Assembly (NCBI GenBank): GCA_043807425.1
Contig: JAZDFZ010000049.1
Span: forward strand, 3,611-67,610
DNA from: Actinomycetota bacterium
GTDB lineage: Bacteria > Actinomycetota > Geothermincolia > Fen-727 > Anoxymicrobiaceae
Direction of reading: 5' to 3'
Length of the DNA: 64,000 bases
Part shown: positions 1-64,000 of the stretch, piece after piece
How positions within the stretch are numbered: the stretch's first letter is position 1
How the letters are laid out: each line of letters starts with the position of its first letter
Notes under the pieces: generated by a model
Told to the model about the DNA's origin: nothing
Databases searched by the model: none
What the model saw: only the letters and a program-made list of their open reading frames with translations
Made by a program: the position numbers and the translations under genes

Positions 1-2
1 CG

Positions 3-344
3 TCCATCGCCACGGGCCTGGGATTCCTGCTGGAGAGGTCAGGTGCCGGTTACGGAGACATCGAGAGGTTCTTCGTAGCTGGAGCGTTCGGCAACTACCT
101 GGACATAGAGAACTCGCGGTCGATCGGCCTTCTGCCCGACCTGCCGCCGGAGCGGTTCCGGCCGGTTGGAGACGCCGCGCTGAAGGGAGCCTGCCTGGCA
201 CTGACGGGGGGACGGCGGACGCTGGACCGCGCTCGTGATATCGCGTTCGCCACCGCCCATGTCGAGCTGGCCGGCAGCCCGGATTTCCAGCCGCGCTTCA
301 TCGAAGCGCTCGGCCTGGCGCCGTACGGGCGGCAGCCCTTCTGA
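3..344 (+). CDS. C-terminal fragment of an ASKHA-fold DUF4445 / corrinoid reductive-activase-like protein (5' end off-window)
   Basis: Frame 3 is open from the window edge to TGA 342-344. ...FFVAGAFGNYLDIENSRSIGLLPDLPPERFRPVGDAALKGA...ELAGSPDFQPRFIEALGL resembles the conserved C-terminus of DUF4445 proteins. Not in the ORF track because it has no start codon in the window. Confidence 0.55.
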   Translation, partial: SIATGLGFLLERSGAGYGDIERFFVAGAFGNYLDIENSRSIGLLPDLPPERFRPVGDAALKGACLALTGGRRTLDRARDIAFATAHVELAGSPDFQPRFIEALGLAPYGRQPF

Positions 345-347
345 GTC

Positions 348-527
348 CTACCCCGCGGCGGTAAGCTTCTCGATGACGCTCTCGAGCAGGGCCTTGCGGT
401 CCCGCAGTTGCTGCTTGAACGAGGAGCTGTCAGTATCGGCGATCTCGGCCCTGAGGTTGGAGAGACATCCCTCGAGTGTCTCCCTGACCATGCCCAGCTC
501 TTCAGGGGTCAGGTCGAGTGTGCTCAC
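348..527 (-). CDS. small (59 aa) helical hypothetical protein
   Basis: GTG start at 527-525 preceded by an AAAGGGGA Shine-Dalgarno. VSTLDLTPEELGMVRETLEGCLSNLRAEIADTDSSSFKQQLRDRKALLESVIEKLTAAG. Strong G/C third-position bias. Just below the ORF-track length cutoff. Confidence 0.45.
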   Translation of the reverse strand: MSTLDLTPEELGMVRETLEGCLSNLRAEIADTDSSSFKQQLRDRKALLESVIEKLTAAG

Positions 528-744
528 GTCATCCCCTTTCTTGTCGCCGGGAGCCGGCAGACGGTTGTCTGGCGTACCAGGTTTATCCTCGGAGGATTTC
601 GAAAGAGTCTAACAGAAATCCTGCGGCTCCACGCAACTACAGGATCCCGGCCGGCTGGCGCCGGGCCGGCCCGACTCGCCCGACGGGCTCGGACAGCTCT
701 GGTACACTCTTCGGGAGCAGTAGGCCCTCTATCACCGGGCGGCG

Positions 745-1383
745 ATGATGCTACTCAGGAATGCGACAATCGAGGACACCGAGGCCCTGGCCCGGCTGTG
801 CTACCTGGCCGGGCAGGGGCAGGCCACGACCTCTATCTATGACCTGCTCTTCGACGGGCCGCGGGGGATGACAAATGAGCGCACGGCGGCGATGGCGGCG
901 GTCCTTGCCGCGCGGCACGCCTGCTGGTTGCACTACACGCGTTTCCTGGTGGCCGAGGTGGACGGTCGCGTGGCCGCGGCGCTCTCGGGCCTGGACCGCG
1001 AGCAGAACAGGACGAGGGACTTCGTTTCGTCGCTGCGCGAGACGGGCTGGACGGACGGAGACCTGGCGGCCATGCAGGGGCGCATAGGCCCTGTGACATC
1101 CGTCGAGCCGCGCCACCCCGAGGGCGCCTGGCGCATCGAGAATGTGGCCACCCTGCCCGGGTACCGTGGCGGGGGACTGGTCGGCGCACTGCTGGAGGAG
1201 ATCGTCGCGCTGGGCGTCGAGCGCGGCCACCGGGTCGCCGACCTGGGTTGCTTCATCGGCAACGAGCCCGCGATTCGCGCCTACGAGAGTGTGGGATTCC
1301 GCGTCACCGGGGAGTTCACCGACCGGGAGTTCGAGGAGATCTTCGGCTGCCCCGGCATGTGCCGGATGACGATGCAAATGTGA
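745..1383 (+). CDS. GNAT family N-acetyltransferase
   Basis: 212-aa ORF. Acetyl-CoA-binding-type motif LPGYRGGGLVGALLEEIVALG and C-terminal NEPAIRAYESVGFRVTGEF. Confidence 0.85.
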   Translation: MMLLRNATIEDTEALARLCYLAGQGQATTSIYDLLFDGPRGMTNERTAAMAAVLAARHACWLHYTRFLVAEVDGRVAAALSGLDREQNRTRDFVSSLRETGWTDGDLAAMQGRIGPVTSVEPRHPEGAWRIENVATLPGYRGGGLVGALLEEIVALGVERGHRVADLGCFIGNEPAIRAYESVGFRVTGEFTDREFEEIFGCPGMCRMTMQM

Positions 1384-1384
1384 G

Positions 1385-1427
1385 CCCCCTCACCCTGCCC
1401 TCTCCCCCGAGGGGAGAGGGGATGAGG
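1385..1427 (-). repeat. copy A of the CCCTCTCCCC/GGGGAGAGGG hairpin repeat (inverted relative to copies B and C); probable bidirectional terminator
   Basis: 10-bp stem 1398-1407/1411-1420 with a 3-nt loop, flanked by CCCCCTCACCC. Lies between convergent stops at 1383 and 1428. Its reverse complement aligns with the copies at 20151 and 45462. Confidence 0.8.
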
Positions 1428-2972
1428 TCAGTGCGCTGCGAGGTCGTTGACCAGCATGCTGGAGGTCGCGATGCCGGACAGCATCACCAGCGGCACGCCG
1501 CCGCCCGGGTTGGTGCACTGACCGGTCAGGTACAGGCCTTTCACGCAGCGCGAGCGGTAGTTGGGGCGGAACGGTCCCATGTTGCCCCCGCTCATCTCCA
1601 GGCCGAAGAACGCCCCCTCCGGAAGCCGCAGCCGCCGCTCCAGTTCCACCGGGGTCACCGAGTCCATCCACTCGACGTTCTCGCGCAGGCCGGGGAACGC
1701 CCGCCTGTCCAGAGAGGAGATACACTCCCAGGCCCACTCGTCCGCGACGTCGTCCCACCGGTGATACTTGAGCCTGTAGGGCGCGATGTAGATGACCGAG
1801 AGGACCTGCTTTCCGGGCGGCGCGAGGTCCGGGTCGTCATGCGAGGCGCAGGAGACCAGGAACGCCGCGTCATCCGGCCGGTACATAAGTCCCTTGTCGT
1901 AGTACTCGTACCAGACGTTGTCGAACTTGTGCCGCTCGGTCAGCAGCACGGAGAAGTGCGCCCTCACCGAGTCCATCTTCTGCTTCAGCCCCATGTAGAA
2001 CGTCGGCGCGGGGATCGAGCACGGCTGGTTCTTGACCGCCCGGCGGACCGCGTACGGCAGGTGCTGCTCGCCCACCAGGTCCAGATAAGTGGTGCGTGAG
2101 TGCGCGTTGGAGATGACCGCCCCCGCCGATATCTCGGTCCCGTCAGCGAGCCGAACGCCCTCGGCGCGCCCGCTCCTGACCAGTATCTTCTCCACGGGGG
2201 TGTTGAACCGGATCTCGCCGCCGAAGCGCTCCATTATCTTCCGGAGCGCCTTGGGGATCGATATCATCCCGCCCTTCGGGTAGTAGTAGCCCATGCGCCC
2301 CATGTATGTGACGTTCGAGAGGAGCCCTGTGCACCGGTGCGCCGGCAGCGCGGCGTAGAGGTTCTCCCAGCCGAACATCAGCCTGATGCGATCGTCGGAG
2401 AAGTACCGGTTGACCACCCGGTCCAGCGTGCGCGTGGCCAGCCACGCGTTCACCGGCAGCGCGGGGAACTGCTCCCGCCTGGCCGCGACCCTGCCCAGGT
2501 ACGCCGGCCTGCTGACCTCAGCCAGCGAGGGCATGGGGACGTCGAGGGCCGCCCGGTAGACGTCGAAGATCTTCTGCATGTCCGCGCAGTAACGGTAGTA
2601 GCCCTCGACGTCGCCCGGCGATATCGAGCCCACTACATCGGCCATCTCGTCGATATCCCTGGGCAGCAGCACCCGGGTCCCGTCGTCCAGTATGGTGTCG
2701 TAGACGGGGTCGATCAGCCTGTACTCGAGGTAGTCCTCCAGGCGCAGGCCGAGCAGCTCGAACAGCTTGTAGTACATCTCGTGGCCGATGACGAACACGG
2801 CACCCACGTCGGGCTTGAACCCCTCGTGGTCGTAGTTAGAGCAGCAGCCGCCGATGCGGTGGCTCTGCTCGAGCACCAGGACCTTCAGGCCCTCCTTCGC
2901 CAGGAGCGAGGCGCAGGTGAGCCCACCCACCCCGGAGCCGATTATCACCACGTCGTAGTCGGTGCGCGCCAT
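1428..2972 (-). CDS. FAD-dependent oxidoreductase, phytoene desaturase (CrtI)-like family
   Basis: 514 aa. N-terminal dinucleotide fold YDVVIIGSGVGGLTCASLLAKEGLKVLVLEQSHRIGG. C-terminal GLYLTGQCTNPGGGVP. Confidence 0.85.
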   Translation of the reverse strand: MARTDYDVVIIGSGVGGLTCASLLAKEGLKVLVLEQSHRIGGCCSNYDHEGFKPDVGAVFVIGHEMYYKLFELLGLRLEDYLEYRLIDPVYDTILDDGTRVLLPRDIDEMADVVGSISPGDVEGYYRYCADMQKIFDVYRAALDVPMPSLAEVSRPAYLGRVAARREQFPALPVNAWLATRTLDRVVNRYFSDDRIRLMFGWENLYAALPAHRCTGLLSNVTYMGRMGYYYPKGGMISIPKALRKIMERFGGEIRFNTPVEKILVRSGRAEGVRLADGTEISAGAVISNAHSRTTYLDLVGEQHLPYAVRRAVKNQPCSIPAPTFYMGLKQKMDSVRAHFSVLLTERHKFDNVWYEYYDKGLMYRPDDAAFLVSCASHDDPDLAPPGKQVLSVIYIAPYRLKYHRWDDVADEWAWECISSLDRRAFPGLRENVEWMDSVTPVELERRLRLPEGAFFGLEMSGGNMGPFRPNYRSRCVKGLYLTGQCTNPGGGVPLVMLSGIATSSMLVNDLAAH

Positions 2973-3004
2973 CTCTCATACCCCCGTCAGGCTCGCGGTG
3001 CGTC

Positions 3005-3160
3005 TCAAACGAAGACGCGGAAAGGCATCTCGCGGGCTTCGCTGAGCAACTTCATCACCCTGCCCCTTCTCTCTTCGTCCAGGCGGACCCCCATCAGGTA
3101 CCCGACGGCGCCCGCGACGAGCAGGAGGAGGGCGAGCATCTTGAGGTTGCTTTTCATCAT
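3005..3160 (-). CDS. small (51 aa) membrane protein, hypothetical
   Basis: ATG 3160-3158 preceded by AAGGAG. MMKSNLKMLALLLLVAGAVGYLMGVRLDEERRGRVMKLLSEAREMPFRVFV. G/C-rich third positions. Sits directly upstream of the CrtI-like gene. Too short for the ORF track. Confidence 0.5.
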   Translation of the reverse strand: MMKSNLKMLALLLLVAGAVGYLMGVRLDEERRGRVMKLLSEAREMPFRVFV

Positions 3161-3274
3161 CTTGCTCCTTGATCGGCCCTATATTTTAAACGCAACAGGG
3201 AGCGCTTTGGCAAGTGGAGTTGTACTGGTGAGTATGGTCCGGCTTACGGCAGGCACCCGAGGGTGCCCTGGGGG

Positions 3275-4837
3275 TCAATCGCCCCGGCGCCGCTGGCCGC
3301 TCCCGCCCTCCGGCCAGACCGGCTGGAACCCGTCGGGGAAGACCCTGATGCTCGACGGCTGTGTCGGACAGGTCTCCTCACACGCCCCGCACCCGGTGCA
3401 CTTCGCCGGCACGACCACCGGCACAAGGCCGTCCGCGTCTATCGCGTTGAACCGGCACCTCTCCTGGCACACCAGGCACTGCCGGCCCTTGTGCCCGAGG
3501 CACCTCTTCGTATCGACATGGGCCAGGCCGATAGCCACCCGGTCGGGCGCCTGCTCCTCGATGGCACCGGCCGGGCAGACTCTCCGGCAAGCCTGGTCGC
3601 ACTGCTCGTAGATGCAGCCGGCCGTGCGGGGCACGAACCTGGGGGTCCACAGTTTCTGAAGCCCGCCCTCCAACCCCATGGGTACCAGGCACCCGGCCGG
3701 ACAGGCGCGGACGCACTCCTCGCATCGGTTGCATGCGGCTATGAACCTGGACTCGTCCTGGGCCCCGGGCATCCTCAACGGAGGCTCCGATATCCCCTTC
3801 AGCCCGACCCCGTAGCCTGCAAGCAGCACAGCGCCGAGGCCCGCCGACCCTATGAACTCACGCCTGGTCACGGTCAGGCCCTTACCCGGCGCGGCGTCAG
3901 GAGAAGGCTCGTGACCGGGTCGCGGAACCCGGGCCGGCTTCCCCCTGCCGGAGACGTACAGCGGCTCTCCCACGCTCTTCAGCTCCAGCGCGCCGGGAGA
4001 CGGGCATGACGCCACGCAGTCGCCGCAGGCGACGCAGTCCGCGGAGCGCAACCGGCCCGCATCGCCCTTCAGAAACGGCTCGTCGAGGGCGAAGTCGCAG
4101 TCGCGGTAGCACGCCCCGCAGGAGACGCACGCCGCCGGGTCCTTCACCACCGACAGCGGGCTCACGCGCTCGCTCAGGCGCTTCCCCACCTTCGAAACCA
4201 GGCTGAAGAGCGCTCCCGCCGGACACAGATCCTCGCACCAGAAGCGCGGCCTGTACGCCACCGCCACCAGGACAAAAGCGATGAGGAACCATGGGACCTG
4301 CGGCAGCAGCACGTAGTACACCGCGCGGTTCGCCACGACGAACGGGCTCGCGAAGTACAGGAGGTTGATCCCCGCGAGCGACAGGATGATGACCAGCCCG
4401 AGCAGCAGGTACTTGACGCGCACCTTGCGCCGGACGGGCCCCGAGGCGGCCTCGGCCTTCCTGGCACGGATCTCCCTGCCCCCAGGCCTGTAATACTCCA
4501 TCGAACGGGGCTTGCAGACACCTACCACGTCGAAACAGGTCCCCAGCGGGCATATCCACCCGCAGAAGAAACGGTGTCCCGAGAGCGCTGTTAGTCCGAG
4601 CAGCACCCACGCGGGCCAGAAGGCCACGAACGCCGACAGGCTCCTGGCCCCGGTCAGGGCGATCAGCCCCGCCAGCGGGTCCATGCGCAGGAAGAGGTTC
4701 GCGGGCGGAACAGCCATGGGCGGGTATGCCGCGCGGAAGGTCAGCAGTACGAAGAAGGCCAGGAACGCGATCTGCACGCACCAACGCACGATCCGGACTC
4801 CCCGCCTCCTGCCCCCGTCCCCGCTCATCTCAGACAC
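3275..4837 (-). CDS. membrane polyferredoxin, NapH-like N-terminal half fused to NapG-like C-terminal half
   Basis: 520 aa. Contains RFFCGWICPLGT and RFWCEDLCPAGA membrane motifs, six Cys clusters (CVSCGACYRDC, CVACGDCVASCP, CNRCEECVRACP, CDQACRRVCP, CLVCQERC, CTGCGACEETCP), and an internal twin-arginine-like segment TRREFIGSAGLGAVLLAGYG at residues ~324-343. Confidence 0.75.
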   Translation of the reverse strand: MSEMSGDGGRRRGVRIVRWCVQIAFLAFFVLLTFRAAYPPMAVPPANLFLRMDPLAGLIALTGARSLSAFVAFWPAWVLLGLTALSGHRFFCGWICPLGTCFDVVGVCKPRSMEYYRPGGREIRARKAEAASGPVRRKVRVKYLLLGLVIILSLAGINLLYFASPFVVANRAVYYVLLPQVPWFLIAFVLVAVAYRPRFWCEDLCPAGALFSLVSKVGKRLSERVSPLSVVKDPAACVSCGACYRDCDFALDEPFLKGDAGRLRSADCVACGDCVASCPSPGALELKSVGEPLYVSGRGKPARVPRPGHEPSPDAAPGKGLTVTRREFIGSAGLGAVLLAGYGVGLKGISEPPLRMPGAQDESRFIAACNRCEECVRACPAGCLVPMGLEGGLQKLWTPRFVPRTAGCIYEQCDQACRRVCPAGAIEEQAPDRVAIGLAHVDTKRCLGHKGRQCLVCQERCRFNAIDADGLVPVVVPAKCTGCGACEETCPTQPSSIRVFPDGFQPVWPEGGSGQRRRGD

Positions 4838-5906
4838 TCGCCACCTTCAGCGCGTTGAAGTCGGTCGTGCCCAGTCCGGCCTCGGCAGCGTGGACGATGT
4901 ACGGCACATCGGCGGCGGTCATGCCGAATAGCGTACAGGCGTAGCTGTCCGCGGCCACCACGTCACCGCTGGCGATGACGGTGTTGGCGGCGCGGGTAGC
5001 CCCCGGTCCGCCAGGGCCGTTCTCCAGGAGGATGACGGTCGCGTCGACCACCGAAAGCTTCGGCCTTACCAGGGTAGCCAGGTCGGCTATGGACTGCTGC
5101 AGTCCGTGGTTGTGTATCTCGGACATGTTGGATGTGACGCCGATGAAGTTCTTCAGGCCCAGGCTGAGCCCCGCACTGCCGTGATGCTTGGCCTTGGGGA
5201 CGGTGATGACCACGTCGGCGGCGAGCACCTCGGGGTAGACGTCCGCGCTCGTCATGGCGACCGCATTGGGGATCGGAGTGGTGACACCGCCCCCCTGGTC
5301 GCTCCCGCCGCGCACCAGGAGCTCCGCGCCCGCCGCCCGGGCCGCCGCGCCTATGCCGTTGGCGTTCAGGCACGCCTCCGCCGCACCGCGTAGGGTGTGG
5401 TCGACCAGCAGGACCCTGGCCGCGCCCGCCTCTCTGCACATCTTTATGACCTCGGCCACCACGTCCGGGTTGGTGCTCGTTCCACCTTCCAGGCCGTCCA
5501 TGAAGCTCGCATTCGGCTTCACCACCACCACGTTGCCGGCCTGCACGAACCTGCTCATGCCCCCGATAGCGTCCAGAGCCTTCCGGGTCATCTCGGCCGG
5601 GGTGCCGGTGGTCGCCACCGCGAGGTCCGCGGCCGGCGCCGGCTGCGGCGGCGGGGAAGTCGCCGGAGCGCTGGTCCTGGTCACGGTAGGCGTCCGCCCG
5701 CCGCAAGAGGCCGCGACGGCGCCGAGTGAGGCTCCCAGCAGCACGCCCCCGGCCAGGCGCCCCATCTTTTTCAGGAACTCCCGCCGCTCCAGGTCCCCGC
5801 CGAGCCGTCTTATGACACGCTCGATCTCCTCGGGATCCACAAGCCCGTCGAAACGATTAGGCAACTCCATTGCTCCTTTTTCTACACCCGCGTGAACCGC
5901 GCTCAA
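4830..5906 (-). CDS. DUF362 domain protein with Tat signal peptide
   Basis: RREFLKKMGRLAGGVLLGASLGAVAASCGG, then a Pro/Thr-rich linker, then a DUF362-like body (VVVKPNASF...). Overlaps the polyferredoxin gene by 8 nt. Start is uncertain (TTG 5906 or ATG 5870). Confidence 0.7.
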   Translation of the reverse strand: MSAVHAGVEKGAMELPNRFDGLVDPEEIERVIRRLGGDLERREFLKKMGRLAGGVLLGASLGAVAASCGGRTPTVTRTSAPATSPPPQPAPAADLAVATTGTPAEMTRKALDAIGGMSRFVQAGNVVVVKPNASFMDGLEGGTSTNPDVVAEVIKMCREAGAARVLLVDHTLRGAAEACLNANGIGAAARAAGAELLVRGGSDQGGGVTTPIPNAVAMTSADVYPEVLAADVVITVPKAKHHGSAGLSLGLKNFIGVTSNMSEIHNHGLQQSIADLATLVRPKLSVVDATVILLENGPGGPGATRAANTVIASGDVVAADSYACTLFGMTAADVPYIVHAAEAGLGTTDFNALKVASV

Positions 5907-6003
5907 TCTACCTCATGTATAAAGGACACGCCCATGACAAACAACAACCGACCGACACCTTTAACAGTAAGAACACGCCGTTAACGCCCCCTTCAAGATC
6001 CGC

Positions 6004-6040
6004 CATGTAACAAAAGGGTCTGACCCTTTTGTTACATGGC
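6004..6040. repeat. perfect 37-bp palindrome, member of the GTCWGRC-core element family
   Basis: CCATGTAACAAAAGGGTC-T-GACCCTTTTGTTACATGG has 18-bp perfect arms. Intergenic, between divergent genes. Confidence 0.9.
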
Positions 6041-6099
6041 AGGGCAGGGCCGGCGGTCGTCGAATACGTAGCAGCGCACGGAGCCGTTTACGAGGGGAG

Positions 6100-6354
6100 A
6101 TGATGAGAATGCCCGACATGGAGGGTCACGTCTGCCAGTCCTGCGGGATGCCGATGGGCCCCGACGACTACGCCGGCGGAAGCGAGCAGGGCGACTACTG
6201 CAGCTACTGCGTGGTCCACGGTGAGTACACCGCCGACAGGGAGAACGTCAAGCAGAAGATCGCGGACAAGATCCAGGAGATGAGCGGCAAGCCGCGCTCC
6301 GAAGCCGAATCCGAGGCCGAGCAGACCATGTCCGGCCTGAAGCGCTGGCAGTAG
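6100..6354 (+). CDS. putative zinc-ribbon domain protein
   Basis: 84 aa. CQSCGMP...CSYCVVHG Cys pairs. GAGGGGAGA Shine-Dalgarno ahead of the ATG. Confidence 0.6.
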   Translation: MMRMPDMEGHVCQSCGMPMGPDDYAGGSEQGDYCSYCVVHGEYTADRENVKQKIADKIQEMSGKPRSEAESEAEQTMSGLKRWQ

Positions 6355-6373
6355 GAGAGGAACGGCCGGCGGT

Positions 6374-8122
6374 CTACTTCTGCTTCTGCTGGGGCTTGAG
6401 TGCTTCCTCGCTGTAGGTGCAGTTGGGGTCCCACAGCAGCCACTGCTTTACCCCCGCGTTCTCGCAGGCGTCGATCTGGCGCCGCACCATGTCCGGGGTG
6501 TAGGCGACCTTGAGGCTGAAGTCCTGAAGCCAGGGGCGAAGCCCCGCGTTACCGCCCTTCATGGCCTTCTTGAAGTCGTCGACCGAGTGGCTGACCGTGT
6601 CGGCGGGATTGTTCTCGGGGCTTTTGATGTTGTACTCGCCGGGGTTGTAGTGTGACGGGTACATCATCGGCGACAGGTAGTCCACTATCTTCGTCACGTC
6701 GCTGATCTTCTGCCCGATGTTCATCTCCCCCTGCTTGCTGGCGGTAAGGCCGAATACGTCCGCCGAGATGAACACGTTGTAGGCGGCCAGCTTCTCGCGA
6801 GCGTACATGAGGAAGTCGCTGATGACCTGCCCCTGGGAGCGGCCGTCCTGGTGCGGGTAGGCGCACTCCTCGATGTCGCCGTCGGAGGGGAACCGGACGT
6901 AGTCGAACTGGACCTCGTTGAATCCCGCGCGCGCCGCTGCCTCGGCCACCGCCAGGTTGTAGTCCCAGACCTCCTTCGAGTAAGGGTCCAGCCAGTTGCC
7001 GCTGCCCCAGAGACCACCGCCCGTGCTCTGCACCGCCAGGTCCGGCCGTACCTCGGCGAGCTTGGGGTCCTTGAAGCATACGATCCGGCAGATGGTGTAG
7101 ACATCGCGGTAGCGGAGGGTATCCACCAGTGAGTCGAGCTTCAGGTAGTCGTTCGCCGCGCCCGACTCCTGGGCAAGCGGGTTGTCTATGTCGAAGCCTA
7201 TCTGCCCGGCCTCGTCCTTGAGGTCGATCTCCAGCGAGTTGAGCTCGGTCCGCTCCGTGAGACCTATCATGTCCTGGAGGTTGCTCTCGCTCGCGGCGAT
7301 GAAGATGGAGACGTGAACACCCTTGGCTGCGACCTGCTTCTGGGTCACCACGAAGGCGGCCGCCTCGTTGCCCGCACCGTCCTTCGCGGAGATCCTGAGG
7401 CTCCTGGTCCGGGGGCTATTGGTGGTGCCCTCGAAGTTGCCCTTGGCGTCGACGGACAGGGTCTCCTTGCCGATGGTGACTGCAGAGCCGGGGTCCGTCT
7501 GTCCGGCGAACTCGACCTTGACCTCGCCGGTTCCCTTCAGGTCGGTCACCTTCTTCTTTGTCAGGTCGAGCTTCGGAGGGGTGGTGTCCACCGTGAACTC
7601 CCAGCCGGCGGTGCGCTTGCCCATGAGCCCGCCGCCGTTCACCACCAGCAGGGCCTGGTGCTTGCCGTCCGTGAGCGGGACCTGGCAGGCGAGTGCCCGC
7701 GCTTCGACCGAGATGTTGTTGGTGACCTCCTTGCCGTCGACCTTGAGGGTGACGGTGTTCGGCTTCACCGGCTTGGAGAACTTCGCCTTGATATCGACCG
7801 TGGGGTTGCGGACGAAGGAGCCCCGGACGGGCGTGATGCCGCCGATCGGGCTCGGATAGACGAACGCGAAGAACCAGATCACCAGGAACAGCAGGAGCGC
7901 CCCTCCGACTATGAGTGCGAGCATCGGTCCGGTCAAGCGACCCAGGGGCCCGGCCTTGGGAGAGCGCTCAGGCCTGCTGCGCGGCCGGTCCATGCTCGGC
8001 GGCCCACCGTTCGGCTGCCTGCGTGCGGCGTCGCGCTGCTCGCCGTAGTCGAGGCTGCGGGGCCTGCCTCCGACGAAGACGTCTGAAGATCGTCTGTTCG
8101 TAAACCTTCGTTTCCTGGCCAT
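6374..8122 (-). CDS. membrane-anchored putative glycoside hydrolase (DUF4015-like TIM barrel) with Ig-like N-terminal domains
   Basis: TM helix LALIVGGALLLFLVIWFFAF. C-terminal region SLEIDLKDEAGQIGFD...GFNEVQFDYVRFPSDG...YLSPMMYPSHY...GVKQWLLWDP. Start moved to ATG 8122 (AGGGAGA Shine-Dalgarno), which avoids overlap with the upstream gene. Confidence 0.65.
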   Translation of the reverse strand: MARKRRFTNRRSSDVFVGGRPRSLDYGEQRDAARRQPNGGPPSMDRPRSRPERSPKAGPLGRLTGPMLALIVGGALLLFLVIWFFAFVYPSPIGGITPVRGSFVRNPTVDIKAKFSKPVKPNTVTLKVDGKEVTNNISVEARALACQVPLTDGKHQALLVVNGGGLMGKRTAGWEFTVDTTPPKLDLTKKKVTDLKGTGEVKVEFAGQTDPGSAVTIGKETLSVDAKGNFEGTTNSPRTRSLRISAKDGAGNEAAAFVVTQKQVAAKGVHVSIFIAASESNLQDMIGLTERTELNSLEIDLKDEAGQIGFDIDNPLAQESGAANDYLKLDSLVDTLRYRDVYTICRIVCFKDPKLAEVRPDLAVQSTGGGLWGSGNWLDPYSKEVWDYNLAVAEAAARAGFNEVQFDYVRFPSDGDIEECAYPHQDGRSQGQVISDFLMYAREKLAAYNVFISADVFGLTASKQGEMNIGQKISDVTKIVDYLSPMMYPSHYNPGEYNIKSPENNPADTVSHSVDDFKKAMKGGNAGLRPWLQDFSLKVAYTPDMVRRQIDACENAGVKQWLLWDPNCTYSEEALKPQQKQK

Positions 8123-8153
8123 TGTCTCCCTGAGCCCGACCCGGCGAGTCCCG

Positions 8154-9167
8154 TCAGTAACCGACGAACTGTACACCGGATGGCATGTTGTCTTCTGTGA
8201 GCCTCGGCTCCATGTACGAGGGGGCGCAGATGGTATTGGGGTCGCCGTCGCTGATGAAGCGCAACTCCGGGTGCCGGTCGAAGTAACGCAGCCAGTAGGC
8301 GGAGCCCTCCGCGCCGGAGCCGTCCTCCGGGTCGTAATCCATTGCCTGTATCCTGGGGACCAGCGTGCCCGGGTTGCGGTAGTGCCACACGGGATAGAAC
8401 GGATTCGATCCCACCAGCAACGCCCAGTTGTTGTGGTACTTGTAGCCCTCGAAGGAGCCGTCGTACATCAGCGCCTGGTTCTTGGGCACCGAGCCGTTGG
8501 GAAGGCACAGCACGTCGACCGTCGCCTTGGGTTCGACGCTCTTGATGTCCTTTGCCATCGTGGCTATCTCCTCCTGGACGGCCTCGTCGGACTGCCTGCC
8601 CAGAGAGGGGTGGCTGACGGTGTGATTGCCGAACTCGAAGCCGTTGGTCTCGAGATAGTCCAGCTTCTTTTTCTTGTAGTCCTCCTGGTCGAACATCTGG
8701 GGCAGCAGGTTGAACTGCGCTGTGTAACCGAAATCCTTGTGCTGGTTATAAAAGGCCTGCATGAGGCCCAGGGCGCAATTCGGGTCGATGACGGTCTTGT
8801 CGCCCTTCTTGACGTAGTTGAACTGGCACAGCGTCGAGTCGTCGAAGCTGAACACCATCGGGGTGGTGCCTGCCGGGACATCGATGCGCCCCTTTAACAG
8901 GTCGTGGAAGGCGATGAGGCGGTAGCCCTTCTCGTAGAAGGTGGCCATGTCCTTCTTGAAGTTCTCGATGCTGCGCGTGTAATCGCTCTCCTCGTCCTCG
9001 ACGCGATGGTACTCGATGATCATGACCATGCCCATCTCGTTGGGTCTTATCTTTTTTTCGAGCAACTGGTTCACGTCCACCTTGCCGGTGGTCCGGGCGC
9101 CGCCGCACCCGGCGAGCGCCACGGACGACGCCACCAGCAGGGCGAAGAGTATGCGAGCAACCCTCAT
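8154..9167 (-). CDS. polysaccharide deacetylase family lipoprotein
   Basis: Signal/lipobox MRVARILFALLVASSVALAGCGG. MVMIIEYHRV...FSFDDS...GNHTVSHPSL motifs. Start at ATG 9167 with a GGGAGGAA Shine-Dalgarno. Confidence 0.8.
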   Translation of the reverse strand: MRVARILFALLVASSVALAGCGGARTTGKVDVNQLLEKKIRPNEMGMVMIIEYHRVEDEESDYTRSIENFKKDMATFYEKGYRLIAFHDLLKGRIDVPAGTTPMVFSFDDSTLCQFNYVKKGDKTVIDPNCALGLMQAFYNQHKDFGYTAQFNLLPQMFDQEDYKKKKLDYLETNGFEFGNHTVSHPSLGRQSDEAVQEEIATMAKDIKSVEPKATVDVLCLPNGSVPKNQALMYDGSFEGYKYHNNWALLVGSNPFYPVWHYRNPGTLVPRIQAMDYDPEDGSGAEGSAYWLRYFDRHPELRFISDGDPNTICAPSYMEPRLTEDNMPSGVQFVGY

Positions 9168-9463
9168 ATTCCTCCCGGGGTGGAATACGACCACGGTAAT
9201 TCGACGACGGTCGCGGTCAAGCGGTTCACCTGTACAAAGCACGTGAGAATTATCACGTTTTTAGGGAGCGTTGGCAATAACGGACGTCAAGTGGAGGCCG
9301 AAACTGTCTTCGGGTTGCCTGGAATCAACTCCAGGGTTTTGCCCCATTGAGCGGCGCGCCGCGACCTACACAGGACTAAGGTCAGGGGAGGAGCGCATAG
9401 AGGCGAAGGCGGGACAGAACCCGAGCCCTCGTGCTATAAAATGCAGGTGCGGGCGATGATTAT

Positions 9464-10069
9464 GTGAGGGGAGGCTGGCTGTTGAACGGGGAGGAGAAGA
9501 GAGAGCGGATCCTGGAGGCGGCGGTAAAGCTCTTCGGCGAGAGAGGTTACAACGCTACCAGGATGGCGGAGGTTGCAACGGCGGCCAGGGTGTCGCCCAG
9601 CACCCTCTACAAGATGTTCGACGGCAAGAAGGGGCTCTTTATCGCCACGCGCCAGTGGGTCACCAACAGGGTCCTTGGCCGTCTGATCGAGGCGCTCCCC
9701 GATGATCCCGAAGCCGACGCGTTGACCCTGGTGCGCCGCCTTCTGACTTCTTATACCGCTTACATCCGCAAGCACAGGGAGCTCGCCCGTATCCTGGCCG
9801 AGGGGGTCGTGGGCCAGGACCCCGAGATCCGCGCCGAGCAGTTGACGGCGTTCACCGGCGCCTCAACGATGCTCGCCCAGGTGATCGAGCGGGACGTCAG
9901 CGGGGGAACGGTGAGGCTGGCTACGGATCCCGAGACGGCCGGGTTGCTGTTCGTCTCCTTTACCGCGATGATCGCCTACGCGGTGCTTCTCGACCTGGAC
10001 AGGAGATCGGTTGCCGGGTTCGACCCGGACTATGCGCTGGACCTCTTCTTCGATGTAATCAGGGAGTGA
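9464..10069 (+). CDS. TetR/AcrR family transcriptional regulator
   Basis: N-terminal HTH RERILEAAVKLFGERGYNATRMAEVATAARVSPSTLYKMFDGKKGLF. Confidence 0.85.
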   Translation: MRGGWLLNGEEKRERILEAAVKLFGERGYNATRMAEVATAARVSPSTLYKMFDGKKGLFIATRQWVTNRVLGRLIEALPDDPEADALTLVRRLLTSYTAYIRKHRELARILAEGVVGQDPEIRAEQLTAFTGASTMLAQVIERDVSGGTVRLATDPETAGLLFVSFTAMIAYAVLLDLDRRSVAGFDPDYALDLFFDVIRE

Positions 10070-10700
10070 GTGCTGCGCGCCCGGGCTCTTCGGCGTGATC
10101 CACAAGGCGGTCGATGAGGACCAGCGCAGCGTCCTGCCGGGAGGGGGGCGCGGCGTCCATCATGCCGATGAACCCCAGTGAGTGGATCGCCATGACGTAG
10201 GTCCAGGCGAACTGCTCCAGGTCCAGATCCGGCCTGATGAGCCCGGCCTTCCTCCCCTCGACGAGGATATCCATCACCAGGCGCTCCAGCTCCTTGTAGA
10301 AGGCCTGGGCGCTCCTCATGACGTCCGGGTCGTCGAGCGCGGTCGCGGCCTGAACGTTGACCCGGGCCCTGTCCCGGTTCTGCCTCACCTCGCGGGCGAA
10401 CTCGCGGCCAAGGCTGCGCAGGACCGCGGGAGCCCCACCGCCGATCGGCAGGCGGGGGAGTATCTCCGAGAGCGCGCGTTCGCGCAGCTCGTCGCGAAGC
10501 TCCAGGTAAAGGGTCTTCTTGTCGCCGAAGAGGTCGAAGATCGTCTTCTCGCTGACCCCGGCCTCCGCCGCTATGTCGGCGGTCGTGGCCCCCAGGTAGC
10601 CCTTCTCGCTGAACCTGCGTACCGCGGCGTCCATGATCTGGGTCCGGGTGCCGGCCCCGGGTCCGCGCCCCTTCTTCGTCGTGATCGTCCGCTTTGCCAT
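10059..10700 (-). CDS. TetR/AcrR family transcriptional regulator
   Basis: TQIMDAAVRRFSEKGYLGATTADIAAEAGVSEKTIFDLFGDKKTLY. Start set at ATG 10700 (MAKRTITTKK). Confidence 0.85.
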   Translation of the reverse strand: MAKRTITTKKGRGPGAGTRTQIMDAAVRRFSEKGYLGATTADIAAEAGVSEKTIFDLFGDKKTLYLELRDELRERALSEILPRLPIGGGAPAVLRSLGREFAREVRQNRDRARVNVQAATALDDPDVMRSAQAFYKELERLVMDILVEGRKAGLIRPDLDLEQFAWTYVMAIHSLGFIGMMDAAPPSRQDAALVLIDRLVDHAEEPGRAALTP

Positions 10701-10864
10701 GGTCCCATTGTATAACGCCGGCCTCGTGCGACCGTACCCGGGGGCTGAAAAACCGGTCGCTCGATGTGAATCCACCGCCGTCGAAATGGGATAAAATCGA
10801 TTGGCGTGGCAATCCCCGTCGAATCGGGGGTCGGACCCTTTCCGTGGCATCGGAGGTGAGCGCG

Positions 10865-12001
10865 ATGTTCTTCAATATCGCAAAGGACGTGCTGGGGCTC
10901 GGACCCGCCGACGGCTTGACCCGCCAGGTGTCCAGCCACGGGAGGAGGACCTGGACCCCCCCGGGAATGATCGGGGAGACGATATCCAAGTGCGTGGACC
11001 TGCCCGCCGGAAGGGCCTACGTCGCCGCCGACCTGCCCGGCCCGGGGCTCATCACCAGGATCTGGATGACAGTGCCCAGGCAGATAAACCCGGGCGTGCT
11101 GAAGAAGGTGACCCTGAAGATCCGCTGGGACGACGAGGAGGAGCCGTCGGTCCTGGTCCCCCTCGGTGACCTCTTCGGCACCACCTTCGCGCGGCCGAAG
11201 GATTACACCGCGGCGTGGACCGCGATCACGTCGGGGGCATACCTGTGCTTCTTCCCGATGCCCTTCGCCAGCAGGGCATTGATAACCCTCGAGAACGAGG
11301 GCAGGCTGCCCGTGGCGATCTTCTTCTACCAGGTGACCTACCTCGAGCTCAAGCGGGACCTGCCCGGCGAGACACCTTACTTTCACTGCTACTGGCATCG
11401 CGAGCGGTGCCATCGGGGGGGAGAGCCGTTCACGGTGCTGTCGGCCGAGGGCGGCGGGTTCTACATGGGGTGCCACATGGACATGCAGGGCGCGGGGTAC
11501 CCGTGGCGCCTGAACCCCTATCACAGCTTCTCGCCCGAGGGCTGGGGCCTGGGGATGCTGGAGGGCTGGGAGCGGATGTGGATCGACGGGTCCTGCGAGC
11601 CGAACGTGCACGGGACCGGCGGAGAGGACTACTTCAACAGCGCCTGGTACTTCACGCGGGTTCCCTCGACCCACCCGACGCACGGCGTCACGAAGCGGGA
11701 CTACTTCTCCAGGCGCGTCTCCTGCTACCGGTTCCACGTCGAGATGCCGGTCGCCTTCGAGCGCCAGATAGAGGTGGTCCTGGACCATGGCCTTCACAAC
11801 AGGCTCCCGGCGGTCTTCGACTGTACCGCCTACTGGTACCAGCAGGAGCCGCACAGGCCGTACGCGGGCCTGCCCCCGGTGGCGCAGCGGGCGTTTACGG
11901 GAGGGGCGAAGAACCGCCTGGTGATGCTGGCGCCGCTGGCTTACGCGGGCGCGGCGGTGGGGCTGTACCGGCACGCCAGGAAGGCCCGGGCGACCCGTTG
12001 A
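10865..12001 (+). CDS. DUF2961 (GH172-like) domain protein
   Basis: GLITRIWMTV...IRWDDEEEPSVLVPLGDLFG...CFFPMPFASRA...GGEDYFNSAWYF. ATG 10865 preceded by GGAGGTGA. Confidence 0.75.
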   Translation: MFFNIAKDVLGLGPADGLTRQVSSHGRRTWTPPGMIGETISKCVDLPAGRAYVAADLPGPGLITRIWMTVPRQINPGVLKKVTLKIRWDDEEEPSVLVPLGDLFGTTFARPKDYTAAWTAITSGAYLCFFPMPFASRALITLENEGRLPVAIFFYQVTYLELKRDLPGETPYFHCYWHRERCHRGGEPFTVLSAEGGGFYMGCHMDMQGAGYPWRLNPYHSFSPEGWGLGMLEGWERMWIDGSCEPNVHGTGGEDYFNSAWYFTRVPSTHPTHGVTKRDYFSRRVSCYRFHVEMPVAFERQIEVVLDHGLHNRLPAVFDCTAYWYQQEPHRPYAGLPPVAQRAFTGGAKNRLVMLAPLAYAGAAVGLYRHARKARATR

Positions 12002-12056
12002 GCCGCCGGTGTGATATCCTTTTGGCGGCTGGAGACCGGAGATTGACGGGGAGGAC

Positions 12057-12506
12057 GTGATGATAGACATTCGCAAGGCAACGCTCGCGGACGAGGAAGA
12101 CGTCGCGGTGCTCATCAGGGAACTGGGTGATGCCGTCGGGGTCACCGGAGACATGAACCCGGTCGCGTGGTACAGCACCCTTCGCAAGATGATCGCCTCG
12201 CCGGAGTGGACGTTCATCCTCGCCGAGGAAGGCGCACAGAAGCTCGGCCTGATGATACTCCTCATCCTGCCGTCCCTTTACCTGGGTGGGAACCGCGCGT
12301 CCATAACCGAGCTCATAGTCACCAGGGAAGCCCAGGGCAAGGGCGTGGGAGCGCTGCTGGTGGAAGAGGCCAAGAGGGCCTCCAGGACCATGGGATGCCA
12401 GGAGCTCGACGTGAGCGTCGAGGTCGACAACGAGAAGGCCCGTGGATTCTACGAGAAGCTCGGCTTCGAAGAGAAGCACGCGGACTACGGGATGAGGCTG
12501 GACTGA
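12057..12506 (+). CDS. GNAT family N-acetyltransferase
   Basis: 149 aa. REAQGKGVGALLVEEAKRAS...NEKARGFYEKLGFEE. Confidence 0.85.
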   Translation: MMIDIRKATLADEEDVAVLIRELGDAVGVTGDMNPVAWYSTLRKMIASPEWTFILAEEGAQKLGLMILLILPSLYLGGNRASITELIVTREAQGKGVGALLVEEAKRASRTMGCQELDVSVEVDNEKARGFYEKLGFEEKHADYGMRLD

Positions 12507-12955
12507 CCGGATATCCCGCCGCCGTCCTTGTTCGGAACGTCACGTCGAACGGCCCGGACCAGGGCTCTGAAGTCACAGGGCTTGGTGAAATACCCGTTCG
12601 CGCCCGCTTCGAGGACATGTCTTTGCCATGTAGACTCGAACAGCGATGACAGGACGATCACCGGGGTCTTCAATTCACCCACCACCTGCCGAAGGTACCT
12701 GCATACCGGGACACCATTGAGATAGGGGAGCCTGATGTCGAGTATTACGGCGTCAGGGCGCGAAACATCGATCAGGTGAAGAGCCGCGACGCAATCCGTT
12801 GCGGTCAGGACTTCGAATCCCGAGAACTCGAGGAACCTGCATAGTATGCCCGCCAGGACTTCGTCGTCATCCACAACCAGGATGCTCACAGCGTCACCGA
12901 CAGCATCTTCCGCGGCGTTTCCGTAGACCCCCGTCATCGCGTCCTCCGTTACCAT
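12485..12955 (-). CDS. single-domain response regulator (receiver only)
   Basis: ILVVDDDEV...PDAVILDIRLP...PVIVLSS...YFTKP. Canonical Asp pocket, Ser/Thr and Lys. Confidence 0.85.
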   Translation of the reverse strand: MVTEDAMTGVYGNAAEDAVGDAVSILVVDDDEVLAGILCRFLEFSGFEVLTATDCVAALHLIDVSRPDAVILDIRLPYLNGVPVCRYLRQVVGELKTPVIVLSSLFESTWQRHVLEAGANGYFTKPCDFRALVRAVRRDVPNKDGGGISGQSSLIP

Positions 12956-12983
12956 TCCTGGTCGCCCGACACGACCCGGGTCA

Positions 12984-13847
12984 TCAGCGACGGCTTCGGG
13001 CCGCTACAGAAGCAACCTCCTCGGCCCATCGGTCCCAGCGCCCATCCTGCGTTCCACATCCGTCCTCGAGATCGAAAGCGCGCTCGCAGGTGTCGATCAC
13101 GGTCTCGACCCTGCCGGCGCTCTCGAGTGCCACCGCTCGGTGGTAGTAGGCTTCCGCGCTGTGGCCGTCGAGTTCGATCGCCCGCGACAGGCTCCGCAGC
13201 GCATGGTCGCAGCAGCCCAGCCCCAGGTAGGCCCAACCCAGGTGCTCATGAGCCGCGGCCGAGTCGGGCTCCAGCGCGATCGCCCTGCGGCAGTCGGGGA
13301 TGGCGCTCTCGTACCGTCCGACCAGGTTCTTCACCCACCCCCGGACGATGTAGGCATTCGGAACGGAGGGATCCATCTCGATCGCTCTGTCGCAATCGAC
13401 GACTGCTCTCTTATATTGACCCAATCTACAGTATGCCCAGGCGCGCTCGATATACGCCTCGTTGCTCCAGGGCTCGACCTCCAGCGCCCGGTGGCAGTTC
13501 TCGAGGGCTGAATCGAGCTTTCCGAGCGCGTTGTATGCCCACCCGAGGTTGATGTAGGCCTCCGCGTCCTTGTCATCGAGTTCGAGCGCCTTCTCGCTTG
13601 CCGCGATCGCAGGCGGGTACCAGCCGAGCTCGAGGTAAGCCCACCCCAGGGTCACCCAGGCGCGCGCGCAATCCGGGTCTGCTCCCACCGCCTTCCCGGC
13701 CCTGACCAATCCCTCTTCGGCTTGACGGGAGCGAAGGAGATCCCTCGCGTCTTCAAGGAGCTGCCGGGCGACAGCCTCGCCTCGCCGTCCCGGTTCGCCG
13801 GTCCTCGAGCGCACCCCGTGGTCGAGGAACATCCCCGACTCGTTCAT
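12984..13847 (-). CDS. tetratricopeptide-repeat protein
   Basis: Repeated A-W-x-x-L-G-W-A-Y / A-Y-x-x-R-G motifs. ATG 13847 overlaps the upstream stop (ATGA). Confidence 0.8.
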   Translation of the reverse strand: MNESGMFLDHGVRSRTGEPGRRGEAVARQLLEDARDLLRSRQAEEGLVRAGKAVGADPDCARAWVTLGWAYLELGWYPPAIAASEKALELDDKDAEAYINLGWAYNALGKLDSALENCHRALEVEPWSNEAYIERAWAYCRLGQYKRAVVDCDRAIEMDPSVPNAYIVRGWVKNLVGRYESAIPDCRRAIALEPDSAAAHEHLGWAYLGLGCCDHALRSLSRAIELDGHSAEAYYHRAVALESAGRVETVIDTCERAFDLEDGCGTQDGRWDRWAEEVASVAARSRR

Positions 13848-14356
13848 CCCGGATGTTCCCGCGCGGAGACGAGGCGCCTGACGGCCTCCAGGAGACGGTC
13901 GAAGCCGCAAGGCTTCGTGACGTACTCGTCGGCCCCGGAATCGATCGCTCCCTGCCGCCAGGAGGCCCCGGTGGACCCCGTGAAGATAATGACGGGAATC
14001 GCGAGGCGGCCGTTCCCGTTCTTCAGCTCGCGGCAGAGGGCGAGACCGTCTTGATCCGGCAGACGGATCTCCGCGATGACGGCGTCAGGCGGGTCTCTTT
14101 CTATCTCACGTATGGCAGCACGGCTATCGGCGGCTGAGGCGACGTCGCATCCCTCGAGCCTGAGATACATCGTGAGCGCACGCCGCAGGTCGCGGTCGGT
14201 GTCCACGAGAAGCACACTCGTCCGGGAGTGGTCTTCGACCCCCGTGACCGTCCCGCCTGCCGCCGGGAAGTGGTCCTCTCGCATCCCGGTCGAGACCTCA
14301 ACGACCGGAACAAGCTCCGTGGCAAGCTCGATTGATACGACTCCGCTACCGCCCAT
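13844..14356 (-). CDS. atypical receiver-domain protein (Glu at the phospho-acceptor position)
   Basis: Aligns residue for residue with the 12485-12955 receiver, but PDAVIAEIRLP replaces PDAVILDIRLP (GAG codon at 14069-14071). The acidic pocket is VDTD. IIFTGS and VTKP are retained. Confidence 0.8.
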   Translation of the reverse strand: MGGSGVVSIELATELVPVVEVSTGMREDHFPAAGGTVTGVEDHSRTSVLLVDTDRDLRRALTMYLRLEGCDVASAADSRAAIREIERDPPDAVIAEIRLPDQDGLALCRELKNGNGRLAIPVIIFTGSTGASWRQGAIDSGADEYVTKPCGFDRLLEAVRRLVSAREHPG

Positions 14357-14495
14357 ATCATTCCCTCCATTCCTTAATACGGGACGGCGCGGGGGATTAT
14401 TTCAGAAGCGGAATGGACCGCCCCGCCGGTTCGCGCGGAGAGATCCGGGCCAGGGTCCAGTGAACAGGGATTGGATAGTCGAACGATCGAATCGG

Positions 14496-16220
14496 CTATT
14501 TAGCCGGAGGATTATCGTCCGGGATCGGCGCGGGTGGACTGTCTTCAGTCGTCTTTTTAGTCGTCGAGGCCTCAGGGACACTGACGGTGAATCTGTCGCT
14601 GCCGGCGAGGATCTCCCCACCGGAGTAGACAACCACCTGGTAGACGTAGCTGGTCCCGGCCTTGACCTGGGAGTCCGAGTACGACATCACCCTGTCGGAC
14701 GAGGGGATCACGATCTTGTCCCGGGTGTCGCCGGCGACCTTCTCCCGGTAGATGATGTACCCCTCGAAACCGCCGGTGGTCTTCAGAGTCCAGCTGAGGT
14801 GCACCTCACCGGAGGTCATCTCGCCGATCGACAGCGCGAGCGAGTAGGTCGGTTCCGGTTGCCTCTCCGGGACGACCACGGCACGGACCTCGCTCCTGGA
14901 GCGTACTTTTCCCTCCTTGAGCGCGCAGAGCAGATAGTAGTAGGTATGCCCGCGCTCGAAACTCGTGTCCGTGTAGCGGGATGCCGACCTGGCCACCACG
15001 TCTTTCCTGTCCCTGGGATAGCGGGTGGCGGCGTTGTCCACCGACCTTGCGATCGCGATCGAATCGTAGTCACCACCGCTGGCGGTCCAGTTCAGCTCGA
15101 TCTTGCCGCACTCATCGTACGCCGCGCTCAACGAGAACTCGATGGGTTCGGCACCAGGCGGCTCGGGCTTCTCTTCGGGAGCCACTGGTTCGGGGATCAC
15201 CGGGGAGGGATCCACGCCGGGAGCAACGTCCGGCGGCGGCGGCAGCTCGATCTCCCCCGAGGCGGGCGACGTGGAGTCCTCGTACCTTCCGGAAGGGGTT
15301 TTCCCCGCCGTTTCCACTGCCGGCTCCCGGCTCCCATCGGCATTACCATCCATGCCGTCGAGCAGGCGATTCCAGTGATACCATGGTTCGTTCAGGAAGC
15401 CGGGATCGGATCTATTGACCTCGACCCACCGCTCTCCGTCCTTCGACCGGACGATCACCTCTTCACCTCCCGAGACCCGTCCGCACGGAGCCGACTCGAT
15501 GGTCAGGGTCACCTCTCCTTCGATGACCCTGGTCCTGATCGAACCGTCGTACCGTGCCGAGTCGAAGACGGCGGCACCCCGGGTCTCTACGGCCAGACCG
15601 TCAGCAAGGACCTGGTAGCTGGTAGTGCTCTTCAGATTGAAGTAGACGCGCCCGCGATCCAGTCTCATGCTTGCGCGTCGTTCAGAGAACTCCGGGAGAA
15701 ACAGTGCGCTGGCGCCGTCCAGGCGGGCCTCGCTTCCGTCATCGACCTCCAGTATCGCGAGACCCTCGCCGGACGTCTCGAGCCTGTCTTCCTCGAGCAC
15801 CGGCGTGCCGGTGGAGGCCACGACCGGCCTGTCCTCCCCGGGCCTGGTTATCAACACCTCGCCGCGCAATACCCGGATCCTGGCGACCGGTTCTACCCGC
15901 CTGCGGGTCAGGCTCGTGATAGCGAAGAACAGGAGGAGTCCGACCGCCGCCAGGACCGCGGCACACGCTATGGCTTTTCTTGCGGTCAGGAAAGGCCGAA
16001 CAGCACCACCCGCGGGTTCTTGATGTTCCTCGAGCCGATCGTATGTGTCCAGGAGCGCGGAACGGGTTCTCCGGATCGATTCGTCGCTCTGGGCGATGAA
16101 ATCCGGTCGCAACTCCAGGAAGAGACCGGCGGCCTCCGCAGCCTCGCGCACACGTGCACGGGTCCACCCGAAAGGCCTGCAGGTCTTCTCTGTATCCAGG
16201 TTGCCGGTCGGATCAATCAT
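14496..16220 (-). CDS. putative anti-sigma factor: cytoplasmic N-terminus, one TM helix, FecR domain, two FN3-like domains
   Basis: TM AIACAAVLAAVGLLLFFAI. FecR-like RVLRGEVLITRPGE...DGSEARLDGAS...VETRGAAVF...IEGEVTL. Two ~95-aa units with ELNWTAS / HLSWTLK and YYYLL / YVYQV. ATG 16220 overlaps the sigma-factor stop by 8 nt. Confidence 0.7.
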   Translation of the reverse strand: MIDPTGNLDTEKTCRPFGWTRARVREAAEAAGLFLELRPDFIAQSDESIRRTRSALLDTYDRLEEHQEPAGGAVRPFLTARKAIACAAVLAAVGLLLFFAITSLTRRRVEPVARIRVLRGEVLITRPGEDRPVVASTGTPVLEEDRLETSGEGLAILEVDDGSEARLDGASALFLPEFSERRASMRLDRGRVYFNLKSTTSYQVLADGLAVETRGAAVFDSARYDGSIRTRVIEGEVTLTIESAPCGRVSGGEEVIVRSKDGERWVEVNRSDPGFLNEPWYHWNRLLDGMDGNADGSREPAVETAGKTPSGRYEDSTSPASGEIELPPPPDVAPGVDPSPVIPEPVAPEEKPEPPGAEPIEFSLSAAYDECGKIELNWTASGGDYDSIAIARSVDNAATRYPRDRKDVVARSASRYTDTSFERGHTYYYLLCALKEGKVRSRSEVRAVVVPERQPEPTYSLALSIGEMTSGEVHLSWTLKTTGGFEGYIIYREKVAGDTRDKIVIPSSDRVMSYSDSQVKAGTSYVYQVVVYSGGEILAGSDRFTVSVPEASTTKKTTEDSPPAPIPDDNPPAK

Positions 16221-16791
16221 CTTTTTCAGCTGAGCCCCCTTCCCGGGGTACCTCGAGCAAGCCTTCTGCGAGCGCGAGCCCACGGAGGGACTGCAACCCC
16301 CTGTGCACCTTCACGGCGACATAGCGGTTGCTGCGGCCGATCATGCTCGCGATCTCCTTGTTGCTCATGTCTTCTATGAACCTCAGGCTCAGGATCTCCT
16401 GGTATGAAGTGGGGAGCTGATTGAGCAGCTCGATCAACGCGAGGTACCGTTCCGAACGCTCAGGGTCTTCCCTGCCCTCGAAGGTGTACAGGTGGCCGGT
16501 CTCGGCTGCGTCTACTTTCGCCTCGCTCGCCCGATAGAAATCGATGATCGCGTTGTTCGTTATCTTGTAGAGCCAGGTCTCGAAGGAAGCTCTCTCGGGG
16601 TCGAAAGCCTTTATCGCCCTGAGCACCTTTTCGAATACCTGCTCGGTCACGTCTTCCGCGTCATGGACGCTGGGCACGCGCCTGGCGACGAAGTTGAATA
16701 TCCGTGGCTGATACACGTCGTAGAGCTGGCCGAATGCTTCACGGCTCTGCTTCGCGTTCACGATCGCTTTCTTGATTTCTTCACTGTCCAT
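16213..16791 (-). CDS. ECF-type RNA polymerase sigma-70 family factor
   Basis: Region 2 (DAEDVTEQVFEKVLRAIKAFDPERASFETWLYKITNNAIIDFYR) and region 4 (LPTSYQEILSLRFIEDMSNKEIASMIGRSNRYVAVKVHRGL). ATG 16791 preferred over TTG 16839. Confidence 0.85.
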   Translation of the reverse strand: MDSEEIKKAIVNAKQSREAFGQLYDVYQPRIFNFVARRVPSVHDAEDVTEQVFEKVLRAIKAFDPERASFETWLYKITNNAIIDFYRASEAKVDAAETGHLYTFEGREDPERSERYLALIELLNQLPTSYQEILSLRFIEDMSNKEIASMIGRSNRYVAVKVHRGLQSLRGLALAEGLLEVPREGGSAEKDD

Positions 16792-16796
16792 ATATT

Positions 16797-16825
16797 GATA
16801 CGCTGGGCGTGCCGGTTTTATTTCA
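16797..16825 (-). promoter_or_regulatory. candidate ECF-type promoter giving a near-leaderless sigma-factor mRNA
   Basis: On the minus strand, TGAAAT-N17-CGTATC ends 5 nt before ATG 16791. No Shine-Dalgarno lies between. Confidence 0.3.
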
Positions 16826-16867
16826 GGTCGGGCCGGCAATCGCCGCTTGAAGCCGGAGAGGGGGCCG

Positions 16868-17356
16868 TCAGGCCGTCCAGTAGTCCTCGTCGAACTCGGC
16901 CAGCTGTATCAGCACGCCGAACGAGTCCCTCGGGCTGATGAACGCTTCCTTCCAGTGAGGGTGCTCGGTGCTGACGTCCAGTACCGTGATCCCACGCGAG
17001 CGCAGGTCGTCCACCGCCTCCACGAGGTCCTCCACCTGGATTGTTACGTGGTGCATTCCCTCGCCGCGCTTCTCGATGAACCTGTTGATGAAGCTGTCCG
17101 GGTCCGGGGAGCTGATGAGCTCGATGCGGCCCTGCTCGCCGATGTCGAAGTACGCCCAGTTGAACACCTGTTCCCTGTACTCCCACGGCTCGTCCAGGAC
17201 CTTTCGGGCCCCCAGGACGTCGGTCAGAAACCGGGCGGCGCTCTCCTTGTCCCTGACGGCCACCCCCACGTGATCCACCTTGATGACCTTCAAGTTCGCT
17301 CCTTTCCCGGCGGGGACTCCCCCCTCCGGCACGGCCCGCGTAATGATATTCCTCAT
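16868..17356 (-). CDS. VOC (glyoxalase/bleomycin-resistance/dioxygenase) family protein, methylmalonyl-CoA-epimerase-like
   Basis: IKVDHVGVAVRDKESAARFL...GEGMHHVTIQVEDL...FGVLIQLAEF. Confidence 0.8.
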   Translation of the reverse strand: MRNIITRAVPEGGVPAGKGANLKVIKVDHVGVAVRDKESAARFLTDVLGARKVLDEPWEYREQVFNWAYFDIGEQGRIELISSPDPDSFINRFIEKRGEGMHHVTIQVEDLVEAVDDLRSRGITVLDVSTEHPHWKEAFISPRDSFGVLIQLAEFDEDYWTA

Positions 17357-17389
17357 GGCCGGGGATTCTCCCCGGGCGGTAAGTTTAGC

Positions 17390-17417
17390 GTAACGGTGGG
17401 GGTGTTAATACCATCTA
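17390..17417 (+). promoter_or_regulatory. candidate ECF-type promoter upstream of the second sigma factor
   Basis: GTAAC-N17-CATCTA, 33 nt upstream of ATG 17451. Weak match only. Confidence 0.25.
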
Positions 17418-17450
17418 GCGGGTGGAAGAGCCCGCGGACTGGAAAGGCGC

Positions 17451-18068
17451 ATGGAGCGCGATTGGGATCCCGTGGAGGTAGCTTCCAGGGCGGCCCGGTA
17501 CGACCGGGAGGCGTTCGCCGAGCTCTTCGACCGCTTCTTCGAGGGGATCAGGCGGTACGCATACTTTCATACCGGGGACGAGGACCTCGCCGACGACATG
17601 GCGGCGGAAGTCTTCAGCCAGGCCCTGGCGAGCATCGAGAACTTCACCGACCGTGGTGGGACGATCGGCGCGTGGCTGTACGGAATAGCCCGCAACGTGG
17701 TCGCCGGGCACTTCCGCAAGTCCGGCCGATTGCGTGAGGTCGGTCTGAGCGATGAGCTGGCGGAGCCCGAGGAGCACGGACCGGTGCAGAAGGTCTTCGA
17801 GGAGATGTCGAACCGCGAGCTCTACGAGGCGCTGTCGACCCTGCCGGACATGCAGAGGGAGATCGTCGTATTGAGGTTCATCGAGGGGTACAGTGTGGAT
17901 TGCGTTGCCGGTATCGTCGGCAAGCGGCCGGGCGCGGTGCGCGCCCTGCAACATCGTGCCATGATCTCGCTCCGCAAGGTGTTCGGCCTCGGCCCCGATG
18001 GGAAACCGCAGAAAGCGTCCGGCGGCCTGGAACGGATGTTGCCGGAGGAGGTGGTGCCCGGTGTTTGA
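17451..18068 (+). CDS. ECF-type RNA polymerase sigma-70 family factor
   Basis: LADDMAAEVFSQALASIENF...GAWLYGIARNVVAGHFRK and LPDMQREIVVLRFIEGYSVDCVAGIVGKRPGAVRALQHRAM. Confidence 0.85.
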   Translation: MERDWDPVEVASRAARYDREAFAELFDRFFEGIRRYAYFHTGDEDLADDMAAEVFSQALASIENFTDRGGTIGAWLYGIARNVVAGHFRKSGRLREVGLSDELAEPEEHGPVQKVFEEMSNRELYEALSTLPDMQREIVVLRFIEGYSVDCVAGIVGKRPGAVRALQHRAMISLRKVFGLGPDGKPQKASGGLERMLPEEVVPGV

Positions 18069-18852
18069 CGAGCTCGGTTCCCCGCCCGACAGGCGGATTG
18101 CCCGGCGCATATACGAGAGCGGCAGGTCGCTCGAGCCTTCGAGCCGCGCGGGATCGATAAGGCGCGAGTTCCTCCTGGAGGTGGCCGTCGCGCGCAACGA
18201 ATCACTTGTCCCGGACACGGTACCGGTCCGCTCGACACCGTGGAGGAAGGCCCTGCCCGTCTTCGCCCGAGCCGCCGCGGCCACGGCTCTGGTCATGGTG
18301 CTCCTCTTCTCCGTCGGGCTGGTATCCACCAGGGCGATGCCGGGCAGCCCGCTCTACCCGGTGAAAAGGGTAGTGGAGAAGGCCGGGCTGTACATGACTC
18401 CGTCGGGGAGTGCCGCAGTCGATGCCAGGGTCACCAGGGCGTCAGAGCGCCTGGAGGAGCTGGATTACGCGACCCGGCACGAGATGAACGACTGGTACCT
18501 GCCCCTGATCGAGGACGCGCGTTCGAGCATCAAAGAGGCCGCGCTCGAGGCCTCCCGTGGTGGCGTGGAGGACGAGGAAAGCGCGCGCGAGGGGGCGCGG
18601 TCGGTCCTGCAGGAACACGACGAGGAGCTTCGTGAGGCCATCAGCGAGGTCCCCGCCGAGGAGCGTGTGGAGATCGAGGACTGGGTAGATGATTCGGAAG
18701 GGCATTCCGGCGAGGAGCCCGCTGTCGAGGAGGACGTCCGGCGGGAGCATCCGGAGGAGGACAGGGACGAGGAGGAGTCCTCCCGCGAGGGAGACAGCGA
18801 GGACGAGGTGCGGCATAGCGAGCGGTCACACGAGAGCGATGGAGGAGAATAG
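18061..18852 (+). CDS. membrane protein with DUF5667-like domain and acidic tail (sigma-factor partner)
   Basis: GTG 18061 overlaps the sigma stop by 8 nt. TM ATALVMVLLFSVGLV. PGSPLYPVKRVVEKAGL...RASERLEEL. C-terminus rich in E/D/R. Confidence 0.55.
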   Translation: MFDELGSPPDRRIARRIYESGRSLEPSSRAGSIRREFLLEVAVARNESLVPDTVPVRSTPWRKALPVFARAAAATALVMVLLFSVGLVSTRAMPGSPLYPVKRVVEKAGLYMTPSGSAAVDARVTRASERLEELDYATRHEMNDWYLPLIEDARSSIKEAALEASRGGVEDEESAREGARSVLQEHDEELREAISEVPAEERVEIEDWVDDSEGHSGEEPAVEEDVRREHPEEDRDEEESSREGDSEDEVRHSERSHESDGGE

Positions 18853-19133
18853 GAGCGGGAAGGGAGCAGTTCCATCGAGCGGCAGCCTCGACCCGACGAT
18901 CGGCAACGGTCCGACGATTGAGACCGCGACACCCTTCGCGGGATCGGACGTTGACGTCGGTGGGAAGGACAAACCCGGATCTCCTTGAAGACTTAATCAA
19001 AAGTGAAGGAGGTTGGACGGTCGGTGTTTAGGCTTTTCTGGTACTGGATGCGGTACCACCGCCTGGTCTACTAGCGCGGGCGTGACCGGGCCTTAAAAGC
19101 CCTCCGGTAACCGCCGGTCGGCCCCGGAGAGTA

Positions 19134-19152
19134 CCCCGGAAGGGGTTTTTTT
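19134..19152 (+). terminator. short GC hairpin plus T7 run in the region upstream of cysK
   Basis: CCCCGGAAGGGG followed by TTTTTTT, the longest T run I noticed in this GC-rich window. Lies 47 nt before the cysK ATG. Confidence 0.45.
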
Positions 19153-19198
19153 AATACCGGAGAAGTAGGCGGCGTGGCCGGCCGACAGGGGGAGATCC

Positions 19199-20143
19199 AT
19201 GAGGCTCTTCGAGGACATAACGCAGACCGTGGGGAGGACACCGCTGGTGAGGCTTCGGCGGGTGGCGGAGGGAGTCCCGGGCAAGGTGTTCGGCAAGCTG
19301 GAATCGTTCAACCCCCTTGGCAGCGTAAAGGACCGCATCGCCGTCAGCATGATCGAGGACGGCGAAGCCCGCGGCCTTATTGGCCCCGAGACCACGATAG
19401 TAGAGCCGACCAGCGGCAACACCGGCATCGGGCTGGCGTTTGTCTGCGCGGCTCGCGGCTACAAGCTCGTCCTGACCATGCCCGACACGATGACACCGGA
19501 GCGGAGGGCTCTGCTGGCCATCCTCGGCGCCGAGGTGGTCCTCACCCCGGGCAAAGACGGTATGAGGGGCGCAGTAGCCAGGGCGACGGAGCTCGTGGAG
19601 GAGATGTCCGACGGCTTCATGCCCCAGCAGTTCAACAACCCCGCCAACCCGCGCGTGCACCGCGAGACCACCGCGGTGGAGATCTGGGAGGACACCGACG
19701 GCGCCGTCGACATCTTCGTATGCGGCGTGGGGACCGGCGGGACGCTGACAGGGGTCGGCGAGGTGCTCAAGGACCGCAAGCCATCGGTGAGGATTATCGC
19801 CGTCGAGCCCGCGGGTTCACCGGTGCTGTCGGGAGGCAGCCCCGGGGCGCACAAGATCCAGGGGATCGGGGCCGGGTTCGTACCCGAGGTGCTGAACCGC
19901 GACCTGATCGACGAGATCATGACCGTGAGCGATGAGGACGCGGCCGAGATGACCCAGTCGCTCGCCAGGCGCGAGGGGATCCTGGCCGGCGTCTCCTCCG
20001 GCGCCGCGGCATGGGCCTCCCTGGAGGTGGCGCGACGCCCGGAGAGCGAGGGGAAGACGCTGGTCACCATCCTGCCCGATACCGGCGAGCGCTACCTGTC
20101 CACCTGGCTCTTCACCGATGCCTACGAGAGCCTGAAGGTCTAG
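19199..20143 (+). CDS. cysK: cysteine synthase A (O-acetylserine sulfhydrylase)
   Basis: 314 aa. GRTPLVRL...[16 protein letters not shown]...[12 protein letters not shown]...[12 protein letters not shown]. Confidence 0.95.
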
Positions 20144-20150
20144 TCCGATT

Positions 20151-20198
20151 CCTCCCTCTCCCCTGGGGGGAGAGGGTCGGGGTGGGGGTGACCGTCTC
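20151..20198 (+). repeat. copy B of the CCCTCTCCCC/GGGGAGAGGG hairpin repeat; probable bidirectional terminator
   Basis: Stem 20154-20163/20167-20176, then TCGGGGTGGGGGTGACCGTCTC. Lies between convergent stops at 20143 and 20201. Confidence 0.8.
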
Positions 20199-20200
20199 TA

Positions 20201-21208
20201 TTACCTTCTCGACGTGACCGCCAACAGCCCTTTCAACAGAGGCGAGACGACAGACGGTGGCAGGTAGCCCAGCTTCCTTGTCTCGACGAGCTCGACGATG
20301 TTTCCGTCGGGGTCCTTCACGTAGGCGAACGAACCGACCGAGCCCCATCCCATGTCCATGAGGGTCGGTCCGCAGAACTCCGAGGCGCCCAGCTCGACGG
20401 CGTTCCGGTAGGTGCCGACAACGTCCCGGACGTCCATGGCCATCTCCATTATGCCCAAGTCGCCCCAGCGACGGCCCTCGTAGAGTGGCTTCCCGCCGCC
20501 GCCGGCGAGCTGCACCAGCCTGACCATCCCGCCGTCCAGCGGGAACGCGCTGGCCGGTTTCATCGTTCGCTTCAGGGTCACGGTCCGGCAGGCCGCCCCG
20601 CCCGTCACCGCCTCCATGCCCTCCGGTGTCTCCAACGTGTCGAACACGACTCCGTCGAAGCCTATGACGTCCCGGTAGAAAGCCATAGAGCGATCCATGT
20701 CGGAGACCCCGATGACGGCATGGGTGAAGCCTCCCAGGCGAGGCGCGCCCCCCTTCCCCCTGAGGTCGGGGGTCTCCAGGGCTTCCAGCAGGAGCCCGTC
20801 GGGGTCCTTGAGGTAGGCCCACCTCCAGACCCCATCGTCCGACCCGGCGGAGGCCACCGGTGTGACGAACTCCAGGCCGAGCGCAGAAGCCTGGTGCACG
20901 ACGTCCTCCAGGCGGAACGCCTTGACACCCGCGGCCAGGTAGCCGATATCGCCCCAGCGGGCGTCGGCGGGCATGGGGATCGGAGTGCTGTCCGTGTGCT
21001 GTACGAGTTCGACCGCGGCTCCGCCACGGATGTTCGCCGCCATTAGCACCCGCATCCGGCAGAGCGAGCCGATGATGGAGACCATCTGCTCGAAAGGCTC
21101 CTCGTGGTCGTTCAGCTTGATCCTGAAGCCCAGTATCCGGCCGTAGAAGTCCATGGAGCGCTCGATATCCGTCACCCCTATGCCTATGTGCTGGAACGCG
21201 TCGATCAT
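20201..21208 (-). CDS. two-domain VOC family protein
   Basis: 335 aa. FQHIGIGVTDIERSMDFYGRILGF and FTHAVIGVSDMDRSMAFYRDVIGF repeats. Confidence 0.75.
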   Translation of the reverse strand: MIDAFQHIGIGVTDIERSMDFYGRILGFRIKLNDHEEPFEQMVSIIGSLCRMRVLMAANIRGGAAVELVQHTDSTPIPMPADARWGDIGYLAAGVKAFRLEDVVHQASALGLEFVTPVASAGSDDGVWRWAYLKDPDGLLLEALETPDLRGKGGAPRLGGFTHAVIGVSDMDRSMAFYRDVIGFDGVVFDTLETPEGMEAVTGGAACRTVTLKRTMKPASAFPLDGGMVRLVQLAGGGGKPLYEGRRWGDLGIMEMAMDVRDVVGTYRNAVELGASEFCGPTLMDMGWGSVGSFAYVKDPDGNIVELVETRKLGYLPPSVVSPLLKGLLAVTSRR

Positions 21209-22125
21209 CTCGAGCCCCCCCTCTTTCCGCGCGGCGCGACGTCTGATGCTATGGCGCGGCGCACCATCTCTGTTGTCTCGGCCACCTTCTTCTCGAGCGG
21301 GACCCTGTCGAGCGACATGCCGATCTCGCTGACGCGCTCGACCAGGCCCATGACCCCGTAGGCCCCGATGTGGGGGTCCATGTCGCGGACGACCCCCTCG
21401 GAGATACCGCGCTCCAGGGCGATCCGCGTCCCGGCGTGGACGACCTTGTAGATGCGCCGGAAGCGCATCTGTATCTCGCTGTCAGTCGAGCCGATCTCCA
21501 GGAAATACATGATATAGATTGCCCCGTGCCGCTCCAGCAGCAGCAGGGCGGGCTCGATGCAGTCCAGGATCGCCTCCAGCCCGTTCTCGGCGTCGCGCAT
21601 GATCCCGCTGAAGGTGTCAACGATCTCGTCGGAGAGGTCGTCCAGGAGCGCGACCATGATCGAGCGCTTGTTATCGAAGTACCAGTAGATGGTGCCCTTG
21701 GCGATGCCGGCCGCGCGGGCCAGGTCGCTAATGGTGGTGGCGTAGTAGCCCTTCTCGGCGAACACCCTGGCGGCCACGCTCATGATGTGCCTGCGGCGGT
21801 CCAGGGCCCTCTTCGAGCCCTTAGTGGTCTCCACCGCGCTCGAGAGGTCTTCGGGCTGCGAGCCTTCGGTCCAGCTGAACTCGCCCTTGAGCAGCAGCTC
21901 CTTGATCTCGGTGAGCGACAGGCCCTTCTCGCGTTTGAAGACCTTGATCGAATTGACCATGTCGACGTAGCCAGGGTCGTAGTAGGCCATGTTCGGAGCG
22001 GTCTTCAGAGGCGGAGGCAGGAGCCCCTCCCGCACGTAGTAGTTGATGGCGGAGGTCGATACCCCGGTCAGGCGGGACAGCTCGCCGATCCTCAGGAGCT
22101 TTTGACTGCCAGTGTTAACCAACAT
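21205..22125 (-). CDS. dual-HTH transcriptional regulator (MerR-type N-terminus fused to TetR-type domain)
   Basis: LLRIGELSRLTGVSTSAINYYVREGLLPPP (MerR HTH), then RRHIMSVAARVFAEKGYYATTISDLARAAGIAKGTIYWYFDNKRSI (TetR HTH). 4-nt overlap with the downstream VOC gene. Confidence 0.75.
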   Translation of the reverse strand: MLVNTGSQKLLRIGELSRLTGVSTSAINYYVREGLLPPPLKTAPNMAYYDPGYVDMVNSIKVFKREKGLSLTEIKELLLKGEFSWTEGSQPEDLSSAVETTKGSKRALDRRRHIMSVAARVFAEKGYYATTISDLARAAGIAKGTIYWYFDNKRSIMVALLDDLSDEIVDTFSGIMRDAENGLEAILDCIEPALLLLERHGAIYIMYFLEIGSTDSEIQMRFRRIYKVVHAGTRIALERGISEGVVRDMDPHIGAYGVMGLVERVSEIGMSLDRVPLEKKVAETTEMVRRAIASDVAPRGKRGGSR

Positions 22126-22170
22126 GAACCTCCGTCCGAAGTATAAAGTCGCGCAACAGTCAATTCAACA

Positions 22171-22248
22171 GGGTCAGACCCCGCTTCTGCGTTCGATGAA
22201 GCCGCGGAAGGGATCACGCCGTAATGCAAAAGCAAGGGGTCTGACCCC
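22171..22248. repeat. 78-bp hairpin-forming GTCWGAC-core element
   Basis: GGGTCAGACCCC (22171-22182) and GGGGTCTGACCCC (22236-22248) are inverted. Inner arms GCTTCTGCGTT / AATGCAAAAGC. Confidence 0.8.
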
Positions 22249-22361
22249 TGGCCGGACCAAGCAATTGGTAACACAATGCTTAACTATGCAAGAATTACCC
22301 CTGCGGGCTGTGCGGATGCGGCTGCCGGGGGTGTCCCGGTGCTGGAGCCCGGGGAGGTTGG

Positions 22362-24293
22362 ATGCGTTACGTCCGGAGTCTCAAGGGCAGGCTCACCCTG
22401 ATAACGGGAGTGGCTATAGTGGTCACCGGCACGGTCGTCCTGCTCTTCGGCTCCTTCATCGCTCGTTCGGCGCTTCGGGACCAGACGTTCAGTTCCATGG
22501 GGGGAGTCGTCTCCAGGGCAAAGGGGGCCGTGGACGCGGTGACGGGCACGCTGGGAGAAGCGGCCGACCTCCTGGCGGAGGACGCCCGGATCCAGGCTGA
22601 TCTCGCGCTGTACGTGTCCGGTTCCGCTGACCGGGCAACAACGGCGGCCGACCTCTCGGAGGTCCTGGTCGGCCTGGACGCGGCGACCTCGTTGTTCGAG
22701 AGCGTCGCCGTTGCCGCCCCCGACGGCACGATCGTCGCTTCCGCTGTGACCTCTGGCGGCGTGCGGTCGCCCCTCGAGGTGTCTGAGTCGCTGCTGCGGG
22801 AAGCCTCGGCGGGGCAGCCGGCCTTCGAGTTCCGGCTGCGATCGGGACGTTTCGTGATAGACACGGTGACGCCCGTGATCGTCCCCGGCACCGACCGCAT
22901 ACTGGGGTACTCCTTCATAAGCGGGGCGGAAAGCACGCTGGTGCACCAGCTGGCCGATACGAGCGCCCTCGATTCCAGCGGCAAGCTGATCTTGAGCGAA
23001 ACCGAGGGCGCGCGTGTCCGGGTGGCGGTGTTCGGCCGGAGTCAGAGGAAGGGCACCGAAGAGGTCACGGTGGCCTACTACGACCCGGCGACGGATGCCG
23101 CACCGGTGAGGGCGGCGAACGGGGAGAAGGGTGAAGGCGAGTCGACGCTGCCGGTTCTCGGCGATGTCGTCGTCTCCTACGACTACATGCCATCGAACGC
23201 CTGGGGGATCACCGCCACCGCGGACGCAGCCCAGGCGTTCGCCCCGATCCACCGTCTCCGCAACGTGATGATAATAGTCGTCTTCGTCCTGCTCTTCGGA
23301 GGGTTGGCGCTGGCGTTCGTGATCGCGCGTTCCATCGCCCGGCCCATAACCGAGCTGCAGGAAGGCGTGAAGGCGCTCGCCGCGGGAGAGATGGGAACCC
23401 GCGTGGTCATCGAGGACGGCCTGGAGGTGACCGAGCTGGCGCGGGAGTTCAACGAGATGGCCTCGCGCCTGAAGGAGCTGTACGACACCCTGGAGCGCAA
23501 GGTGGAGGAGCGCACGCAAGAGCTCAAAGACGCCAACGAGCGCCTCCGGATCCTGGATGACCTGAAGAGCGATTTCGTCTCAACGGCCTCGCACGAGCTG
23601 CGCGGTCCCCTGGCCTCCATGAAGATGGGGGTCGCCACCGTGGGCCACGAGATGGTAGGACCCCTCAACGACGAGCAGAAGCAGATGCTCGAGATAGCGG
23701 AGCGCAACATCGACCGCCTTACCCGCCTGACCGGGGACCTGCTGGACCTCACCAAGATCGAGGCGGGGCAGCTCGACCTCGACCTGGATCAGTGCGACGT
23801 ATACGAGCTGGCGCGCGAGGTCGCCGAGGCTGACGAGCCGCTGGCCCGCGAGAGGGGTCTTCGCCTGTCGGTGGAGTCGAAGGAAGGCCCGGTGGTCGCG
23901 CGTTGCGACCGTGACCGCATACACCAGGTTCTGCAGAACCTGGTCGGAAACGCCATCAACTTCACGGACGAGGGAGGTGTGACCGTAAGGGTGGACCGGG
24001 TCCCGGAGGGAGCGGGCGTGGTCGGTGAGCCGGGCCCGGGAGGCGGGCCGGCGATCAGGGTATGTGTCCAGGATACGGGAGCGGGCATCCCGGGCGAGGC
24101 AGTCGATACGATCTTCGAGAAATGGTCGCAGGCGCACTCGGACACCAGGAGCGAGAAGCGCGGGACGGGGTTGGGTCTGGCTATTTCAAGAGGTATAGTA
24201 GAGGCGCACGGCGGGGATATCTCCGTCGAAAGCGTTTTGAACGAAGGAAGCACGTTCTGCTTCCAGATACCGGTGCGTGGCCCCGATGCGTGA
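22362..24293 (+). CDS. sensor histidine kinase (extracytoplasmic sensor, HAMP, HisKA, HATPase_c)
   Basis: Two TM helices, HAMP (RPITELQEGVKALAAGEM), H-box FVSTASHELRGPL, and G-boxes DTGAGIP / GTGLGLAISRGIVEAHGG. Confidence 0.9.
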   Translation: MRYVRSLKGRLTLITGVAIVVTGTVVLLFGSFIARSALRDQTFSSMGGVVSRAKGAVDAVTGTLGEAADLLAEDARIQADLALYVSGSADRATTAADLSEVLVGLDAATSLFESVAVAAPDGTIVASAVTSGGVRSPLEVSESLLREASAGQPAFEFRLRSGRFVIDTVTPVIVPGTDRILGYSFISGAESTLVHQLADTSALDSSGKLILSETEGARVRVAVFGRSQRKGTEEVTVAYYDPATDAAPVRAANGEKGEGESTLPVLGDVVVSYDYMPSNAWGITATADAAQAFAPIHRLRNVMIIVVFVLLFGGLALAFVIARSIARPITELQEGVKALAAGEMGTRVVIEDGLEVTELAREFNEMASRLKELYDTLERKVEERTQELKDANERLRILDDLKSDFVSTASHELRGPLASMKMGVATVGHEMVGPLNDEQKQMLEIAERNIDRLTRLTGDLLDLTKIEAGQLDLDLDQCDVYELAREVAEADEPLARERGLRLSVESKEGPVVARCDRDRIHQVLQNLVGNAINFTDEGGVTVRVDRVPEGAGVVGEPGPGGGPAIRVCVQDTGAGIPGEAVDTIFEKWSQAHSDTRSEKRGTGLGLAISRGIVEAHGGDISVESVLNEGSTFCFQIPVRGPDA

Positions 24294-24657
24294 AGACAAG
24301 AAGATCCTCATCGTTGACGACAACGACGACATCATCACCACCTACCGTGTCGTGCTCGACCGGATGGGCTACCAGGTCGTGGTCGCCCGCAACGGCAGCG
24401 AGGTCCTGGCCATGATCGAGGACGAGAAGCCGGACCTGGTGTTGCTGGACGTGTTGCTGCCGGGCCTCTCCGGCAGCGAGGTATGCCGCAAGATAAAGGA
24501 GACCTCAGAGACCGATGTCCCGGTGGTGGCAATAACCGCGAGCGTATCGGCGGCGACCAGGGAGAAGATGGCGGAGGTGGGCGCCGACGACTTCCTGCTC
24601 AAACCCATCGACGTCTCGGTCCTGAACAGCGTGGTCAAGAAGTTCCTGGGGGTGTGA
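24277..24657 (+). CDS. single-domain response regulator
   Basis: KILIVDDNDD...PDLVLLDVLLPGLSG...VVAITAS...FLLKP. The alternative ATG 24286 overlaps the kinase stop by 8 nt. Confidence 0.9.
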   Translation: MAPMREDKKILIVDDNDDIITTYRVVLDRMGYQVVVARNGSEVLAMIEDEKPDLVLLDVLLPGLSGSEVCRKIKETSETDVPVVAITASVSAATREKMAEVGADDFLLKPIDVSVLNSVVKKFLGV

Positions 24658-24676
24658 GGTCCCAGGCCGAAAGGAG

Positions 24677-25000
24677 ATGGCTATGACGTCCGGCCCGACG
24701 GACCAGGTGGAGCTCACGGAAGAGGAGATACAGAAGCAGGCCAAGAAGCGGGTCGACGAGAAGATCGGGCTGCTCAGCCACATCGCCACGTACGTCATAA
24801 TCAACGTCTTCCTGTTCGTGGTCTGGGGATTGACCAGCAACTGGAGCGGATATCCCTGGTTCGTCTGGGTCATAGTGGGATGGGGAATCGGCCTCGCCTT
24901 TAACATCTTCTTCTACTTCAGCGGCAGGAAGGGCCAGGCCAGCAGGGACCGCATGATGGCCAAGGAGATGGACAGGATCCGCAAGGAGCAGGACAAGTAA
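24677..25000 (+). CDS. 2TM-domain membrane protein
   Basis: 107 aa. Two hydrophobic helices (HIATYVIINVFLFVVWGL, FVWVIVGWGIGLAFNIFFYF) flanked by charged segments. Confidence 0.6.
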   Translation: MAMTSGPTDQVELTEEEIQKQAKKRVDEKIGLLSHIATYVIINVFLFVVWGLTSNWSGYPWFVWVIVGWGIGLAFNIFFYFSGRKGQASRDRMMAKEMDRIRKEQDK

Positions 25001-25004
25001 CCAC

Positions 25005-25069
25005 TGACTCAGAATGGGGTCAGGCACTATTCTGAGTCATAGGAGTCTGACTCCCCCGGAGGTCAGGCC
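25005..25069. repeat. cluster of three GTCWGRC-core palindromic units
   Basis: TGACTCAGAAT-GGGGTCAGGCACT-ATTCTGAGTCA (perfect 11-bp arms, 25005-25039), GGAGTCTGACTCC (25042-25054) and GGTCAGGCC (25061-25069). Lies between convergent stops at 25000 and 25084. Confidence 0.85.
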
Positions 25070-25083
25070 GGCGCCACCTCTCG

Positions 25084-26307
25084 TCAGGATCGCCCTTCGA
25101 GAAGCGATCCCGCTGATGCCCGGGCCTCCGCGAGTGTCTTGATATCGGGCCTGCGAACCACGTCCATGCCATTGGCATCCATGACGTAGGACGCCCCCCC
25201 CGACGGGACGTCCCCCCTGACCAGGACCCTGTTCACCCCGTGCCGAGCCAGCATGACCGCGAGCTTGACGGCGCGTCCCGGGTCGTCGGCCCCCACGGGG
25301 TTTTGAAGGACCGACGCATCCTCGAGCGTCCCCTTATCAGGGTCGAGGGCCAGCAGCGCATACGAGTCGGCTGAGCCCAGGTCGTCGGCGACGGAGTCCC
25401 CATCGGCCTCGAGCGGCACCGCCACGCTGAACTTGTCCGCCTCATCGGGCGCGAGGTCCACCTGTACCGACTCCACGTTCTGAACGGCCGACCTGATCGA
25501 TTGCCTGATGCCGTCCGCGGTGGCCTCCGCGTCTCTCAGGTCATACTCCTGGGGCACGATCGTCACGTGCAGGAAACGGTAGCTCCCGGAGTTGCGGCCC
25601 TCGACCCGTACGACCCGCCGGACCCGGGGGTCTTCCTCGGCCGCCTTTGCCGCCGCGTCCAGGACGTCCTTCTCGATGGAGGCGTCGAGCAGGACCTTCA
25701 GGGCCTCGACGATGACCTGCCCTCCGGAATAGGCCAGTATGACCACGATGACCAGCGCCATGATGGAGTCCACGTAGTGCACGCCCGCGGCGTTCAGAGC
25801 CACGCCGACGATGACGCCCGCGCTCGCGATGGTGTCCGTCCAGGAGTGGCGCGAGTCGGCTTTCAGGCTCGGTGAGTTCACCTTCTTGCCGACGCTCCCC
25901 TTGTACCACGCCAGCAGGCCGGTGACCACCACGACCACAACCATCGTGATTATCGCCACCCACGGGTCGCTTATCTTCACCTGCTTGCTCAGAAGTCTCT
26001 GTATCGATTCGCGGGCCAGCGCGTAAGCGCTGAAGAGTATCAGAACACCGATGCCGACCGCTACCAGGTTCTCCAGCTTGAAGAGCCCGTCCGGGAAGTC
26101 CCTGCTCTTCCTCTTGGAGAGCTTCAGGCCGATCATCACGGCGATGGCCGCGATGATGTCGACGCAGGTGTCTATGCCCTCGGCGAGCACCGAAACGCTG
26201 CCGGAGACGGCGGCCACCGCGATCATCCCGGCGGCCATGAAGACCGAGGCGATGGTGTCTATCCCCTCCGCCTTCTCGGCCGGGTCCATGCGCGAGAGTA
26301 GCTTCAT
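25084..26307 (-). CDS. cation diffusion facilitator transporter fused to a C-terminal NifX/NifB-like domain
   Basis: CDF TM core (SVLAEGIDTCVDII...SLKADSRHSWTDT) plus cytoplasmic domain, then FSVAVPLEADGDSVADDLGSADSYALLALD...GVNRVLVRGDVPSGGASYVMDANGMDVV (nt ~25123-25434). Confidence 0.75.
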   Translation of the reverse strand: MKLLSRMDPAEKAEGIDTIASVFMAAGMIAVAAVSGSVSVLAEGIDTCVDIIAAIAVMIGLKLSKRKSRDFPDGLFKLENLVAVGIGVLILFSAYALARESIQRLLSKQVKISDPWVAIITMVVVVVVTGLLAWYKGSVGKKVNSPSLKADSRHSWTDTIASAGVIVGVALNAAGVHYVDSIMALVIVVILAYSGGQVIVEALKVLLDASIEKDVLDAAAKAAEEDPRVRRVVRVEGRNSGSYRFLHVTIVPQEYDLRDAEATADGIRQSIRSAVQNVESVQVDLAPDEADKFSVAVPLEADGDSVADDLGSADSYALLALDPDKGTLEDASVLQNPVGADDPGRAVKLAVMLARHGVNRVLVRGDVPSGGASYVMDANGMDVVRRPDIKTLAEARASAGSLLEGRS

Positions 26308-27578
26308 CGCTCGACCACCCCCTCCCCGTCTCCGGTTCGGTCCGCCGGCGCCCTGCGCGCCTCGGCCAGGCCGACGAGGCTTGTCCTTGCGCTGTCCAGG
26401 CCGCTGAGGGTCGGCTCCACAGAAACGTCTATCGCGTAGGCCTCGAGGGTCTGCAGGATGTCATCGTCGGTTATCTCTTCCTTCAGCAGGAGCACGTCCA
26501 CGGGGCGCCTCCCGAGGTGGACAGCCAGGTGGACCCCGGTCCCCGGGGCGACCCCGGTTGCCGGGTTGTCTATAACGTCCGGCTTGAAAGCGACGTCGGC
26601 GCCCTCGACCTCTAAGAGACCGATCATGGGGGCGGACTCGAACCCGGAGGCTACGCTTGTCTCGTCGGAGGCGACCGGGACGGCGACGGTGAACGCGTTC
26701 GAGGGCGCGCCGAACTCCACGCTCACCCGGTCGACGTTGGGGATGGCCGCCTTGATCCTAAGCTCCAGTTCACGGGAGATGCCGCCTGCCTGGCTGAGGT
26801 CGTAGGCCGCGGGTTCGACCGTGACGTGGAGGAAGATGAAGCTGCCCGAGTTCCTGCCGTCCACGCTTATGACCTTCCTGATACCGGGATCGACTTCGGC
26901 TACCCCCTTGACCTTCGACAAGACATCGGCGCCGACGGAAGCGTCCAGCAGCACCTTCAGCCCGCCCAGGAATATGTAGACGCCTATGACCCCCAGGAGA
27001 CAGGCCACCAGCAGGCCGGCGATGGCGTCCACCCTGTGGTAGCCGGCGATGTCTATTGCGAGCGCTACCCCGATTACCAGCATGGCAGCCGCGTCCGCGA
27101 ACGAGAAGTACGAGTCCGCCTTGAGGCTCGGGCACCCTTCCGCTCTGGCCACCCGGCGCTTGTAGAGCCCCATTCCTCCCGCGAGAAGAGCCGACGCGAT
27201 AAAGAACGGCAGGGCGCTCTTCGGGTCGCTGGTGAGGACGTGTACCCCGCCGAGGTTCTGTATCGAGATACGGGCCACCTCGTAGGTAAGGACCAGCACT
27301 ATCACGCCCAGTATGGTGGCGACGACGTTCTCCACCTTGTAGAGCCCGTCGGGGAAGCTCTTGCTGTGCCGCCTGGACAGCAGGATGCCCGCGAGGATGA
27401 ACGTCCCCATCACGCCGCGGGACGCCGCGACTATGCCTCCCGCGGTCATCACGACGCTCTGGAGCCACACGCCCCAGACGATGAGGGAGGCGCCGAACAG
27501 GAAGGAGACGACGGCGGCTATCCCCGCCGCGCGCGCACTCCGGGCCAGTGGTTTCTTCGCGGACTCCCGGTCTGCCAT
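26304..27578 (-). CDS. cation diffusion facilitator transporter fused to a C-terminal NifX/NifB-like domain (paralog)
   Basis: Same architecture. Tail FTVAVPVASDETSVASGFESAPMIGLLEVEG...PVDVLLLKEEITDDDILQTLEAYAIDV (nt ~26307-26693). ATG 27578 with a GGAGAG Shine-Dalgarno. 4-nt overlap with the downstream paralog. Confidence 0.75.
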   Translation of the reverse strand: MADRESAKKPLARSARAAGIAAVVSFLFGASLIVWGVWLQSVVMTAGGIVAASRGVMGTFILAGILLSRRHSKSFPDGLYKVENVVATILGVIVLVLTYEVARISIQNLGGVHVLTSDPKSALPFFIASALLAGGMGLYKRRVARAEGCPSLKADSYFSFADAAAMLVIGVALAIDIAGYHRVDAIAGLLVACLLGVIGVYIFLGGLKVLLDASVGADVLSKVKGVAEVDPGIRKVISVDGRNSGSFIFLHVTVEPAAYDLSQAGGISRELELRIKAAIPNVDRVSVEFGAPSNAFTVAVPVASDETSVASGFESAPMIGLLEVEGADVAFKPDVIDNPATGVAPGTGVHLAVHLGRRPVDVLLLKEEITDDDILQTLEAYAIDVSVEPTLSGLDSARTSLVGLAEARRAPADRTGDGEGVVER

Positions 27579-27600
27579 GCGGTCTCTCCGTTCTTCAGGC

Positions 27601-28287
27601 TCAGGCGGCTTCCGGCGTGGCGCCGTTGGTCTTGCCGGCCTTCCTCCTGAACACCAGTCGCTCGAGCAGTGGTATGAGGAAGAGCAGGATCCAGGAAAAC
27701 TGCGCGGCAGCCGCACTCACAAAAGAGATGCCGATCGAGATGATGAAGACGGCGGACATCAGGAACGAGTTCCTCTCGAACTCGGCTGCGCGTCTCAGGT
27801 CGAACTCGTCGTCCACCAGCCTGTGGCCACGCGTGGCATAGAGCCCCATGAGGCCCTGCAGAAGCGCGGCTCCGGCCATCACGGAGGCGTACAACACCGT
27901 GGAGACCGTCGTTTCACCGAAGAGGGCGAGCAGGTTGGTGGGATACGGAATGAAGCATATCAGGAGGAGGTAGAAGATGTTGAGCCAGAGCACCGGTTTA
28001 TCCACCCTCTGGATGGCGGTGAAGAGTAAGTGGTGGGAGAGCCAGAACATCGCGATGATCAGGAAGCTGAGGATGTAGGCGAAGAAGTGCGGCCACAGCT
28101 CCGCGAGCCCGTGCGCGAGCTTGGACTCCGTCACCGATCCTCTGAAAGCCGGCACCGCTATCGAGAGGACCAGCAGGGTTATGGCGATAGCGAACACGCC
28201 ATCGCTGAACGCATTGACCCTTTCCACGGTGAAGCCCATTGCGCCGGATTTCGGCGCCTCCTTCTTCTCCCCGGGTGTGTCGACCAA
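27601..28287 (-). CDS. TMEM175 (DUF1211) family potassium-channel-like protein
   Basis: ERVNAFSDGVFAIAITLLVL signature and six hydrophobic helices. Confidence 0.8.
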   Translation of the reverse strand: MVDTPGEKKEAPKSGAMGFTVERVNAFSDGVFAIAITLLVLSIAVPAFRGSVTESKLAHGLAELWPHFFAYILSFLIIAMFWLSHHLLFTAIQRVDKPVLWLNIFYLLLICFIPYPTNLLALFGETTVSTVLYASVMAGAALLQGLMGLYATRGHRLVDDEFDLRRAAEFERNSFLMSAVFIISIGISFVSAAAAQFSWILLFLIPLLERLVFRRKAGKTNGATPEAA

Positions 28288-28380
28288 TGGTGCTCCTTAG
28301 AGACGGTTCAGCAGGTTTCGAGCGCCGTACATTCTACAGCACACCTCTCATGAGTCCAGCGTTAGCCACCTCGAAGCACA

Positions 28381-28391
28381 TGTTATAGAAT
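28381..28391 (+). promoter_or_regulatory. candidate extended -10 element
   Basis: TGTTATAGAAT is AT-rich in a GC-rich spacer, 48 nt upstream of ATG 28439. Confidence 0.3.
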
Positions 28392-28438
28392 ACTTGCCGG
28401 TTCCTGGTCCTGGGACTTACCACGCGGGGGGTCGGCCG

Positions 28439-29665
28439 ATGAGGGCGATACAGTATCGCTTCAGCATGCCGAGGTACGGATATCTCAAGGTCGCCGGCCG
28501 CCTTCGCCCCTCCGAGTTCTACGGCCCGCGTTCGATCGTCAGCCTGGTGGATATCCCGGAGCCCGTCCTGCGCGGCCCGAAGTGGGTCAAATTGCGCTCG
28601 ATCCTCTCGGGTTTTTGCGGCAGCGACCTGGGGGCGATCCTCCTTCACGACAGCCCGACCACCGAGCCGTTCGCCGCGTTCCCGTTCACCCTGGGACACG
28701 AGAACTGCTCCATCGTCGAGGAGGTCGGAAGCGCCGTCACCAGGTTGAAGCAGGGTGACAGGGTGACCGTCCTGCCGCCGCTCGGCTGCGAAGCGCGCGA
28801 GATCGACCCGCCGTGCCCGTCCTGCGCCCGTGGAGAGGTCGGACTCTGCCAGAACTTCGCCGAGGGAGCCTTGCGACCAGGGATAGACGTCGGGTTCTCG
28901 GCGGACACCGGCGGAGGATGGAGCAAGTACTACCAGGTCCCTGAATGCAACGTGGTCCGGGTGCCAGAGTCGTTCAGCGACGTCCAGGTCACCCTGATCG
29001 AGTCCCTGTGCTCCTCGCTGCACCAGGTGATGCGCGTACGACCGCAGGACGGCCAGCGCGTCCTCGTGGTCGGCTGCGGCGTGATAGGTCTGGGTGTGAT
29101 CGCTTCGATCCGCGCGCTGGACATAGACTGCCACATCACGGGGGTCGAGCCGCACCCGCTCAACCAGGGCAAGGCCCGGGAGAAGGGCGCGGATGAGATC
29201 ATCGATCCATGCCGCGAGTCCATCTACGAACGGACGGTCGAGATAACCGGCGCGCACCTGTACAAGCCGACCCTGGAGAAGCCCATCTGCATGGGGGGGT
29301 TCGACGTCATATTCGACTGCGTGGGGTCCACCGACACCATCAACACCTCGCTGCGGGTGGCGGCCAGCATGGGCCGGTACGCGCTAATCGGCATCACGAT
29401 ACCGAAGAAGATCGACTGGGCGCCGGTATGGATGAAGGGCCTGACCATCGTGGGGTGCCACGCGGAGGGCGTCGACGAGTACAAGGGCACGCTGATGGGC
29501 ACCTTCGACGTTGCGATCGACCTGATAGCGGAGGGCAAGGTCGACTTGAGCGACCTTGTAACGCACACCTTCACCCTCGACGAGTACGTGGAGGCCATCA
29601 AGGTCAACATGGACAAGGCTTCACACGGGGCGATCAAGACTCTCTTCGACTTGACGGGCGAATGA
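28439..29665 (+). CDS. zinc-dependent medium-chain dehydrogenase/reductase (alcohol dehydrogenase family)
   Basis: SGFCGSDL...GHENCSIVEEVGS...VLVVGCGVIGLGVI. Start set at ATG 28439. Confidence 0.8.
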   Translation: MRAIQYRFSMPRYGYLKVAGRLRPSEFYGPRSIVSLVDIPEPVLRGPKWVKLRSILSGFCGSDLGAILLHDSPTTEPFAAFPFTLGHENCSIVEEVGSAVTRLKQGDRVTVLPPLGCEAREIDPPCPSCARGEVGLCQNFAEGALRPGIDVGFSADTGGGWSKYYQVPECNVVRVPESFSDVQVTLIESLCSSLHQVMRVRPQDGQRVLVVGCGVIGLGVIASIRALDIDCHITGVEPHPLNQGKAREKGADEIIDPCRESIYERTVEITGAHLYKPTLEKPICMGGFDVIFDCVGSTDTINTSLRVAASMGRYALIGITIPKKIDWAPVWMKGLTIVGCHAEGVDEYKGTLMGTFDVAIDLIAEGKVDLSDLVTHTFTLDEYVEAIKVNMDKASHGAIKTLFDLTGE

Positions 29666-29688
29666 ACTGACAAGGTGTCAAGATGACA

Positions 29689-29803
29689 GCGTCAGACAAT
29701 GTGGCTGCGTCTCCTAAGCGCCAGACAAGTGGGGTCAGACACTTGATTGCATTCATGTGCGCCGGTCGCGTAGCGGTGATAATGCAATAAATTGTCTGAC
29801 GCC
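29689..29803. repeat. compound GTCAGAC-core element with 23-bp imperfect terminal inverted repeats
   Basis: GGGGTCAGACACTTGATTGCATT (29731-29753) versus the reverse complement of AATGCAATAAATTGTCTGACGCC (29781-29803) gives 20/23 matches. There is an extra half-site, GCGTCAGACAAT, at 29689-29700. Confidence 0.85.
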
Positions 29804-29849
29804 TCGGTGACCGAATGCACGCTTGCAGAGACAAGGAGGATCAAGAAAA

Positions 29850-31586
29850 ATGGCCGCCATCAACGGAGGAGAGCTGCTCGTAAAGTGCCTGCTGAACGAA
29901 GGGGTGACCAGGGTGTTCGGCATCCCCGGGGGCCAGCTCACCACCTTCATAGACGCGATAGTCAGGGTGGGGCGGCCCGGCGGGCTCGAGTGGGTGCTGG
30001 TGCGCCACGAGGCGTCCGCGGCCAACATGGCCGACGCCTGGATGAGGGTTACCGGTGACCTCGCCGTCTGCACAGGGACGATCGGGCCCGGAGCGTCGAA
30101 CATGGTGGCGGGCATGGAGGTCGCGAACTCGGACAACATACCCATGCTGGCTATCACTCCCCAGATACACAGCAATCGCTCCTACCCGTTCAAGGGCTCC
30201 CAGCAACAGCTCGACCAGATGACCCTCTACAGCGCCGTGACCAAGTGGAACGCACTGGTGAACCGCTGGGACCGCATCCCGGAGATGGTCTCCATGGCCG
30301 TGCGGGAGGCGTTCAGCGGGAAGCCCGGCCCGGTTCACCTGGATATCCCGGTAGACGTCCTGTTCGAGACTCACGAGGAGAGCGAGGCGGTCATCATCCC
30401 GCCCGCCCGGGCACGTGGCGGCGGGAGGCCGAACGGCGACCCGGCCCTCGTGGAGGAAGCCGCGAAGATGCTTGCGGGTGCCGAGCGACCGATCATTCAC
30501 GCCGGGGCGGGCGTCTTCCGCAGCGAGGCCTGGGAGGAGTTGAAGGCCCTGGCCGAGTACCTGTACTGCCCGGTGGTGCCCACGGCGCACGCGCGCGGGG
30601 TGGTCTCCGAGGGCGACCCGCTGGGCCTGATGCCGGTGGGGGCGGGCGCGCTCGGGGCGATGATGCAGGCGGACGCGGTCCTGGCCGTCGGTTGTACCTT
30701 CTCCGAGCTGGACTTCTGGGGAAAGCCCCCGTTCTGGGCGACACCGGACGTCCAGAAGGTCATCCAGGTAGACATCGACGGGAGCCGGATCGCCCTGAAC
30801 CGCGACGTGGACGTCGGCATAGTCGGTGACGCGAAGGCGGTCCTGGGGCAGTTGCTCGAGGCACTCTCGAGCGGCCTGGCCTCCGCACGCGACTCGCGGG
30901 AGTTCACCGCCGCGATCCAGGCGGCCGAGCAGGGGGCGGCCGACGGCATCGAGGCGCTGGCTTCCAGCGACCAGGTCCCCATCCACCCCTTGCGCCTGGT
31001 CAAGGAGGCGCGCGACTTCTTCGGTGAGGACGCGATCCTGTCACTGGACGGCGGGAACATCGGCCTCTGGTCGGCCATGGTGTCACGGGTCTACAGGCCG
31101 CGCTCGTTCCTGTGGCCGGGCGGCTCGGGGCACCTGGGCACCGGGCTCCCGTTCGCCATCGGGGCGAAGCTCGCCGCGCCGGACCGCCCCGTGTACATCC
31201 TGCACGGGGACGGGGCGTTCATGTTCTCGGTGATGGAGCTGGAGTCTGCGGTCCGCCTGAACGCGCCGGTGATAGACATAATAGGCAATGACCGCTCGTT
31301 CGGCATGATAAAGGGTGCCCAGGACTTCGCCTTCGAGAAGCGCTACTGCGGGGTCGACTTCACCGACGTCCGCCTCGACAGGATAGCCGAGGCGATGGGG
31401 TGCTTCGGCATCAGGGTCGAGGAGCCCGCCGATATCAAGCCCGCCCTCGACAAGGCCGTCGCTTCAGGGAAGCCCGCGGTGCTGGACGTTGTCCTGGACT
31501 GCTCGGCGAACCTGATCCCGCCGACGCTGCAGCTCATCTGCTCGGTGTGGCTCTCCGGCTGCGAGGGAATCGCGATGCCCTTCTGA
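29850..31586 (+). CDS. thiamine-pyrophosphate-dependent enzyme (acetolactate synthase large-subunit-like)
   Basis: GGELLVKCLLNEGVTRVFGIPGG...GPGASNMVAGM...GSGHLGTGLPFAIGAK...GDGAFMF. AAGGAGGA Shine-Dalgarno before ATG 29850. Confidence 0.85.
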   Translation: MAAINGGELLVKCLLNEGVTRVFGIPGGQLTTFIDAIVRVGRPGGLEWVLVRHEASAANMADAWMRVTGDLAVCTGTIGPGASNMVAGMEVANSDNIPMLAITPQIHSNRSYPFKGSQQQLDQMTLYSAVTKWNALVNRWDRIPEMVSMAVREAFSGKPGPVHLDIPVDVLFETHEESEAVIIPPARARGGGRPNGDPALVEEAAKMLAGAERPIIHAGAGVFRSEAWEELKALAEYLYCPVVPTAHARGVVSEGDPLGLMPVGAGALGAMMQADAVLAVGCTFSELDFWGKPPFWATPDVQKVIQVDIDGSRIALNRDVDVGIVGDAKAVLGQLLEALSSGLASARDSREFTAAIQAAEQGAADGIEALASSDQVPIHPLRLVKEARDFFGEDAILSLDGGNIGLWSAMVSRVYRPRSFLWPGGSGHLGTGLPFAIGAKLAAPDRPVYILHGDGAFMFSVMELESAVRLNAPVIDIIGNDRSFGMIKGAQDFAFEKRYCGVDFTDVRLDRIAEAMGCFGIRVEEPADIKPALDKAVASGKPAVLDVVLDCSANLIPPTLQLICSVWLSGCEGIAMPF

Positions 31587-31605
31587 GCAGCAAATGCTGC
31601 AGAAG

Positions 31606-31636
31606 TGTAGCAAAAGGGTCAGGCACTTTTGCTACA
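31606..31636. repeat. GTCAGGC-core hairpin element
   Basis: TGTAGCAAAAG-GGTCAGGCA-CTTTTGCTACA, with perfect 11-bp arms. Confidence 0.85.
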
Positions 31637-31775
31637 GTCCGTGGAACAAACCTGGAATAAACCTTAGACCACTTTTCCATCATGTGTGGTTACAGCCCAC
31701 GTCTTTCCCTTCGGGAGAATGGGGCACTTTGATATTATAGTCGCGCCTTATCCGGCACACGAAAGGAAGCGCGAT

Positions 31776-33449
31776 ATGAAGTCCAGCGAGATAGAGACCC
31801 GGTGGTGGGGCTGGGGCGACGTGGACAAGACATATCCGGTGGAGGAACGGCCGAACTACATCCCGTTCCTCGAGGAGAAGCTGGGTATCAAGGTGGACAA
31901 GGTCCGGGAGCCGGATCCGAAGCTGGAGGACCTCCAGATCCGCGAGCCTCGAATATCCAAGACCGTGGCGAACAAGCTCGCCAGGGTAGTCGGCAAGGAC
32001 AACGTGGCAATGGACAGGAAGGCGCGCGTCTATCACGCCCTCGGAAAGAGCCACAGGGACGTCATCAGGGCGCACCGGGGCGAAATCCCGAACCCGCCCG
32101 ACGTCGTGGTATATCCCGGGAGCGAGGAGGAGGTCGTCAAGCTGCTCGCGATCGCCGAGAAGGAGTCGCTGGCCGTGACCCCCTTCTGCGGAGGCTCCAG
32201 CGTGGTGGGCGGGGTGGAGCCCCTGGACGCCGAGGGGTTCGCCGGGACCATCTCCGTGGACCTGCGCCGCATGGACAGCGTCCTGCGCGTCGACGCGGAA
32301 AGCCGCACCGCCCGGTTCGAGGCGGGCATCTGGGGCCCTGAGCTGGAGGCGGAGCTGGCTCGAATGGGCCTGTATATGGGCCATGCCCCAGAGTCGTTCC
32401 TGTTCAGTGGGCTGGGAGGCTGGATAGCCAGCCGCGGTGCCGGGCGGCAGTCGACCGGGTACGGGAAGATAGAGGAGATGCTCGAGTCCGTGCGCATGGT
32501 GACCCCGCGCGGCGTCATAGAGACGCGCGACGTTCCCGCCTCGGCCACCGGCCCCGACCTCAACCGCGTGATATGCGGCTCGGAGGGCACCCTGGGGATA
32601 ATCACCGAGGCCACCATGAAGGTCCGGCCGCTCCCTGAGGTGTACGACTACCGCGGCCTGCTCTTCAAGACCTTCGAGGGCGGGGTGCAGGCGGTCCGTG
32701 AGATGCTGCAGGGCGGGAGCCGGCCGGAGACCATACGCATCTCGGACGCCGAGGAGAGCTCGTTCGCCATGGTGGTGCGAAAGCCGTCGAGCAACCCCAC
32801 CAAGGAGAAGGGGCTGCAGGTTGCCATCAAGGCGCTGGACGCGCTGGGTTACTCGTTCGAGCGGGGGGCTTTCGCAATACTCGGGGTGGAGGGCGAGAGG
32901 TCCGAGGCCGAGGGCCGCATGCGCCGCATCCAGTCCATATGCCGGAAGAACGGGGCCATCCCGCTGGGAAAGTCGGCCGGGATGGAGTGGTACGAGGGTC
33001 GCTACAACCACCCCTACCTGCGAGACATCATGCTGGGGTGGGGCGTCCTGACCGACACCCTGGAGACCTCGACGACCTGGGACAACATCATGCCCCTCTA
33101 CCACGCGGTCAAGGACGCGATCCGCAAGGCGCTCGCGGACTACGACTCGAAGTCGATAGTCACCTGCCACCTCTCGCACTCGTACGTGACGGGCTCGAGC
33201 CTGTACTTTATCTTCCTGGGGCGGCTCGCCGAGGGGCGCGAGATCGAGCAGTGGGTGCACCTCAAGGAGATGGCGGGGGAGGCCATCCTCGCTAACGGTG
33301 GCACCATCACCCACCACCACGGGGTCGGCTACGAGCACGCTCCGTGGTTCGAGCGTGAGTACGGGCCGCAGGGGATGGAGGCTCTGAAGGGGCTGAAGAA
33401 CGCGCTGGACCCGGCCGGCATCATGAACCCGGGCAAGCTCGGGCTATAG
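31776..33449 (+). CDS. FAD-linked oxidase, alkyl-dihydroxyacetonephosphate-synthase (AGPS)-like
   Basis: N-terminal RWWGWGDVDKTYP, FAD_binding_4-type PDVVVYPGSEEEVVKLL...TPFCGGSSVVGG, C-terminal GGTITHHHGVG. Confidence 0.75.
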   Translation: MKSSEIETRWWGWGDVDKTYPVEERPNYIPFLEEKLGIKVDKVREPDPKLEDLQIREPRISKTVANKLARVVGKDNVAMDRKARVYHALGKSHRDVIRAHRGEIPNPPDVVVYPGSEEEVVKLLAIAEKESLAVTPFCGGSSVVGGVEPLDAEGFAGTISVDLRRMDSVLRVDAESRTARFEAGIWGPELEAELARMGLYMGHAPESFLFSGLGGWIASRGAGRQSTGYGKIEEMLESVRMVTPRGVIETRDVPASATGPDLNRVICGSEGTLGIITEATMKVRPLPEVYDYRGLLFKTFEGGVQAVREMLQGGSRPETIRISDAEESSFAMVVRKPSSNPTKEKGLQVAIKALDALGYSFERGAFAILGVEGERSEAEGRMRRIQSICRKNGAIPLGKSAGMEWYEGRYNHPYLRDIMLGWGVLTDTLETSTTWDNIMPLYHAVKDAIRKALADYDSKSIVTCHLSHSYVTGSSLYFIFLGRLAEGREIEQWVHLKEMAGEAILANGGTITHHHGVGYEHAPWFEREYGPQGMEALKGLKNALDPAGIMNPGKLGL

Positions 33450-33455
33450 CAACCG

Positions 33456-33794
33456 TCAAAGATCGAGTATCGCCCTCACCCAATCCTCGGTTTTTCCGAG
33501 TGTCTCGGGGGAGACCGCTCCGAGACGCCTGATCAGGCGCTTCCGGGAGATACATCTAACCTGCTCGCAGATGACGAAGCTCTTGTGCTTGAGACCGCCT
33601 TCGGGGGGCTGGACCGGGACACGTGCGACGATACCGCGATCGCGTGTTGTAAGGGGTATGGTCACAACCAGCCCGCCAAGGCTCCGGTTCCATTCATCTT
33701 CAGAGACGATCAATACAGGTCTTGCGCCCGCCTGTTCCCTCCCGACCGTAGAGCCCAGATCCGCGAACCACACCTCACCCCTGGAAATAATCAC
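33456..33794 (-). CDS. mazF: type II toxin, PemK/MazF family endoribonuclease
   Basis: RGEVWFADLGSTVGREQAGARPVLIVS...IPLTT...ICEQVRCISRKRL. Confidence 0.9.
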   Translation of the reverse strand: MIISRGEVWFADLGSTVGREQAGARPVLIVSEDEWNRSLGGLVVTIPLTTRDRGIVARVPVQPPEGGLKHKSFVICEQVRCISRKRLIRRLGAVSPETLGKTEDWVRAILDL

Positions 33795-34056
33795 TGAAAT
33801 CCTCTTCCTCCAGCCCGTCCATCAAGGTCGAGTCCCACTCACGGACCTCCCGCTGGTAGTCCTCCCATTCCGCGGGGTTCTCACGCAGGCGTGCGAATGA
33901 ATCGCACAGCTCCTGGATCATCCTCTTCCGCCGGTATTTCTCCACCGCTTCGGCCACGATCTCGATCTGGGAAGCGCCGGTGCTGGCTGCAAGCTCTTCT
34001 ATGGTCTTCTTGGTCCTGCCGGTAACCCTTATCGTCGTGGATCTCTTTTCCGCCAT
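33775..34056 (-). CDS. cognate antitoxin, ribbon-helix-helix type
   Basis: ATG 34056 with a GAGGTGA Shine-Dalgarno. KRSTTIRVTGRTKKTIEELAASTG... 20-nt overlap with the toxin gene. Confidence 0.65.
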   Translation of the reverse strand: MAEKRSTTIRVTGRTKKTIEELAASTGASQIEIVAEAVEKYRRKRMIQELCDSFARLRENPAEWEDYQREVREWDSTLMDGLEEEDFSDYFQG

Positions 34057-34078
34057 CTCGATCACCTCGATTACGTGT

Positions 34079-34114
34079 GTTAACAAATATGTTAACAGAT
34101 TTATTAACAGAATT
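34079..34114 (-). promoter_or_regulatory. three tandem 12-bp GTTAACA repeats, probable mazEF operator/promoter
   Basis: GTTAACAAATAT GTTAACAGATTT ATTAACAGAATT, starting 23 nt upstream of the antitoxin ATG. Strikingly AT-rich. Confidence 0.5.
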
Positions 34115-34145
34115 GCAGTCGCCAACGGGTGGATTTCGTGCCCTG

Positions 34146-35219
34146 TCAGGCGCCCGGCACGGTGTTCTTCACGCTCTCCCAGATCTCGGTAAGGTTGTCC
34201 GGCGTGAGGGGCCGGATCCCGGCCTCGACCTGCCTGACCATTTCCACGATCGCCCGGTTGACCGGGGTGGGGACCCCCACCTCGGCCCCCTTGTCGACGA
34301 TGAAGCCGTTCAGGTAGTCGATCTCGGTCCTGCGCCCTCGCTCGATGTCCTGCAGCATGGAAGATTTCATCCTGCCGAACATCTCGGGGGCACCCAAAGC
34401 GTCCAGCATCGGCAGCACGCGCTCGGCGTCCTCCCGGCTGCGCACCGTGATCAACTCGGGGTCCATGACCCCCAGCAGCTTCACCATATCGATACCCTGC
34501 GCCCTGGCCACGTCGTAGGACTCGGTGTAGAGGGCGCCCAGCAGCTTCTTGTTGGTCTCGTCGACAACGAACTCACCGAAGAGCTGACCGGAGAGGGCGC
34601 CGAACGAGTTGGTGCACACGTTTATCATCAGCTTGCTCCACAGGTGGCCCCGGATGTTATCGGTGACCTCGGTCACGTCCACCAGGGCCAGCAGTCTTCC
34701 GACCTCCATCACCCGGTCGGTGATCCGACCGTCCAGCTCGCCGACCACGTACCCGTTGGGGCCGGTCTTGTTGACCAGGCCCGGTCCCTCGAGGGTGGCG
34801 GGGTAGTGTGTGCTCGCGCCGATGGTCCGCTCGGCCCCGATGAGGTCCGCGATGTGCTCCTCGTTGATGCCGTTCTGCAGCGAGACGACCGGCGTCCGTC
34901 CCGTGGTGTGGGGCCCGAGCAGCCGTAGCGCCTCGTCCGTGTCAACGCCTTTGACCGCGAGGAACACCAGGTCGAACTCACCGGAGAGCTCCGCCGGGGC
35001 CACGGCGGGGACCCTGACGAGATGCTCACCCAGCTCGCCGATGATCCTCAGGCCGTTGCTGTTGATGGCATCCACATGCTCGGCGAAGGTATCGACCAGG
35101 GTGACGTCCTCACCCGCAAGGGCCATCATGCCGCCGGTGATACCGCCGATGGCTCCCGCCCCCAGGATCGCTATCCGCACAGTGCCCGCCTGCTCAACGC
35201 GAGTCGCCGGCAAGCGCAT
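34146..35219 (-). CDS. panE: 2-dehydropantoate 2-reductase (ketopantoate reductase) family
   Basis: VRIAILGAGAIGGITGGMMALAG Rossmann motif and an ApbA/PanE-like C-terminal half. Confidence 0.75.
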   Translation of the reverse strand: MRLPATRVEQAGTVRIAILGAGAIGGITGGMMALAGEDVTLVDTFAEHVDAINSNGLRIIGELGEHLVRVPAVAPAELSGEFDLVFLAVKGVDTDEALRLLGPHTTGRTPVVSLQNGINEEHIADLIGAERTIGASTHYPATLEGPGLVNKTGPNGYVVGELDGRITDRVMEVGRLLALVDVTEVTDNIRGHLWSKLMINVCTNSFGALSGQLFGEFVVDETNKKLLGALYTESYDVARAQGIDMVKLLGVMDPELITVRSREDAERVLPMLDALGAPEMFGRMKSSMLQDIERGRRTEIDYLNGFIVDKGAEVGVPTPVNRAIVEMVRQVEAGIRPLTPDNLTEIWESVKNTVPGA

Positions 35220-36006
35220 CGGCCGCGGTGAACTCCACGTTCATGTGAGGCTCGTAGAAGGCGCAATCCGGGAGCAGCTGCCGCACCATTGCCCGGAACG
35301 GCTCCAGGTTGACCGTGCGGCTTATCGGCGGGTAGAAGTCGTCGTGATGCTGCGGGACGACGGCGCGTGGCCGCACGTCGGCGGTGAGCTCGGCCGCCCT
35401 CCGGCAGATATAGCTGTGCCCCTGCAGCGTCGGTATGAAGATGTCCGCGCCCCGGATGTCGGATACCAGCGGATCGCCGGCCTTCAGACCGAGGCTCCCC
35501 GCGTGCACTACGCGAAAGCCGTCGAAGTCGAAGGTGAAGACGAGCACAGGGCCCGCCGGCCAGCCTCGCACCTCGGGCAGCAGCCTGGGGAGCTCCCGCA
35601 GAGCCCTGGGGAGGGTGCGGGCCACCAGCGGGAGGTCGAAACGGATGTGAGGGGTCGGGGTCGTCGAGACCTCCATGCCGTCCAGGACTGTGCGCTCCTG
35701 CCCTGAGAGCACCGTCACCTGGTTGGAGGGCACACCCTTCTTGTGCAGAGTGGCCGCGGCGACGGAGGAGCAGAACACGCGCGCGCCGGAAAGCCCGGCT
35801 ATCTCCGGCACGTCGGCCAGGTGATCGAAATGCCCGTGGGAGATGAAGATGTACCGGGCGTCGGAGAGGTCGGCCGGAGAGAGGTCGAGGACCGGTCTCG
35901 ACTCAGCGTTCCTGGACAGGAATGGGTCGATCAGGAAGACCTCCCCGCCGTGCTCCACCCGGAACCCGGCGGTCCCCAGCCACCTGAAACTGATATCCGG
36001 TGTCAT
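35194..36006 (-). CDS. MBL-fold metallo-hydrolase
   Basis: FISHGHFDHLADV metal motif. ATG 36006 preceded by GGAGGGG. Confidence 0.8.
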   Translation of the reverse strand: MTPDISFRWLGTAGFRVEHGGEVFLIDPFLSRNAESRPVLDLSPADLSDARYIFISHGHFDHLADVPEIAGLSGARVFCSSVAAATLHKKGVPSNQVTVLSGQERTVLDGMEVSTTPTPHIRFDLPLVARTLPRALRELPRLLPEVRGWPAGPVLVFTFDFDGFRVVHAGSLGLKAGDPLVSDIRGADIFIPTLQGHSYICRRAAELTADVRPRAVVPQHHDDFYPPISRTVNLEPFRAMVRQLLPDCAFYEPHMNVEFTAADALAGDSR

Positions 36007-36218
36007 CGCCCCTCCGTTCCGGTTGTCTTCAGGCCCGATTCTACCACCCGGCCGGGCAACCGTCGCTGAAGAGTAGACAGCACCTCCTTCCCCTTGATAG
36101 CATGTCTTAGCAAACGGCAACAGCGGTGACGTTGACAACGCGACAGCCGATGGCCTGCGAGGAGACGGGTCTGTAAACCTTGTGTCTATTGCAGGTTTGG
36201 GGGGCGGTGTATTGAGCG

Positions 36219-39200
36219 GTGGCAGGCGGACCTGATCTGCTTCCAGCCCGGGGAATGACCCAGCCTAGAACCCGACGGGGGGGGGCCCTAGCCCACGTCT
36301 GCGCTTCCTTCATCGTCATGTTCGTTTGCACGTCCACGTTCATCACCCCAGCGAGCCTGAACGCGGCTGATAACAACTGGAAGTGGGATTTCGATAATCC
36401 ATCGGACTACTCGTTCAACGCCGATTACATTGATGTCACTGGTGCCACTGCGCGTCTAAAAGCATTCCCGCTCGAGGAAGGATGGTGGCAGGGCTACTCT
36501 CCCGCTCAGAACCCTGACGATCTTGGCATCACCGGAGGATCCAGCCTCACCCTCGACCCAAGCGGAAATGCGATCCTTATCGCCAGCGTCAAGGATGATG
36601 GTGACGATCCGTATGACGCGTGGGTCGAGAAGCGACGCGGGTCCGACGGGGCGATTCTCTGGACATCCCGCGAGGATATCGGCGGCTGGGGCCTAGATAA
36701 CAAATGTCAGGCAGTCATCTGCACAACCGGCGGAAGGGTTATCACCGCGGGATACAGTGAGAAACCCGCCGCCGCCGGTACTGAGCTGTGGATCCGTCGG
36801 CAGGATACCACAGGACTGAACCCCATTACTGTTGAGTTCGACCTGCTGAAGCATGTCCAGTGTGCAAGCCTCACATGCGACAAGGCGGGCAACATCCTTG
36901 CGTGCGGCACCACGGTCGACGACCCGAGCCCCTTCGGCACCGAAAAGATGAAGGCCTGGGTGATGAAGCTCGATTCAAATCTGGTCCAGATCTGGCAGCG
37001 TATCTACGCCTATACGGACCCCGGAGCTGACACGTTCGCCCTCTCGATCTCAGCGGATTCGAGCAACAGCCCGGTTGTCGCAGGCTACGTGGCGTACGGT
37101 AGGCCCTACCCGATCAGCACCGACATCTGGGTGAGGAAATATACTACCGGCGGCGATCCTGTATGGGCTGCTGATACGACCATCAGCGTTGATGCCTTCG
37201 ACATGGCGATCTCCGTCGACTGTTGGGACAGGTCGCCGAGTGGGATGACTTCTGACAATCGGATCTTCGTCGGAGGTCTCACGGGACACATGGATGGTTC
37301 GGACCTCATTGGTGAGGCGTTCTATGCTCGGCTGGACCAGAACGGCACCGTTTCGTGGCAACATACCCACACCTCCGCTGGCTACGAGGAAGGGCGGAGC
37401 TTCGTTGCCGCCGATTACAGAGGAGACCTGTCTGTGGCGGCGCAGCACGAGGACGCCGATAGACTGCTCTTCGGCTGGGTCGCGAAATGCGACGGGCAGG
37501 ACGGCTCTACCCGGTTCGAGAACACCCATGCGCTCTCACCGAGCCCCCGCTCGGCCTACTGGACGGCCTTCAGTGTCTCGGATCCGGCTCAACCCCTGGA
37601 ACTCGAGGACGTCGCTTTCGCTTTCACCGGGTCGTCGATTGAAGGCGAGATAACGGTGAGGAAGTACCCGATGACTAAGTACTCCTCGCTCTCCCCCGCG
37701 ATTTCCACGAGCAAGCGTCCGCTCGATACTAGCGAACAGGCTCCTACCAACTTCTCGATGGCATTCGGGGCCGGCAATCATGGAACGGTACTCTTTCAGC
37801 TTTCCAACAACCTGAGCACCTGGTACTGGCACAACGGGTCGGCCTGGAAGTCCACGAACTGGGCTGGAGGTCCCATTTGGGATGCATGCCAAGCCAACAC
37901 CGTCGCCGAGATTGACACGAACATCTCCACGTTCGACACGGGCACGAACAAGGCCCTTTACGTCAGAGTGTTCCTGAGGGGTGATGGAGATCAGCAGGTC
38001 GTCCTGGACTGGATATCCTGCGACAGTAGGCCCGCGGAGGAGTGCCACACATGGTACTTCGCCGATGGCTCAACCGCCTGGGGCTTTGACGAGTACGTAG
38101 CGGTCATGAACCCGAACAAACGTCCGGCCCTTGTCGAGATCACTTACATGCTTCCCAATGGCGATTCGGACAACCTGCTTGCCCGCGAGACCGCAGCTCC
38201 GTGGCTGTACCCTGACAAGAAGCTATGGGTGGATCCCTATTCCAGGGCAACTGTCCATGTGGACCACTTGTTAGATGATGTCGATCTGTCACTCAGACTG
38301 GAAGCCAGAGGCGAGGACGAGCAGCACGTAGGCGTGGTCGCCGAACGAACCTTGATTAAGACCGTGGGAGGTGTGCCGCTTCAATGCGGCTCAGTAGGCG
38401 CTGGCACGACCCGTCCTTCCAACACCTGGTATTTCGCGGAGGGGACGATCCGCGACGGCTTCGAGACCTACTTCTGCATCCAGAACCCGGAAACCACCAA
38501 TGCGAATGTGACTCTGGACTTCATGAAGGGAGATGGGGGCTCGGTCAGCTATACACTTGATGTTCCTGCCAATTCAAGAAAGACGGTGAATGCTAGGACT
38601 GACGTATCACTCTCACCGGGTTCCGAGGTCGCCAGGGACTTCTCATGCGAGGTGAGCTCCACCTCCGGCATCATCGTCGAGCGCTCCATGTCGGCAAACG
38701 ACTGGCAGGCCTTCGACGGCACTCTCGGCACAACTGCCCCGGCTACGACCTGGCACTTCGCTGAGGGTTGCACGAACTATGGTTTTGAGACCTTTCTGTT
38801 AGTGCAGAATCCAGGCGACGCCGAAGCAGCCGGCATAGCAACCTTCTTCTGGAGCGAACCTGATCCCAATGATCCTTGCGCTCCCAGGGTGCCCAAGGAG
38901 TATGCTCAGCCTTTCTTGGTAGCACCTAGAAGTAGGGTGACCATTGTACCAGCTCAATTCATCGGCCCTCAGGAATTCTCCTCGAGGTTGGATTTGAGCC
39001 TTCCCGTGGTCTGCGAGCGCTCCATGTACTGGAACTCGAGGCGCGGACTCCACGCCGCCAGCGGGATCGCGCAGGCGAGACCCTACGTCTACTTCGCTGA
39101 AGGTTCCACTGCCAAGATGAACGGCTTCGAAGAGTACCTCTGCATCCAGAACCCGAACGGCGTAGACATAAAGGTCACAATCACAGCCCTGACCCCGTGC

Positions 39201-39458
39201 GGCCCGGGCGGGTTTCTCGAGTTCACGGTTAGAAAGAACACGAGAACCACCATCGATATTTTCAATGTCGTCAAGGACAAGGAGAACTCGCTGGAGGTCT
39301 ACTGCTCCGATGTAGTCGCCTACGAGTTCATCGCCGAGAGGTCGCTCTACTGGCGGGACGAGACCGGGGCCAAACGGGGTGGAGGAGTGACAACGGGTTA
39401 CCGGTCGCTCCCACGGATCGGAGACATGCCGGAACTGTCATGGAAACCACCGAAATGA
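36219..39458 (+). CDS. secreted giant protein 1: signal peptide, beta-propeller-like repeats, middle domain, four WxFAEG/xNP/ER-MY modules
   Basis: 1079 aa. Hydrophobic N-terminus ALAHVCASFIVMFVCTSTFITPASLNA. Recurring A/GGY...W motifs (VITAGYS, PVVAGYV, IFVGGLTG). Modules begin at residues ~611, 735, 843 and 956. Start could be ATG 36255. Confidence 0.8.
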   Translation: MAGGPDLLPARGMTQPRTRRGGALAHVCASFIVMFVCTSTFITPASLNAADNNWKWDFDNPSDYSFNADYIDVTGATARLKAFPLEEGWWQGYSPAQNPDDLGITGGSSLTLDPSGNAILIASVKDDGDDPYDAWVEKRRGSDGAILWTSREDIGGWGLDNKCQAVICTTGGRVITAGYSEKPAAAGTELWIRRQDTTGLNPITVEFDLLKHVQCASLTCDKAGNILACGTTVDDPSPFGTEKMKAWVMKLDSNLVQIWQRIYAYTDPGADTFALSISADSSNSPVVAGYVAYGRPYPISTDIWVRKYTTGGDPVWAADTTISVDAFDMAISVDCWDRSPSGMTSDNRIFVGGLTGHMDGSDLIGEAFYARLDQNGTVSWQHTHTSAGYEEGRSFVAADYRGDLSVAAQHEDADRLLFGWVAKCDGQDGSTRFENTHALSPSPRSAYWTAFSVSDPAQPLELEDVAFAFTGSSIEGEITVRKYPMTKYSSLSPAISTSKRPLDTSEQAPTNFSMAFGAGNHGTVLFQLSNNLSTWYWHNGSAWKSTNWAGGPIWDACQANTVAEIDTNISTFDTGTNKALYVRVFLRGDGDQQVVLDWISCDSRPAEECHTWYFADGSTAWGFDEYVAVMNPNKRPALVEITYMLPNGDSDNLLARETAAPWLYPDKKLWVDPYSRATVHVDHLLDDVDLSLRLEARGEDEQHVGVVAERTLIKTVGGVPLQCGSVGAGTTRPSNTWYFAEGTIRDGFETYFCIQNPETTNANVTLDFMKGDGGSVSYTLDVPANSRKTVNARTDVSLSPGSEVARDFSCEVSSTSGIIVERSMSANDWQAFDGTLGTTAPATTWHFAEGCTNYGFETFLLVQNPGDAEAAGIATFFWSEPDPNDPCAPRVPKEYAQPFLVAPRSRVTIVPAQFIGPQEFSSRLDLSLPVVCERSMYWNSRRGLHAASGIAQARPYVYFAEGSTAKMNGFEEYLCIQNPNGVDIKVTITALTPCGPGGFLEFTVRKNTRTTIDIFNVVKDKENSLEVYCSDVVAYEFIAERSLYWRDETGAKRGGGVTTGYRSLPRIGDMPELSWKPPK
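38049..39400 (+). repeat. four tandem coding modules in protein 1
   Basis: TWYFADG..VMNP..VAERTL; TWYFAEG..IQNP..IVERSM; TWHFAEG..VQNP..VCERSMYW; YVYFAEG..IQNP..IAERSLYW. Confidence 0.85.
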
Positions 39459-42316
39459 TCAGGGGCGCCTCAGGCGATTATCGCGGACGCCGCTCGTCTA
39501 AACTAGCGGTCGTCCCGGCGGTCCTGCTGGCGGCTCTGTTGCTCATTCCTGCCGGTCAAGTAGGGGGAGCCGACGCAGGGGTCGATGCGAATACGAAGAT
39601 CCTGGGCATACAAGTGCACTCGTCGAACTCTCCTACCTGGAAGGAAGGTGGTGCCACAAAGTACCAGTTCAGTCCTGTGCCCGAGGTATACCAAAGCAAG
39701 TTTGAAGGTGTGTGTGTATACGTCCCGTGGTATGAATTCGAGATCGGTGAGGGTCTATACAACATCGACAAGTACAAGCAGATCTTCGAGGATATCAAGG
39801 CCGCGGGAATTAAGCATGTAAAGGTGTGCTTCTGTCATTTCCTACCGGGTCATGTTCGCAATGCAATCCATAGGAGGTTCGAGAAAGGTGAACGTACGTA
39901 TACAGGCGACTATGCTGAAGCATGGGAGCCATGGGTCGCTTCCTGGGCAAACAGAGATCCTGACAATGCAAGCGGGTTAACGTCGATGCATGATTTCACA
40001 AACTGGTGGTCCACTCAGTTATTCACGGGCACTGGCTCTGACTTCAAGCAGATGAGGACCGCAGGAGATGCCTTCTATGGCTTTGCTGTCAATCTTGCGA
40101 TCCCTGAGTACAAGGCCATGGTCCGCGAGTTTGCCCGGAACTTCCGCCAGTATGTCGATGTCTGGGAACCATGGGATGAGCCGGGGTGGGGACTTAACAC
40201 ATGCGCTTCGGGAGTCAATATCTACTCGGATTCGGGCTCCATAAACTGGCCTAGAAAAGGATCTAATCTCTCGATAACACGCTTCTCCGGCTGGCCCACA
40301 CAGATGACCATCAAGGATTCCTGGGGCGAGAGAATAGTCCCGAGTGACTACGAGAAGGTCCACCTCGCATGCTACGAGGCCCTTGAGACCGCTTACAGTG
40401 GGAGCGGAAAGGAGCCTTACCTACTGACCTCATCCCTGGTCGGCGGGAACTCTTTGCTGGATAAGCCGTATACGGAATTCAATGGGAACCTGGTCGGATA
40501 CAACTGCAATGACACCACGCCATACACCACCCTTGCCGAGAGGGACGTCTCTGTGGTGGTCCGGTCGGACAGAGAGGTGATCTCCGAGCGACCTGTGTAC
40601 TTCAACTACAACGGATGGTGTCCGGGCGGCCACGTGACGGCGGGCACAACCTCTCCATCCAAGGACTGGTACTTCGCCGAAGGCAACACGCTTTCCAACT
40701 TCGACGAGTACATCACCGTATACAATCCCAGCTCCACCAAGGCCTCCCTGGCTCTCGACTACATGATCGAGGGTATCGGGCTGGTTCAGAGAGCAGAAAC
40801 GGTCAACGCTTACTCCAGGGCGACCTTCCGTGCAAAGGAGCATCTCAAGGACAACGCGGCTTATCTCGGGGGCAATGTCAGCTTGCACCTGCGCTCGAGT
40901 ACGCCCGTACTGGCCGAAAGACCGATGTACTTCGACTACTACGGTATCACCGGCGGGGACTGCGCCGTTGGAGCCAAGACCATCTCCAGTACTTCCTTCT
41001 TCGCCGAGGGCACCACCATGCCCGGCTTCGACGAATGGCTGTGCCTGCAGAACCCCAACGCGGAGGATATGGTCATAAATGCCACTTATATGATGGAAAA
41101 CCGAGATCCGGTATACCAGGAATACCTGGTACCACAGCACCAGCGGTACACCATCAAGGTCAATGATGTAGTAGGCCCATACGCTAACGTATCGGTTGCC
41201 CTCTCCTCCGACAAAGGCTTCGTTGCCGAGCGCCCCATGTACTTCCGGGCTTTCAGACCCGATGTCACCTACTCGGGAGGCCATGACATCGTCGGAGCTC
41301 CCTCTCCCAAGAAGACCTGGCACTTCGCCGAGGGCACCACTCGCAAGAACGAGGTAGATGGCTTCTTCGAGGAATGGCTCTGCCTGCAGAATCCCAATCC
41401 TGAAGAGGTAACGGTCAATGCAACCTATATGCTTGCGGGCAAGGAACCGATATTTGCGAGCTATCAGGTCCCGCCAAGCCAGAGGCTCACCATAGAGGTA
41501 AGCAACCCCGAGTTTATCGAGCAGGGAAACGACGTGTCGGTGTTGCTCTCGTGCGAATCCCCGTTCGTCGCCGAACGTCCCATGTACTTCAATGTCTCCG
41601 GTAAGACCCCCCCGAACGTATTCAATGGTGGCAGCGTTAGCATGGGAGGAGAGCCCAGCACCAAGACTTACTTCGCGGAGGGAAGGGTGTCGCCGGTGTT
41701 CGATGAGTGGATAACGATCGTGAATCCAAATGACGAAGAAGCCAAGGTCCATATTGATACCTACTACAGCACCATTAAAGGAAAGACCGCACACGTCAAG
41801 ATCCCCCCGAAGCAGAGATACACGCTTCTGCTCAACAAACTCCCTCCCGGTGCTTACGCATGGACGGACGCGGTATCTCTCCACCTGTTCGACATGCCTT
41901 CTCTCTGGCCCGGCATCTACCAGGGACTGAAGGACGAACTCCACAAGCGATTCATCGACAAAGAACTCGCGGTCTCTTCCTGCGGGTGGGGACACGGGAA
42001 ATCCGTCATGAGCGTCGAGGATGAGAATTACTACTACAACCCGGTTGAGGAAGGCGCGGAGGCTGAATATCCGCATTCCAGAGACGGACAGGCAAGGGCG
42101 GTACGTGACTGGATCAGGGCCTTGTTCGACCAGGGATGCAACAAGGTCTGGTTCTTCCAAGACATCGACCCCCGGAAGACAGAGGACAGATTCTTCGGGC
42201 TGTTCATGTACACAACACACGCCCCACTCACGGAATCCGCGATAGAGCCGACTGATGCGTGGTGGGAGTACGTGAAGTTGCAGGAGTGGTTGAAATCATC
42301 TGGGGGATCGGAATAA
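39455..42316 (+). CDS. secreted giant protein 2: signal/anchor, glycoside-hydrolase-like barrel halves flanking four modules
   Basis: ATG 39455 overlaps the protein-1 stop (ATGA). KLAVVPAVLLAALLLIPAG anchor. YVPWYEFEIGEGLYN..., VDVWEPWDEPGW, then the module array, then ...KVWFFQDID...FFGLFMY. Confidence 0.8.
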   Translation: MIRGASGDYRGRRSSKLAVVPAVLLAALLLIPAGQVGGADAGVDANTKILGIQVHSSNSPTWKEGGATKYQFSPVPEVYQSKFEGVCVYVPWYEFEIGEGLYNIDKYKQIFEDIKAAGIKHVKVCFCHFLPGHVRNAIHRRFEKGERTYTGDYAEAWEPWVASWANRDPDNASGLTSMHDFTNWWSTQLFTGTGSDFKQMRTAGDAFYGFAVNLAIPEYKAMVREFARNFRQYVDVWEPWDEPGWGLNTCASGVNIYSDSGSINWPRKGSNLSITRFSGWPTQMTIKDSWGERIVPSDYEKVHLACYEALETAYSGSGKEPYLLTSSLVGGNSLLDKPYTEFNGNLVGYNCNDTTPYTTLAERDVSVVVRSDREVISERPVYFNYNGWCPGGHVTAGTTSPSKDWYFAEGNTLSNFDEYITVYNPSSTKASLALDYMIEGIGLVQRAETVNAYSRATFRAKEHLKDNAAYLGGNVSLHLRSSTPVLAERPMYFDYYGITGGDCAVGAKTISSTSFFAEGTTMPGFDEWLCLQNPNAEDMVINATYMMENRDPVYQEYLVPQHQRYTIKVNDVVGPYANVSVALSSDKGFVAERPMYFRAFRPDVTYSGGHDIVGAPSPKKTWHFAEGTTRKNEVDGFFEEWLCLQNPNPEEVTVNATYMLAGKEPIFASYQVPPSQRLTIEVSNPEFIEQGNDVSVLLSCESPFVAERPMYFNVSGKTPPNVFNGGSVSMGGEPSTKTYFAEGRVSPVFDEWITIVNPNDEEAKVHIDTYYSTIKGKTAHVKIPPKQRYTLLLNKLPPGAYAWTDAVSLHLFDMPSLWPGIYQGLKDELHKRFIDKELAVSSCGWGHGKSVMSVEDENYYYNPVEEGAEAEYPHSRDGQARAVRDWIRALFDQGCNKVWFFQDIDPRKTEDRFFGLFMYTTHAPLTESAIEPTDAWWEYVKLQEWLKSSGGSE
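40502..41900 (+). repeat. one half-module plus four tandem coding modules in protein 2
   Basis: ...ISERPVYF; DWYFAEG..VYNP..LAERPMYF; TSFFAEG..LQNP..VAERPMYF; TWHFAEG..LQNP..VAERPMYF; KTYFAEG..IVNP.. (divergent end). Confidence 0.85.
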
Positions 42317-45048
42317 TGGACATGAATAAGATGCTCAAAGCGTCGGCAGTGGCCGTCATTGCCATCATCGCGGTGTGTTCAGCTATGAAGTGTTCAACCG
42401 ATTCACTGGCAGAACCTGTTGTTGAGTGGCCAGAAGGTGTCGTTAGAGTAAGCCAGCAACCTGCTGTCTCATTACTGAACATCCACGATGGTCTGGGTGG
42501 GGTCATTGTCTTGTTCAGAGACGAGGGCGATATCAACAAGTACTACATCAAGCGCGTTTGCTCGGACGGCACCTCGCTAGCGGGTTGGGGCGGTGGGCTT
42601 GAATGCCCCAAGACAAATCGCTTGGTTCCAGATGGAAGCGGGGGGGTTTGGCTTCTATACCTGGAGGATAGCTCGGAGCGTTTCCGACTCACTCTGTTGA
42701 GGCATTATTTCGGGGACGGGTCCGTTGATAGCGAAGTACAGGAAGGGAAGTCACTTATAGATCTGCCAACAGCCAACTTCCCAACGGTGCTCCTCGTAGA
42801 TGAATTCGGTGGTGTCTATTTCGCGTGGACTGATTGGCACATGGACAGCCCTCACTACCAGACTATCTACTGCGTACGCTACGATAAATATTTCAACGTA
42901 ACGCCAGGCTGGAACCCTGCAGGGAATCTCGTGGGAGTGATTGCTACACCGGGTGGTGAAACGTTCCTCAATCAAATACGTGGCGATGGCAGTGGCGGAG
43001 TATTCCTGGTATGGAATGAGAAGCCCGCTGATGGACCATATCGGTTGACAAGGGTTGATTCAAATGGAAGTCACCACCCTGGTTATTCTACCTTCGGCAA
43101 GCCGCTTGAGGGCACGCTCAGTTGGCGAAAGGACGAGTGGGGGGAAGAGCAACGCGGCTCTATTCTACTCACTGCGGAAGTGGATGAGGAGGGGGGAGTC
43201 TATTTCGTATGGTCAGAGGAATGCGCCGAGAGCTTCGTCGATTACGATCATGCTGTTTTCGCAGGCAAACGGGACTCTGATGGGAAACTGTTGTGGCAGT
43301 GCCTGATGGGATGCTATCACACGGAGGGAACGAGTCCATGGTTGATTCCCGACTGCTATGGTGGCGCATACGCGTTTGCTGAAGAGAGATGGCAGGAATA
43401 TGGCAGCAATGCTACTAAGGATCATGCCGGCCATTTCGAGAGGAATGGACGTCTTTCCAGTGGCTGGCCTCGAGAGCTGCCATTCACTATCCCTGAGTTC
43501 AACATCCCGGCAAGCGGACTGAATGGGTGGCCTGTATACCCGGACCTGGAAGGTGGCTTCTATGCTATCGGAGGAGAAAAGTGGCTGAGATTCGACAAGA
43601 GCGGGGCGGAGCATACCGGCTGGCCACAGGCCGGTGCGCCTGTTGGGATGTACGTCAACTACTTCTGGAATGTACCGCCCCGGGTGAGCCCCCGGTCGTT
43701 CATAGCACTTCAGGATGCCGGTGCTGGGAGTTGTCTCTATGTCTTCAAATTCACCGACCGCCTGGAGCCCCCGAACTTCGATACCTACATCCTGGTGGAG
43801 AACCCGAGCGACCAGGAGGCCGAGGTGTTCTTCAGCCTGATGCTGGAGGACGGAACCTACCGCAAGATAATGAAGGTGGTCCCCGCCCGCTCCCGGCAGA
43901 CCGTGAAGGTCAACGACTACACCCCCTACAAGGCCGTATCCACCAAGGTCGAATCCAGCGTTCCCGTGATAGCCGAGCGCGCCATGTACTTCGACTACCT
44001 GGGCTTCTTCAAGGGAGGGCACGACTGCTCCGGGCTGCCCGCCCCGGGTAAGACCTGGTACCTGGCAGAGGGGTACACCGCCGAGGGCTTCGACACCTAC
44101 TTGTTACTTCAGAATCCCGGGGAGACCGAGGCCTCTGCTAAAGTCACCTACATGCTGCCGGGCTCCAAGACGCAAGGGGAGACCTACTCCGTGCCCGCCC
44201 ACTCCAGGAAGACGGTGTCTGTGGACTCCATCCCCGGCCTTGAGGCCACCGAGCTCTCCATGAGGGTGGACTCTAACGTCGATATCGTGGCCGAGCGTGC
44301 CATGTATTTCGAGTACTACGGCAAGGTGGGAGGACACGTGCAGGCCGGGGTATCATCGCCCTCCGATACCTGGCAGTTCGCCGAGGGCTACACCGCCGAA
44401 GGCTTCGACTCCTACGTCCTGCTGCAGAACCCGGGAGACTCCCCCGCGCACGTCTCCCTCACCTTCATGGAGCCCGACGGCAACACGACCGGGGAGACCA
44501 GAACGATAGAAGCCCATTCCAGGGACACCGTAAAAGTGGACGACATAGGGGGCCTCTCCTCCTCTGAGTTCTCCACCTCCATAACCTCGGACGAACCCAT
44601 TATCTGCGAGAGAGCGATGTACTTCGACTACACGGGGGGCATCGACGGGGGACACGACGCGGTCGGGGCTTCCGCCACCTCTACAACCTGGCACCTCGCC
44701 GAGGGCTACACGGCGGGGGAGTTCGACACCTTCGTGCTGCTCTCCAACCCTTCCGACCAGACTGCGCACGTACGGGCAACCTTCTACAGGTCACAGGGGA
44801 CGCCGGTCACCCAGGAGTTCTCCATGGCAGCCGGAACGCGCCATACCATCGAGACCGACAAGATCCCCGGCCTCGAGGCCGCCGAGTTCTCGACCCTCAT
44901 CGAAAGCACCAACGGCATCGGGGTAGTAGCGGAGCGGGCCGTCTATTTCTCATACGGCTCGGAAGGGTGGCGAGACGGACACGCTGCCCTCGGAGTCACG
45001 GCTCCCTCGACAGACTGGTACTTCGCGGAGGGGTACACGGGGCTATAG
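42316..45048 (+). CDS. secreted giant protein 3: signal peptide, eight-fold DxxGG repeat region, four modules
   Basis: ATG 42316 overlaps the protein-2 stop (TAATG). MDMNKMLKASAVAVIAIIAVCSA signal. Eight D-x-x-G-G-h-aromatic units, then four modules. Ends ...TDWYFAEGYTGL. Confidence 0.8.
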   Translation: MDMNKMLKASAVAVIAIIAVCSAMKCSTDSLAEPVVEWPEGVVRVSQQPAVSLLNIHDGLGGVIVLFRDEGDINKYYIKRVCSDGTSLAGWGGGLECPKTNRLVPDGSGGVWLLYLEDSSERFRLTLLRHYFGDGSVDSEVQEGKSLIDLPTANFPTVLLVDEFGGVYFAWTDWHMDSPHYQTIYCVRYDKYFNVTPGWNPAGNLVGVIATPGGETFLNQIRGDGSGGVFLVWNEKPADGPYRLTRVDSNGSHHPGYSTFGKPLEGTLSWRKDEWGEEQRGSILLTAEVDEEGGVYFVWSEECAESFVDYDHAVFAGKRDSDGKLLWQCLMGCYHTEGTSPWLIPDCYGGAYAFAEERWQEYGSNATKDHAGHFERNGRLSSGWPRELPFTIPEFNIPASGLNGWPVYPDLEGGFYAIGGEKWLRFDKSGAEHTGWPQAGAPVGMYVNYFWNVPPRVSPRSFIALQDAGAGSCLYVFKFTDRLEPPNFDTYILVENPSDQEAEVFFSLMLEDGTYRKIMKVVPARSRQTVKVNDYTPYKAVSTKVESSVPVIAERAMYFDYLGFFKGGHDCSGLPAPGKTWYLAEGYTAEGFDTYLLLQNPGETEASAKVTYMLPGSKTQGETYSVPAHSRKTVSVDSIPGLEATELSMRVDSNVDIVAERAMYFEYYGKVGGHVQAGVSSPSDTWQFAEGYTAEGFDSYVLLQNPGDSPAHVSLTFMEPDGNTTGETRTIEAHSRDTVKVDDIGGLSSSEFSTSITSDEPIICERAMYFDYTGGIDGGHDAVGASATSTTWHLAEGYTAGEFDTFVLLSNPSDQTAHVRATFYRSQGTPVTQEFSMAAGTRHTIETDKIPGLEAAEFSTLIESTNGIGVVAERAVYFSYGSEGWRDGHAALGVTAPSTDWYFAEGYTGL
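43741..45045 (+). repeat. four tandem coding modules in protein 3 (register shifted by one strand)
   Basis: NFDTYILVENP..IAERAMYF..TWYLAEGYT; GFDTYLLLQNP..VAERAMYF..TWQFAEGYT; GFDSYVLLQNP..ICERAMYF..TWHLAEGYT; EFDTFVLLSNP..VAERAVYF..DWYFAEGYT. Confidence 0.85.
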
Positions 45049-45081
45049 CTGGCCGCGCTCGCAAAAACCACCGGCCTTTTG

Positions 45082-45127
45082 ATGTTTGTCATTGGCCCAT
45101 TGTTGGAGTAGGGTTTATGTTTGTCAT
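45082..45127 (+). promoter_or_regulatory. direct 11-bp repeats ATGTTTGTCAT upstream of the NifU-like gene
   Basis: Identical 11-mers at 45082-45092 and 45117-45127 (35-bp register) in an AT-rich spacer. Confidence 0.35.
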
Positions 45128-45173
45128 CGAGAATAAGATTTTGCGGTGAACGGATGCCTCAGGGGGTGCGAGA

Positions 45174-45395
45174 ATGAAGGAACAGGTCGAAGAAGTCCTC
45201 GACCAGATAAGGCCGATGCTGCAGAGGGACGGCGGTGACGTCGAGCTGGTCGAGGTCGCCGAGGACGGAACGGTGAAGGTGCGCCTGACCGGCGCGTGCG
45301 GCGGTTGCCCCATGGCAACCATGACGCTCAAGCGGGGCATCGAGGCCAAGCTCAAGGAAGAGATCCCCGAGGTCAAAGAAGTAGTGTCCGTCTAG
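45174..45395 (+). CDS. NifU C-terminal-domain (Nfu-type) Fe-S scaffold/carrier protein
   Basis: 73 aa. [24 protein letters not shown]...[20 protein letters not shown]. Confidence 0.85.
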
Positions 45396-45413
45396 ACCCA
45401 ACCGAAACAGCGA

Positions 45414-45446
45414 GGGGCGGCGGCATCCCGCCGCCCCTTTTATTTT
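45414..45446 (+). terminator. rho-independent terminator
   Basis: GGGGCGGCGG-CATC-CCGCCGCCCC (10-bp GC stem) followed by TTTTATTTT, 19 nt after the NifU-like stop. Confidence 0.75.
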
Positions 45447-45461
45447 CCCGTTCTAAGTTAA

Positions 45462-45506
45462 CCCCTCTCCCCTGGGGGAGAGGGAATGGGTGAGGGGGAC
45501 CGTCAC
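45462..45506 (+). repeat. copy C of the CCCTCTCCCC/GGGGAGAGGG hairpin repeat
   Basis: CCCTCTCCCC (45463-45472) / GGGGAGAGGG (45475-45484), then AATGGGTGAGGGGGACCGTCAC. Collinear with copy B. Confidence 0.8.
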
Positions 45507-45537
45507 ATTTATCTCCTCCCCTTTCTCGTGCCTCGGC

Positions 45538-45543
45538 TATAAT
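45538..45543 (+). promoter_or_regulatory. candidate -10 box (TATAAT)
   Basis: Perfect TATAAT 57 nt upstream of TTG 45600. No convincing -35. Confidence 0.3.
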
Positions 45544-45599
45544 CACTCTCGGGCGGGGATTCGCCCGCCTCGTCCGACCCGACACACCGGGGGTGACCC

Positions 45600-46370
45600 T
45601 TGCCCGTAGCGGGCGTCGACATAGGCAGCCTGACCGCAAAGGCGGTCGTGCTGCAGGACGGCGAGGTGCTGTCCACCAGCCTCACCCAGACCGGCCACAA
45701 CAGCCGCGTCGCGGGACGGCGTGCCCTGGACATGGCGCTGGACCGCCTGGGACTGGACGAGGGCTCGCTCGGCCTCATCGTCGCCACAGGGTATGGGCGG
45801 ACCGCGGCCGACTTCGCTGGTGAGCGCATCACCGAGATCACCTGCCACGCGCGCGGCGCCAACCGCACCCACCCCGAGGCGCGCACCGTCATCGACCTGG
45901 GCGGACAGGACTCCAAGGCCATCGCCATCGACGACAGGGGCAAGGTGCTCGACTTCGTGATGAACGACAAGTGCTCTGCGGGGACCGGCCGCTTCCTGGA
46001 GGTCATGGCCTCCGCGCTGGAGGTCGAGCTGGACGACCTGGGAGGCCTGTCGCTGGAGTCCTCCTCACCGGCTTCCATCAGCAGCGTCTGCACGGTTTTC
46101 GCCGAGAGCGAAGTGGTCAGCCGGGTGGCCGAGGGAGCGTCGAAGGTCGACATCATCGCCGGCATCCACCAGGCGATAGCCTCCCGCATCTACGCCATGG
46201 CGGCAAGGATCCCCACCAACGAGGCACTGATCATCACCGGTGGGGTCGCCAGGAACATCGGTGTGGTCCGGGCGCTCGAGGAGAAGTTCGGCGTCGGGAT
46301 CGTGGTCCCGGAGATGCCGCAGCACATGGGAGCCCTCGGCGCGGCTATAATCGCCTCAGAACACGGATGA
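45600..46370 (+). CDS. acyl-CoA dehydratase activase (BcrAD/BadFG/HgdC-type ATPase)
   Basis: TTG start after GGGGGTGA. AGVDIGSLTAKAVVL...IDLGGQDSKAI...NDKCSAGTGRFLEVMA. Confidence 0.85.
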   Translation: MPVAGVDIGSLTAKAVVLQDGEVLSTSLTQTGHNSRVAGRRALDMALDRLGLDEGSLGLIVATGYGRTAADFAGERITEITCHARGANRTHPEARTVIDLGGQDSKAIAIDDRGKVLDFVMNDKCSAGTGRFLEVMASALEVELDDLGGLSLESSSPASISSVCTVFAESEVVSRVAEGASKVDIIAGIHQAIASRIYAMAARIPTNEALIITGGVARNIGVVRALEEKFGVGIVVPEMPQHMGALGAAIIASEHG

Positions 46371-46401
46371 CTCAAATAGGGGTCAGGCACGATTCGATTC
46401 A
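46368..46401. repeat. GTCAGGC-core element overlapping the activase stop codon
   Basis: TGACTCAAATA-GGGGTCAGGCAC-GATTCGATTCA (arms match 8/11). Begins with the TGA stop at 46368-46370. Confidence 0.7.
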
Positions 46402-46417
46402 CTTTGTGGGGTGAGAG

Positions 46418-47536
46418 ATGTCAACAGCGCTCGCGAGACTGATGGAGCTGAGGAACGACCCGTACGCGCGCGCTCGTGCCTGGAAGGAGCGCACGGGAGG
46501 CAGGGTGGTGGGGTTCTTCTGCTGCTACGCGCCCGAGGAGTTGATCTACGCGGCCGGCGCGCTCCCGGTGCGGATCACGGGCGAGAACCGTACCGTGTCG
46601 AAAGCGGGCGCGCACCTGCAGAGCTACTGCTGCTCGCTGGCACGCACGGGGCTGGACATGGCGCTGACCGGAGACCTCGCGCTCCTTGACGGGACGGTGT
46701 TCGTCCATACCTGTGACACCATGCAGCGCCTCAGCGATATCTGGAGGCTGAATGCCGGGTACGCCTTCCACGTGGACTTCGTGCTCCCCGTGCGATTCGA
46801 GGGGAAGCTCGCGACCGAGTACACCCGGGCCGAGCTCGGTTTGGTACGGAGCAAGCTGGCCAACGCCCTGGGGCAGTTCGATGACGACACCATAAGGGAG
46901 AGCATAGGGGTCTACAACAGGAACCGCGCCCTGCTGGGCGAGCTGTACGACCTGCGCAGGGAAGATCCCGGCATAATGCCGTGCGACCAGGCGGTCTGGA
47001 TCGTCGCATCCGCTGCGCTCATGGACAAGGCTGAGCACAACGAGATCCTCGAGGAGATACTGGTGGACCTGCGGGGGGCATCGAGCGGGCCGGAGAAGAC
47101 CCGGTTGTTCGGGGTCGGCTCGGTCATGGACCAGTGGGAGTTCCTCCGCATGATGGAGGACCTGGGAGGAACATTCGCCGACGACGACTTCTGTACCGGG
47201 CACCGTTACTTCGAAGGGGACGTGTCCGAGGAGGGCGACCCGCTGGACGCGCTGACGGCGAGGCTCATGGAACGCGGCCAGTGTGCCTGCAAGCATACAC
47301 CCGACCGGGAGCGCCCGGCGCGGATCGTACAGCGTGCCCGCGCGTGCGGTGCCAGGGGCGCCATCTTCTTCCAGTTCAAGTTCTGCGAGCCGCACGGGTT
47401 CGACTACCCGTTCATCAAGACCGCCCTCGACGACGCGGGATTCTCGACACTCGAGCTGGAGTTCGAGCAGGGGTCGGTCTCCATCGAGCAGCTCCGCACC
47501 CGGGTGGAAGCACTCCTCGAGACGGTATCGGCTTGA
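46418..47536 (+). CDS. 2-hydroxyacyl-CoA dehydratase / benzoyl-CoA reductase family subunit
   Basis: 372 aa. VVGFFCCYAPEELIYAAGALPVRI...VHTCDTMQ...FFQFKFCEPHGFDYP. Confidence 0.8.
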   Translation: MSTALARLMELRNDPYARARAWKERTGGRVVGFFCCYAPEELIYAAGALPVRITGENRTVSKAGAHLQSYCCSLARTGLDMALTGDLALLDGTVFVHTCDTMQRLSDIWRLNAGYAFHVDFVLPVRFEGKLATEYTRAELGLVRSKLANALGQFDDDTIRESIGVYNRNRALLGELYDLRREDPGIMPCDQAVWIVASAALMDKAEHNEILEEILVDLRGASSGPEKTRLFGVGSVMDQWEFLRMMEDLGGTFADDDFCTGHRYFEGDVSEEGDPLDALTARLMERGQCACKHTPDRERPARIVQRARACGARGAIFFQFKFCEPHGFDYPFIKTALDDAGFSTLELEFEQGSVSIEQLRTRVEALLETVSA

Positions 47537-47537
47537 G

Positions 47538-47556
47538 CCCGGGCTCTCAGCCCGGG
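47538..47556 (+). other. intercistronic hairpin between the two dehydratase subunit genes
   Basis: CCCGGGCT-CTC-AGCCCGGG, an 8-bp perfect stem starting 2 nt after the stop. Confidence 0.4.
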
Positions 47557-47587
47557 ATGAAGCGTGGCAGCACAAGGGGGTAATGAC

Positions 47588-48805
47588 TTGGCCGACGAGA
47601 GGATCAAGAGCCCGAAGATACAGGCCACCGAGCAGATGAAGCAGCTCATCACCGAGTACTACATCGACGCCAAGACCACGAAGCTCCCCGAGGGCTCACA
47701 CAAGCCCATCTGCTGGATAACCTCGGGCGGGCCGGTGGAGTTCCTTATCGCGGCAGACGTAATTCCCATCTACCCGGAGAACCACGGTGCGATGTGCGGC
47801 GCGGCCAAGATCGCGCCGGGCCTTGCCGAGGTGGCCGAGAAGATGGGTTTCAGCCGCGACCTCTGTTCGTACGCGCGGGCCGACATCGGTGGGGCGCTTA
47901 CCGAGAGCGGCGCAATACCCGGGGGCCTGCCTAAGCCGGACTTCCTGCTGTGCTGCAACAACATCTGCGGGACGGTGGTCAAATGGTACGAGGAGCTGGC
48001 GCGCATCTTCGACGTCCCCATGTTCCTGTTCGACACCCCCTTCATCCACGTGGAGAAGCCCGAGCACGCCACCGAGTACGTCCGACAGCAGTGCCTGGAG
48101 CTGGTGGAGTTCCTGAGCGAGCGGACCGGCAACGAGTTCAGCCTCGAGCGGTTCGCGGAGGTGGCGATGCTCTCGGTCGAGGCGGTCGACCTCTGGAAGG
48201 GGGTCCTCGCGACCGCGGAGAGCAGGCCCAGCCCGTTCACCTGCTTCGACGCCTTCATCCACATGGCCCCGATCGTCACCCTGCGGGGGACGCAGAAGGT
48301 GGTCGACTACTACAAGCTGCTCAAGAAGGAGATGGAGGACCGCGTGGCGCAGGGCGTCGGGGCTGTGCAAGACGAGAGGTACCGCCTCATCTGGGACAAC
48401 ATCCCCATATGGTACGAGATGCGCAACCTGGGCAACCTCTTCGCCGAGAACGGGGCCTGCCTGGTCGCCGACACCTACACCACGGCCTGGGCAGTGGACA
48501 TAAAGATCGAGGACCCGCTGACCAGCATGGCCGACGCCTACACCAAGGTCTACCTCAACATCTCCATCGACATCATGCTCGAGCAGCTGGTGGAGCTCAT
48601 GGAGAGGTACGAGGCGGACGGGCTGGTCATGCACTCCAACCGGTCCTGCAAGCCGTACTCGCTGGGGCAGTACGACCTGTCCCGGGCCGTAGCCGAGCGC
48701 ACGGGCAAGCCGTCACTCATAATCGAGGCGGACATGACCGACTCGCGCGTCTACTCAGAGGCACAGACCCGCGAGCGCGTGGAGGCGTTCATCGAGAGCC
48801 TGTAG
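47588..48805 (+). CDS. 2-hydroxyacyl-CoA dehydratase / benzoyl-CoA reductase family subunit
   Basis: ICWITSGGPVEFLIAADVIPIYPENHGAMCGA...LCSYAR...CCNNICGTVVKWY...MHSNRSCKPY. TTG 47588 follows AAGGGGG. The track start 47564 is an alternative. Confidence 0.8.
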   Translation: MADERIKSPKIQATEQMKQLITEYYIDAKTTKLPEGSHKPICWITSGGPVEFLIAADVIPIYPENHGAMCGAAKIAPGLAEVAEKMGFSRDLCSYARADIGGALTESGAIPGGLPKPDFLLCCNNICGTVVKWYEELARIFDVPMFLFDTPFIHVEKPEHATEYVRQQCLELVEFLSERTGNEFSLERFAEVAMLSVEAVDLWKGVLATAESRPSPFTCFDAFIHMAPIVTLRGTQKVVDYYKLLKKEMEDRVAQGVGAVQDERYRLIWDNIPIWYEMRNLGNLFAENGACLVADTYTTAWAVDIKIEDPLTSMADAYTKVYLNISIDIMLEQLVELMERYEADGLVMHSNRSCKPYSLGQYDLSRAVAERTGKPSLIIEADMTDSRVYSEAQTRERVEAFIESL

Positions 48806-48843
48806 CGCCGGCACCTGCCGGCCGACGGAAGGGCGGAGACGGG

Positions 48844-49968
48844 ATGACACTCAAGGACCAGCTCGACGCCCTCGAGCTACCGGCCGAGACCCGGGGCTAC
48901 GTGAAGGAGAGCCTCGGCGGCACCGAGGTCCTCTTCGAGCGCCGGCACGACATGCTGGACCCCGAGGCGCGCGTCTACATCAACAGGATGACCGCCGACA
49001 TCCCGGGCAGTGTCGCAGAAGCGCTGGCGAAGGTGGGGTTTACCGGCAGGGTCGGCGACGGTACCCCGGTCGCCATCAAGGTGAACATCGGAGGTGGGGT
49101 CGCGGGGGTCCCCTCGTCGTTCACCGACCCCCTGGTGGTCGAGGGTGTCATCGACGCGGTCCGCGAGGCCGGGGGAGACCCCTTCGTCTGCGAAGCCAAC
49201 ATGCGCTCGATGACCATGACGACGGGGATGCTCGCGCGGCGCGCCCTCTACCCGCTGCTGGTGAGGAAGGGCGTCCGGTTCGTGAACCTTTCCGATCTCC
49301 GATCCGTCGACTTCTTCCCGCTCGGCTGGAAGCAACCCATCAGCCTGCCGCATGCGCTGCTCAGCCCCGAGGTGGTGGTTATCAGCGTGCCCGCGTTGAA
49401 GCACCACTGGGAGTGCGGGATCACGCTGGCTGCCAAGAACATGTACGGCGCAATCGCCGAGAGGCAGAAGAGCCTGTTTCACAGGGGCGGGGCCATCGAC
49501 GAGACCGTCGCCGCGGCGGCCAGGGCCACCGAGCCGGACTTCTCGGTCCTGGCGCACAGGCAGGTCGGAGGCGGGCTGGGCCCGCACTTCTGCATCCCGG
49601 TGGACTTCGGCTACGTGGTGGCCTCGGACAGCTTCATGGCCGCGGACAGGGTGGGTTGCGACTTTATGGGAGCGGACTGGCGGCGCATCAAGCACCTGCA
49701 GATAAACTGCGGCGGCCGCGAGATCCCGTACCGGACGGTCGAAGGCTCGGTCCCCATAGACCCGATGACGAGGCAGCGCGTGGCCAGGACCGCCATCGGG
49801 CCGCTGAGGAAGTGGCTCTGGCGCGCCCTGCTCTACCCGCAGTACTACGTGCCGCACGGCACACAGTTCCGCCAGATACCGAAGATCGAGACGCTGGGAA
49901 GCCTTCTGAACTGGTGGTTCTGCCACCCGCGGGGAGACCCCTGGCCGGTCCGCTGGCGCCCCCGCTGA
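48844..49968 (+). CDS. DUF362 domain protein (cytoplasmic paralog)
   Basis: VAIKVNIGGGVAGVPSSFTDPLVVEGVIDAVREAGGDPFVCE...PALKHHWECGITLAAKNMYG. ATG 48844 lies within a longer track ORF whose first 298 codons overlap the preceding gene out of frame. Confidence 0.7.
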   Translation: MTLKDQLDALELPAETRGYVKESLGGTEVLFERRHDMLDPEARVYINRMTADIPGSVAEALAKVGFTGRVGDGTPVAIKVNIGGGVAGVPSSFTDPLVVEGVIDAVREAGGDPFVCEANMRSMTMTTGMLARRALYPLLVRKGVRFVNLSDLRSVDFFPLGWKQPISLPHALLSPEVVVISVPALKHHWECGITLAAKNMYGAIAERQKSLFHRGGAIDETVAAAARATEPDFSVLAHRQVGGGLGPHFCIPVDFGYVVASDSFMAADRVGCDFMGADWRRIKHLQINCGGREIPYRTVEGSVPIDPMTRQRVARTAIGPLRKWLWRALLYPQYYVPHGTQFRQIPKIETLGSLLNWWFCHPRGDPWPVRWRPR

Positions 49969-49984
49969 CTAACCGCTCTTGGGC

Positions 49985-50028
49985 GGCGGACTTCAGTCCG
50001 CCATCTCGTTCCGGGACTGAAGTCCCGG
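49985..50028. terminator. twin mirrored hairpins between convergent genes
   Basis: GGCGGACTTCAGTCCGCC (49985-50002) and CCGGGACTGAAGTCCCGG (50011-50028). Their central 12-mers are reverse complements of each other. Confidence 0.45.
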
Positions 50029-50033
50029 CCCGA

Positions 50034-50747
50034 TCAAATTGATGGAAGCTCGGCCACGATGATGCGCATGCCTATCTCGACCGGCGGGATCGTCTCGACC
50101 TCGAGCACCTCGAATCCGGCGCCCTCGAGTGCCTCTCGCCACACGGCTTCCGTGGTCATGTACTCGCCCTCGTTGCTCAGGTCGCGCGGCAGGGTGGCGA
50201 GCATTATCTGCATCATCTCGTAGGCACCGTGGTCGAGGCAGAACAGCGCCGCCGCGGTCATCTTGTTTATTATGTCGCGGGAGCGTTCGGGGTCGAACGG
50301 CTCGCCGTCCACGTCCGTGAACATATCCGCGTAGACCAGCCGGCCCCCCGGCTTGAGCACCCTCGCCAGCTCGGCCGCGCACCGCCCACGGTCCTCGGGG
50401 GGCACGTGGTGCAGCGCCAGCTGTGTTACCAGGAAGTCGAAAGAGTCGCGGTCGTACGGTATACCCAGCGCGTCGCCGATCTTGACCTCGACGTCACCTG
50501 CGGCACCGAGGCGCTCGGCGTACTGCGCCCTCATCCCCTCGGACGGGTCCACCCCACGCACGTGCGCGCTCGGGAACCGCTCGAGCACGGCCGCGCTGAC
50601 ATTACCCGTCCCGCAGCCGAGGTCGAGCACCGCCATACCGGTCCTGTCCTCGAGGTGCCCCACGAGGCGGGCTATGGAGTCCAGGTACAGCGGGTTCTCC
50701 TTGAATATCCTGTCGTAGTCCTGCGAGAAACTGTCCCAGTCAGCCAT
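50034..50747 (-). CDS. class I SAM-dependent methyltransferase
   Basis: VLDLGCGTGNVS...FDFLVTQLALHHV...LKPGGRLVYAD. ATG 50747 after GGAGGA. Confidence 0.8.
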   Translation of the reverse strand: MADWDSFSQDYDRIFKENPLYLDSIARLVGHLEDRTGMAVLDLGCGTGNVSAAVLERFPSAHVRGVDPSEGMRAQYAERLGAAGDVEVKIGDALGIPYDRDSFDFLVTQLALHHVPPEDRGRCAAELARVLKPGGRLVYADMFTDVDGEPFDPERSRDIINKMTAAALFCLDHGAYEMMQIMLATLPRDLSNEGEYMTTEAVWREALEGAGFEVLEVETIPPVEIGMRIIVAELPSI

Positions 50748-50792
50748 CGTGTATCCTCCGTTGCGGCGTGGTTGATCAACCCATGGACGAAC

Positions 50793-50868
50793 GGGGGTCA
50801 GACACTTGCACGCTCTCAAGTCCCATAAGCACTCTGATTGGAGTCCACGCGTGAAATTGTCAGACGCC
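50793..50868. repeat. 76-bp GTCAGAC-core element, same subtype as 29731-29803
   Basis: Left end GGGGTCAGACACTTG is identical to the 29731 copy. Right end AATTGTCAGACGCC differs from 29790-29803 only at the central base. Confidence 0.85.
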
Positions 50869-50909
50869 CTCATTATTTTAACGCGCGCGGCCGCTATACT
50901 GTACTGACC

Positions 50910-51299
50910 ATGAACGAGCCCATAGCGGTTACCGCAGCAATAGTCGAGAGGGACGGCGAGGTGCTGCTGGCGCAACGTCCGCCGGGAGGCAGGCACCCCG
51001 GATGCTGGGAGTTCCCGGGAGGAAAGGTCGAGCCCGGCGAGACGCCCGAGCAGTGCCTCGCCCGGGAGATGACCGAGGAGATGGGAGTCGAGGTCCGGGT
51101 CGGAGAGCTGCTGGCCGGAGTGCGCCACGATTACCCGGACCTGTCACTGGAGCTGCTGGCGTTCCGCTGCAGCATCGTCTCCGGAGAGCCCGAGGACCTC
51201 CACTGCTCCGCCCACGCCTGGGTGCGACCCTCGGACCTGGAGTCGTACGACCTGCTGCCCCCTGATGTGCTGCTTGCCCTCGCGCTATTCCGGGAGTGA
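50910..51299 (+). CDS. NUDIX hydrolase (MutT-like)
   Basis: GCWEFPGGKVEPGETPEQCLAREMTEEMGV Nudix box. Confidence 0.85.
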   Translation: MNEPIAVTAAIVERDGEVLLAQRPPGGRHPGCWEFPGGKVEPGETPEQCLAREMTEEMGVEVRVGELLAGVRHDYPDLSLELLAFRCSIVSGEPEDLHCSAHAWVRPSDLESYDLLPPDVLLALALFRE

Positions 51300-51302
51300 G
51301 CG

Positions 51303-53738
51303 CTACCGGCGGTGGATGGTGAAGCTCTTGCCCGCGCTCTTGCCCCCGGCCGTCTGGACTTTCACCTGCACGGTCCCCTGGACGCCGGACGGCACCTGTA
51401 CCACGACCTGGTTGTTCGACCATGACCTGTAGCGCGTCGCCCGCTGGCTACCGAAGTAGACCTTCGTGACGCCTGAGCTCCAGCCTCCGAACCCCTGCCC
51501 GTTGACGGTCAACCACGTGCCCGGGTATCCCCAGCTCCGGCTCAGGGTGCTTATCTGCGGGATAACGCTGAACGCGACCCCGCCGGAGGTCCCTCCCCCC
51601 GTGGTGACGGTCACTTGCGGACGGCCACCGACCCCCGACGGCACCTTCACCCTCAACGAGGTGCTGCTCCAGGCGAGGTAATCGGAGGATGCACACGCCC
51701 GGGAACCGAACCTCACGACCGATGAGCCGCGCGACGCGCCGAACCCCGAGCCTAGAATGGTGACGGCCGACCCCCTCGTCCCCGAGGACGGGCTCAACCC
51801 GCTGATCGAGGGAGCCTGTTGGGTCGAGCCGTAGCTGAAGCCCAGCAGGTAATCGTCGGTAGTGGAGAAACCGTCGTAGGGATAGACGTGCAGGTAGTAC
51901 CTGGCCGCATCCGGGTAGTGGAACTCTATCAGCTCATCCAGGTTGGACTCGTTTATGGAGGAGGCGACCTGCTGACCGTACTGATCGTAGACGTAGAGAT
52001 CGTAGTCGCAGCCGGCGGGTACGCTCAACAGCTCCACTGCGATGACGTCCGTGCCGGATGGGACGTCCGTATAGTAATAGTCGTCGTCGTACGCGGCTGC
52101 CACGTGCGACGAGTAATATGAGTCCGGCTGAAGGGGCCCGTAGGCCTCGGCGATTCCGTCGTTTGGCTCGAAGTCCTCGCCTGGCGGCCCGGTCACGGTG
52201 AACCCCCCGGACAGCGTCCCGGAGGACGCGTCGGGGTTGGTCACCACCACATCCCAGGCACCCTCGGCCGCACCCGCGAGATTCACGGTGCAGTCGATCC
52301 TGGTCGAGCCGGTCGGAGCCTCCCCCGTGGCCTCGATGTCCGGCGATCCGCTCCGCGATAGTCGGACCTGGCTGCCCGACACGAACCCGGACCCGCTCAC
52401 CGCGACGTCGAGCAGGGTGATATTGATCCCCTGGTTGGGGTCGATACCCGTCACACCGGGCCCGGACGGGGGTGCGCCCCCGACCGTGAAGTTGACCCCG
52501 TTGCTGGCCGCGCCGTCCCAGTCGTACACCACGACCGGGCCGCTTGTCGCACCCGAAGGTACGGTGGCGGTCACCCTGGCGTTGGTGAAGCCGACCTGGT
52601 TCGCCGCCGTCCCGTTGAAGGTCACTCGCGCGGAGCGCCTCAAGGCCCCGAAGTTGTTGCCGTTGACCTGGACGCTGGTGCCCACGCTGCCCGAGCCCGG
52701 GTTCAGGCTGCTGATCGAAGGCCCGTCCCCGGAGAGGTCGCCCATGGACCAGGCCTCCCAGACGTACCTCTTCGCGAAGTCGTAGCTCAGGTAGACGAAC
52801 CCGTGGTTGGTCCCGTTCCAGTTGTACCCCCAGGAGTTGACCATCTTGAAGCCGCCCCTGTGGTCGGCGTCCGACCCGCCGGGGTTCGCATTGTCGTCAT
52901 ACCCCACTATGCATACGCCGTGCCCCCCGGCGATACCCGAGGACCCGTTGTAGTCGTAGTACGCCTTGGCCGGGTTGCCGCCGTAGTTGGGGAAGTCGTT
53001 GTAGATGGGGATCCCCATGACCAGCATCTTCCCCTGGTCCAGCCACGCCTTCGCGTTGGCGATGTTGTTGGGATTGGTGAACGGGCCGTAGGTGCTCTGG
53101 TTCCAGAACGCGCTCCACCCCGAGGGGATCCTGTAAGGCCTGGCGGCCTCGTTCTGGGCGGAGGTCGGCTGCCTGGTGTAGTTGGAGTCGGTGTACGCGA
53201 ACTCTGCGATGTCCACGGCGCCCTTGTTCTGCAGCAGCGAGAAGGCGTCCGGGAAGTTGGCACCGCCGTCCTGGCCGCCGTTGATCTGGTTGTAGGTCCA
53301 CGACGGGCTGAACTGGTAGTTGGCGTTGGCGAGGTTCCAGCCGGTGTGCTCCTGCTTCTCCGACCAGGTCTTGTAGTAGTAGGTTGAGGACCAGCCAACA
53401 CACGACCCCTGACTTCCCTGGTCGCCGATCGGCGGGAGCTGGCTCGAGAGGTCCACCGCCGCGGGCAGGTCCTCGCCGGCCTCGAGCTTGGGGGCCAGCT
53501 CGGCCTGCGGGTAGTCGGCCTCAGGGGCCAGCTTGAACCCCAGGTGGTGCTCCCCGTCACCCTCGACCAACTGATCGTCGGCCAGGAAAGAGCGCACGTC
53601 GTCCGCCGCGGCCAGTGGCGCGACCAGCGCCGGTAGAGTCAGTGCAAAGAGAAGAATGATTAGTGCGATAGCAAGCAGACGTCGTGGCCCGCCACCCTCA
53701 GGCCGACCGATTGACCGGATACCGTTTCGTGCTTCCAT
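51303..53738 (-). CDS. secreted papain-like (C1) cysteine peptidase with IPT/TIG-like domains and a pre-peptidase C-terminal-type domain
   Basis: QGSQGSCVGWS (Cys), GGHGVCIVGYDD (His), VNSWG. Four units of the type ISSLNPGSGSVGTSVQVNGNNFG. EPNDGIAEAYGPL...YYLHVYPY. ATG 53738 after AAGGGGG. Confidence 0.8.
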   Translation of the reverse strand: MEARNGIRSIGRPEGGGPRRLLAIALIILLFALTLPALVAPLAAADDVRSFLADDQLVEGDGEHHLGFKLAPEADYPQAELAPKLEAGEDLPAAVDLSSQLPPIGDQGSQGSCVGWSSTYYYKTWSEKQEHTGWNLANANYQFSPSWTYNQINGGQDGGANFPDAFSLLQNKGAVDIAEFAYTDSNYTRQPTSAQNEAARPYRIPSGWSAFWNQSTYGPFTNPNNIANAKAWLDQGKMLVMGIPIYNDFPNYGGNPAKAYYDYNGSSGIAGGHGVCIVGYDDNANPGGSDADHRGGFKMVNSWGYNWNGTNHGFVYLSYDFAKRYVWEAWSMGDLSGDGPSISSLNPGSGSVGTSVQVNGNNFGALRRSARVTFNGTAANQVGFTNARVTATVPSGATSGPVVVYDWDGAASNGVNFTVGGAPPSGPGVTGIDPNQGINITLLDVAVSGSGFVSGSQVRLSRSGSPDIEATGEAPTGSTRIDCTVNLAGAAEGAWDVVVTNPDASSGTLSGGFTVTGPPGEDFEPNDGIAEAYGPLQPDSYYSSHVAAAYDDDYYYTDVPSGTDVIAVELLSVPAGCDYDLYVYDQYGQQVASSINESNLDELIEFHYPDAARYYLHVYPYDGFSTTDDYLLGFSYGSTQQAPSISGLSPSSGTRGSAVTILGSGFGASRGSSVVRFGSRACASSDYLAWSSTSLRVKVPSGVGGRPQVTVTTGGGTSGGVAFSVIPQISTLSRSWGYPGTWLTVNGQGFGGWSSGVTKVYFGSQRATRYRSWSNNQVVVQVPSGVQGTVQVKVQTAGGKSAGKSFTIHRR

Positions 53739-53875
53739 GCCTACCCCCTTCAGGCAGTAGAGGAGTGCTGGCGCGTCGTAAGAAGCGCCCGGCCCCTCTG
53801 TCAATCAATCGTAGGGTTAGACGAGGGACTTGATGCGGGGTTCCTACAGGGTCGATAAATAGCCCAATGGTATGA

Positions 53876-54022
53876 GTGATACGTAACCCGTATCACCTAC
53901 ACGGGAATACACCTCAACCAACTTTTCCCACTCACTGCCACCGTTCGGGTTGCGTGAGAAATAGTGGTTGAGGTGATTTCTCACGGGGAGTATGAGAAAT
54001 AATGGTTGAGGTGAATTCTCAG
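53876..54022. repeat. hairpin/repeat cluster: three copies of TGGTTGAGGTG, two presented in hairpin loops
   Basis: Hairpin GTGATACG/CGTATCAC (53876-53896). 11-mer at 53910-53920 (inverted), 53965-53975 and 54003-54013. Units GTGAGAAAT..ATTTCTCAC (53954-53984) and TGAGAAAT..AATTCTCA (53993-54021). Confidence 0.8.
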
Positions 54023-55239
54023 AGCAGGGACTGCTGGCTTATCTCGATCGCCTGCTCTATCTGCTCGGCCAGTACCGGGGGGAGTCCCTCGATATCTACG
54101 TTCATGAAACCGCGGACGATGGTGGCCACCGCCTCGTCCTCGGACAGGCCGCGCGCCATCAGGTACTCGACCTCGTCGCGGGCGATCTTGCCGACCGCGG
54201 CCTCGTGACTCATGTCCACGCCCTCGACCTTCCCGTCCAGCTCGGGGATGGCATAGATGCGGCCCCCGCCCTTCAGGATCATCCCCCGGCATTCCAGGTG
54301 CGCCTTGACACCGGCCACCTCTCCGATCAGCAGTCCGCGGTTGATGACCTCGCCGCCGGTGGTGATGGACCGCGCTATCATCTCGCAGCGCGTCCCGGGC
54401 GCCGACAGGACCGCCTTGCTGCCGACGTCCATGTGCGAGCCCGCGGGGGCCATCAATACCGAGTTGAAGCGCGCTGTAGCTCCCTCGCCGACCAGGAACG
54501 CGGCCGGGAAGAGCTGAAGTGTCTGGACCGGGTGAAGGCAGATGTAGTTGTTGAGGAAGACACCGTTTTCCTCCACGCGGATGCCGCTCCGGGGGCGCAC
54601 CGATATCTTCGGCGCCCAGTTGTGGATCATGGAGAAGGAGATCTTCGCGTTCTTCTTCACGTAGAACTCGCTGATGCCGACATGCAGGCCGCGCAGCTCG
54701 GGCGAGTCCGTGGCGCACCCGGTGATGATGTGCAGCTCGCTGTCCTCCTCGGCGATTATTATGTTGTGGACGTTCTGGCTGATGTCGGCCTCTTTCAGGT
54801 AGAGGCACGCCTGGACCGGAAAGACCGTCTTCGCCCCGGGCAGGGCCCTGATGAAGTACCCGTCCTGGAAGTTGAGCTCAGCGCTGGCCGTGTACTTGTC
54901 GGCGTCGACACTCACCACCTGCCAGAGGTACTCCTCCAGCCAGTCGTACCGCTCCATGGCGGCCCGGGTAGAGGTGACCTCGATCCCCTCCTGGGTGGGC
55001 GCCGCGTGGACCACCGACTTGTCCACCTGGATGAACGAGCCGCTGCGGCCCTCTCCCGACACGTCAACGCCCGCGTTGAGGAGGCGCTCCCGGTCCACCA
55101 GGTCGATCTCGGCCAGCGGCCTCGGCTCGTAGGCCGGAGCCTCGAGCGTGTACTCCGAAAGCTCTATGTCCGGACCGAACTTCCCCGGCTTCTGGCGGGC
55201 GGCCTCCGCCTTCTTCCTTACTTCAGCTCTCTCTGGCAC
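54019..55239 (-). CDS. SufB/SufD-family Fe-S cluster assembly protein (single copy)
   Basis: Beta-helix-type C-terminal half ...GTRCEMIARSITTGGEVINRGLLIG...HLECRGMIL...HEAAVGKI. Start uncertain (GTG 55239 or track start 55305). Confidence 0.8.
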   Translation of the reverse strand: MPERAEVRKKAEAARQKPGKFGPDIELSEYTLEAPAYEPRPLAEIDLVDRERLLNAGVDVSGEGRSGSFIQVDKSVVHAAPTQEGIEVTSTRAAMERYDWLEEYLWQVVSVDADKYTASAELNFQDGYFIRALPGAKTVFPVQACLYLKEADISQNVHNIIIAEEDSELHIITGCATDSPELRGLHVGISEFYVKKNAKISFSMIHNWAPKISVRPRSGIRVEENGVFLNNYICLHPVQTLQLFPAAFLVGEGATARFNSVLMAPAGSHMDVGSKAVLSAPGTRCEMIARSITTGGEVINRGLLIGEVAGVKAHLECRGMILKGGGRIYAIPELDGKVEGVDMSHEAAVGKIARDEVEYLMARGLSEDEAVATIVRGFMNVDIEGLPPVLAEQIEQAIEISQQSLL

Positions 55240-55949
55240 GTCAGGCACTCCTCGTAGCCGTGTTCCCGGATACCCTTCATGATCTCGTGGGGGTTGCCGG
55301 TGCACCAGATGGTCTCATTGACCAGCACGCACCCCTTGTCGGCCTCCACGTAGTCAAGGATGTACCCGGAGTGGGTGATGATGAGCCCGGACTTGGAGCG
55401 CCCCCGGTGGACGTCGCGCTGGAGCAGGCGCCCGATCGCGTTGCCTACCACGTCCAGGTTGACCAGGTCCACGCCGGACTCGGGCTCGTCCAGCAGGACC
55501 AGGTCCGGGTCCTGGGCCATGAGCTGCAGGAGCTCGGCACTCTTGATCTCGCCCCCTGAGAACCCCGCGTTGATATCGCGCTCCAGGAACTCGGTGAAGT
55601 TGACCTGGGCCGCCAGCTCCTCGGCGTCCATGCCGTTCCGCTTGATGATCTCCAGCATGTCCTTGACCTTCAGGCCGCGGATGGTCGGAGGCCGCTGGAA
55701 CATGATGCCGATGCCCCGCCGGGCCCTCTCGTCGGGGGTCAGACCGGTGATGTCCTCGCCCTTGAAGCGGATGCGGCCGCTCTCCACGCGATAGTCGCCC
55801 AGGCCCATGACGGCCATCAGCAGGGAGGTCTTACCGCTGCCGTTCTCCCCGAACAGCATCCTCGTCTCGCCGTCCTCGATTCTCAGGTTGATGTCGGTCA
55901 GTAACCGATTACCCTCAATAGAGACGGTGAGGTCCTCTATCTCCAGCAT
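55218..55949 (-). CDS. sufC: Fe-S cluster assembly ATPase SufC
   Basis: LFGENGSGKTSL Walker A, FSGGEIKSAELLQL signature, LVLLDEPESGVD Walker B. ATG 55949 after AAGGAG. Confidence 0.9.
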   Translation of the reverse strand: MLEIEDLTVSIEGNRLLTDINLRIEDGETRMLFGENGSGKTSLLMAVMGLGDYRVESGRIRFKGEDITGLTPDERARRGIGIMFQRPPTIRGLKVKDMLEIIKRNGMDAEELAAQVNFTEFLERDINAGFSGGEIKSAELLQLMAQDPDLVLLDEPESGVDLVNLDVVGNAIGRLLQRDVHRGRSKSGLIITHSGYILDYVEADKGCVLVNETIWCTGNPHEIMKGIREHGYEECLTCQRELK

Positions 55950-56021
55950 CGCAGGCTCCTTCAGTAGGCAAGTCGGCACGGCTATTATAGCGCGGGGTAA
56001 TCCGGCGAAGCGGTCCCCGGG

Positions 56022-56030
56022 TGATAGAAT
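56022..56030 (+). promoter_or_regulatory. candidate extended -10 element for fixCX
   Basis: TGATAGAAT, 39 nt upstream of ATG 56069. Confidence 0.3.
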
Positions 56031-56068
56031 CCGGGACGATCGTGTCTCGCATGTTCAAAGGAGAGCCG

Positions 56069-57406
56069 ATGGACAAGGTCGACTGCGTCGTGGTGGGGGC
56101 GGGACCGGCCGGTTCGGCGTGCGCCATAGCCCTGGCACGCCAGGGCATAAAGACGGTCCTGGTGGAGAGGGGCGGGAACGCGGGTGACAAGAACGTCGCC
56201 TCGTTCGTCCTCTTCGGGGAAATACTGAGAGGCATCATCCCGGGATTCGAGAGCGAGGCCCCCCTGGAGAGGGCCACCGGCGACACCTCCTTCATGTGCC
56301 TCAGGGAGAAGGACTTCATCGAGTTCCGGGCCAGGCTGGGCTCCTACTTCGAAAGCCCGAGTATCTTCACGGCGTACAGGAGCCGGTTCGACCGCTGGTT
56401 CTCCCAGAAGGCGGAGGAGGCGGGAGCCGAGCTGGTGCGGGGACAGCTCGTGACCGGCCTGCTGAAGGAGAACGGCCGCGTGGTGGGGATCCGGGTCGGC
56501 GAGGACGAACTGCCGGCCGACGTCGTCGTCGGCGCGGACGGCATACACTCGGTGGTCTCACGCGAGGCGGGGCTGTACGTGGATGACACCTCGCGCTACA
56601 TGCTCGGCGTGAAGGAGGTCCTGGACCTCCCGCCGGAGGTGATAGAGGAGAGGTTCGGGCTCGGGCCCGGCGAGGGCTGCGTGAAGGACGGATGGGGTTA
56701 TCCCGTGAGCGACGTGGGGGGCCTGTTCACCATCTACACCAACAGCGATGCGGTCTCGGTCTGCCTGTTCGTCCCGGTGGACGCGGTCAAGGAGGCGAGG
56801 GTCAACCTGCGCGAGCGCCTCGAGGACCTCAAGACACACCCCTACCTGCACGCGCTCGTCCGCGACTCGAAGTTGAGGGAGTACGAGGCGCACATCCTGG
56901 CCGACGGGGGCAGGATGAAGGTGGACCGTCTGTACGGCGACGGTGTGCTCCTCTGCGGGGAGGCGGGGGGGTTCAACAGCGGCATGTGGATCGGGGTCCC
57001 CTCCGGCATGCTCTCAGGCCTCAAGGCCGCCGAAGCGGTGGCCCGGGCGAGGCGGACGGGGAGGTACGACGCCGAGGCCCTCTCCTGTTACAGGGAGATC
57101 CTGTTCGAGACCGGGCTGCCGCGCATGCTGTACAACGCCACCCGCTACAGTGACTTCATGGTGAGCTCGGCCAGGAAGCACATGGAGAAGTTCACAGATA
57201 ACCTGTTCGGGCTGCTGGAGGACACCATAATGGAGGAGGTCAACTTCCAGGAGCCGGAACCGTACCCCGCACTGGAGAAGGCGTACACCGGCCTGGTCGC
57301 CGACTACGTGCCGGGGTTCCTGGCCCGGCCGCTTGCGATGCTGGTCAAGGCCCTGGGCAGGTGTGAGTCCTGGTGGGCGAAGAGGAAGATAAGGAGGACG
57401 GTCTGA
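56069..57406 (+). CDS. fixC: FAD-dependent oxidoreductase, FixC / ETF-quinone-oxidoreductase-like
   Basis: DCVVVGAGPAGSACAIALARQGIKTVLVERG. Followed by a fixX-type gene with a TGATG overlap. Confidence 0.8.
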   Translation: MDKVDCVVVGAGPAGSACAIALARQGIKTVLVERGGNAGDKNVASFVLFGEILRGIIPGFESEAPLERATGDTSFMCLREKDFIEFRARLGSYFESPSIFTAYRSRFDRWFSQKAEEAGAELVRGQLVTGLLKENGRVVGIRVGEDELPADVVVGADGIHSVVSREAGLYVDDTSRYMLGVKEVLDLPPEVIEERFGLGPGEGCVKDGWGYPVSDVGGLFTIYTNSDAVSVCLFVPVDAVKEARVNLRERLEDLKTHPYLHALVRDSKLREYEAHILADGGRMKVDRLYGDGVLLCGEAGGFNSGMWIGVPSGMLSGLKAAEAVARARRTGRYDAEALSCYREILFETGLPRMLYNATRYSDFMVSSARKHMEKFTDNLFGLLEDTIMEEVNFQEPEPYPALEKAYTGLVADYVPGFLARPLAMLVKALGRCESWWAKRKIRRTV

Positions 57407-57696
57407 TGGCCGAGCGCAAGGCGAACATAGACGAGAAGCTGTCGCACGTGGCCTTCGACATCGACAAGGAAGCGCACATCACGGTGAAGAAGGAGCGCTG
57501 CGGCGAGTGCAGGCCCAGGCCGTGCCTGTCCGCGTGCCCGGCAGAGAACTACACCTGGAACGACCCCGACGACGAGCTGCTCTTCAACTACGAGGGGTGT
57601 CTGGAGTGTGGCACCTGCCGGTTCATCTGCCCCCTGGACGCCATCGAGTGGTCGTATCCAAGGGGAGGCTTCGGGGTCAGGTACCGGTACGGCTGA
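57406..57696 (+). CDS. fixX: ferredoxin-like protein FixX
   Basis: CGECRPRPCLSACPAENY...CLECGTCRFICP...IEWSYPRGGFGVRYRYG. Confidence 0.8.
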   Translation: MAERKANIDEKLSHVAFDIDKEAHITVKKERCGECRPRPCLSACPAENYTWNDPDDELLFNYEGCLECGTCRFICPLDAIEWSYPRGGFGVRYRYG

Positions 57697-57711
57697 GCCG
57701 GACCCCGGCCG

Positions 57712-58332
57712 CTACTTCCCGACCTCGAGCGAATCGACTATCTCGTCGAATGTGGCTGAATCGGCCCTCCCGCCCGTGGTCATGTGCAGGAAGTCCATGA
57801 GGTAGCGTTGCGCACCCGCGTCTATGAGTACCTGGCCGTCCTCCGCGGCGGCGTTGCTGTTGTAGTACGAGGTGAAGATCGTGCTGGCTCTCATGCCGCC
57901 GACCTGCTCATCCTGAAAACGGGGCCCCTCCACCGTCAGCCCCTGCTCGCGTAACTTGGCCACCTTGCTATTGGTGGAGTCGATCCCCACCTGCTTGAGG
58001 CGGTCCCAGGATTCCTGGTCGAGCTCCTTCTCTCCCGGCATCCGCGAGACCCCGAGCAGAAAGATGGAGTCGTTCGAGCCCTTTTCCGCCAGCGCCACGA
58101 CGTTGTACTTCTCCGGCACGCCGTCATCCTGGTCGAAACCGAACTCCGCGCGGTTCTCCTTGGTGACCCTGCGCAAACGGGACGGGTACTCGAATGTGAA
58201 AGGTACATCCGCGGCGCTGAATTCCTCTGTCCCGCCCGAGAGCAGCCCCGGGAGGAACACGGCGGCGGCCACCGCGCCGGCTACCAGGGCTATTACTATT
58301 CCAACGATCAGGACCGTTCTGGAACCACTCAC
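57712..58332 (-). CDS. membrane-anchored hypothetical protein
   Basis: 206 aa. Single N-terminal TM VLIVGIVIALVAGAVAAAVFL. No motif I recognise. Confidence 0.5.
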   Translation of the reverse strand: MSGSRTVLIVGIVIALVAGAVAAAVFLPGLLSGGTEEFSAADVPFTFEYPSRLRRVTKENRAEFGFDQDDGVPEKYNVVALAEKGSNDSIFLLGVSRMPGEKELDQESWDRLKQVGIDSTNSKVAKLREQGLTVEGPRFQDEQVGGMRASTIFTSYYNSNAAAEDGQVLIDAGAQRYLMDFLHMTTGGRADSATFDEIVDSLEVGK

Positions 58333-58407
58333 CGCGGGGACCTCCTCAGGTGGTACATGCGTGGAGTATATACGAAAGGGAAGCAGGCAGGGCGGCGATC
58401 AGGAGCG

Positions 58408-59682
58408 TTATTCGAGCCAGGCCAGGCGGGGTTCCAGGTCCATCTGGAACTCCGGCAGCGCCCGGTCCAGCTCCTCTAGGTATCGCGGCGGGTCCACGCA
58501 CGCCTCGGGGGCCACGACGCCCCGGGCAGTCACCTCCCCCGAGAGCATCAGGGACGCGAAGGCCGCCAGGCAGGTGCCGGTCACCACGTCTATGTCCATG
58601 CTGCCCTCGCCCTCGCCCTGTGCCGACGACTGGGCCGTCGTTATCCGCGCGGGCTTTCCGTCCTTCACGCCGGTCACCGACACGTACAGTCCCCCCAGCG
58701 ACTCGGCCTGCAATTTCCCCCTGGCAGCCCTGGCGAGCCCTCCCAGGTCGCCGATGGTTATCTCGCCGCGCACAAGCTGGCCGGCCGTCCCCTCGAGCAC
58801 CCCCAGGAAAGGCCTCCAGGCGGGCACCTTGCCGCCGGTGTCGAGCGCCACGATGAAATCGACGGCCTTCTTCATGTTCACCGTCCCGTGGGTCACCTGT
58901 GCCGCGACACCCCTGAAGAGGCCGTTGAGGTACGGCGGGTGAATGGCGCCCATGGTGCGCAGATCCCGCAGCCCCGGCATGAACCGCGGGAGCGTCGCCG
59001 GCTCGGCGTGCCCGAGCTCGAAGACCATGTAAGGGCCCAGCGGCTCGGGGAAATCAACGGTCCTGCCCGATTTGAACGCAGGGATCATGGTCCTTGCGCC
59101 ATCGCGAACGGTGGCGCACTCCCCGACGCAGCAGTGCAGCATGTGCTCGATGACGCCGACGCTGCCGGCCGGCCGGTCCTCGGAGGGCGGGGTCTGGCCG
59201 CTGACCCAGGCGAGCTCGATGTCCAGGAGCTCGTCCAGCATGTCGGCGTTCCGGCGCGCGAGCACGTTGACCAGCCCCGGGGCTATCCCGCAGCAGATCA
59301 GCGCGGTGACGGCCTGCCCGCGTGCTTTCTCGTCGAGCTCCAGCAGGGAGAGCGCGGAGTCCTCGTCGTCGCACATGTCCACGTAGTCGACACCGCCGGC
59401 GATACAGGCCTCCAGCACCGGCCTGCCCGTACGGTAGTACGGCCCCGTGCAGTTCATGACCAGGCGCGCGCCGGAGACGACCTCTTTCAATCCCGGCGCG
59501 TCGAAGATATCGACGGACGCGGCGGAGACCTCCTCGCCTCCCAGCTCGCGGGCCAGGTGCTCCGCTCCCGGGACGTCCAGGTCGGCCAGCGTGATACGGC
59601 AGTCGTCCCTGAGAAGCCGGAGCTTTGTGACCGCCACCCGCGCCATGTCGCCGGCGCCTCCGACCACAACCACCTCGTGCAT
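58408..59682 (-). CDS. saccharopine dehydrogenase family NAD(P)-binding protein
   Basis: HEVVVVGGAGDMARV Rossmann start...VMNCTGPYYRTGRPVLEACIAGGVDYVDMCDD. Confidence 0.8.
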   Translation of the reverse strand: MHEVVVVGGAGDMARVAVTKLRLLRDDCRITLADLDVPGAEHLARELGGEEVSAASVDIFDAPGLKEVVSGARLVMNCTGPYYRTGRPVLEACIAGGVDYVDMCDDEDSALSLLELDEKARGQAVTALICCGIAPGLVNVLARRNADMLDELLDIELAWVSGQTPPSEDRPAGSVGVIEHMLHCCVGECATVRDGARTMIPAFKSGRTVDFPEPLGPYMVFELGHAEPATLPRFMPGLRDLRTMGAIHPPYLNGLFRGVAAQVTHGTVNMKKAVDFIVALDTGGKVPAWRPFLGVLEGTAGQLVRGEITIGDLGGLARAARGKLQAESLGGLYVSVTGVKDGKPARITTAQSSAQGEGEGSMDIDVVTGTCLAAFASLMLSGEVTARGVVAPEACVDPPRYLEELDRALPEFQMDLEPRLAWLE

Positions 59683-60053
59683 GAGAGCCCCCTTTATCGT
59701 CAGCGATCACTATATACCCCGCATTCTTCACATGAAACAGGAAGGATTATGGAGCCCTCTCAAACGCGCCGGAGTGGTCGGAATCGAGCTAGAATATCGG
59801 CGTTGGGAGCGGTAGATGAGGAATATCGGTACGGATAATCGTTTTGGCAGTTCCGGTTGGGTTGGCATGGGCCTTCTTGAAGCTTTATAACTCTGAGGAC
59901 AGACATATGAGAAACGCGCTCCGAAAAGACGAGCGTTTCTTGGAAAGGAAGGTAGGACAGGAGCGGTCCCAGAGGATAATCGAAGGAGTAAAGAAGCGAA
60001 ATGAGATCCGGATGAGCTCGAAGCTCGAATCCGGATCAAAGGGAGTGAAGGAC

Positions 60054-60707
60054 ATGAACGGCAAACAAAGACATGAATCAGAGCTAGCTCCATCTACAAA
60101 AGGGCGCACATGGGATCGGGGAGTATCTTTCTATGACACTTTTGTCAGGTTGTGGTTACTGGGTAAGGACAGCGAATTGAGAGAAACAACGGTAGAAATG
60201 GCCGGGATAGAGCCTGGAGACATAGTTCTCGATGCGGGCTGCGGAACCGGACGTTTGACCCTCATGGCTAGAGTCATAGCGGGGACTCAGGGGGAAGTCT
60301 ACGGTATAGACGGAGCTCCCCGGATGATCGAGGTAGCCAAACGAAATGCTGTAAAGGCAGGAACTGATGTTCGTTTCAGTGTCGCATTGATCGAGGATAT
60401 CCCTTTCCCTGACGCGCAATTCGACGTCGTTCTCAGCAGCCTCGTGCTTCATCATCTGCCGGATGACGTTAAAAGAAAGGGTTTCAAGGAGGCTTACAGG
60501 GTCCTCAAGCCGGGTGGCCGCTTCTTGGCCGTTGATTTAAGTCTTCCCATACCTTTAGGTCACGATCGCAGAATCAGTTCAATAGCAGAATTGCATGATA
60601 TTGCAGAACTGGCAGGGTTTGAGGATATCAAGGTCGGCCAGACCAGGATGCGCAGGTTTTCTTTTGTCCTGGGCCGGAAGGACTCTAGAGGTTCAGATCA
60701 CTGTTAG
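60054..60707 (+). CDS. class I SAM-dependent methyltransferase (lower-GC gene)
   Basis: VLDAGCGTGRLTL...FDVVLSSLVLHHL...LKPGGRFLAVD. ATG 60054 preferred. The track ORF starts at 59844. Confidence 0.7.
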   Translation: MNGKQRHESELAPSTKGRTWDRGVSFYDTFVRLWLLGKDSELRETTVEMAGIEPGDIVLDAGCGTGRLTLMARVIAGTQGEVYGIDGAPRMIEVAKRNAVKAGTDVRFSVALIEDIPFPDAQFDVVLSSLVLHHLPDDVKRKGFKEAYRVLKPGGRFLAVDLSLPIPLGHDRRISSIAELHDIAELAGFEDIKVGQTRMRRFSFVLGRKDSRGSDHC

Positions 60708-60788
60708 TGCCCTGAAAAAGAGCCTCGACAAGAAGATGCCGGGTATCAACTTCTTCGGCTTCAACCCCTGGTCGGACAACGAATAAGA

Positions 60789-61013
60789 AGCCGAAAGGCT
60801 TCTTTCGCAGTTGCTGGTATTACACTCGGAGGTAACCTCGTTCGCCGATACCGTCTTCCTGGAGTTCGGGGGAACCGCGATATCCTGGGCCGCGGTGGTC
60901 CCGTCTCCTCTCATGGAGGTGATGCTGACCTGCGCCTCTCCGGTGTCGGAGGGATTCCCCACGCACAGCCACGTCTCGAAGCCGGGGCGGGTGGTCCCTT
61001 CCGAGGGGACCCC
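60789..61013 (-). pseudogene. isolated, decayed copy of the WxFAEG/xNP/ER module
   Basis: Within minus ORF 60693-61082: GVPSEGTTRPGFETWLCVGNPSDTGEAQVSITSMRGDGTTAAQDIAVPPNSRKTVSANEV...NCERSLS. Aligns with protein-1 module 2 but lacks W-Y-F-A and ~15 residues before the ER motif. No signal peptide. Confidence 0.45.
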
Positions 61014-61096
61014 TCTTCGTGGTCGTCTGATAGTATCGGCCTGCCGGTTTATCCCGGACCGGGGCACGCATTCGCCGGGCATGGAGGTGGTCGAAG

Positions 61097-61645
61097 ATGA
61101 TCCGCATCGACTACGCGACGGACTCGCTGATAATCGAGGAGGAGCTCCCGAAGGTCTTCAACTTCATCTCCAGGGGGGCCCGGTACGACCGCTGGCACTT
61201 CGACTACCATCTCGCCGCCGAGGTGCTGGACGTAAAGGAGGGCATCGTGGGCTCGGTCTTCTCCATAGAGGAGCTGATCGGGGGATTCTATCTCAAGCAC
61301 GTGGGCAGGGTCGTCGAGTTCGATCGCAATCGCCGGTTCGTGTGGCTCGGAAGGTTCGCGATATTCCCGCTGGTCTGGATCGGCACCGATTTCACCTTCG
61401 AGGAGCATCCCCGGGGGACTAATGTGACCGAGATACTCTACTTCAAGATGGCGCCGTGGTGGCTGCTGCTCATCCCGGTGCTGGGCCTGCGTCCCTACTT
61501 CACCAGGTCGGCGTGCAGGAAGCACATCAACGACGAGCTCTCCGGAGTCAAGAAGCTCATCGAGTCGGGAGACTACGAGCCCTCGGACGTGGTCTGTCCG
61601 CTGGAGGACGAGGAGCTGATGTCCAGGGTCAAGAGGTACAGGTGA
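61097..61645 (+). CDS. hypothetical protein, possibly SRPBCC-fold
   Basis: 182 aa. Good coding bias. ELPKVFNFISRGARYDRWHFDY... Assignment is tentative. Confidence 0.4.
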   Translation: MIRIDYATDSLIIEEELPKVFNFISRGARYDRWHFDYHLAAEVLDVKEGIVGSVFSIEELIGGFYLKHVGRVVEFDRNRRFVWLGRFAIFPLVWIGTDFTFEEHPRGTNVTEILYFKMAPWWLLLIPVLGLRPYFTRSACRKHINDELSGVKKLIESGDYEPSDVVCPLEDEELMSRVKRYR

Positions 61646-61660
61646 CCCGAGGTCGGGTGT

Positions 61661-62503
61661 CTAGAGGAATATCGAGATCCCGGCCAGGAGAAGCACCCCG
61701 AAGACCAGGATGCGGAAACCCCTCTCCGGCAGCCTCGCATGAAGCCATTCTCCCAGGACGATGCCCAGCACCAGGACCGGGAGGAGGGCAAGGCTCACCC
61801 ACGCCATCTCCGCGGTGACCTTGCCGATGCAGAGGTACACGATCAGCAGGACTGCATTGAGTATCAGCCATAGCGCCGAGAGAGTGCTGCGGAACGCCTT
61901 CTTGTCGGGGATGTTCCTGCCGGCGTAGTAGACGACCAGCCCTCCCCCGGAGGCATACATCCCGTGCATCACGCCGCCCAGGAACAGCCAGAAAGCCCCC
62001 TGCGCCGAGGACATCGGCCTGCGCTCGATACCGCCCCCGGGCCGTAGAAGGATCACCAGCTCGAACAGGGAGAAGCAGATGATGAAGACTCCCAGCACCA
62101 GATTGAGCGTGTTCGTCTTCGCCACGCTGAAGATCGCTATTCCCACGGGGAGCCCCAGGGCGGCCAGGGGCAGCATGAACCGGAACAGCTTCCGCGATTC
62201 GATCCCATCGTGGTGCCTTACCACGATGTAGATGCTGATGGCCAGGTTGAGGATGACCAGTACCGGGACCAGGAACTCGACGGAGTACAGGTGGACGGCG
62301 AGGGCCACCGCTATCATCGCGCCGCCGAACCCGGTGGTCGCCCCCACCATGTAGGCGAACAGTATTATCAGGCTGAGGAGCGCAAGTCTCCAGTCCACTG
62401 GCAGGCACCGGCCGTTTCCGGATTGATGAACAGAGGATTCAGTTATATTGTCATAAACGGCGCATAAAGAGAAGTCCGGGGGGGAAGCCGTGGAAGATCT
62501 CAA
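61661..62503 (-). CDS. TauE/SafE family sulfite-exporter-like membrane protein
   Basis: Multiple TM helices. GATTGFGGAMIAVAL and GMYASGGGLVVYY motifs. The true start is probably internal (GTG 62398). Confidence 0.7.
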   Translation of the reverse strand: MRSSTASPPDFSLCAVYDNITESSVHQSGNGRCLPVDWRLALLSLIILFAYMVGATTGFGGAMIAVALAVHLYSVEFLVPVLVILNLAISIYIVVRHHDGIESRKLFRFMLPLAALGLPVGIAIFSVAKTNTLNLVLGVFIICFSLFELVILLRPGGGIERRPMSSAQGAFWLFLGGVMHGMYASGGGLVVYYAGRNIPDKKAFRSTLSALWLILNAVLLIVYLCIGKVTAEMAWVSLALLPVLVLGIVLGEWLHARLPERGFRILVFGVLLLAGISIFL

Positions 62504-63113
62504 GGAGATGGTCAGGAACGGTGACGAGGAAGGGGCGGAGACCCGCGTACGGCTGCTCCTCTCAGAAGGTGTTTCGCCCGACTCGATAATGAAGGAAGCG
62601 CTTATCCCGGCGATGGACGATGTCGGTGACCTGTTCCAGAGGGGTGAGTTCTATCTTCCCGAGATGCTGATAGCGGCAAGGGCCGTGAAGAGCGGCCTCG
62701 CCGTGCTCAGGCCGATGCTGGCGGGCGAGGGGGCGGAACCGCTCGGCAGCGTAGTGGTCGGGTCGGTGCGGGGCGACATGCACGACATAGGCAAGAACCT
62801 GCTCTCGATGTCTCTGGAGGGGGCCGGCTTCGAGGTCATCGACCTGGGTGTGGATGTCCCGCCGGAGAGGTTCGTCGAGGCCATAGAAGAGGTGAATCCG
62901 GTAGCTGTCGCCATGAGCGCCCTGCTGACGAGCACGATGGTCTCGATGATCGACACCCTGTCGGCTATTGAGGCCTCCGGCCAGAGGGACAGGGTCAAGG
63001 TGATGATAGGCGGGGCCCCGGTCACGCAGGCGTTCTGTGACGAGATCGGGGCCGATTTCTACGGCGGCGACTGCACCGCGGGAAGGGACTACGCGAGAAG
63101 CGTGGCGCGCTGA
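62490..63113 (+). CDS. cobalamin-binding corrinoid protein (MtaC/MtbC-like)
   Basis: B12-binding cap helix domain, then VVGSVRGDMHDIGKNLL (DxHxxG) and SALLTSTM. GTG start. Confidence 0.85.
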   Translation: MEDLKEMVRNGDEEGAETRVRLLLSEGVSPDSIMKEALIPAMDDVGDLFQRGEFYLPEMLIAARAVKSGLAVLRPMLAGEGAEPLGSVVVGSVRGDMHDIGKNLLSMSLEGAGFEVIDLGVDVPPERFVEAIEEVNPVAVAMSALLTSTMVSMIDTLSAIEASGQRDRVKVMIGGAPVTQAFCDEIGADFYGGDCTAGRDYARSVAR

Positions 63114-63170
63114 GAACTCCGAATCCCGGTTTCCCACTTTACAGGCGAGCATCAAAGGCGTATCATGATT

Positions 63171-63188
63171 TGACCGGCTGGCCAGTCA
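63171..63188. promoter_or_regulatory. candidate TetR operator (imperfect palindrome)
   Basis: TGACCGGCTGGCCAGTCA, 28 nt upstream of GTG 63216. Confidence 0.3.
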
Positions 63189-63215
63189 ATCCGGGGGGCC
63201 GGCCCCAACGGTTCG

Positions 63216-63854
63216 GTGGCAGGTTTGAGCGGCATAGACACCAGGGAGAAAATACTCCAGGCCGCGGACAGGCTCTTCGCGGAAGTGGGCTACGACGCGG
63301 CCACGACGCGGGAGATCGCGGAGATATCGGGCGTCAACAAGGCGCTCATCCACTATCATTTCAAGAACAAGGAAGACCTGCTGGCGAGCATCCTCGACCG
63401 CTATTACGAAAGGCTCACCGCGACCCTGGCGGTCTCGCTGCAGGGCGATGGCTCCATCCTCGACAGGGCCGGGAGGCTCGTCGACGCATACATGGATTTC
63501 CTCAGCGAGAACAGGAACTTCGCGCGTACTATCCAGCGGGAGGCGTCCGGCGGCCGGAATGTGGACCGCATCCGGGAGCACATGATTCCCATCTACCGGA
63601 TGGGAACCGAACTCCTGCACGAGGCCTACCCCGCCACTCTGGCCGGGGACCTCTCCGCGGAGCAACTTCTGACCTCCTACTACGGCATGATAGTCACCTA
63701 CTTCACGTACGGCGGCGTCCTCGAGTCTCTCGTCGAGAAGGATCCCTACTCGAGGGGAGAGCTCGAGAAACGAAAGAGGCACATCCACCGGATGCTGGAG
63801 ATAGTCGACGAGGCTTTGAGGAAAGAGGGATCGGACAGCAAGCGGGGGTTCTAG
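63216..63854 (+). CDS. TetR/AcrR family transcriptional regulator
   Basis: REKILQAADRLFAEVGYDAATTREIAEISGVNKALIHYHFKNKEDLL. Confidence 0.85.
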   Translation: MAGLSGIDTREKILQAADRLFAEVGYDAATTREIAEISGVNKALIHYHFKNKEDLLASILDRYYERLTATLAVSLQGDGSILDRAGRLVDAYMDFLSENRNFARTIQREASGGRNVDRIREHMIPIYRMGTELLHEAYPATLAGDLSAEQLLTSYYGMIVTYFTYGGVLESLVEKDPYSRGELEKRKRHIHRMLEIVDEALRKEGSDSKRGF

Positions 63855-63858
63855 CAGG

Positions 63859-64000
63859 TTGGTCTACATACCGGCTTTTCTCATTAACAAGGTGTACGAA
63901 AAGGGAAGCCTCGAGAACACCGGCGAGGGTTTCAGGTTCTGCTTCGTGAACACGATGACTCCTGTCAGGATCAGCGGCATGCGGGACGTCCTTCTCGAGG
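63859..64000 (+). CDS. possible 5' fragment of a gene running off-window
   Basis: TTG 63859, then an open frame to the window end (VYIPAFLINKVYEKGSLENTGEGFRFCFVNTMTPVRISGMRDVLLE). No family recognised. Confidence 0.3.
   Translation, partial: MVYIPAFLINKVYEKGSLENTGEGFRFCFVNTMTPVRISGMRDVLLE

Follow-up and report, generated by a model that had tools for sequence, protein, structure and literature searches.

A conserved gene pair encoding a polyferredoxin and a LarA-like, putatively Tat-exported DUF362 protein suggests a widespread extracytoplasmic redox module

Two adjoining genes in the 64,000-nucleotide stretch of actinobacterial DNA that we analyzed, referred to here as the window, probably represent one instance of a redox module that consists of two genes, is widespread, and acts outside the cytoplasm. 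One gene encodes a polyferredoxin (PFD) of the class inserted by Sec and Tat, and the other a DUF362 protein that would be exported to serve as the catalyst. The original prediction for this locus had described both open reading frames, and both exist (Table 1). Our analysis goes beyond it in finding that the DUF362 protein resembles LarA in its modeled fold and keeps residues that align locally with those by which LarA holds its cofactor, and that genes for nickel-pincer cofactor biosynthesis recur beside the module. In literature searches on DUF362, PF04015, COG2006, and nickel-pincer combined with twin-arginine, neither the pair nor a function for DUF362 turned up in any paper.

Table 1. 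Coordinates of the module and its features within the window
Feature	Position (nt)	Strand	Basis or detail
51-aa ORF with one TM helix, upstream of CrtI-family gene	3005..3160	(-)	AAGGAG site
Five-TM NapH-NapG fused polyferredoxin (PFD) gene	3275..4837	(-)	520 aa from GTG start
NapG-like domain, four [4Fe-4S] motifs, predicted outside cytoplasm	3278..3799	(-)	NF007012, Cys conservation
TM5, predicted Tat-dependent signal-anchor helix, residues 328-346	3800..3856	(-)	Hydropathy
Internal twin-arginine motif T-R-R-E-F-I-G, residues 324-330	3848..3868	(-)	Sequence
NapH-like half, TM1-TM4, two CX3CP and two [4Fe-4S] motifs	3968..4837	(-)	TIGR02163, hydropathy, Cys positions
Exported-DUF362 gene (predicted)	4830..5906	(-)	Longest ORF, up to 358 aa; PF04015 match
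DUF362 domain, LarA-like alpha/beta fold (modeled)	4935..5528	(-)	Pfam, AF2, Foldseek
His230-x9-Lys240-x12-His253, candidate cofactor site	5112..5183	(-)	hhalign versus LarA, conservation
Lipobox A-A-S-C56, then Pro/Ala/Thr-rich tether	5703..5714	(-)	Cys column in alignment A2
Twin-arginine motif E-R-R-E-F-L-K, DUF362 residues 28-34	5769..5789	(-)	Sequence

The case for a module begins with the gene pair, whose conservation in other genomes the original prediction had named as a check. A same-strand DUF362 gene is present at 65 of 80 PFD loci, which span more than 15 phyla, and 55 of these 65 genes directly adjoin the PFD gene, 52 of them directly upstream and 3 directly downstream. When loci were anchored on DUF362 instead, in the Acidobacteriota, a PFD gene followed immediately downstream at all 20, and three out of three homologue look-ups placed DUF362 directly upstream of PFD, including that for a Desulfovibrio homologue at 31% identity. 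The pairing is thus conserved, and this check does not refute the prediction. About 15% of PFD loci have no DUF362 gene nearby, and so this Fe-S wire can serve other partners as well. The window's own genome contains 11 DUF362 matches, one of which scores as the partner subtype with our custom profiles, and one full PFD. Within the window's class, a PFD correlation test tells us nothing, since a PFD occurs in 44 of 51 genomes. Sister families in this class also contain split NapH-like and NapG-like forms.

Within the window, the two genes are tightly coupled whichever PFD start holds. The 8-nt overlap originally reported applies if translation begins at the GTG; the ATG at 4828, chosen by gene callers (P0001), gives a 517-aa protein and replaces the overlap with a 1-nt gap. 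The likely DUF362 start is ATG 5870 (346 aa) or TTG 5864 (344 aa, the gene caller's form, P0121), both downstream of an AAGGAG site, and we number its residues by the 346-aa form. A 39-bp upstream palindrome that we considered as a conserved operator was rejected, being absent from homologous loci. Downstream of the pair, the 51-aa ORF carries a C-terminal motif, EAREMPFRVFV, that recurs in small ORFs occupying this position in two related loci (L001 and L003); whether it belongs to the module is uncertain.

The DUF362 assignment itself is strong: PF04015 matches at 149.4 bits against a gathering cut-off of 24 (E=2e-43), over profile positions 1 to 199 of 200. The twin-arginine motif and lipobox Cys attributed to this protein are both there, with 17 uncharged residues between ERREFLK and the A-A-S-C56 sequence. 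R29 is invariant in our alignment of DUF362 partners (A2), and in other phyla 59 of 65 partners carry an xRRxF[LI] motif near the N-terminus. The Pfam TAT_signal model did not match the window's N-terminus and matched only 4 of 39 DUF362 partners, and motif conservation took its place in judging the Tat signals. Most members of the alignment share the lipobox Cys column, usually as L-A-G-C, and residues 55-80 have low pLDDT in the AlphaFold 2 (AF2) model, which fits the expectation of a linker. The mature protein would be a single domain of about 260 to 265 aa. We propose that it is exported in folded form by Tat, probably lipid-anchored at Cys56 in this monoderm actinobacterium, and that it docks on the NapG-like domain of the PFD as its catalytic partner.

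We looked to the modeled structure for what such a catalyst might do. When the AF2 model (pLDDT 89.3) was compared with the PDB by Foldseek, the top 18 matches were all LarA-family nickel-pincer enzymes, with E-values from 9e-7 to 3e-4; TM-scores of 0.36 to 0.48 over 205 to 273 columns reflect that only part of LarA is covered. PDB sequence searches with the protein and with its profile returned nothing meaningful, and the LarA link was visible from the fold search only. DUF362 and LarA do belong to the same Pfam clan, CL0471 (PMC11770544). By hhalign, H230, K240, and H253 fall opposite the positions equivalent to LarA His174, Lys184, and His200, in a local alignment with E=1e-4 and a probability of only 56%; the spacing from K240 to H253 is 13 residues, versus 16 between Lys184 and His200. 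In LarA, these residues are the catalytic His, the cofactor tether, and a nickel ligand, respectively (PMC11770544). Among 68 DUF362 orthologues, K240 is found in 68, H230 in 65, and H253 in 64. A LarA-like fold with a near-invariant, LarA-aligned His/Lys/His set, as modeled and aligned here, is new for the DUF362 partner. The full site may be built from the near-invariant K118/N120, K228, H230, K240, H253, D276, and D308, and would most likely hold a cofactor loaded in the cytoplasm, as Tat export implies.

Our leading candidate for that cofactor is the nickel-pincer nucleotide (NPN), tethered on Lys240 with His253 as a nickel ligand, an assignment that we rate somewhat below an even chance. 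At 7 of 80 loci, genes for LarC, LarE, and LarB, each above the equivalog cut-off of its NCBIfam model, occur no more than 6 kb from the module, where 0.32 loci would be expected by chance; these loci belong to Sporomusa, Terracidiphilus, and Hydrogenedentes, in three phyla. In Sporomusa silvacetica (L008), larCEB directly follow the PFD gene on the same strand and no LarA or aldo-keto reductase (AKR) gene occurs within 6 kb. There is likewise no AKR within that distance at Terracidiphilus L067. LarC is found in 42 of the 50 module genomes, and at least 15 of these 42 have no LarA; its frequency in module-bearing genomes is 84 to 89%. DUF362 and LarC are associated in the Acidobacteriota with an odds ratio of 3.7 (p=0.0015), in statistics that ignore phylogeny. 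The window's genome carries a larE-larB-larC operon, and no lar genes adjoin the module in the window itself.

A substantial possibility, one to which we give rather less credence than an even chance, is that the module and its topology are as described and the DUF362 protein uses no NPN, holding some other cofactor or a simple metal ion, such that its resemblance to LarA reflects shared CL0471 ancestry. Neither LarB nor LarC is encoded in six of the 50 module genomes, including two closed chromosomes, although the Lys and His residues are retained in the DUF362 proteins of these six; Bacteroides thetaiotaomicron, in our control panels, has DUF362 and no LarC. The protein also has no LarA_C domain by Pfam or in the AF2 model, and our alignments, including hhalign, found no conserved equivalent of LarA His108 or of the DxTR motif (Arg75, phosphate-binding). 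Lar_N (PF09861) did not match the window's DUF362 protein, and only one of 39 relatives gave a marginal match (E=0.034). Furthermore, NphT, a nickel-pincer-dependent AKR (Nat Chem 2026; PMC13524815), raises the prospect that AKRs of this type are the true lar users at some loci, and S. malonica (L018) does have an AKR gene inside this 6-kb range. Against these points stand the S. silvacetica arrangement and the frequency of LarC. In addition, the conserved residues align with exactly the three that hold NPN in LarA, Tat export would imply a cofactor loaded in the cytoplasm, and alignment A2 contains no Cys motif for Fe-S clusters. Five of the six genomes without LarB and LarC do have true LarA homologues, so that the objection they pose is weaker, and some true LarA homologues likewise have a single catalytic His (PMC12611868). 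Because of those six genomes, we offer NPN use by the DUF362 protein as a hypothesis.

If NPN is indeed the cofactor, its chemistry would extend from racemization and hydride shuttling to catalysis linked to electron transport, and this would be its first known occurrence outside the cytoplasm. The net oxidation or reduction would then be tied to respiration, perhaps of sugars or hydroxy acids, in contrast to the "hidden" redox of the racemases, and many larBCE sets in larA-less genomes would be accounted for. For the substrate, our best guess is hydroxy-acid or sugar alcohol/carbonyl chemistry outside the cytoplasm. Against NPN use, we know of no precedent for a hydride-carrying cofactor coupled to one-electron Fe-S clusters. 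It is possible, though we rate it somewhat below an even chance, that the DUF362 protein represents a structurally new kind of NPN enzyme, the first outside the cytoplasm and the first wired by Fe-S clusters to the quinone pool.

The wire itself is a fusion of NapH- and NapG-like halves, as originally predicted, with NCBIfam matches to both halves, four helices in the first, and 16 Cys in the C-terminal part. TIGR02163 (NapH/MauN) covers residues 52-280 (E=2e-22; 80 bits versus a cut-off of 213) and NF007012 (NapG) covers residues 346-502 (E=1e-23; 83.6 bits versus an equivalog cut-off of 269), while NF007013 (NapH) reaches 71.8 bits against an equivalog cut-off of 234. Hydropathy places TM1 at residues 16-34, TM2 at 67-85, TM3 at 144-162, and TM4 at 176-194. 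The CX3CP motifs are FFCGWICPLG (residues 90-99) and RFWCEDLCPAG (residues 198-208), at nt 4547-4564 and 4220-4237. Two CxxCxxCxxxC motifs begin at residues 237 and 268 (nt 4001-4129); both had been expected to end in Pro, and this holds for the second, at residue 268, only. These motifs and the CX3CP pair are predicted to face the cytoplasm, with positive residues on the predicted cytoplasmic loops. The 16 Cys of the NapG-like half fall into four cluster motifs (residues 369-379, 408-421, 446-461, and 480-490). Across 16 diverse PFD homologues, every cluster Cys is invariant, as is the first Arg of the RR pair, the complete RR is kept in 13, and an RPPGA-type motif of the NapG-like domain is conserved. 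Foldseek with the PFD model returned only generic ferredoxin-domain matches (E>0.04).

An architecture of this kind has been described before. Tooke et al. (eLife 2017, 6:e26577; PMC5449189) demonstrated that the PFD Q1NSB0 of delta proteobacterium MLMS-1 depends on both Sec and Tat for its insertion, and on a working internal Tat signal ahead of TM5. The fusion thus belongs to a class already known and is not a novelty. Judged from its sequence, the window PFD fits this polytopic class, with the NapH half, RR, weak TM5, and NapG half all present. By homology to the MLMS-1 protein, Sec would insert TM1 to TM4 and keep two [4Fe-4S] clusters, along with the CX3CP motifs, on the cytoplasmic side. 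Tat would then recognize the weakly hydrophobic TM5, with T-R-R-E-F ahead of it, and carry the folded four-cluster NapG-like domain across the membrane, with TM5 as the anchor.

From there, electrons could travel along the Fe-S chain, in either direction, to connect the quinone pool with the active site of DUF362. Distant NapH homology suggests such a link to quinone, as does analogy with the NapGH proteins of Escherichia coli and Wolinella, which are quinol dehydrogenases (cited in PMC5449189). It is unlikely that the PFD instead takes electrons from ferredoxin or another donor in the cytoplasm and passes them through the NapH clusters to the outside, since those characterized NapGH proteins argue against it and no in-membrane redox center is predicted to bridge the two faces. 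That route would nevertheless give a role to the two cytoplasmic [4Fe-4S] motifs, which are kept and not obviously needed by a pure quinol dehydrogenase, and flavodoxin and ferredoxin genes adjoin the module in Desulfovibrio and Sporomusa.

The sidedness of the wire would depend on its internal RR pair, which the original prediction correctly located as R325-R326 (nt 3860-3865, within TVTRREFIG), followed by the hydrophobic TM5, and interpreted as a relic Tat signal. That interpretation does not hold up well: the RR is probably no relic, because the same architecture needs a working Tat signal in the MLMS-1 protein (PMC5449189) and because the motif is conserved across phyla. The placement of the NapG-like half outside the cytoplasm, also part of the prediction, agrees with what would be expected of a member of the Sec/Tat class. 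Weak TM5 hydrophobicity and trailing positive charges are features of the Sec-to-Tat hand-over (PMC5449189), and the window PFD has both. Its TM5 has a Kyte-Doolittle mean of 1.67 (the published work used the delta-G(app) scale), the lowest of the five helices (the other four range from 1.84 to 2.44), and K347 and R354 come within 8 residues after it. The DUF362 partner is itself Tat-targeted by its motif, and the window's genome encodes TatC. We therefore regard it as very unlikely that TM5 is inserted by Sec or does not span the membrane, leaving the NapG-like half perhaps cytoplasmic, even though the AF2 model of the PFD, which places a helix at residues 322-341 between disordered linkers, is only moderately confident (pLDDT 69).

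That this is an ordinary NapGH, NosGH, or MauMN for periplasmic nitrate reductase or the like, beside an incidental DUF362 gene, is extremely improbable: NapG and NapH are the best NCBIfam matches, but at 80 to 84 bits against equivalog cut-offs of 213 to 269, DUF362 adjacency is kept across more than 15 phyla, and Pfam scans found no NapA, NapB, NosZ, or mau genes in the window flanks or related loci, so we rejected a canonical NapGH identity.

The module can be placed by comparison with known systems. Its hosts are mostly anaerobes and soil bacteria, and it appears to be a widespread respiratory-type module that is undescribed in the literature we found. The closest relative of the wire is the MLMS-1 PFD, which shares the NapH-NapG fusion, the five TM helices with RR directly ahead of a weakly hydrophobic TM5 and positive charges after it, [4Fe-4S] motifs predicted as two in the cytoplasm and four beyond the membrane, and a class distribution over many phyla; identity between the window PFD and proteobacterial members of the class is about 30%. 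Tooke et al. dealt with insertion only and gave no function, partner, or DUF362 for the PFD (PMC5449189). A class known for membrane insertion alone therefore gains a near-obligate DUF362 partner, itself predicted to be Tat-exported, in more than 15 phyla.

NapGH (E. coli, Wolinella succinogenes), NosGH, and MauMN have the same two modules, Cys motifs, and predicted sidedness, and probably a common role, that of connecting the quinone pool with an extracytoplasmic catalytic protein. In the window, however, both modules are on one polypeptide that scores far under the NCBIfam equivalog cut-offs, and the partner is DUF362 instead of NapAB/NapC, NosZ, or methylamine dehydrogenase. MsrPQ and the fused heme-molybdenum protein Sco3746 likewise feed a Tat-exported outside catalyst from a membrane redox subunit, and split and fused forms occur in that design (PMC5449189) as they do among polyferredoxins, although their cofactors are heme b and Moco and their sequences are unrelated to the window pair.

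On the catalytic side, NphT shows that a non-LarA fold can use the nickel-pincer cofactor, and it was found via larBCE co-occurrence and a His/Lys motif in a study that deliberately excluded LarA-homologous proteins (PMC13524815); unlike the DUF362 partner, it has a TIM-barrel fold, shuttles hydride, and lacks an Fe-S partner. LarA has the same alpha/beta fold by Foldseek, its catalytic residues align locally with the His-x9-Lys and downstream His, and lar biosynthesis genes recur as neighbors of the module. LarA has about 420 aa, whereas the DUF362 protein has about 260 aa and is without LarA_C, DxTR, or a His108 equivalent. The DUF362 partner also differs from LarA in its predicted export by Tat and in always being paired with an Fe-S wire, a pairing that implies net redox chemistry rather than racemization.

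Both open reading frames of the original prediction, which described a fused polyferredoxin beside a Tat-exported DUF362 protein, are present as stated, so the observation itself is confirmed, and its interpretation is supported in part. An AAGGAG site precedes both ATG 5870 and TTG 5864 of the DUF362 frame, so that the product is more probably 346 or 344 aa long (residue numbers below refer to the 346-aa form). The spacing between the two genes is set by the start chosen for the polyferredoxin, such that the predicted 8-nt overlap holds with the GTG start but becomes a 1-nt gap with the alternative ATG.

Coordinates of the features discussed, in window positions
Feature	Position	Strand	Details
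Polyferredoxin gene	3275-4837	-	520 aa with GTG start
Polyferredoxin, alternative start	in-frame ATG 4828	-	517 aa, form chosen by gene callers (P0001)
R325-R326 of polyferredoxin	3860-3865	-	in TVTRREFIG; from sequence
TM5 of polyferredoxin	residues 328-346	-	from hydropathy
DUF362 ORF	4830-5906	-	Pfam PF04015, 149 bits
N-terminal extension of DUF362	5787-5870	-	precedes RR
CrtI-family gene	1428-2972	-	
Small ORF	3005-3160	-	51 aa, unlisted; AAGGAG site, one TM helix
Palindrome	6002-6040		perfect, 39 bp; 19-nt arms GCCATGTAACAAAAGGGTC / GACCCTTTTGTTACATGGC, 1-nt spacer
Zn_ribbon_2 gene	6100-6354	+	
TetR-family genes	9464-10850		two genes
Three consecutive large ORFs	36219-45048	+	1079, 958 and 929 aa
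2-Hydroxyglutaryl-CoA dehydratase D-component homologue	46418-47536	+	directly 5' of second DUF362
Second DUF362 domain	47950-49968 (frame)	+	PF04015, 107 bits

The predicted gene pair proved to be conserved in other genomes. In all three contig look-ups of polyferredoxin homologues, two from Actinomycetota (63% and 43% identity) and one from Desulfovibrio (31%), a DUF362 gene lay immediately upstream. Scanning a single genome for each species gave 408 relatives, from which we retained 80 loci spanning more than 15 phyla, and neighbouring genes were found with our own HMMs on six-frame ORFs. A strong same-strand DUF362 gene occurred within 2.5 kb of the polyferredoxin in 65 of these 80 loci, directly upstream in 52 and directly downstream in 3, and 3 more loci held partial or divergent copies. 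Most of the 65 partner proteins (59) carry an N-terminal xRRxF[LI] motif. Approached from the other gene, the 20 top DUF362 matches, in Acidobacteriota genomes, were all followed immediately by the polyferredoxin. The few loci lacking DUF362 had other neighbours, namely a redoxin, an EamA transporter or an FMN_bind protein. The window's genome encodes a single full polyferredoxin, and of its 11 DUF362 hits, only the window copy is assigned to the partner subtype by our HMMs. Pairing of the polyferredoxin with a Tat-motif DUF362 protein is near-obligate, and the two form a widespread, conserved and uncharacterised module, of which the window holds one ordinary member with no adjacent lar genes (those for nickel-pincer nucleotide [NPN] biosynthesis).

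Two variations on this arrangement were also observed. In about 10 loci (including L010, L024, L040, L051, L054, L063, L067, and L072, at about 7.5-8.6 kb), the next gene after the polyferredoxin encodes DUF6599 (PF20244), and one homologue, P0106 (823 aa), fuses the two. The window has no DUF6599 gene; in the loci that do, its product may serve as a third module subunit. In sister families of the window's class (genomes G071-G100), the NapH-like and NapG-like parts match separate adjacent ORFs; they are mostly fused in the window's own family, so that fusion or fission occurred within this class.

The AF2 model of the DUF362 partner is confident (pLDDT 89.3), and as modeled the protein has a LarA-like fold: all 18 PDB matches with E<1e-3 are LarA-family NPN enzymes, comprising lactate racemases, malate racemases, and LarA-like proteins. 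DUF362 also belongs to the same Pfam clan, CL0471, as the N-domain of LarA, and in LarA, Lys184 tethers NPN, His200 is a nickel ligand, and His108 and His174 are catalytic (PMC11770544). Aligning 13 LarA homologues recovered an invariant H-x9-K-x15-H pattern, with which hhalign paired H230, K240, and H253 of DUF362 (E=1e-4, probability 56%). These three are among the residues invariant in a 39-sequence DUF362 alignment (K118, P135, K228, H230, K240, G244, H253, D303, and D308), which contains no conserved Cys. Across 68 orthologues, K240 and K228 are retained in all, H230 in 65, and H253 in 64. The C-terminal domain, the DxTR motif, and the His108 equivalent of LarA are all missing in DUF362. 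The window's second DUF362 domain is a cytoplasmic paralogue beside 2-hydroxyacyl chemistry.

When all neighbouring ORFs of the 80 loci were clustered and identified with Pfam and NCBIfam, genes for LarC, LarE, and LarB recurred, each over its equivalog cut-off. They were found 6 kb or less from the module in 7 of the 80 loci, from three phyla (three Sporomusa, three Terracidiphilus, and one Hydrogenedentes genome), against 0.32 expected by chance (p=5e-8, or p=0.004 if each of the three lineages counts as a single event). The order in Sporomusa, on one strand, is DUF362-polyferredoxin-LarC-LarE(-LarB), and neither LarA nor an aldo-keto reductase, either of which might be the actual consumer of the cofactor, was found within 6 kb in the S. 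silvacetica and Terracidiphilus L067 loci. The link to NPN is also supported by LarC, which is encoded in 42 of 50 module genomes; at least 15 of these 42 have no LarA match, and among 201 Acidobacteriota genomes LarC occurs in 56 of the 63 with DUF362 versus 94 of the 138 without (odds ratio 3.7, p=0.0015, uncorrected for phylogeny). In the genome of the window itself, larE-larB-larC sit on a different contig, and two LarA homologues are encoded. Of the three Sporomusa loci with adjoining lar genes, two (L008 and L017, both at 5017-5991) have a DUF362 partner with Ser replacing His230, the counterpart of the catalytic His, and with Lys240 and His253 retained.

Speaking against NPN use, both LarB and LarC are missing from six module genomes, including two closed ones, in which the DUF362 Lys/His residues are nevertheless retained. 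Since five of these six encode true LarA homologues, the lack of larBC is no unambiguous indication that the cofactor is absent. Strong LarA (PF09861) homologues occur in G012 (a closed chromosome, locus L022), G017, G021, G024, and G039, where LarC (PF01969) is lacking and LarB does not reach its cut-off; either there is an alternative NPN route or these LarA homologues work without NPN. We know of no precedent for a hydride cofactor exchanging electrons with Fe-S clusters, and this too counts against NPN use. Our literature search found nothing that ties DUF362 to a function, Tat, a polyferredoxin, or NPN. We regard NPN use by DUF362 as a serious possibility that falls a little short of probable, and an extracytoplasmic nickel-pincer enzyme coupled to electron transport as a plausible identity for the module.

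The Tat motif and lipobox predicted for DUF362 are both recognizable: after ERREFLK come 17 uncharged residues and then A-A-S-C56, whose Cys column is common to most relatives, usually as L-A-G-C. Given these features, the protein is likely a Tat-exported lipoprotein, although the Pfam TAT_signal model matches only 4 of 39 relatives and not the window protein. In actinobacterial partners, RR is preceded by about 28 residues of conserved N-terminal extension, which is predicted to be helical at 13-23, is unusually long for a Tat n-region, and could be a chaperone binding site.

Carbohydrate-active proteins that act outside the cytoplasm (DUF4015, a CE4-type deacetylase, and GH172/DUF2961) are encoded in the window's flanks, the module of Terracidiphilus L067 has a GH127 gene with a Tat signal nearby, and DUF362-CBM9-dockerin fusions have been reported from gut metagenomes (PMC5742341). 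These are weak hints of chemistry on a carbohydrate or hydroxy acid. Elsewhere in the window, the palindrome sits in the promoter region from which the DUF362 operon and the Zn_ribbon_2 gene diverge and may be an operator; no palindrome was found at the equivalent position in homologous loci L001, L003, and L009. The small ORF just upstream of the CrtI-family gene probably encodes a genuine membrane protein, because similarly placed small ORFs of L001 and L003 share its C-terminal motif EAREMPFRVFV. Each of the three large ORFs has a weak to moderate DUF5719 match.

The polyferredoxin matches NapH/MauN at residues 52-280 and NapG at 346-502 (NCBIfam), both far under the equivalog cut-offs. By hydropathy and Cys mapping, its N-terminal half contains TM1-TM4, two CX3CP motifs, and two CxxCxxCxxxC motifs, followed by a Pro/Gly-rich linker, TVTRREFIG, TM5, and four cluster motifs with 16 Cys. 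Of the five helices, TM5 has the lowest hydrophobicity (Kyte-Doolittle mean 1.67 versus 1.84-2.44 for the others), and the positive residues K347 and R354 come after it. The first Arg and every cluster Cys are invariant in 16 homologues (32-63% identity), and TatC is encoded in the genome. The AF2 model, of moderate confidence (pLDDT 69), shows residues 322-341 as an isolated helix flanked by disordered linkers and gave only generic ferredoxin matches in a fold search. A mechanism joining the directly established features (this architecture, both conserved Tat motifs, the pairing, the LarA-like fold of the model, and the conserved residues) would have Sec insert TM1-TM4 and Tat export the folded NapG-like domain, with TM5 as anchor; the cofactor-loaded DUF362 lipoprotein, likewise Tat-exported, would dock on that domain, giving a path for electrons that links the DUF362 site with the quinone pool.

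The fusion itself falls in an already described class and is not new. Tooke et al. (2017, PMC5449189) reported NapH-NapG fusions from many phyla that have five TM helices, with a conserved twin-arginine motif immediately preceding TMD5, exactly the architecture found here, and reporter fusions showed that the MLMS-1 protein needs Sec, Tat, and the RR pair. Thus, the RR motif, originally read as a relic, is better seen as functional, being required in MLMS-1 and kept in 13 of 16 homologues. Sec-to-Tat hand-over requires a weakly hydrophobic last helix and then positive charges (PMC5449189). The window protein shares both features, and with its conserved RR and a TatC in the genome, the proposal that the NapG-like half lies outside the cytoplasm stands.

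Follow-up and report, generated by a model that had tools for sequence, protein, structure and literature searches.

Extragenic hairpins with a fixed loop and covarying stems in an uncultured actinobacterial lineage: probable REP-type repeats of a Y1 HUH transposase clade

The window, a 64-kb stretch of actinobacterial DNA with a G+C content of 63%, contains a family of short hairpins which lie outside genes, have a nearly constant loop and a covarying stem, and turn over between close relatives; identical hairpins flank RAYT genes in other genomes. With a probability of about three in four, the elements are non-autonomous REP-type repeats accompanying one clade of class-2 Y1 HUH transposases (RAYT/'RayT', TIRYT). 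They are present as single hairpins, inverted doublets and decay products of these. The family is a fresh example of the GGGGWSAS/TIRYT kind and not a new class of regulatory RNA; its hairpins are, accordingly, to be masked as REP-type repeats and not annotated as riboswitches, small RNAs or operators. In the lineage of the window, the elements mark hot spots of intergenic turnover and one break of synteny. For a little-studied transposase clade, with which published surveys associate no repeats or 'atypical' ones, they provide a testable rule, by which a constant loop sits on a stem of free sequence and shifts only along with the protein.

Core motif and its copies in the window

When up to one mismatch is allowed, the 64-kb window has seven matches to the core GGGGTCAGRCAC (22237−, 25016+, 29731+, 31615+, 46379+, 50794+ and 57673+) versus 1.47 expected from the shuffle mean; the maximum among shuffled sequences was five, and none of 100 shuffles attained seven. 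A shorter core, GGTCAGRC, is found 19 times versus 8.2 expected. According to a GC3-based gene map, backed by Pfam matches for the neighbouring genes, six of the seven GGGGTCAGRCAC matches are outside coding ORFs, and extragenic DNA makes up about 7% of the window. The match at 57673, within the 3′ end of a ferredoxin-like ORF, is probably a chance occurrence. The conserved intergenic core of the preliminary description is thus real, and the elements lie where it had placed them, past stop codons (25005, 29689, 31606 and 46368) or in the promoter gaps of divergent genes (6004, 22171 and 50793). The sites are as follows:

6002..6040, no strand assigned: clean sub-family A palindrome of 39 nt, GCCATGTAACAAAAGGGTC-T-GACCCTTTTGTTACATGGC, with 19-nt arms that are 100% complementary
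22171..22248, no strand assigned: inverted doublet of decayed copies, GGGTCAGACCCC ... AATGCAAAAGCAAGGGGTCTGACCCC, with about 55 nt between them
25005..25039, + strand: clean sub-family B hairpin, TGACTCAGAAT-G-GGGTCAGGCAC-T-ATTCTGAGTCA, with 9/10 Watson–Crick pairs and a 9-nt loop
25042..25069, no strand assigned: two weak core-like remnants beside the 25005 hairpin, GGAGTCTGACTCC (a small palindrome) and GGTCAGGCC
29689..29803, no strand assigned: compound region, GCGTCAGACAAT; GGGGTCAGACAC+TTGATTGCATT, 27 nt, AATGCAATAAA+TTGTCTGACGCC
31606..31636, + strand: clean sub-family A hairpin, TGTAGCAAAAG-GGTCAGGCA-CTTTTGCTACA, with 10/10 Watson–Crick pairs and a 9-nt loop
46368..46401, + strand: decayed sub-family B copy, TGACTCAAATAGGGGTCAGGCACGATTCGATTCA, kin of the 25005 copy
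50793..50870, no strand assigned: long form of about 76 nt with inverted ends, GGGGGTCAGACACTTGCACGC ... GCGTGAAATTGTCAGACGCCC

Three copies are clean. The palindrome at 6002–6040, in the divergent region between a DUF362 gene (−) and a Zn-ribbon gene (+), carries a fully symmetric variant of the core, GGGTCWGACCC; its ssDNA fold reaches −20.5 kcal/mol (z −9.5) and it scores 43.7 bits with the covariance model (E 7.5e-10). The hairpin at 25005–25039 (−10.9 kcal/mol, z −6.8; 38.1 bits, E 3.5e-8) is located 5 nt past the stop codon of a 2TM-domain gene, with convergent genes on either side, and that at 31606–31636 (−11.1 kcal/mol, z −5.9; 44.8 bits, E 3.6e-10) is located 20 nt past the stop codon of a TPP-enzyme gene. 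The arms had been quoted exactly for all three (a 19+19 palindrome at 6002–6040, nine of ten pairs at 25005 and ten of ten at 31606), and their complementarity does exceed chance, with fold z-scores of −5.9 to −9.5. The description of the core as the loop of a hairpin applies to three of the seven sites, the other four being decayed, doublet or compound. Similarly, of the three cores counted at 25005–25069 only the first stands; the second and third (25042–54 and 25061–69) have only GTCWGRC in common with it, and the covariance model did not detect these remnants.

The other sites are less regular, and at 22171–22248, 29689–29803 and 50793–50868 the core sits in the arms and not in the loop. 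The doublet at 22171–22248 is in the divergent region between a MerR/TetR-type regulator gene (−) and a histidine kinase gene (+); its fold has a z-score of −3.1, the covariance model matches it at core level only, and its left arm, ATGCAAAAGCAAGGGG, is similar to hairpins of metagenome locus L012, ATGCAACACAAGGGG. The compound region at 29689–29803 follows a stop codon upstream of the TPP-enzyme gene. Its last two parts form a 73-nt inverted doublet (29731–29803) with the cores within 23-nt arms that are 87% complementary (−20.5 kcal/mol, z −4.6). The copy at 46368–46401 overlaps the stop codon of a BcrAD-type ATPase gene, upstream of the HGD-D gene; it shows no fold (z −0.03) and scores 10.7 bits. 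The long form at 50793–50870, in the promoter region of divergent methyltransferase and NUDIX genes, has a fold z-score of −2.1 and a core-level match. No element is present at either border of a 9-kb island at 36.0–45.1 kb.

Hairpin structure and stem covariation

Stems with at least nine of ten pairs occur at only six positions in the 64 kb, three of which have this core, and a scan of the window with the covariance model gave significant scores for the three clean copies only. The arms belong to several sub-families: A, ..GCAAAAG/CTTTTGC.. ((T)GT(A)GCAAAAG..); B, TGACTCARAAT..; and an ATGCAAY type. In an alignment of 25 distinct hairpins from several genomes, admitted with at least seven of ten pairs, 10 of 11 stem pairs show double-sided changes, and the loop and the closing G–C pair are invariant or almost so. 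Paired cells make up 88% versus 63% after shuffling and at most 55% with the partners slid by ±1–3 columns, the observed percentage being inflated by the choice of copies with at least seven of ten pairs. The covariation score is 0.685 versus 0.20 and at most 0.22, respectively.

This score upholds one half of the earlier statement that the arms differ between copies yet pair within each; the other half needs qualification, as the arms are not free but form sub-families. Three copies on contig L001, from a close relative, have near-identical arms, (A)TGTGCAAAAG-GGTCAGGCA-CTTTTGCACA. The combination of a fixed loop and a covarying stem points to a recognised structure whose loop is read by its sequence. 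The structural reading of the preliminary description has therefore held, and of the options it listed the 'protein-binding hairpin' comes close to the conclusion reached here. The covariation signal of a palindrome is the same for a DNA hairpin and an RNA hairpin. On the GGGG strand, wobble G·T pairs number 15 and A·C combinations 6, an excess that gives only a weak hint as to the active strand.

Dyad symmetry raises the possibility of double-stranded operators for a dimeric regulator or nucleoid protein reading GGGTCWGACCC. Fully symmetric versions do occur in two divergent promoter regions (6002–6040 and 22171/22236), one of which adjoins the gene of the MerR/TetR-type regulator. The commonest core, GGGGTCAGGCAC, however, breaks the dyad and it is the outer arms that are symmetric and freely variable, the opposite of what an operator would require. 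The majority of copies lie at the ends of genes, the genes beside them have no function in common and the element spans genomes of 45–65% GC, where it is found beside transposase genes; operators are, consequently, very improbable.

Searches of Rfam 15 with the hairpins, at gathering thresholds and at E ≤ 10, matched no family; at E ≤ 10 only generic hairpin models (microRNA) appeared, with 17–23 bits versus gathering scores of 74–93. There was also no tRNA and no Rfam match anywhere in the window. The comparison with Rfam and known REP families that had been suggested thus came out negative for the former, while for the latter it revealed REP-type repeat behaviour and a fit to GGGGWSAS.

Several other candidates were set aside. 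A literature search with the core as a text string returned primers and viral sequences only. A 17-mer scan of viral contigs gave five matches with no palindromic arms, at 42–49% GC, which were judged to be chance. A sigma-54 promoter (GGCAC-N-TTGC) has the wrong spacing; sigma-54 is also not known from Actinomycetota.

Proposed link to a Y1 HUH transposase

A metagenome scan with the 21-nt centre of the element, CAAAAGGGTCAGGCACTTTTG, gave nine loci, six of them at 62–65% G+C and one at 27% G+C that may be a chance match. On five of the six high-GC contigs nine hairpins were examined, and every one of them is outside genes. Two loci at 45% G+C, L013 and L015, encode a 262-aa Y1 HUH transposase (Pfam Y1_Tnp 1.6e-10; NCBIfam REP_Tyr_transpos 61 bits, below the 80-bit cut-off). 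Directly downstream of its gene are two hairpins, GACACAAAAG-GGTCAGGCAC-TTTTG.., and upstream is an inverted copy, GACACAATGGGGTCAGGTACTTTTGTGTC.

The L013 protein has more than 5,000 homologues, several of which carry the name 'REP element-mobilizing transposase RayT' or a Prevotella assignment. Proteins of the clade are about 260 aa long, with NHVH, FQ and YIHQNP in the consensus. Pfam detected no HTH in the L013 protein; HTH_23 is precomputed for one homologue, P0321. On the contigs of homologues, the GGGG motif faces the gene from both sides (sense strand upstream, antisense downstream):

L024, 75% identity to the L013 protein: a GGACACAAAGGGGTCAGGCACTTCTGTGTCC hairpin on each side, in inverted orientation
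L034, 74% identity: flanking hairpin GGACACAAAGGGGTCAGGCACCTCTGTGTCC
L025, 63% identity: flanking hairpin GCACAACGGGGTCAGAAACCGCTGTGC
L020, Prevotella, 56% identity: CCTCACAaTGGGGACAGGCCCTTtTGTGAgg at both flanks

The Prevotella contig has 17 hairpin copies in 20.8 kb, many of them in inverted doublets. A partial duplication distinguishes L026 from L025, with a junction exactly after GGGGTCAG; this junction, a hint, is the only pointer to the cut site.

The best 120 of the more than 5,000 homologues all have a low-GC amino-acid composition, and P0004 (74% identical to the L013 protein), which has the top high-GC amino-acid ratio, is encoded alongside SusD/TonB genes on a Bacteroidota contig. 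Two proteins of high-GC composition, P0227 and P0246, emerged from a profile search covering 1.84 billion representatives; their families include Micrococcales, Propionibacteriales, Coriobacteriia and Bifidobacteriaceae. The retrieved actinobacterial transposases (Eggerthella, Micrococcales and Propionibacteriales) are accompanied by repeats with GGGGACGGTTC loops:

Eggerthella L031/L032: flanking hairpin GGACAAAAAGGGGACGGTTCTTTTATGTCC, inverted on both sides
Micrococcales MAG L037: GACAGTGGGGACGGTTCCTATGTC hairpin and dispersed copies
Propionibacteriales: arrays in which CCGCC..GGCGG arms enclose GGGGACGGTTCTC

The loop sequence drifts with the transposase lineage and the arm–loop–arm design is retained. 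The loop of the window, GGGGTCAGGCAC, is of the Bacteroidota type, unlike the GGGGACGGTTC of the retrieved actinobacterial elements. This mismatch of host phylum and loop type counts against the REP-type explanation.

No Y1 transposase gene was detected by tblastn and a profile search of six-frame translations in the window and the contigs of its close relatives (about 130 kb), nor by tblastn and profile search in loci L011–L019 other than L013 and L015. This is weak evidence against the REP-type explanation, since about 64 + 70 kb were searched and such genes are usually single-copy; the genome of the window presumably encodes a matching transposase elsewhere. With no such gene found in this DNA of the lineage itself, the link is made through homology of the repeats.

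Copies in related genomes and their turnover

Exact look-ups of two proteins encoded in the window gave no match, but a protein-guided genome scan retrieved five syntenic contigs (L001–L005) from uncultured Actinomycetota MAGs. L001 (Modern_marine.mb.309) is 82–94% identical to the window at the nucleotide level, mostly 85–93%, and L002–L005 are 66–83% identical, mostly 68–76%. Four hairpin copies are present in the 15.8 kb of L001. The 31606 hairpin is kept there, with CAC changed to CCC in the core, and the synteny between the window and L001 ends exactly at its 3′ end, L001 having about 0.9 kb extra.

At orthologous positions, the copies differ between the window and L001 at four intergenic sites and, in the spacer between the ADH-like and TPP-enzyme genes, also among L001, L003 and L004. 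That spacer comprises a 115-nt compound region in the window, a single simple hairpin in L001 (TGTGCAAAGGGGTCAGGCACTTTTGCACA), a half-decayed copy in L003 and a perfect palindrome in L004 (GTGCAAAAGGGGCCAGGCCCCTTTTGCAC). In the BcrAD/HGD spacer (about 46400 in the window), L001 has a decayed B copy and an extra A copy in the opposite orientation (11348–80). The stretch following the DUF362 gene holds an A copy in L001 but palindromic filler of another, unrelated kind in the window. The long form at 50793–50870 is within a block of about 110 nt that is missing from L001.

Gain, loss and replacement of copies at orthologous sites are the behaviour of a repeat family and not of a fixed regulatory site. 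The preliminary description had denied that these were REP-like sequence copies; that denial cannot be kept in view of the near-identical copies in L001, the turnover and the RAYT genes flanked by the element elsewhere.

Another candidate is a MITE derived from a DDE transposon, whose terminal inverted repeats would be the GGGGTCAGAC ends. The two long forms, 29731–29803 and 50793–50870, would suit this in being 73–76 nt long with 21–23-nt inverted ends, one of them being missing from L001. Their interiors, however, are unrelated, the motif is in the middle and not at the ends of the short 31–39-nt hairpins, the polymorphic sites, whose flanks are too diverged for certainty, show no recognisable target-site duplication and the sole transposase found with the motif is a Y1 HUH enzyme. 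A MITE origin is therefore highly unlikely.

An RNA cis-element under host selection deserves more weight, though it too is unlikely. Such an element would primarily be a hairpin in a 3′-UTR or between cistrons, acting in the termination, stabilisation or processing of transcripts or held at its loop by an RNA-binding protein. Clean copies 5–20 nt past stop codons, the agreement in sense between five of six oriented hairpins and the gene upstream, the stem covariation and the preponderance of G·T over A·C on the GGGG strand (15 versus 6) would all be compatible with it, as would the hairpin after the ADH-like gene, which L001 and L004 both retain in that position with an intact palindrome. Against this stand the copies in divergent promoter regions (6002, 22171 and 50793), the opposite-orientation copy at L001 11348–80, the failure to match any Rfam family even at E ≤ 10 and the turnover of copies between close relatives. 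A terminator scan did not call the hairpins at 25005 and 31606, because their stems are A/T-rich and no T-tract follows, which also counts against this reading. Finally, an RNA element of host genes leaves unexplained the identical hairpin beside transposase genes in unrelated phyla. For the fixed loop on a covarying stem, recognition on single-stranded DNA by a Y1 HUH transposase is the likeliest reason, ahead of an RNA regulator.

The copy in the ADH–TPP spacer is kept in L004 with its palindrome maintained, where the TPP-enzyme gene is about 75% identical in both nucleotide and protein sequence. This observation runs against the REP-type explanation, as does the sense orientation of five of the six oriented copies; the positional conservation as far as L004 would also fit selection for a host function.

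Proposed mechanism

The mechanism proposed in the REP-type explanation is modelled on IS200/IS605 TnpA and E. coli TnpA-REP: a usually single-copy transposase would recognise the element when it is folded as a hairpin of single-stranded DNA, and the reaction would likewise be expected to proceed on single-stranded DNA. The stem would need only to pair. The loop would appear to be the determinant of recognition or cleavage, specificity residing in its sequence GGGG(T/A)CAG.., which is within GGGGWSAS. By cutting and rejoining single-stranded DNA, the enzyme may cause extragenic copies to be gained, lost and exchanged, and copies would persist mainly past stop codons or in promoter gaps, where they do little harm. 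Transcribed copies may secondarily serve as 3′ hairpins; such a role at the RNA level is compatible with the REP-type explanation.

A more specific proposal is tentative and, on balance, doubtful. The RAYT clade could read a 12-nt loop, GGGGWCAG...., on any stem that pairs, perhaps nicking within or just after the loop, unlike the enzymes of GTAG-type REPs. Such reading of a loop would resemble the action of Rep proteins on the nonanucleotide loop of rolling-circle origins. If it is true, the transposase and its repeats would have moved together between phyla, as the loop and inner stem are identical in a 45%-GC Bacteroidota-like organism and a 64%-GC actinobacterium.

Comparison with known systems

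Like Rho-independent terminators and REP-type stabilisers of mRNA 3′ ends, the hairpins are located a few nucleotides past stop codons. They differ from terminators in their A/T-rich stems, large loop (9–12 nt) and lack of a T-tract, and in being present also in promoters and in both orientations.

Replication origins of CRESS-DNA viruses and other rolling-circle Rep systems have a stem of variable sequence with a conserved nonanucleotide in its loop, and IS200/IS605 elements have subterminal hairpins outside which their enzymes cut. The analogy with these and other HUH origins and nic sites is functional: a fixed loop, a stem that needs only pairing and an HUH enzyme acting on single-stranded DNA. 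The elements of the window differ in that no Rep or replication module is present and the copies are chromosomal and dispersed.

Canonical REPs and REPINs (E. coli TnpA-REP, Pseudomonas REPINs) are closer. They, too, are short extragenic palindromes (31–39 nt here), often just past genes and at times in inverted doublets; their families are lineage-specific, persisting and turning over, and they are associated with a single-copy Y1 HUH transposase whose gene is flanked by repeats, as it is by the present hairpins in other genomes (L013, L024, L020, L025, L031/L032 and L037). Doublets were found at 22171–22248 and 29731–29803, at L012 3833–3933 and in large numbers in L020; the best-preserved copies of the window and L001 are singlets. 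The GT[AG]G foot that canonical REPs have 5′ of the stem is not conserved here: the foot positions vary in the alignment (GTAG, GTGC, GTAA, TCGC, TTGC, ACAC ...), GTAG being present in the 31606 copy and its ortholog only. Further differences are that the conserved sequence is in a 9–12-nt loop and not in foot and stem, and that several stem sub-families occur together within one genome, with A/T-rich stems in a 64%-GC genome.

The greatest likeness is to the 'TIRtrons' or 'TIRYT' elements, RAYT-like genes flanked by terminal inverted repeats, many of which share GGGGWSAS (Di Nocera et al. 2013, PMC3733652). Some of their repeats are self-complementary, and some form moderately abundant families, arrayed in dimers or clusters (PMC3733652). 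Quentin et al. (2018, PMC6006769) place most TIRYTs in Y1 subclass 2.1, whose members bear a DnaA_C/HTH-like domain at the C terminus, and detected no REP-like sequences for it; next to Bacteroidetes subclass 2.6 they describe 'atypical secondary structures' devoid of GTAG (PMC6006769). Subclass 2.1 corresponds to RAYT group 1 (PMC6006769; PMC5581495), and 16-mers flanking RAYT groups 1, 4 and 5 are only moderately abundant (Bertels et al. 2017, PMC5581495).

Both GGGGTCAG (window, L001, L013, L024 and L025) and GGGGACAG (Prevotella L020) fit GGGGWSAS, and the Actinomycetota clade with GGGGACGG is one position off. As in TIRYTs, a RAYT-like Y1 gene has inverted repeats of this type on its flanks (in other genomes), and the copies are partly self-complementary, moderately abundant and arranged as singles, dimers and clusters. 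The proteins may also be alike, in a length near 260 aa, in NHVH and an FQ motif and in an extension at the C terminus, for which one homologue has HTH_23; since NHVH, FQ and the length of about 260 aa indicate subclass 2.1 and YIHQNP subclass 2.6, the protein subclass is ambiguous. The present elements differ in that the motif is in the loop of a hairpin with a freely varying stem, whereas the papers describe terminal inverted repeats, and in that the loop GGGGTCAGGCAC is constant over 12 nt between 45%-GC and 65%-GC organisms, unlike the TIRYTs described. The Actinomycetota lineage of the window is absent from the TIRYT and RAYT surveys; the family described here extends RAYT-associated repeats to this deep, uncultured, anaerobic lineage.

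Synteny Break and Core Orientation

Synteny between the window and L001 (the Actinomycetota contig Modern_marine.mb.309) is broken precisely where the conserved hairpin ends on its 3′ side, at window position 31637. At this break, L001 carries about 0.9 kb (5856–6764), as against about 90 nt in the window; the extra sequence is apparently a single minus-strand gene. All six CAC-type cores of the window (25016, 29731, 31615, 46379, 50794 and 57673) lie on the plus strand, and cumulative GC skew climbs along the window; one of the four copies in L001 is inverted. The uniform strand of the cores in the window, a small sample (n = 6), may reflect a preferred orientation with respect to either replication or transcription.

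Other Palindromes and Inverted Repeats

Further repeats were found in the window:

49975–50033: inverted repeat GGCGGACTTCAGTCCGCC ... GGGACTGAAGTCCCGG in a convergent spacer, different from the hairpin family
34078–34109: A/T-rich repeat TGTTAACAAATATGTTAACAGATTTATTAACA with half-sites of the TGTTAACA type, immediately 3′ of a PanE-like gene
53905–53980: inverted repeat whose arms of 30 nt show 77% complementarity and are separated by 16 nt

The repeat at 49975–50033 is similar in style to the core-like remnant GGAGTCTGACTCC at 25042–54, and the L001 counterpart of its spacer holds an A-type hairpin; it may belong to a further small palindromic family. The A/T-rich half-site repeat has the appearance of an operator. 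The repeat at 53905–53980 occupies the spacer between a gene encoding an 833-aa protein with TIG/PPC domains and the following gene.

Among the more distant syntenic contigs, L003 contains 34-nt units AAACGCGCCAACGGGGACAGGCACCACCGACGCG repeated in tandem 5′ of an ADH-like gene (3380–3530), and one of these units is cut off directly after GGGGAC; the corresponding place in L004 (8638–8670) is taken by a perfect palindrome, GCGCCAATGGTGCC-A-GGCACCATTGGCGC.

Low-GC Block

Across roughly 9 kb of the window (36048–45074), G+C content is lowered to 55–59%; this block encodes three large paralogues, of 1079, 958 and 929 aa, that match DUF5719. Since it is missing from the syntenic contigs L001, L003, L004 and L005, the block is an island or insertion. 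Its borders carry no repeat element.

Hairpins in Contigs Compared for RayT Homologues

The Prevotella contig L020 has a very high repeat density, with 17 hairpin-type copies of CCTCACAnTGGGGACAGGCCCTTnTGTGA over its whole 20.8 kb; most of them form inverted doublets and occupy intergenic spacers of a polysaccharide-synthesis cluster. In L034, hairpin copies are located within called ORFs:

2430–2465 and 5860–5895: hairpin copies GACACAAAGGGGTCAGGCACCTTTGTGTC

One is within the RayT (Y1 HUH transposase) gene itself (1971–2768) and the other is close to the 3′ end of an ORF that encodes 493 aa. Contig L026 contains a partial duplication of 17 nt (12118–12135), in which ATGCACAACGGGGTCAG is directly followed by ATGCACAACGGGGTCAG and then by GAACC, while L025 (12125) has one copy only of the duplicated sequence. 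The duplication junction falls exactly 3′ of GGGGTCAG, a position that may provide a clue to the site of DNA cutting or joining.

Follow-up and report, generated by a model that had tools for sequence, protein, structure and literature searches.

Three consecutive plus-strand genes of an uncultured, anaerobic Actinomycetota bacterium encode proteins that each carry four copies of one module, which is the ASRAH domain of the ASRT superfamily (Pfam DUF5719 and ASRT). The four-domain units (tetrads) of proteins 2 and 3 appear to be circularly permuted, with complementary module fragments at their two ends, and the tetrad of protein 2 appears to be inserted in a PslG-like (GH39-type) barrel without a nucleophile Glu; both arrangements are apparently new. 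Many homologues show one or the other type of permutation, a recurrence that favors a closed ring of four domains.

The genes lie in a 64,000-nucleotide stretch of contig JAZDFZ010000049.1 (the window), and all positions given are those of the window. Gene 1 (36219 to 39458, plus strand) encodes 1079 amino acids (aa) from GTG 36219, but translation more likely starts at ATG 36255 (Met13), since a typical signal peptide comes after it (MTQPRTRRGG..., a hydrophobic stretch, and then SLNA/AD). Gene 2 (39455 to 42316, plus strand) encodes 953 aa from ATG 39455, a codon that overlaps the gene 1 stop as ATGA (39455 to 39458). An equally good start is ATG 39440 (958 aa), which has GGAGA 15 nt upstream and would overlap gene 1 by 19 nt. 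Gene 3 (42316 to 45048, plus strand) encodes 910 aa from ATG 42316, which overlaps the gene 2 stop as TAATG (42314 to 42318) and is preceded at 8 to 13 nt by a Shine-Dalgarno-like run, GGGGGA; read from 42259, its open reading frame (ORF) has 929 aa. A first-pass annotation of this DNA had described these three ORFs and both junctions, all of which are present, and had suggested cotranscription. The common strand and the overlapping stop and start codons are indeed consistent with one transcript; a scan for promoters and terminators found nothing above background.

The same annotation called the proteins "giant," which overstates lengths of 0.9 to 1.1 kaa, and gave each of them an N-terminal signal or anchor. 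By a hydropathy check only, the N terminus of each protein carries one hydrophobic segment, and the rest of the chain contains no further hydrophobic 19-mer. Judged from sequence, all three look secreted and Sec-exported, and no convincing lipobox ([LVI][ASTVI][GAS]C) was found in any of them. The neighbors in the window that belong to unrelated metabolism (TPP enzyme, FAD oxidase, PanE, NifU, and HGD-D) offer no functional support; MazF, MBL, and BcrAD are also among the neighbors. GC content is 0.574 in the operon versus 0.644 elsewhere, and GC3 is ~0.70 versus ~0.87. We rejected low GC as a general trait of tetrad genes, since most other loci do not have it.

Each of the three proteins contains four F[DE]..NP cores, four strand-A motifs, and four ER strands. 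The earlier counts of 12 cores and 12 WxFAEG strands hold, although the strand-A Trp is present in only 9 of the 12 copies and is replaced by V, S, or T in the others (VYFAEG in protein 1; SFFAEG and TYFAEG in protein 2). The Asn ending strand 2 is found in 12 of 12 modules. Other conserved positions within the module are Glu in AEG, Asn in NP, Arg in SRxT, and the Glu-Arg pair of the ER strand, which is invariant in three of four modules. Self-BLAST of the proteins gave no off-diagonal HSPs, while cross-protein BLAST gave several diagonals ~105 to 110 aa apart. As an independent repeat check, we used an HMM trained on 150 modules from other proteins; it recovered four module equivalents per protein, in agreement with the 4+4+4 structure first proposed.

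The order of the modules differs among the three proteins. Protein 1 has the canonical order (38043 to 39368, plus strand), with full modules at residues 609 to 717, 734 to 832, 843 to 943, and 956 to 1050 by hmmsearch with the A1 profile and the independent HMM (E values of 1e-20 to 1e-29 with the latter). In protein 2, the independent HMM matched in the order hmm 64-93, three full modules, and hmm 2-62. The leading fragment (40529 to 40618, plus strand; residues 359 to 388; hmm 65-92 with A1) is the last hairpin of a module, strands 7 and 8 including the ER strand, and its residues 364 to 385 were modeled as a strand hairpin with a pLDDT of 70 to 88. Three full modules follow (40658 to 41608, plus strand; residues 402 to 498, 511 to 601, and 620 to 718). 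The trailing fragment (41657 to 41887, plus strand; residues 735 to 811; hmm 1-74 with A1) holds strands 1 to ~6 and would make up one module with the leading fragment, to which it is complementary: an ER strand stands at residue 377, ahead of the first module, whereas the fourth core has none after it. The tetrad of protein 3 (43762 to 44964, plus strand) was matched as hmm 14-91, three full modules, and hmm 1-12. Its first module (residues 483 to 565) lacks strand A, full modules occupy residues 579 to 671, 683 to 776, and 789 to 883, and the protein ends with an orphan strand A, STDWYFAEGYTGL (45007 to 45045, plus strand; residues 898 to 910).

The first-pass annotation could place the module in no named family. 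It is the ASRAH domain, described in 2009 (PMC2739507; De Souza, Iyer & Aravind, Biol Direct 4:25), whose hallmarks are a conserved Trp opening strand 1 and a near-invariant Asn closing strand 2. Scores against Pfam DUF5719 (PF18986; gathering cutoff of 26.2 bits) were 39 bits for protein 1 and 74.9 bits for protein 3, both above the cutoff, and 26.2 bits for protein 2, exactly on it. The tetrad of protein 1 matched DUF5719 at 6.9e-10, and protein 2 matched Pfam ASRT at 5.2e-8 (33.3 bits; cutoff of 25). Against the PDB, a profile of the 12 modules matched 1NC7 (E value of 7.2e-6) and 2II7 (E value of 7.8e-6) over hmm 2-83, near full length. NCBI names the protein 3 product "DUF5719 family protein"; no papers turned up when the literature was searched for DUF5719.

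Structure prediction gave the same answer. The AlphaFold model of the protein 3 tetrad (residues 470 to 910) had a pLDDT of 92.7 and a pTM of 0.91, and its best Foldseek match was 1NC7 (TM1070), with a target TM score of 0.82 to 0.83 at 1.4 to 2.5 Å and a probability of 1.0; matches to 2II7 to 2II9 had TM scores of 0.6 to 0.83. TM1070 superposes on a contiguous stretch of 109 to 113 columns of the model. On these Foldseek and profile matches to ASRT and TM1070, we rejected a novel or merely Ig-like fold, a result that the first-pass annotation would have counted as support for its view. In the model, the four domains are predicted to pack as a compact single-chain pseudo-tetramer that would mimic the ASRT/TM1070 homotetramer.

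Like the standalone proteins ASRT (2II7 to 2II9) and TM1070 (1NC7), the modules are eight-stranded beta-sandwiches with an N-terminal Trp strand, (A/P)(E/D)G in strand 1, and an invariant Asn ending strand 2, and four domains make up one assembly. Unlike the modules, ASRT and TM1070 have one domain each, reside in the cytoplasm, and assemble as noncovalent homotetramers, whereas here four diverged copies stand in one secreted chain. The ASRT signature SHEshChhN, whose His and Cys contact the ligand, becomes F[DE]x[YW]hhhxNP in the secreted modules, with Asp or Glu and a hydrophobic residue in place of the His and Cys. Two strands, ER-x-M-Y-F and a GGHD linker, are additional in the secreted modules.

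The register shift that the first-pass annotation noticed in protein 3 is real, but the analogous shift in protein 2 was missed. The orphan strand of protein 3 had been taken to complete the preceding module, a reading that is unlikely and that we rejected for three reasons. A trailing C-terminal orphan strand is found in 35 of 37 homologues that lack the first strand but in 2 of 209 that have it, the other 207 ending without one; in the standalone proteins TM1070 and ASRT, the domain begins with its own Trp strand; and the superposition of TM1070 is contiguous. The better reading, which draws on pTM, pLDDT, and sequence complementarity, is that the first module would be completed by the orphan strand and the whole tetrad would be circularly permuted. 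The ends are complementary in both proteins, hmm 14-91 with 1-12 in protein 3 and hmm 64-93 with 2-62 in protein 2. The orphan strand was modeled as a strand with a pLDDT of 95 to 98 (model residues 429 to 434), and the spacing from each ER strand to the next Trp in protein 3 is 27 to 29 residues at every junction, the last one included.

The pTM, pLDDT, and sequence complementarity also point to a closed-ring topology of the tetrad. A ring chain opened at different points would give the different permuted forms. The canonical opening would yield protein 1, and an opening that leaves the first strand of the first module at the chain end would yield protein 3. In protein 2, the opening would lie within a module and leave the two ends next to each other, and such adjacent ends would let the tetrad insert into the glycosidase barrel at its beta6 loop. 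Neither tetrad-level circular permutation nor insertion into another domain is part of the 2009 ASRAH description (PMC2739507).

The host domain of protein 2 lies on both sides of the tetrad. Its N-terminal part (39590 to 40519, plus strand; residues 46 to 355), the predicted strands 1 to 6 of a PslG-like clan GH-A barrel, was joined to the type-C host family by jackhmmer, and its C-terminal part (41888 to 42313, plus strand; residues 812 to 953) was assigned by alignments. hhalign matched the host to profile A4 (99%; E value of 6e-18), and profile A4 matched PslG (4ZN2/5BX9; E value of 1.1e-8 over ~275 columns), followed by GH39, GH42, and GH10 entries. An AlphaFold model of whole protein 2, made from a 4-sequence alignment, had a pLDDT of 57.6; most of the host domain fell below 50, with an alternating strand/helix pattern visible. 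Protein 2 is, like PslG (the Psl exopolysaccharide glycosidase of Pseudomonas aeruginosa; GH39), secreted, and the alignment of its host family with PslG spans the acid/base WNEP and nucleophile TEWGW regions. It differs from PslG in the tetrad inserted after predicted barrel strand 6, in large extra loops, in DEP for NEP, and in Ser for the nucleophile Glu.

The acid/base Glu of protein 2 is kept (WDEPGW in WEPWDEPGW, 40163 to 40189, plus strand), with Asp for the Asn of the NEP motif. At the nucleophile position, AVSSCGWGH (41969 to 41995, plus strand) stands in place of [ST]EIGWP, so that S-S-C-G-W has Ser for Glu. The HPY motif has likewise lost its His. The same SC replacement occurs at L004 and L005, the loci of two related metagenome-assembled genomes (MAGs), and this sharing speaks for a conserved variant over decay; relatives of ~800 aa retain [ST]EIGWP. 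Since the nucleophile Glu is missing, protein 2 probably has no canonical retaining glycosidase activity, and we rejected the reading of it as an active retaining hydrolase of the PslG type.

Proteins 1 and 3 have heads of other kinds. That of protein 1 (36363 to 38033, plus strand; residues 49 to 605) has weak SBBP beta-propeller repeat matches followed by a beta-rich region; the E values were 0.015 for Pfam SBBP and 3.9e-5 for the NCBIfam SBBP lipoprotein model, far under the cutoff, and a comparison with PDB sequences gave no meaningful match. We regard it as a putative propeller plus beta-rich region. The head of protein 3 (42463 to 43725, plus strand; residues 50 to 470) has seven [DE]xxGGx[YFW] repeats, 48 to 66 aa apart (positions 58, 106, 162, 224, 290, 346, and 410), and its BLAST matches to P0003 to P0010 occur in multiple registers, a pattern consistent with a seven-bladed beta-propeller. 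It had no Pfam match and no meaningful PDB sequence match. A word-indexed search with the whole of protein 3 gave 10 matches, mostly to the head.

Relatives were gathered with a tetrad profile, a single-module profile having given only fragments of ≤200 aa. The family comprises 7,802 cluster representatives, of which most have 4 or 8 modules, and is concentrated in MAGs of anaerobic Actinomycetota, with members also in Chloroflexi. Among the best 150 representatives, 116 carry 4 full modules and another 5 carry 8; this predominance of four indicates that the tetrad is the unit. Peptidoglycan enzymes or glycosidases are frequent fusion partners of the modules, those of the tetrad including YkuD, Amidase_3, SpoIID, NlpC/P60 with SLH, M23, M99, PGA_cap, and cohesin. 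Tandem gene arrays are frequent among the family loci, and the closest loci are of the Geothermincolia type. The first-pass annotation had named conserved triplet synteny in related genomes as support; a protein 2-like plus protein 3-like gene pair stands at the same positions at L004 and L005. The syntenic relatives include a NosD beta-helix and, at L005, also a malectin plus GH116-like head; a polysaccharide deacetylase gene and a DUF4015 gene precede P0002.

Two described groups of secreted ASRAH proteins come close to this one. The amidase-associated tetrads of Chloroflexi (family 2 of PMC2739507) are likewise secreted and have exactly four tandem domains and a predicted tetramer-like assembly. 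Amidase_3-fused homologues (e.g., P0322, P0363, P0367, and P0382) are ~40% identical to the protein 3 tetrad, and P0322 at least has the same missing-first-strand permutation. Proteins 1 to 3 differ from them in having no Pfam match to Amidase_3; as heads they carry putative propellers and a PslG-like barrel. The DUF5719 lipoprotein family also belongs to secreted proteins of Actinomycetota, and its Pfam model matches all three proteins. As described (PMC2739507), however, that family has an ASRAH dyad, conserved family-specific extensions at both termini, a lipobox Cys, and a WhiB/glycosyltransferase/zincin neighborhood, whereas proteins 1 to 3 have four domains, no convincing lipobox, and unrelated neighbors. 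Membership in this dyad lipoprotein orthologue group was rejected because neither architecture nor gene neighborhood fits.

What the ring does is best explained, in our judgment by a modest balance of probability, by binding to a glycan of the producer's own envelope. Each protein would pair a different head with the same constant ASRAH tetrad. The ligand of the ring would be a carbohydrate of the envelope (peptidoglycan, an associated glycopolymer, or an exopolysaccharide), the ring would hold or target the variable heads there, and the three genes would make a small surface glycan-handling set. This proposal draws on fusion partners and gene neighbors: homologous tetrads are fused to wall enzymes, the host of protein 2 is PslG-like, and syntenic genes carry NosD, malectin, and GH116-like heads. 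Some homologues also carry SLH domains, and there the tetrad need not be the wall anchor. Binding of a sugar or small molecule in a cleft on one sheet has been predicted for ASRAH domains generally (PMC2739507). We found no reports of binding or expression for any secreted ASRAH tetrad in the literature.

The general argument for sugar binding made by De Souza et al. (PMC2739507) would also suit a module like those of carbohydrate-binding modules (CBMs), directed at foreign or environmental polysaccharides, with the operon serving as a glycan-degrading set for nutrient acquisition. The glycosidase-type heads found here and in syntenic operons (PslG-like barrel, NosD beta-helix, malectin and GH116-like) would fit such a set as well, and we hold it to be a credible if rather unlikely alternative. 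Its difficulties are that the catalytic nucleophile of protein 2 is missing and that the same conserved module is carried by amidases, L,D-transpeptidases, SpoIID, NlpC/P60, M23, and CAP proteins, whose substrates differ. Given conserved module residues and such differing partners, a constant ligand on the producer's own surface is the simpler explanation.

An improbable alternative is that the tetrad binds no sugar and is a protein scaffold or oligomerization ring, forming a surface lattice or holding the partner proteins of the three genes. The compact, confident tetrad model and the common tandem gene arrays are compatible with it. Standalone ASRT, moreover, is a tetramer reported to interact with a protein partner (PMC2739507) and with DNA (PMC8660804), so that the fold is not limited to sugars. 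However, fusion partners and neighbors are overwhelmingly carbohydrate or peptidoglycan active, there is no sign of self-assembly, and a repeated ligand site would account no less well for the charged residues that are conserved in all modules.

Least probable by far is a recently acquired, poorly expressed, or decaying island without current function, as the low GC and GC3 of the operon, the lost Glu and His of protein 2, and an isolated single-module remnant (60810 to 61001, minus strand; hmm 8-69 in a short ORF; hmmsearch E value of 1e-17), probably a decayed paralogue outside the operon, might suggest; against it, all three ORFs are intact over 2.7 to 3.2 kb with every module motif kept, the SC replacement is found at L004 and L005 too, and the start of gene 3 has a good Shine-Dalgarno sequence.

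Envelope glycan binding by the ring, our preferred reading, can be extended to a bolder claim that we put forward tentatively and consider doubtful: that the closed ring is a major, so far unrecognized wall- or glycan-anchoring device of deep-branching anaerobic Actinomycetota, open to permutation, and that protein 2 and its relatives are nucleophile-less PslG-like pseudo-glycosidases that bind glycans rather than cut them. If this were true, the role of the ring would be comparable to that of SLH, LysM, or CWB2 modules, and permutation would let it attach at either end of a protein or be grafted into the loop of an enzyme.

The domain, its occurrence in fours in secreted proteins with a predicted tetramer-like assembly (PMC2739507), and the DUF5719 label in GenBank were already known. 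To these the present analysis adds that secreted members number in the thousands among uncultured anaerobic Actinomycetota and Chloroflexi, with many fused to peptidoglycan enzymes, and that recurrent complementary permutations are sequence-level evidence for a closed four-domain ring. The tetrad would be a clear natural example of a multidomain ring reopened for insertion in another fold. If the ring is a wall-anchoring module, its recognition may aid in reading the surface proteomes of these lineages.

The three consecutive genes at 36219-45048 are a real feature and were well described by the first-pass annotation, but its core claim, that the module shared by their products is unnamed, is wrong. 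In the PDB, a profile of the 12 modules matched 1NC7 (Thermotoga TM1070) with an E value of 7e-6 and 2II7 (the sensory rhodopsin transducer of Anabaena) with one of 8e-6, in both cases over nearly the whole module. Pfam DUF5719 matched proteins 1 and 3 above its threshold and protein 2 exactly at it, and the Pfam ASRT match to protein 2 was above threshold. Residues 470 to 910 of protein 3, modeled with AlphaFold (58-sequence alignment; pLDDT 92.7, pTM 0.91), had 1NC7 (TM 0.82-0.83) and 2II7-9 as their closest PDB matches. The profile and fold comparisons suggested in the first-pass annotation both matched the known TM1070/ASRT fold; no solved chain in the PDB spanned the whole tetrad (query TM of ≤0.23). 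The module is the ASRAH domain, named by De Souza, Iyer, and Aravind (2009; PMC2739507) and defined by an N-terminal Trp strand and an invariant Asn after strand 2. According to that study, ASRAH domains are arranged either in dyads, in a lipoprotein of actinobacteria that is now DUF5719, or in tetrads, in amidases secreted by Chloroflexi; it predicted a tetramer-like assembly and sugar binding. It describes neither circular permutation at the level of the tetrad nor insertion into a nucleophile-less PslG-like barrel, and a literature search found no DUF5719 paper and no further relevant ASRAH paper. What is new in the three genes is their set of architectures; the underlying domain arrangement is known.

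The ORF list and translation placed gene 1 at 36219-39458, gene 2 at 39440/39455-42316, and gene 3 at 42259/42316-45048 (two candidate starts each for genes 2 and 3), all on the plus strand. As first annotated, they abut through overlapping stop and start codons, ATGA (39455-39458) and TAATG (42314-42318). A GGGGGA run lies 8 to 13 nt 5′ of the gene 3 start at ATG 42316; the alternative gene 2 start, ATG 39440, has GGAGA 15 nt upstream and also overlaps gene 1. Translated from ATG 36255, the predicted gene 1 product opens with a textbook signal peptide, and each protein contains a single hydrophobic segment, at its N terminus, in keeping with the signal or anchor originally proposed. Public gene calls shorten proteins 1 and 3. 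MFH1150196.1 (P0021), labeled "MAG: DUF5719 family protein [Actinomycetota bacterium]" at NCBI, covers only the C-terminal 466 of the 910 aa encoded at 42316-45048. The protein 1 copy P0064 begins at Met34 (nt 36318), within the hydrophobic signal segment of the ORF at 36219-39458.

By motif counting, each protein has four copies of the F[DE]..NP core, of the strand-A motif, and of the ER strand, in agreement with the reported numbers of cores and strands. When the 12 modules were aligned, columns of F, N, P, R, T, and S proved invariant. We also searched the proteins with an independent HMM of 150 modules taken from unrelated proteins, with window sequences excluded. It recovered four full modules in protein 1; a fragment (hmm 64-93), three full modules, and a second fragment (hmm 2-62) in protein 2; and a module without its first strand (hmm 14-91), three full modules, and a 12-residue C-terminal strand (hmm 1-12) in protein 3. 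Together, these data confirm four modules per protein (4+4+4) and the shifted register of protein 3; the shift in protein 2 had been overlooked.

The terminal fragments are complementary in both proteins (hmm 64-93 with 2-62 and hmm 14-91 with 1-12), and both permutations recur among homologues, those like protein 3 as type B and those like protein 2 as type C, the latter always embedded within a larger protein. The orphan C-terminal strand of protein 3, modeled by AlphaFold as a strand (pLDDT 95-98), had been suggested to complete the preceding domain. Among 257 homologues, however, an orphan W[YF]FAEG strand stood at the C terminus of 35 of the 37 proteins whose first module lacks strand A but of only 2 of the 209 whose first module has it, and canonical tetrads have no such strand at their end. 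In protein 3 itself, the ER-to-Trp spacing is 27 to 29 residues at all four junctions, the last included. Moreover, profile alignment showed that the Trp strand of TM1070 and ASRT opens the domain to which it belongs, and TM1070 superposed on one contiguous stretch of the tetrad model (109 to 113 columns). The best reading is that the permuted tetrads are circular permutations of an inferred closed ring of four domains; the orphan strand of protein 3 would then complete the first module of that protein. In protein 2 the ring would be cut open within a module, near hmm position 63, and its two ends would then exit at one place, as insertion into a host-domain loop requires. In one unusual homologue, P0303 (806 aa), five full modules stand between a trailing-hairpin fragment and a C-terminal orphan strand.

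With the tetrad excised, the protein 2 host belongs to a family of ~800-aa proteins carrying the same insertion. A profile of six hosts, to which the protein 2 host aligned with 99% probability, matched PslG (GH39; 4ZN2/5BX9) with an E value of 1.1e-8 over 275 columns, followed by GH39, GH42, and GH10 enzymes. Relatives keep the motifs Y-[YF]-E-x-W-[NQ]-E-P-G-W-D and [ST]-E-I-G-W-P. Protein 2 retains the acid/base Glu (WDEPGW), but its nucleophile site reads S-S-C-G-W, a change common to two other loci (L004 and L005), and the His of the HPY motif is lost. The tetrad is inserted directly after this motif, in what would be, in a clan GH-A barrel, the loop of strand 6 on the catalytic face; the host region in the AlphaFold model of whole protein 2 was too poor to confirm a barrel. 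An uninterrupted host homologue without a tetrad (locus L074, 19871-21034, plus strand) has canonical ILNEPGW and VTEIGWP motifs. This gene and a neighboring type C gene (3629-6160) have out-of-frame-like C-terminal thirds, which suggest frameshifts or assembly errors in L074. Seven [DE]xxGGx[YFW] repeats in the protein 3 head suggest a propeller, judging from sequence, and the protein 1 head gave weak SBBP-repeat matches; a PDB sequence search with these two heads found no relative.

An exhaustive profile search yielded 7,802 cluster representatives at an E value of ≤1e-3 and 3,452 at ≤1e-30. Exactly four full modules were present in 116 of the best 150 representatives and eight in 5, while 26 of the remaining 29 had three or seven full modules plus one or two partial ones. 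Eight modules (two tetrads) occur in the protein at L035 9698-15781 and in the top representatives P0012, P0013, and P0015. A scan of species-representative genomes gave >543 loci, several per genome and nearly all in Actinomycetota MAGs (Candidatus Solincola, Geothermincola, Anoxymicrobiaceae, and unnamed lineages); tandem arrays are frequent, with two to six tetrad genes in 36 of 83 loci examined. Conserved triplet synteny, which the first-pass annotation proposed to look for, held in part. L004 (1229-11350) and L005 (1306-16777) each carry three tetrad genes in succession, of which the middle one shares the PslG-like barrel with inserted tetrad. The last shares the protein 3 head in L005 and was matched through its tetrad only in L004. 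The first differs, with a NosD-type beta-helix (plus Big_6 in L005 and Big_6 and TIG in L004) where protein 1 has its own head. An additional L005 head combines malectin, GH116/GH52-like, and FlgD_ig domains.

The operon has a GC content of 0.574, versus 0.644 in the rest of the window (GC3, ~0.70 versus ~0.87). Most other tetrad loci show no such difference from their flanks, which hints at possible lateral acquisition. A second low-GC patch (60 to 62 kb; GC, 0.58) contains a lone ASRAH fragment (60810-61001, minus strand; hmm 8-69, E 1e-17; EGTTRPGFETWLCVGNPSD...NSRKTV) within a short ORF that is not module-like to either side of it; the fragment is probably what remains of another tetrad gene, and it adjoins a class I SAM-methyltransferase gene (59844-60707, plus strand) of atypically low GC3 (0.53). 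Elsewhere in the window are a PemK/MazF-type toxin gene (33456-33794, minus strand; E 8e-24), overlapped upstream by a small ORF without a Pfam match (33775-34125, minus strand) that is presumably its antitoxin, and a gene (51303-53804, minus strand) for a probably extracellular 833-aa protein with three IPT/TIG domains and a PPC pre-peptidase C-terminal domain and no ASRAH modules. A BcrAD/BadFG-type activase gene followed by two HGD-D (2-hydroxyacyl-CoA dehydratase D-component) genes (45600-48805, plus strand) points to an anaerobic lifestyle. The L001 tetrad gene is likewise flanked by DUF2229 and (weak) HGD-D matches.

The immediate neighbors of the operon are unrelated metabolic genes. 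In homologues, tetrads are fused to L,D-transpeptidase, Amidase_3, SpoIID, NlpC/P60 with SLH, M23, M99, M28, PGA_cap, CAP, cohesin, and TIG domains; the syntenic operons add the beta-helix and, in L005 alone, the malectin and GH116-like head. One relative's tetrad gene follows a polysaccharide deacetylase gene and a DUF4015 gene. The main rival reading is that the tetrad is a conventional substrate-targeting CBM. The same charged residues are conserved in every module, and a module that stays constant while the substrates of its heads differ widely is most simply read as a device for a constant ligand. From gene and domain context, we favor the tetrad as a putative binder of the cell's own wall or exopolysaccharide. 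The recurrent permutation of the tetrad and its insertion into a PslG-like barrel that lacks its nucleophile are of moderate structural and evolutionary interest.
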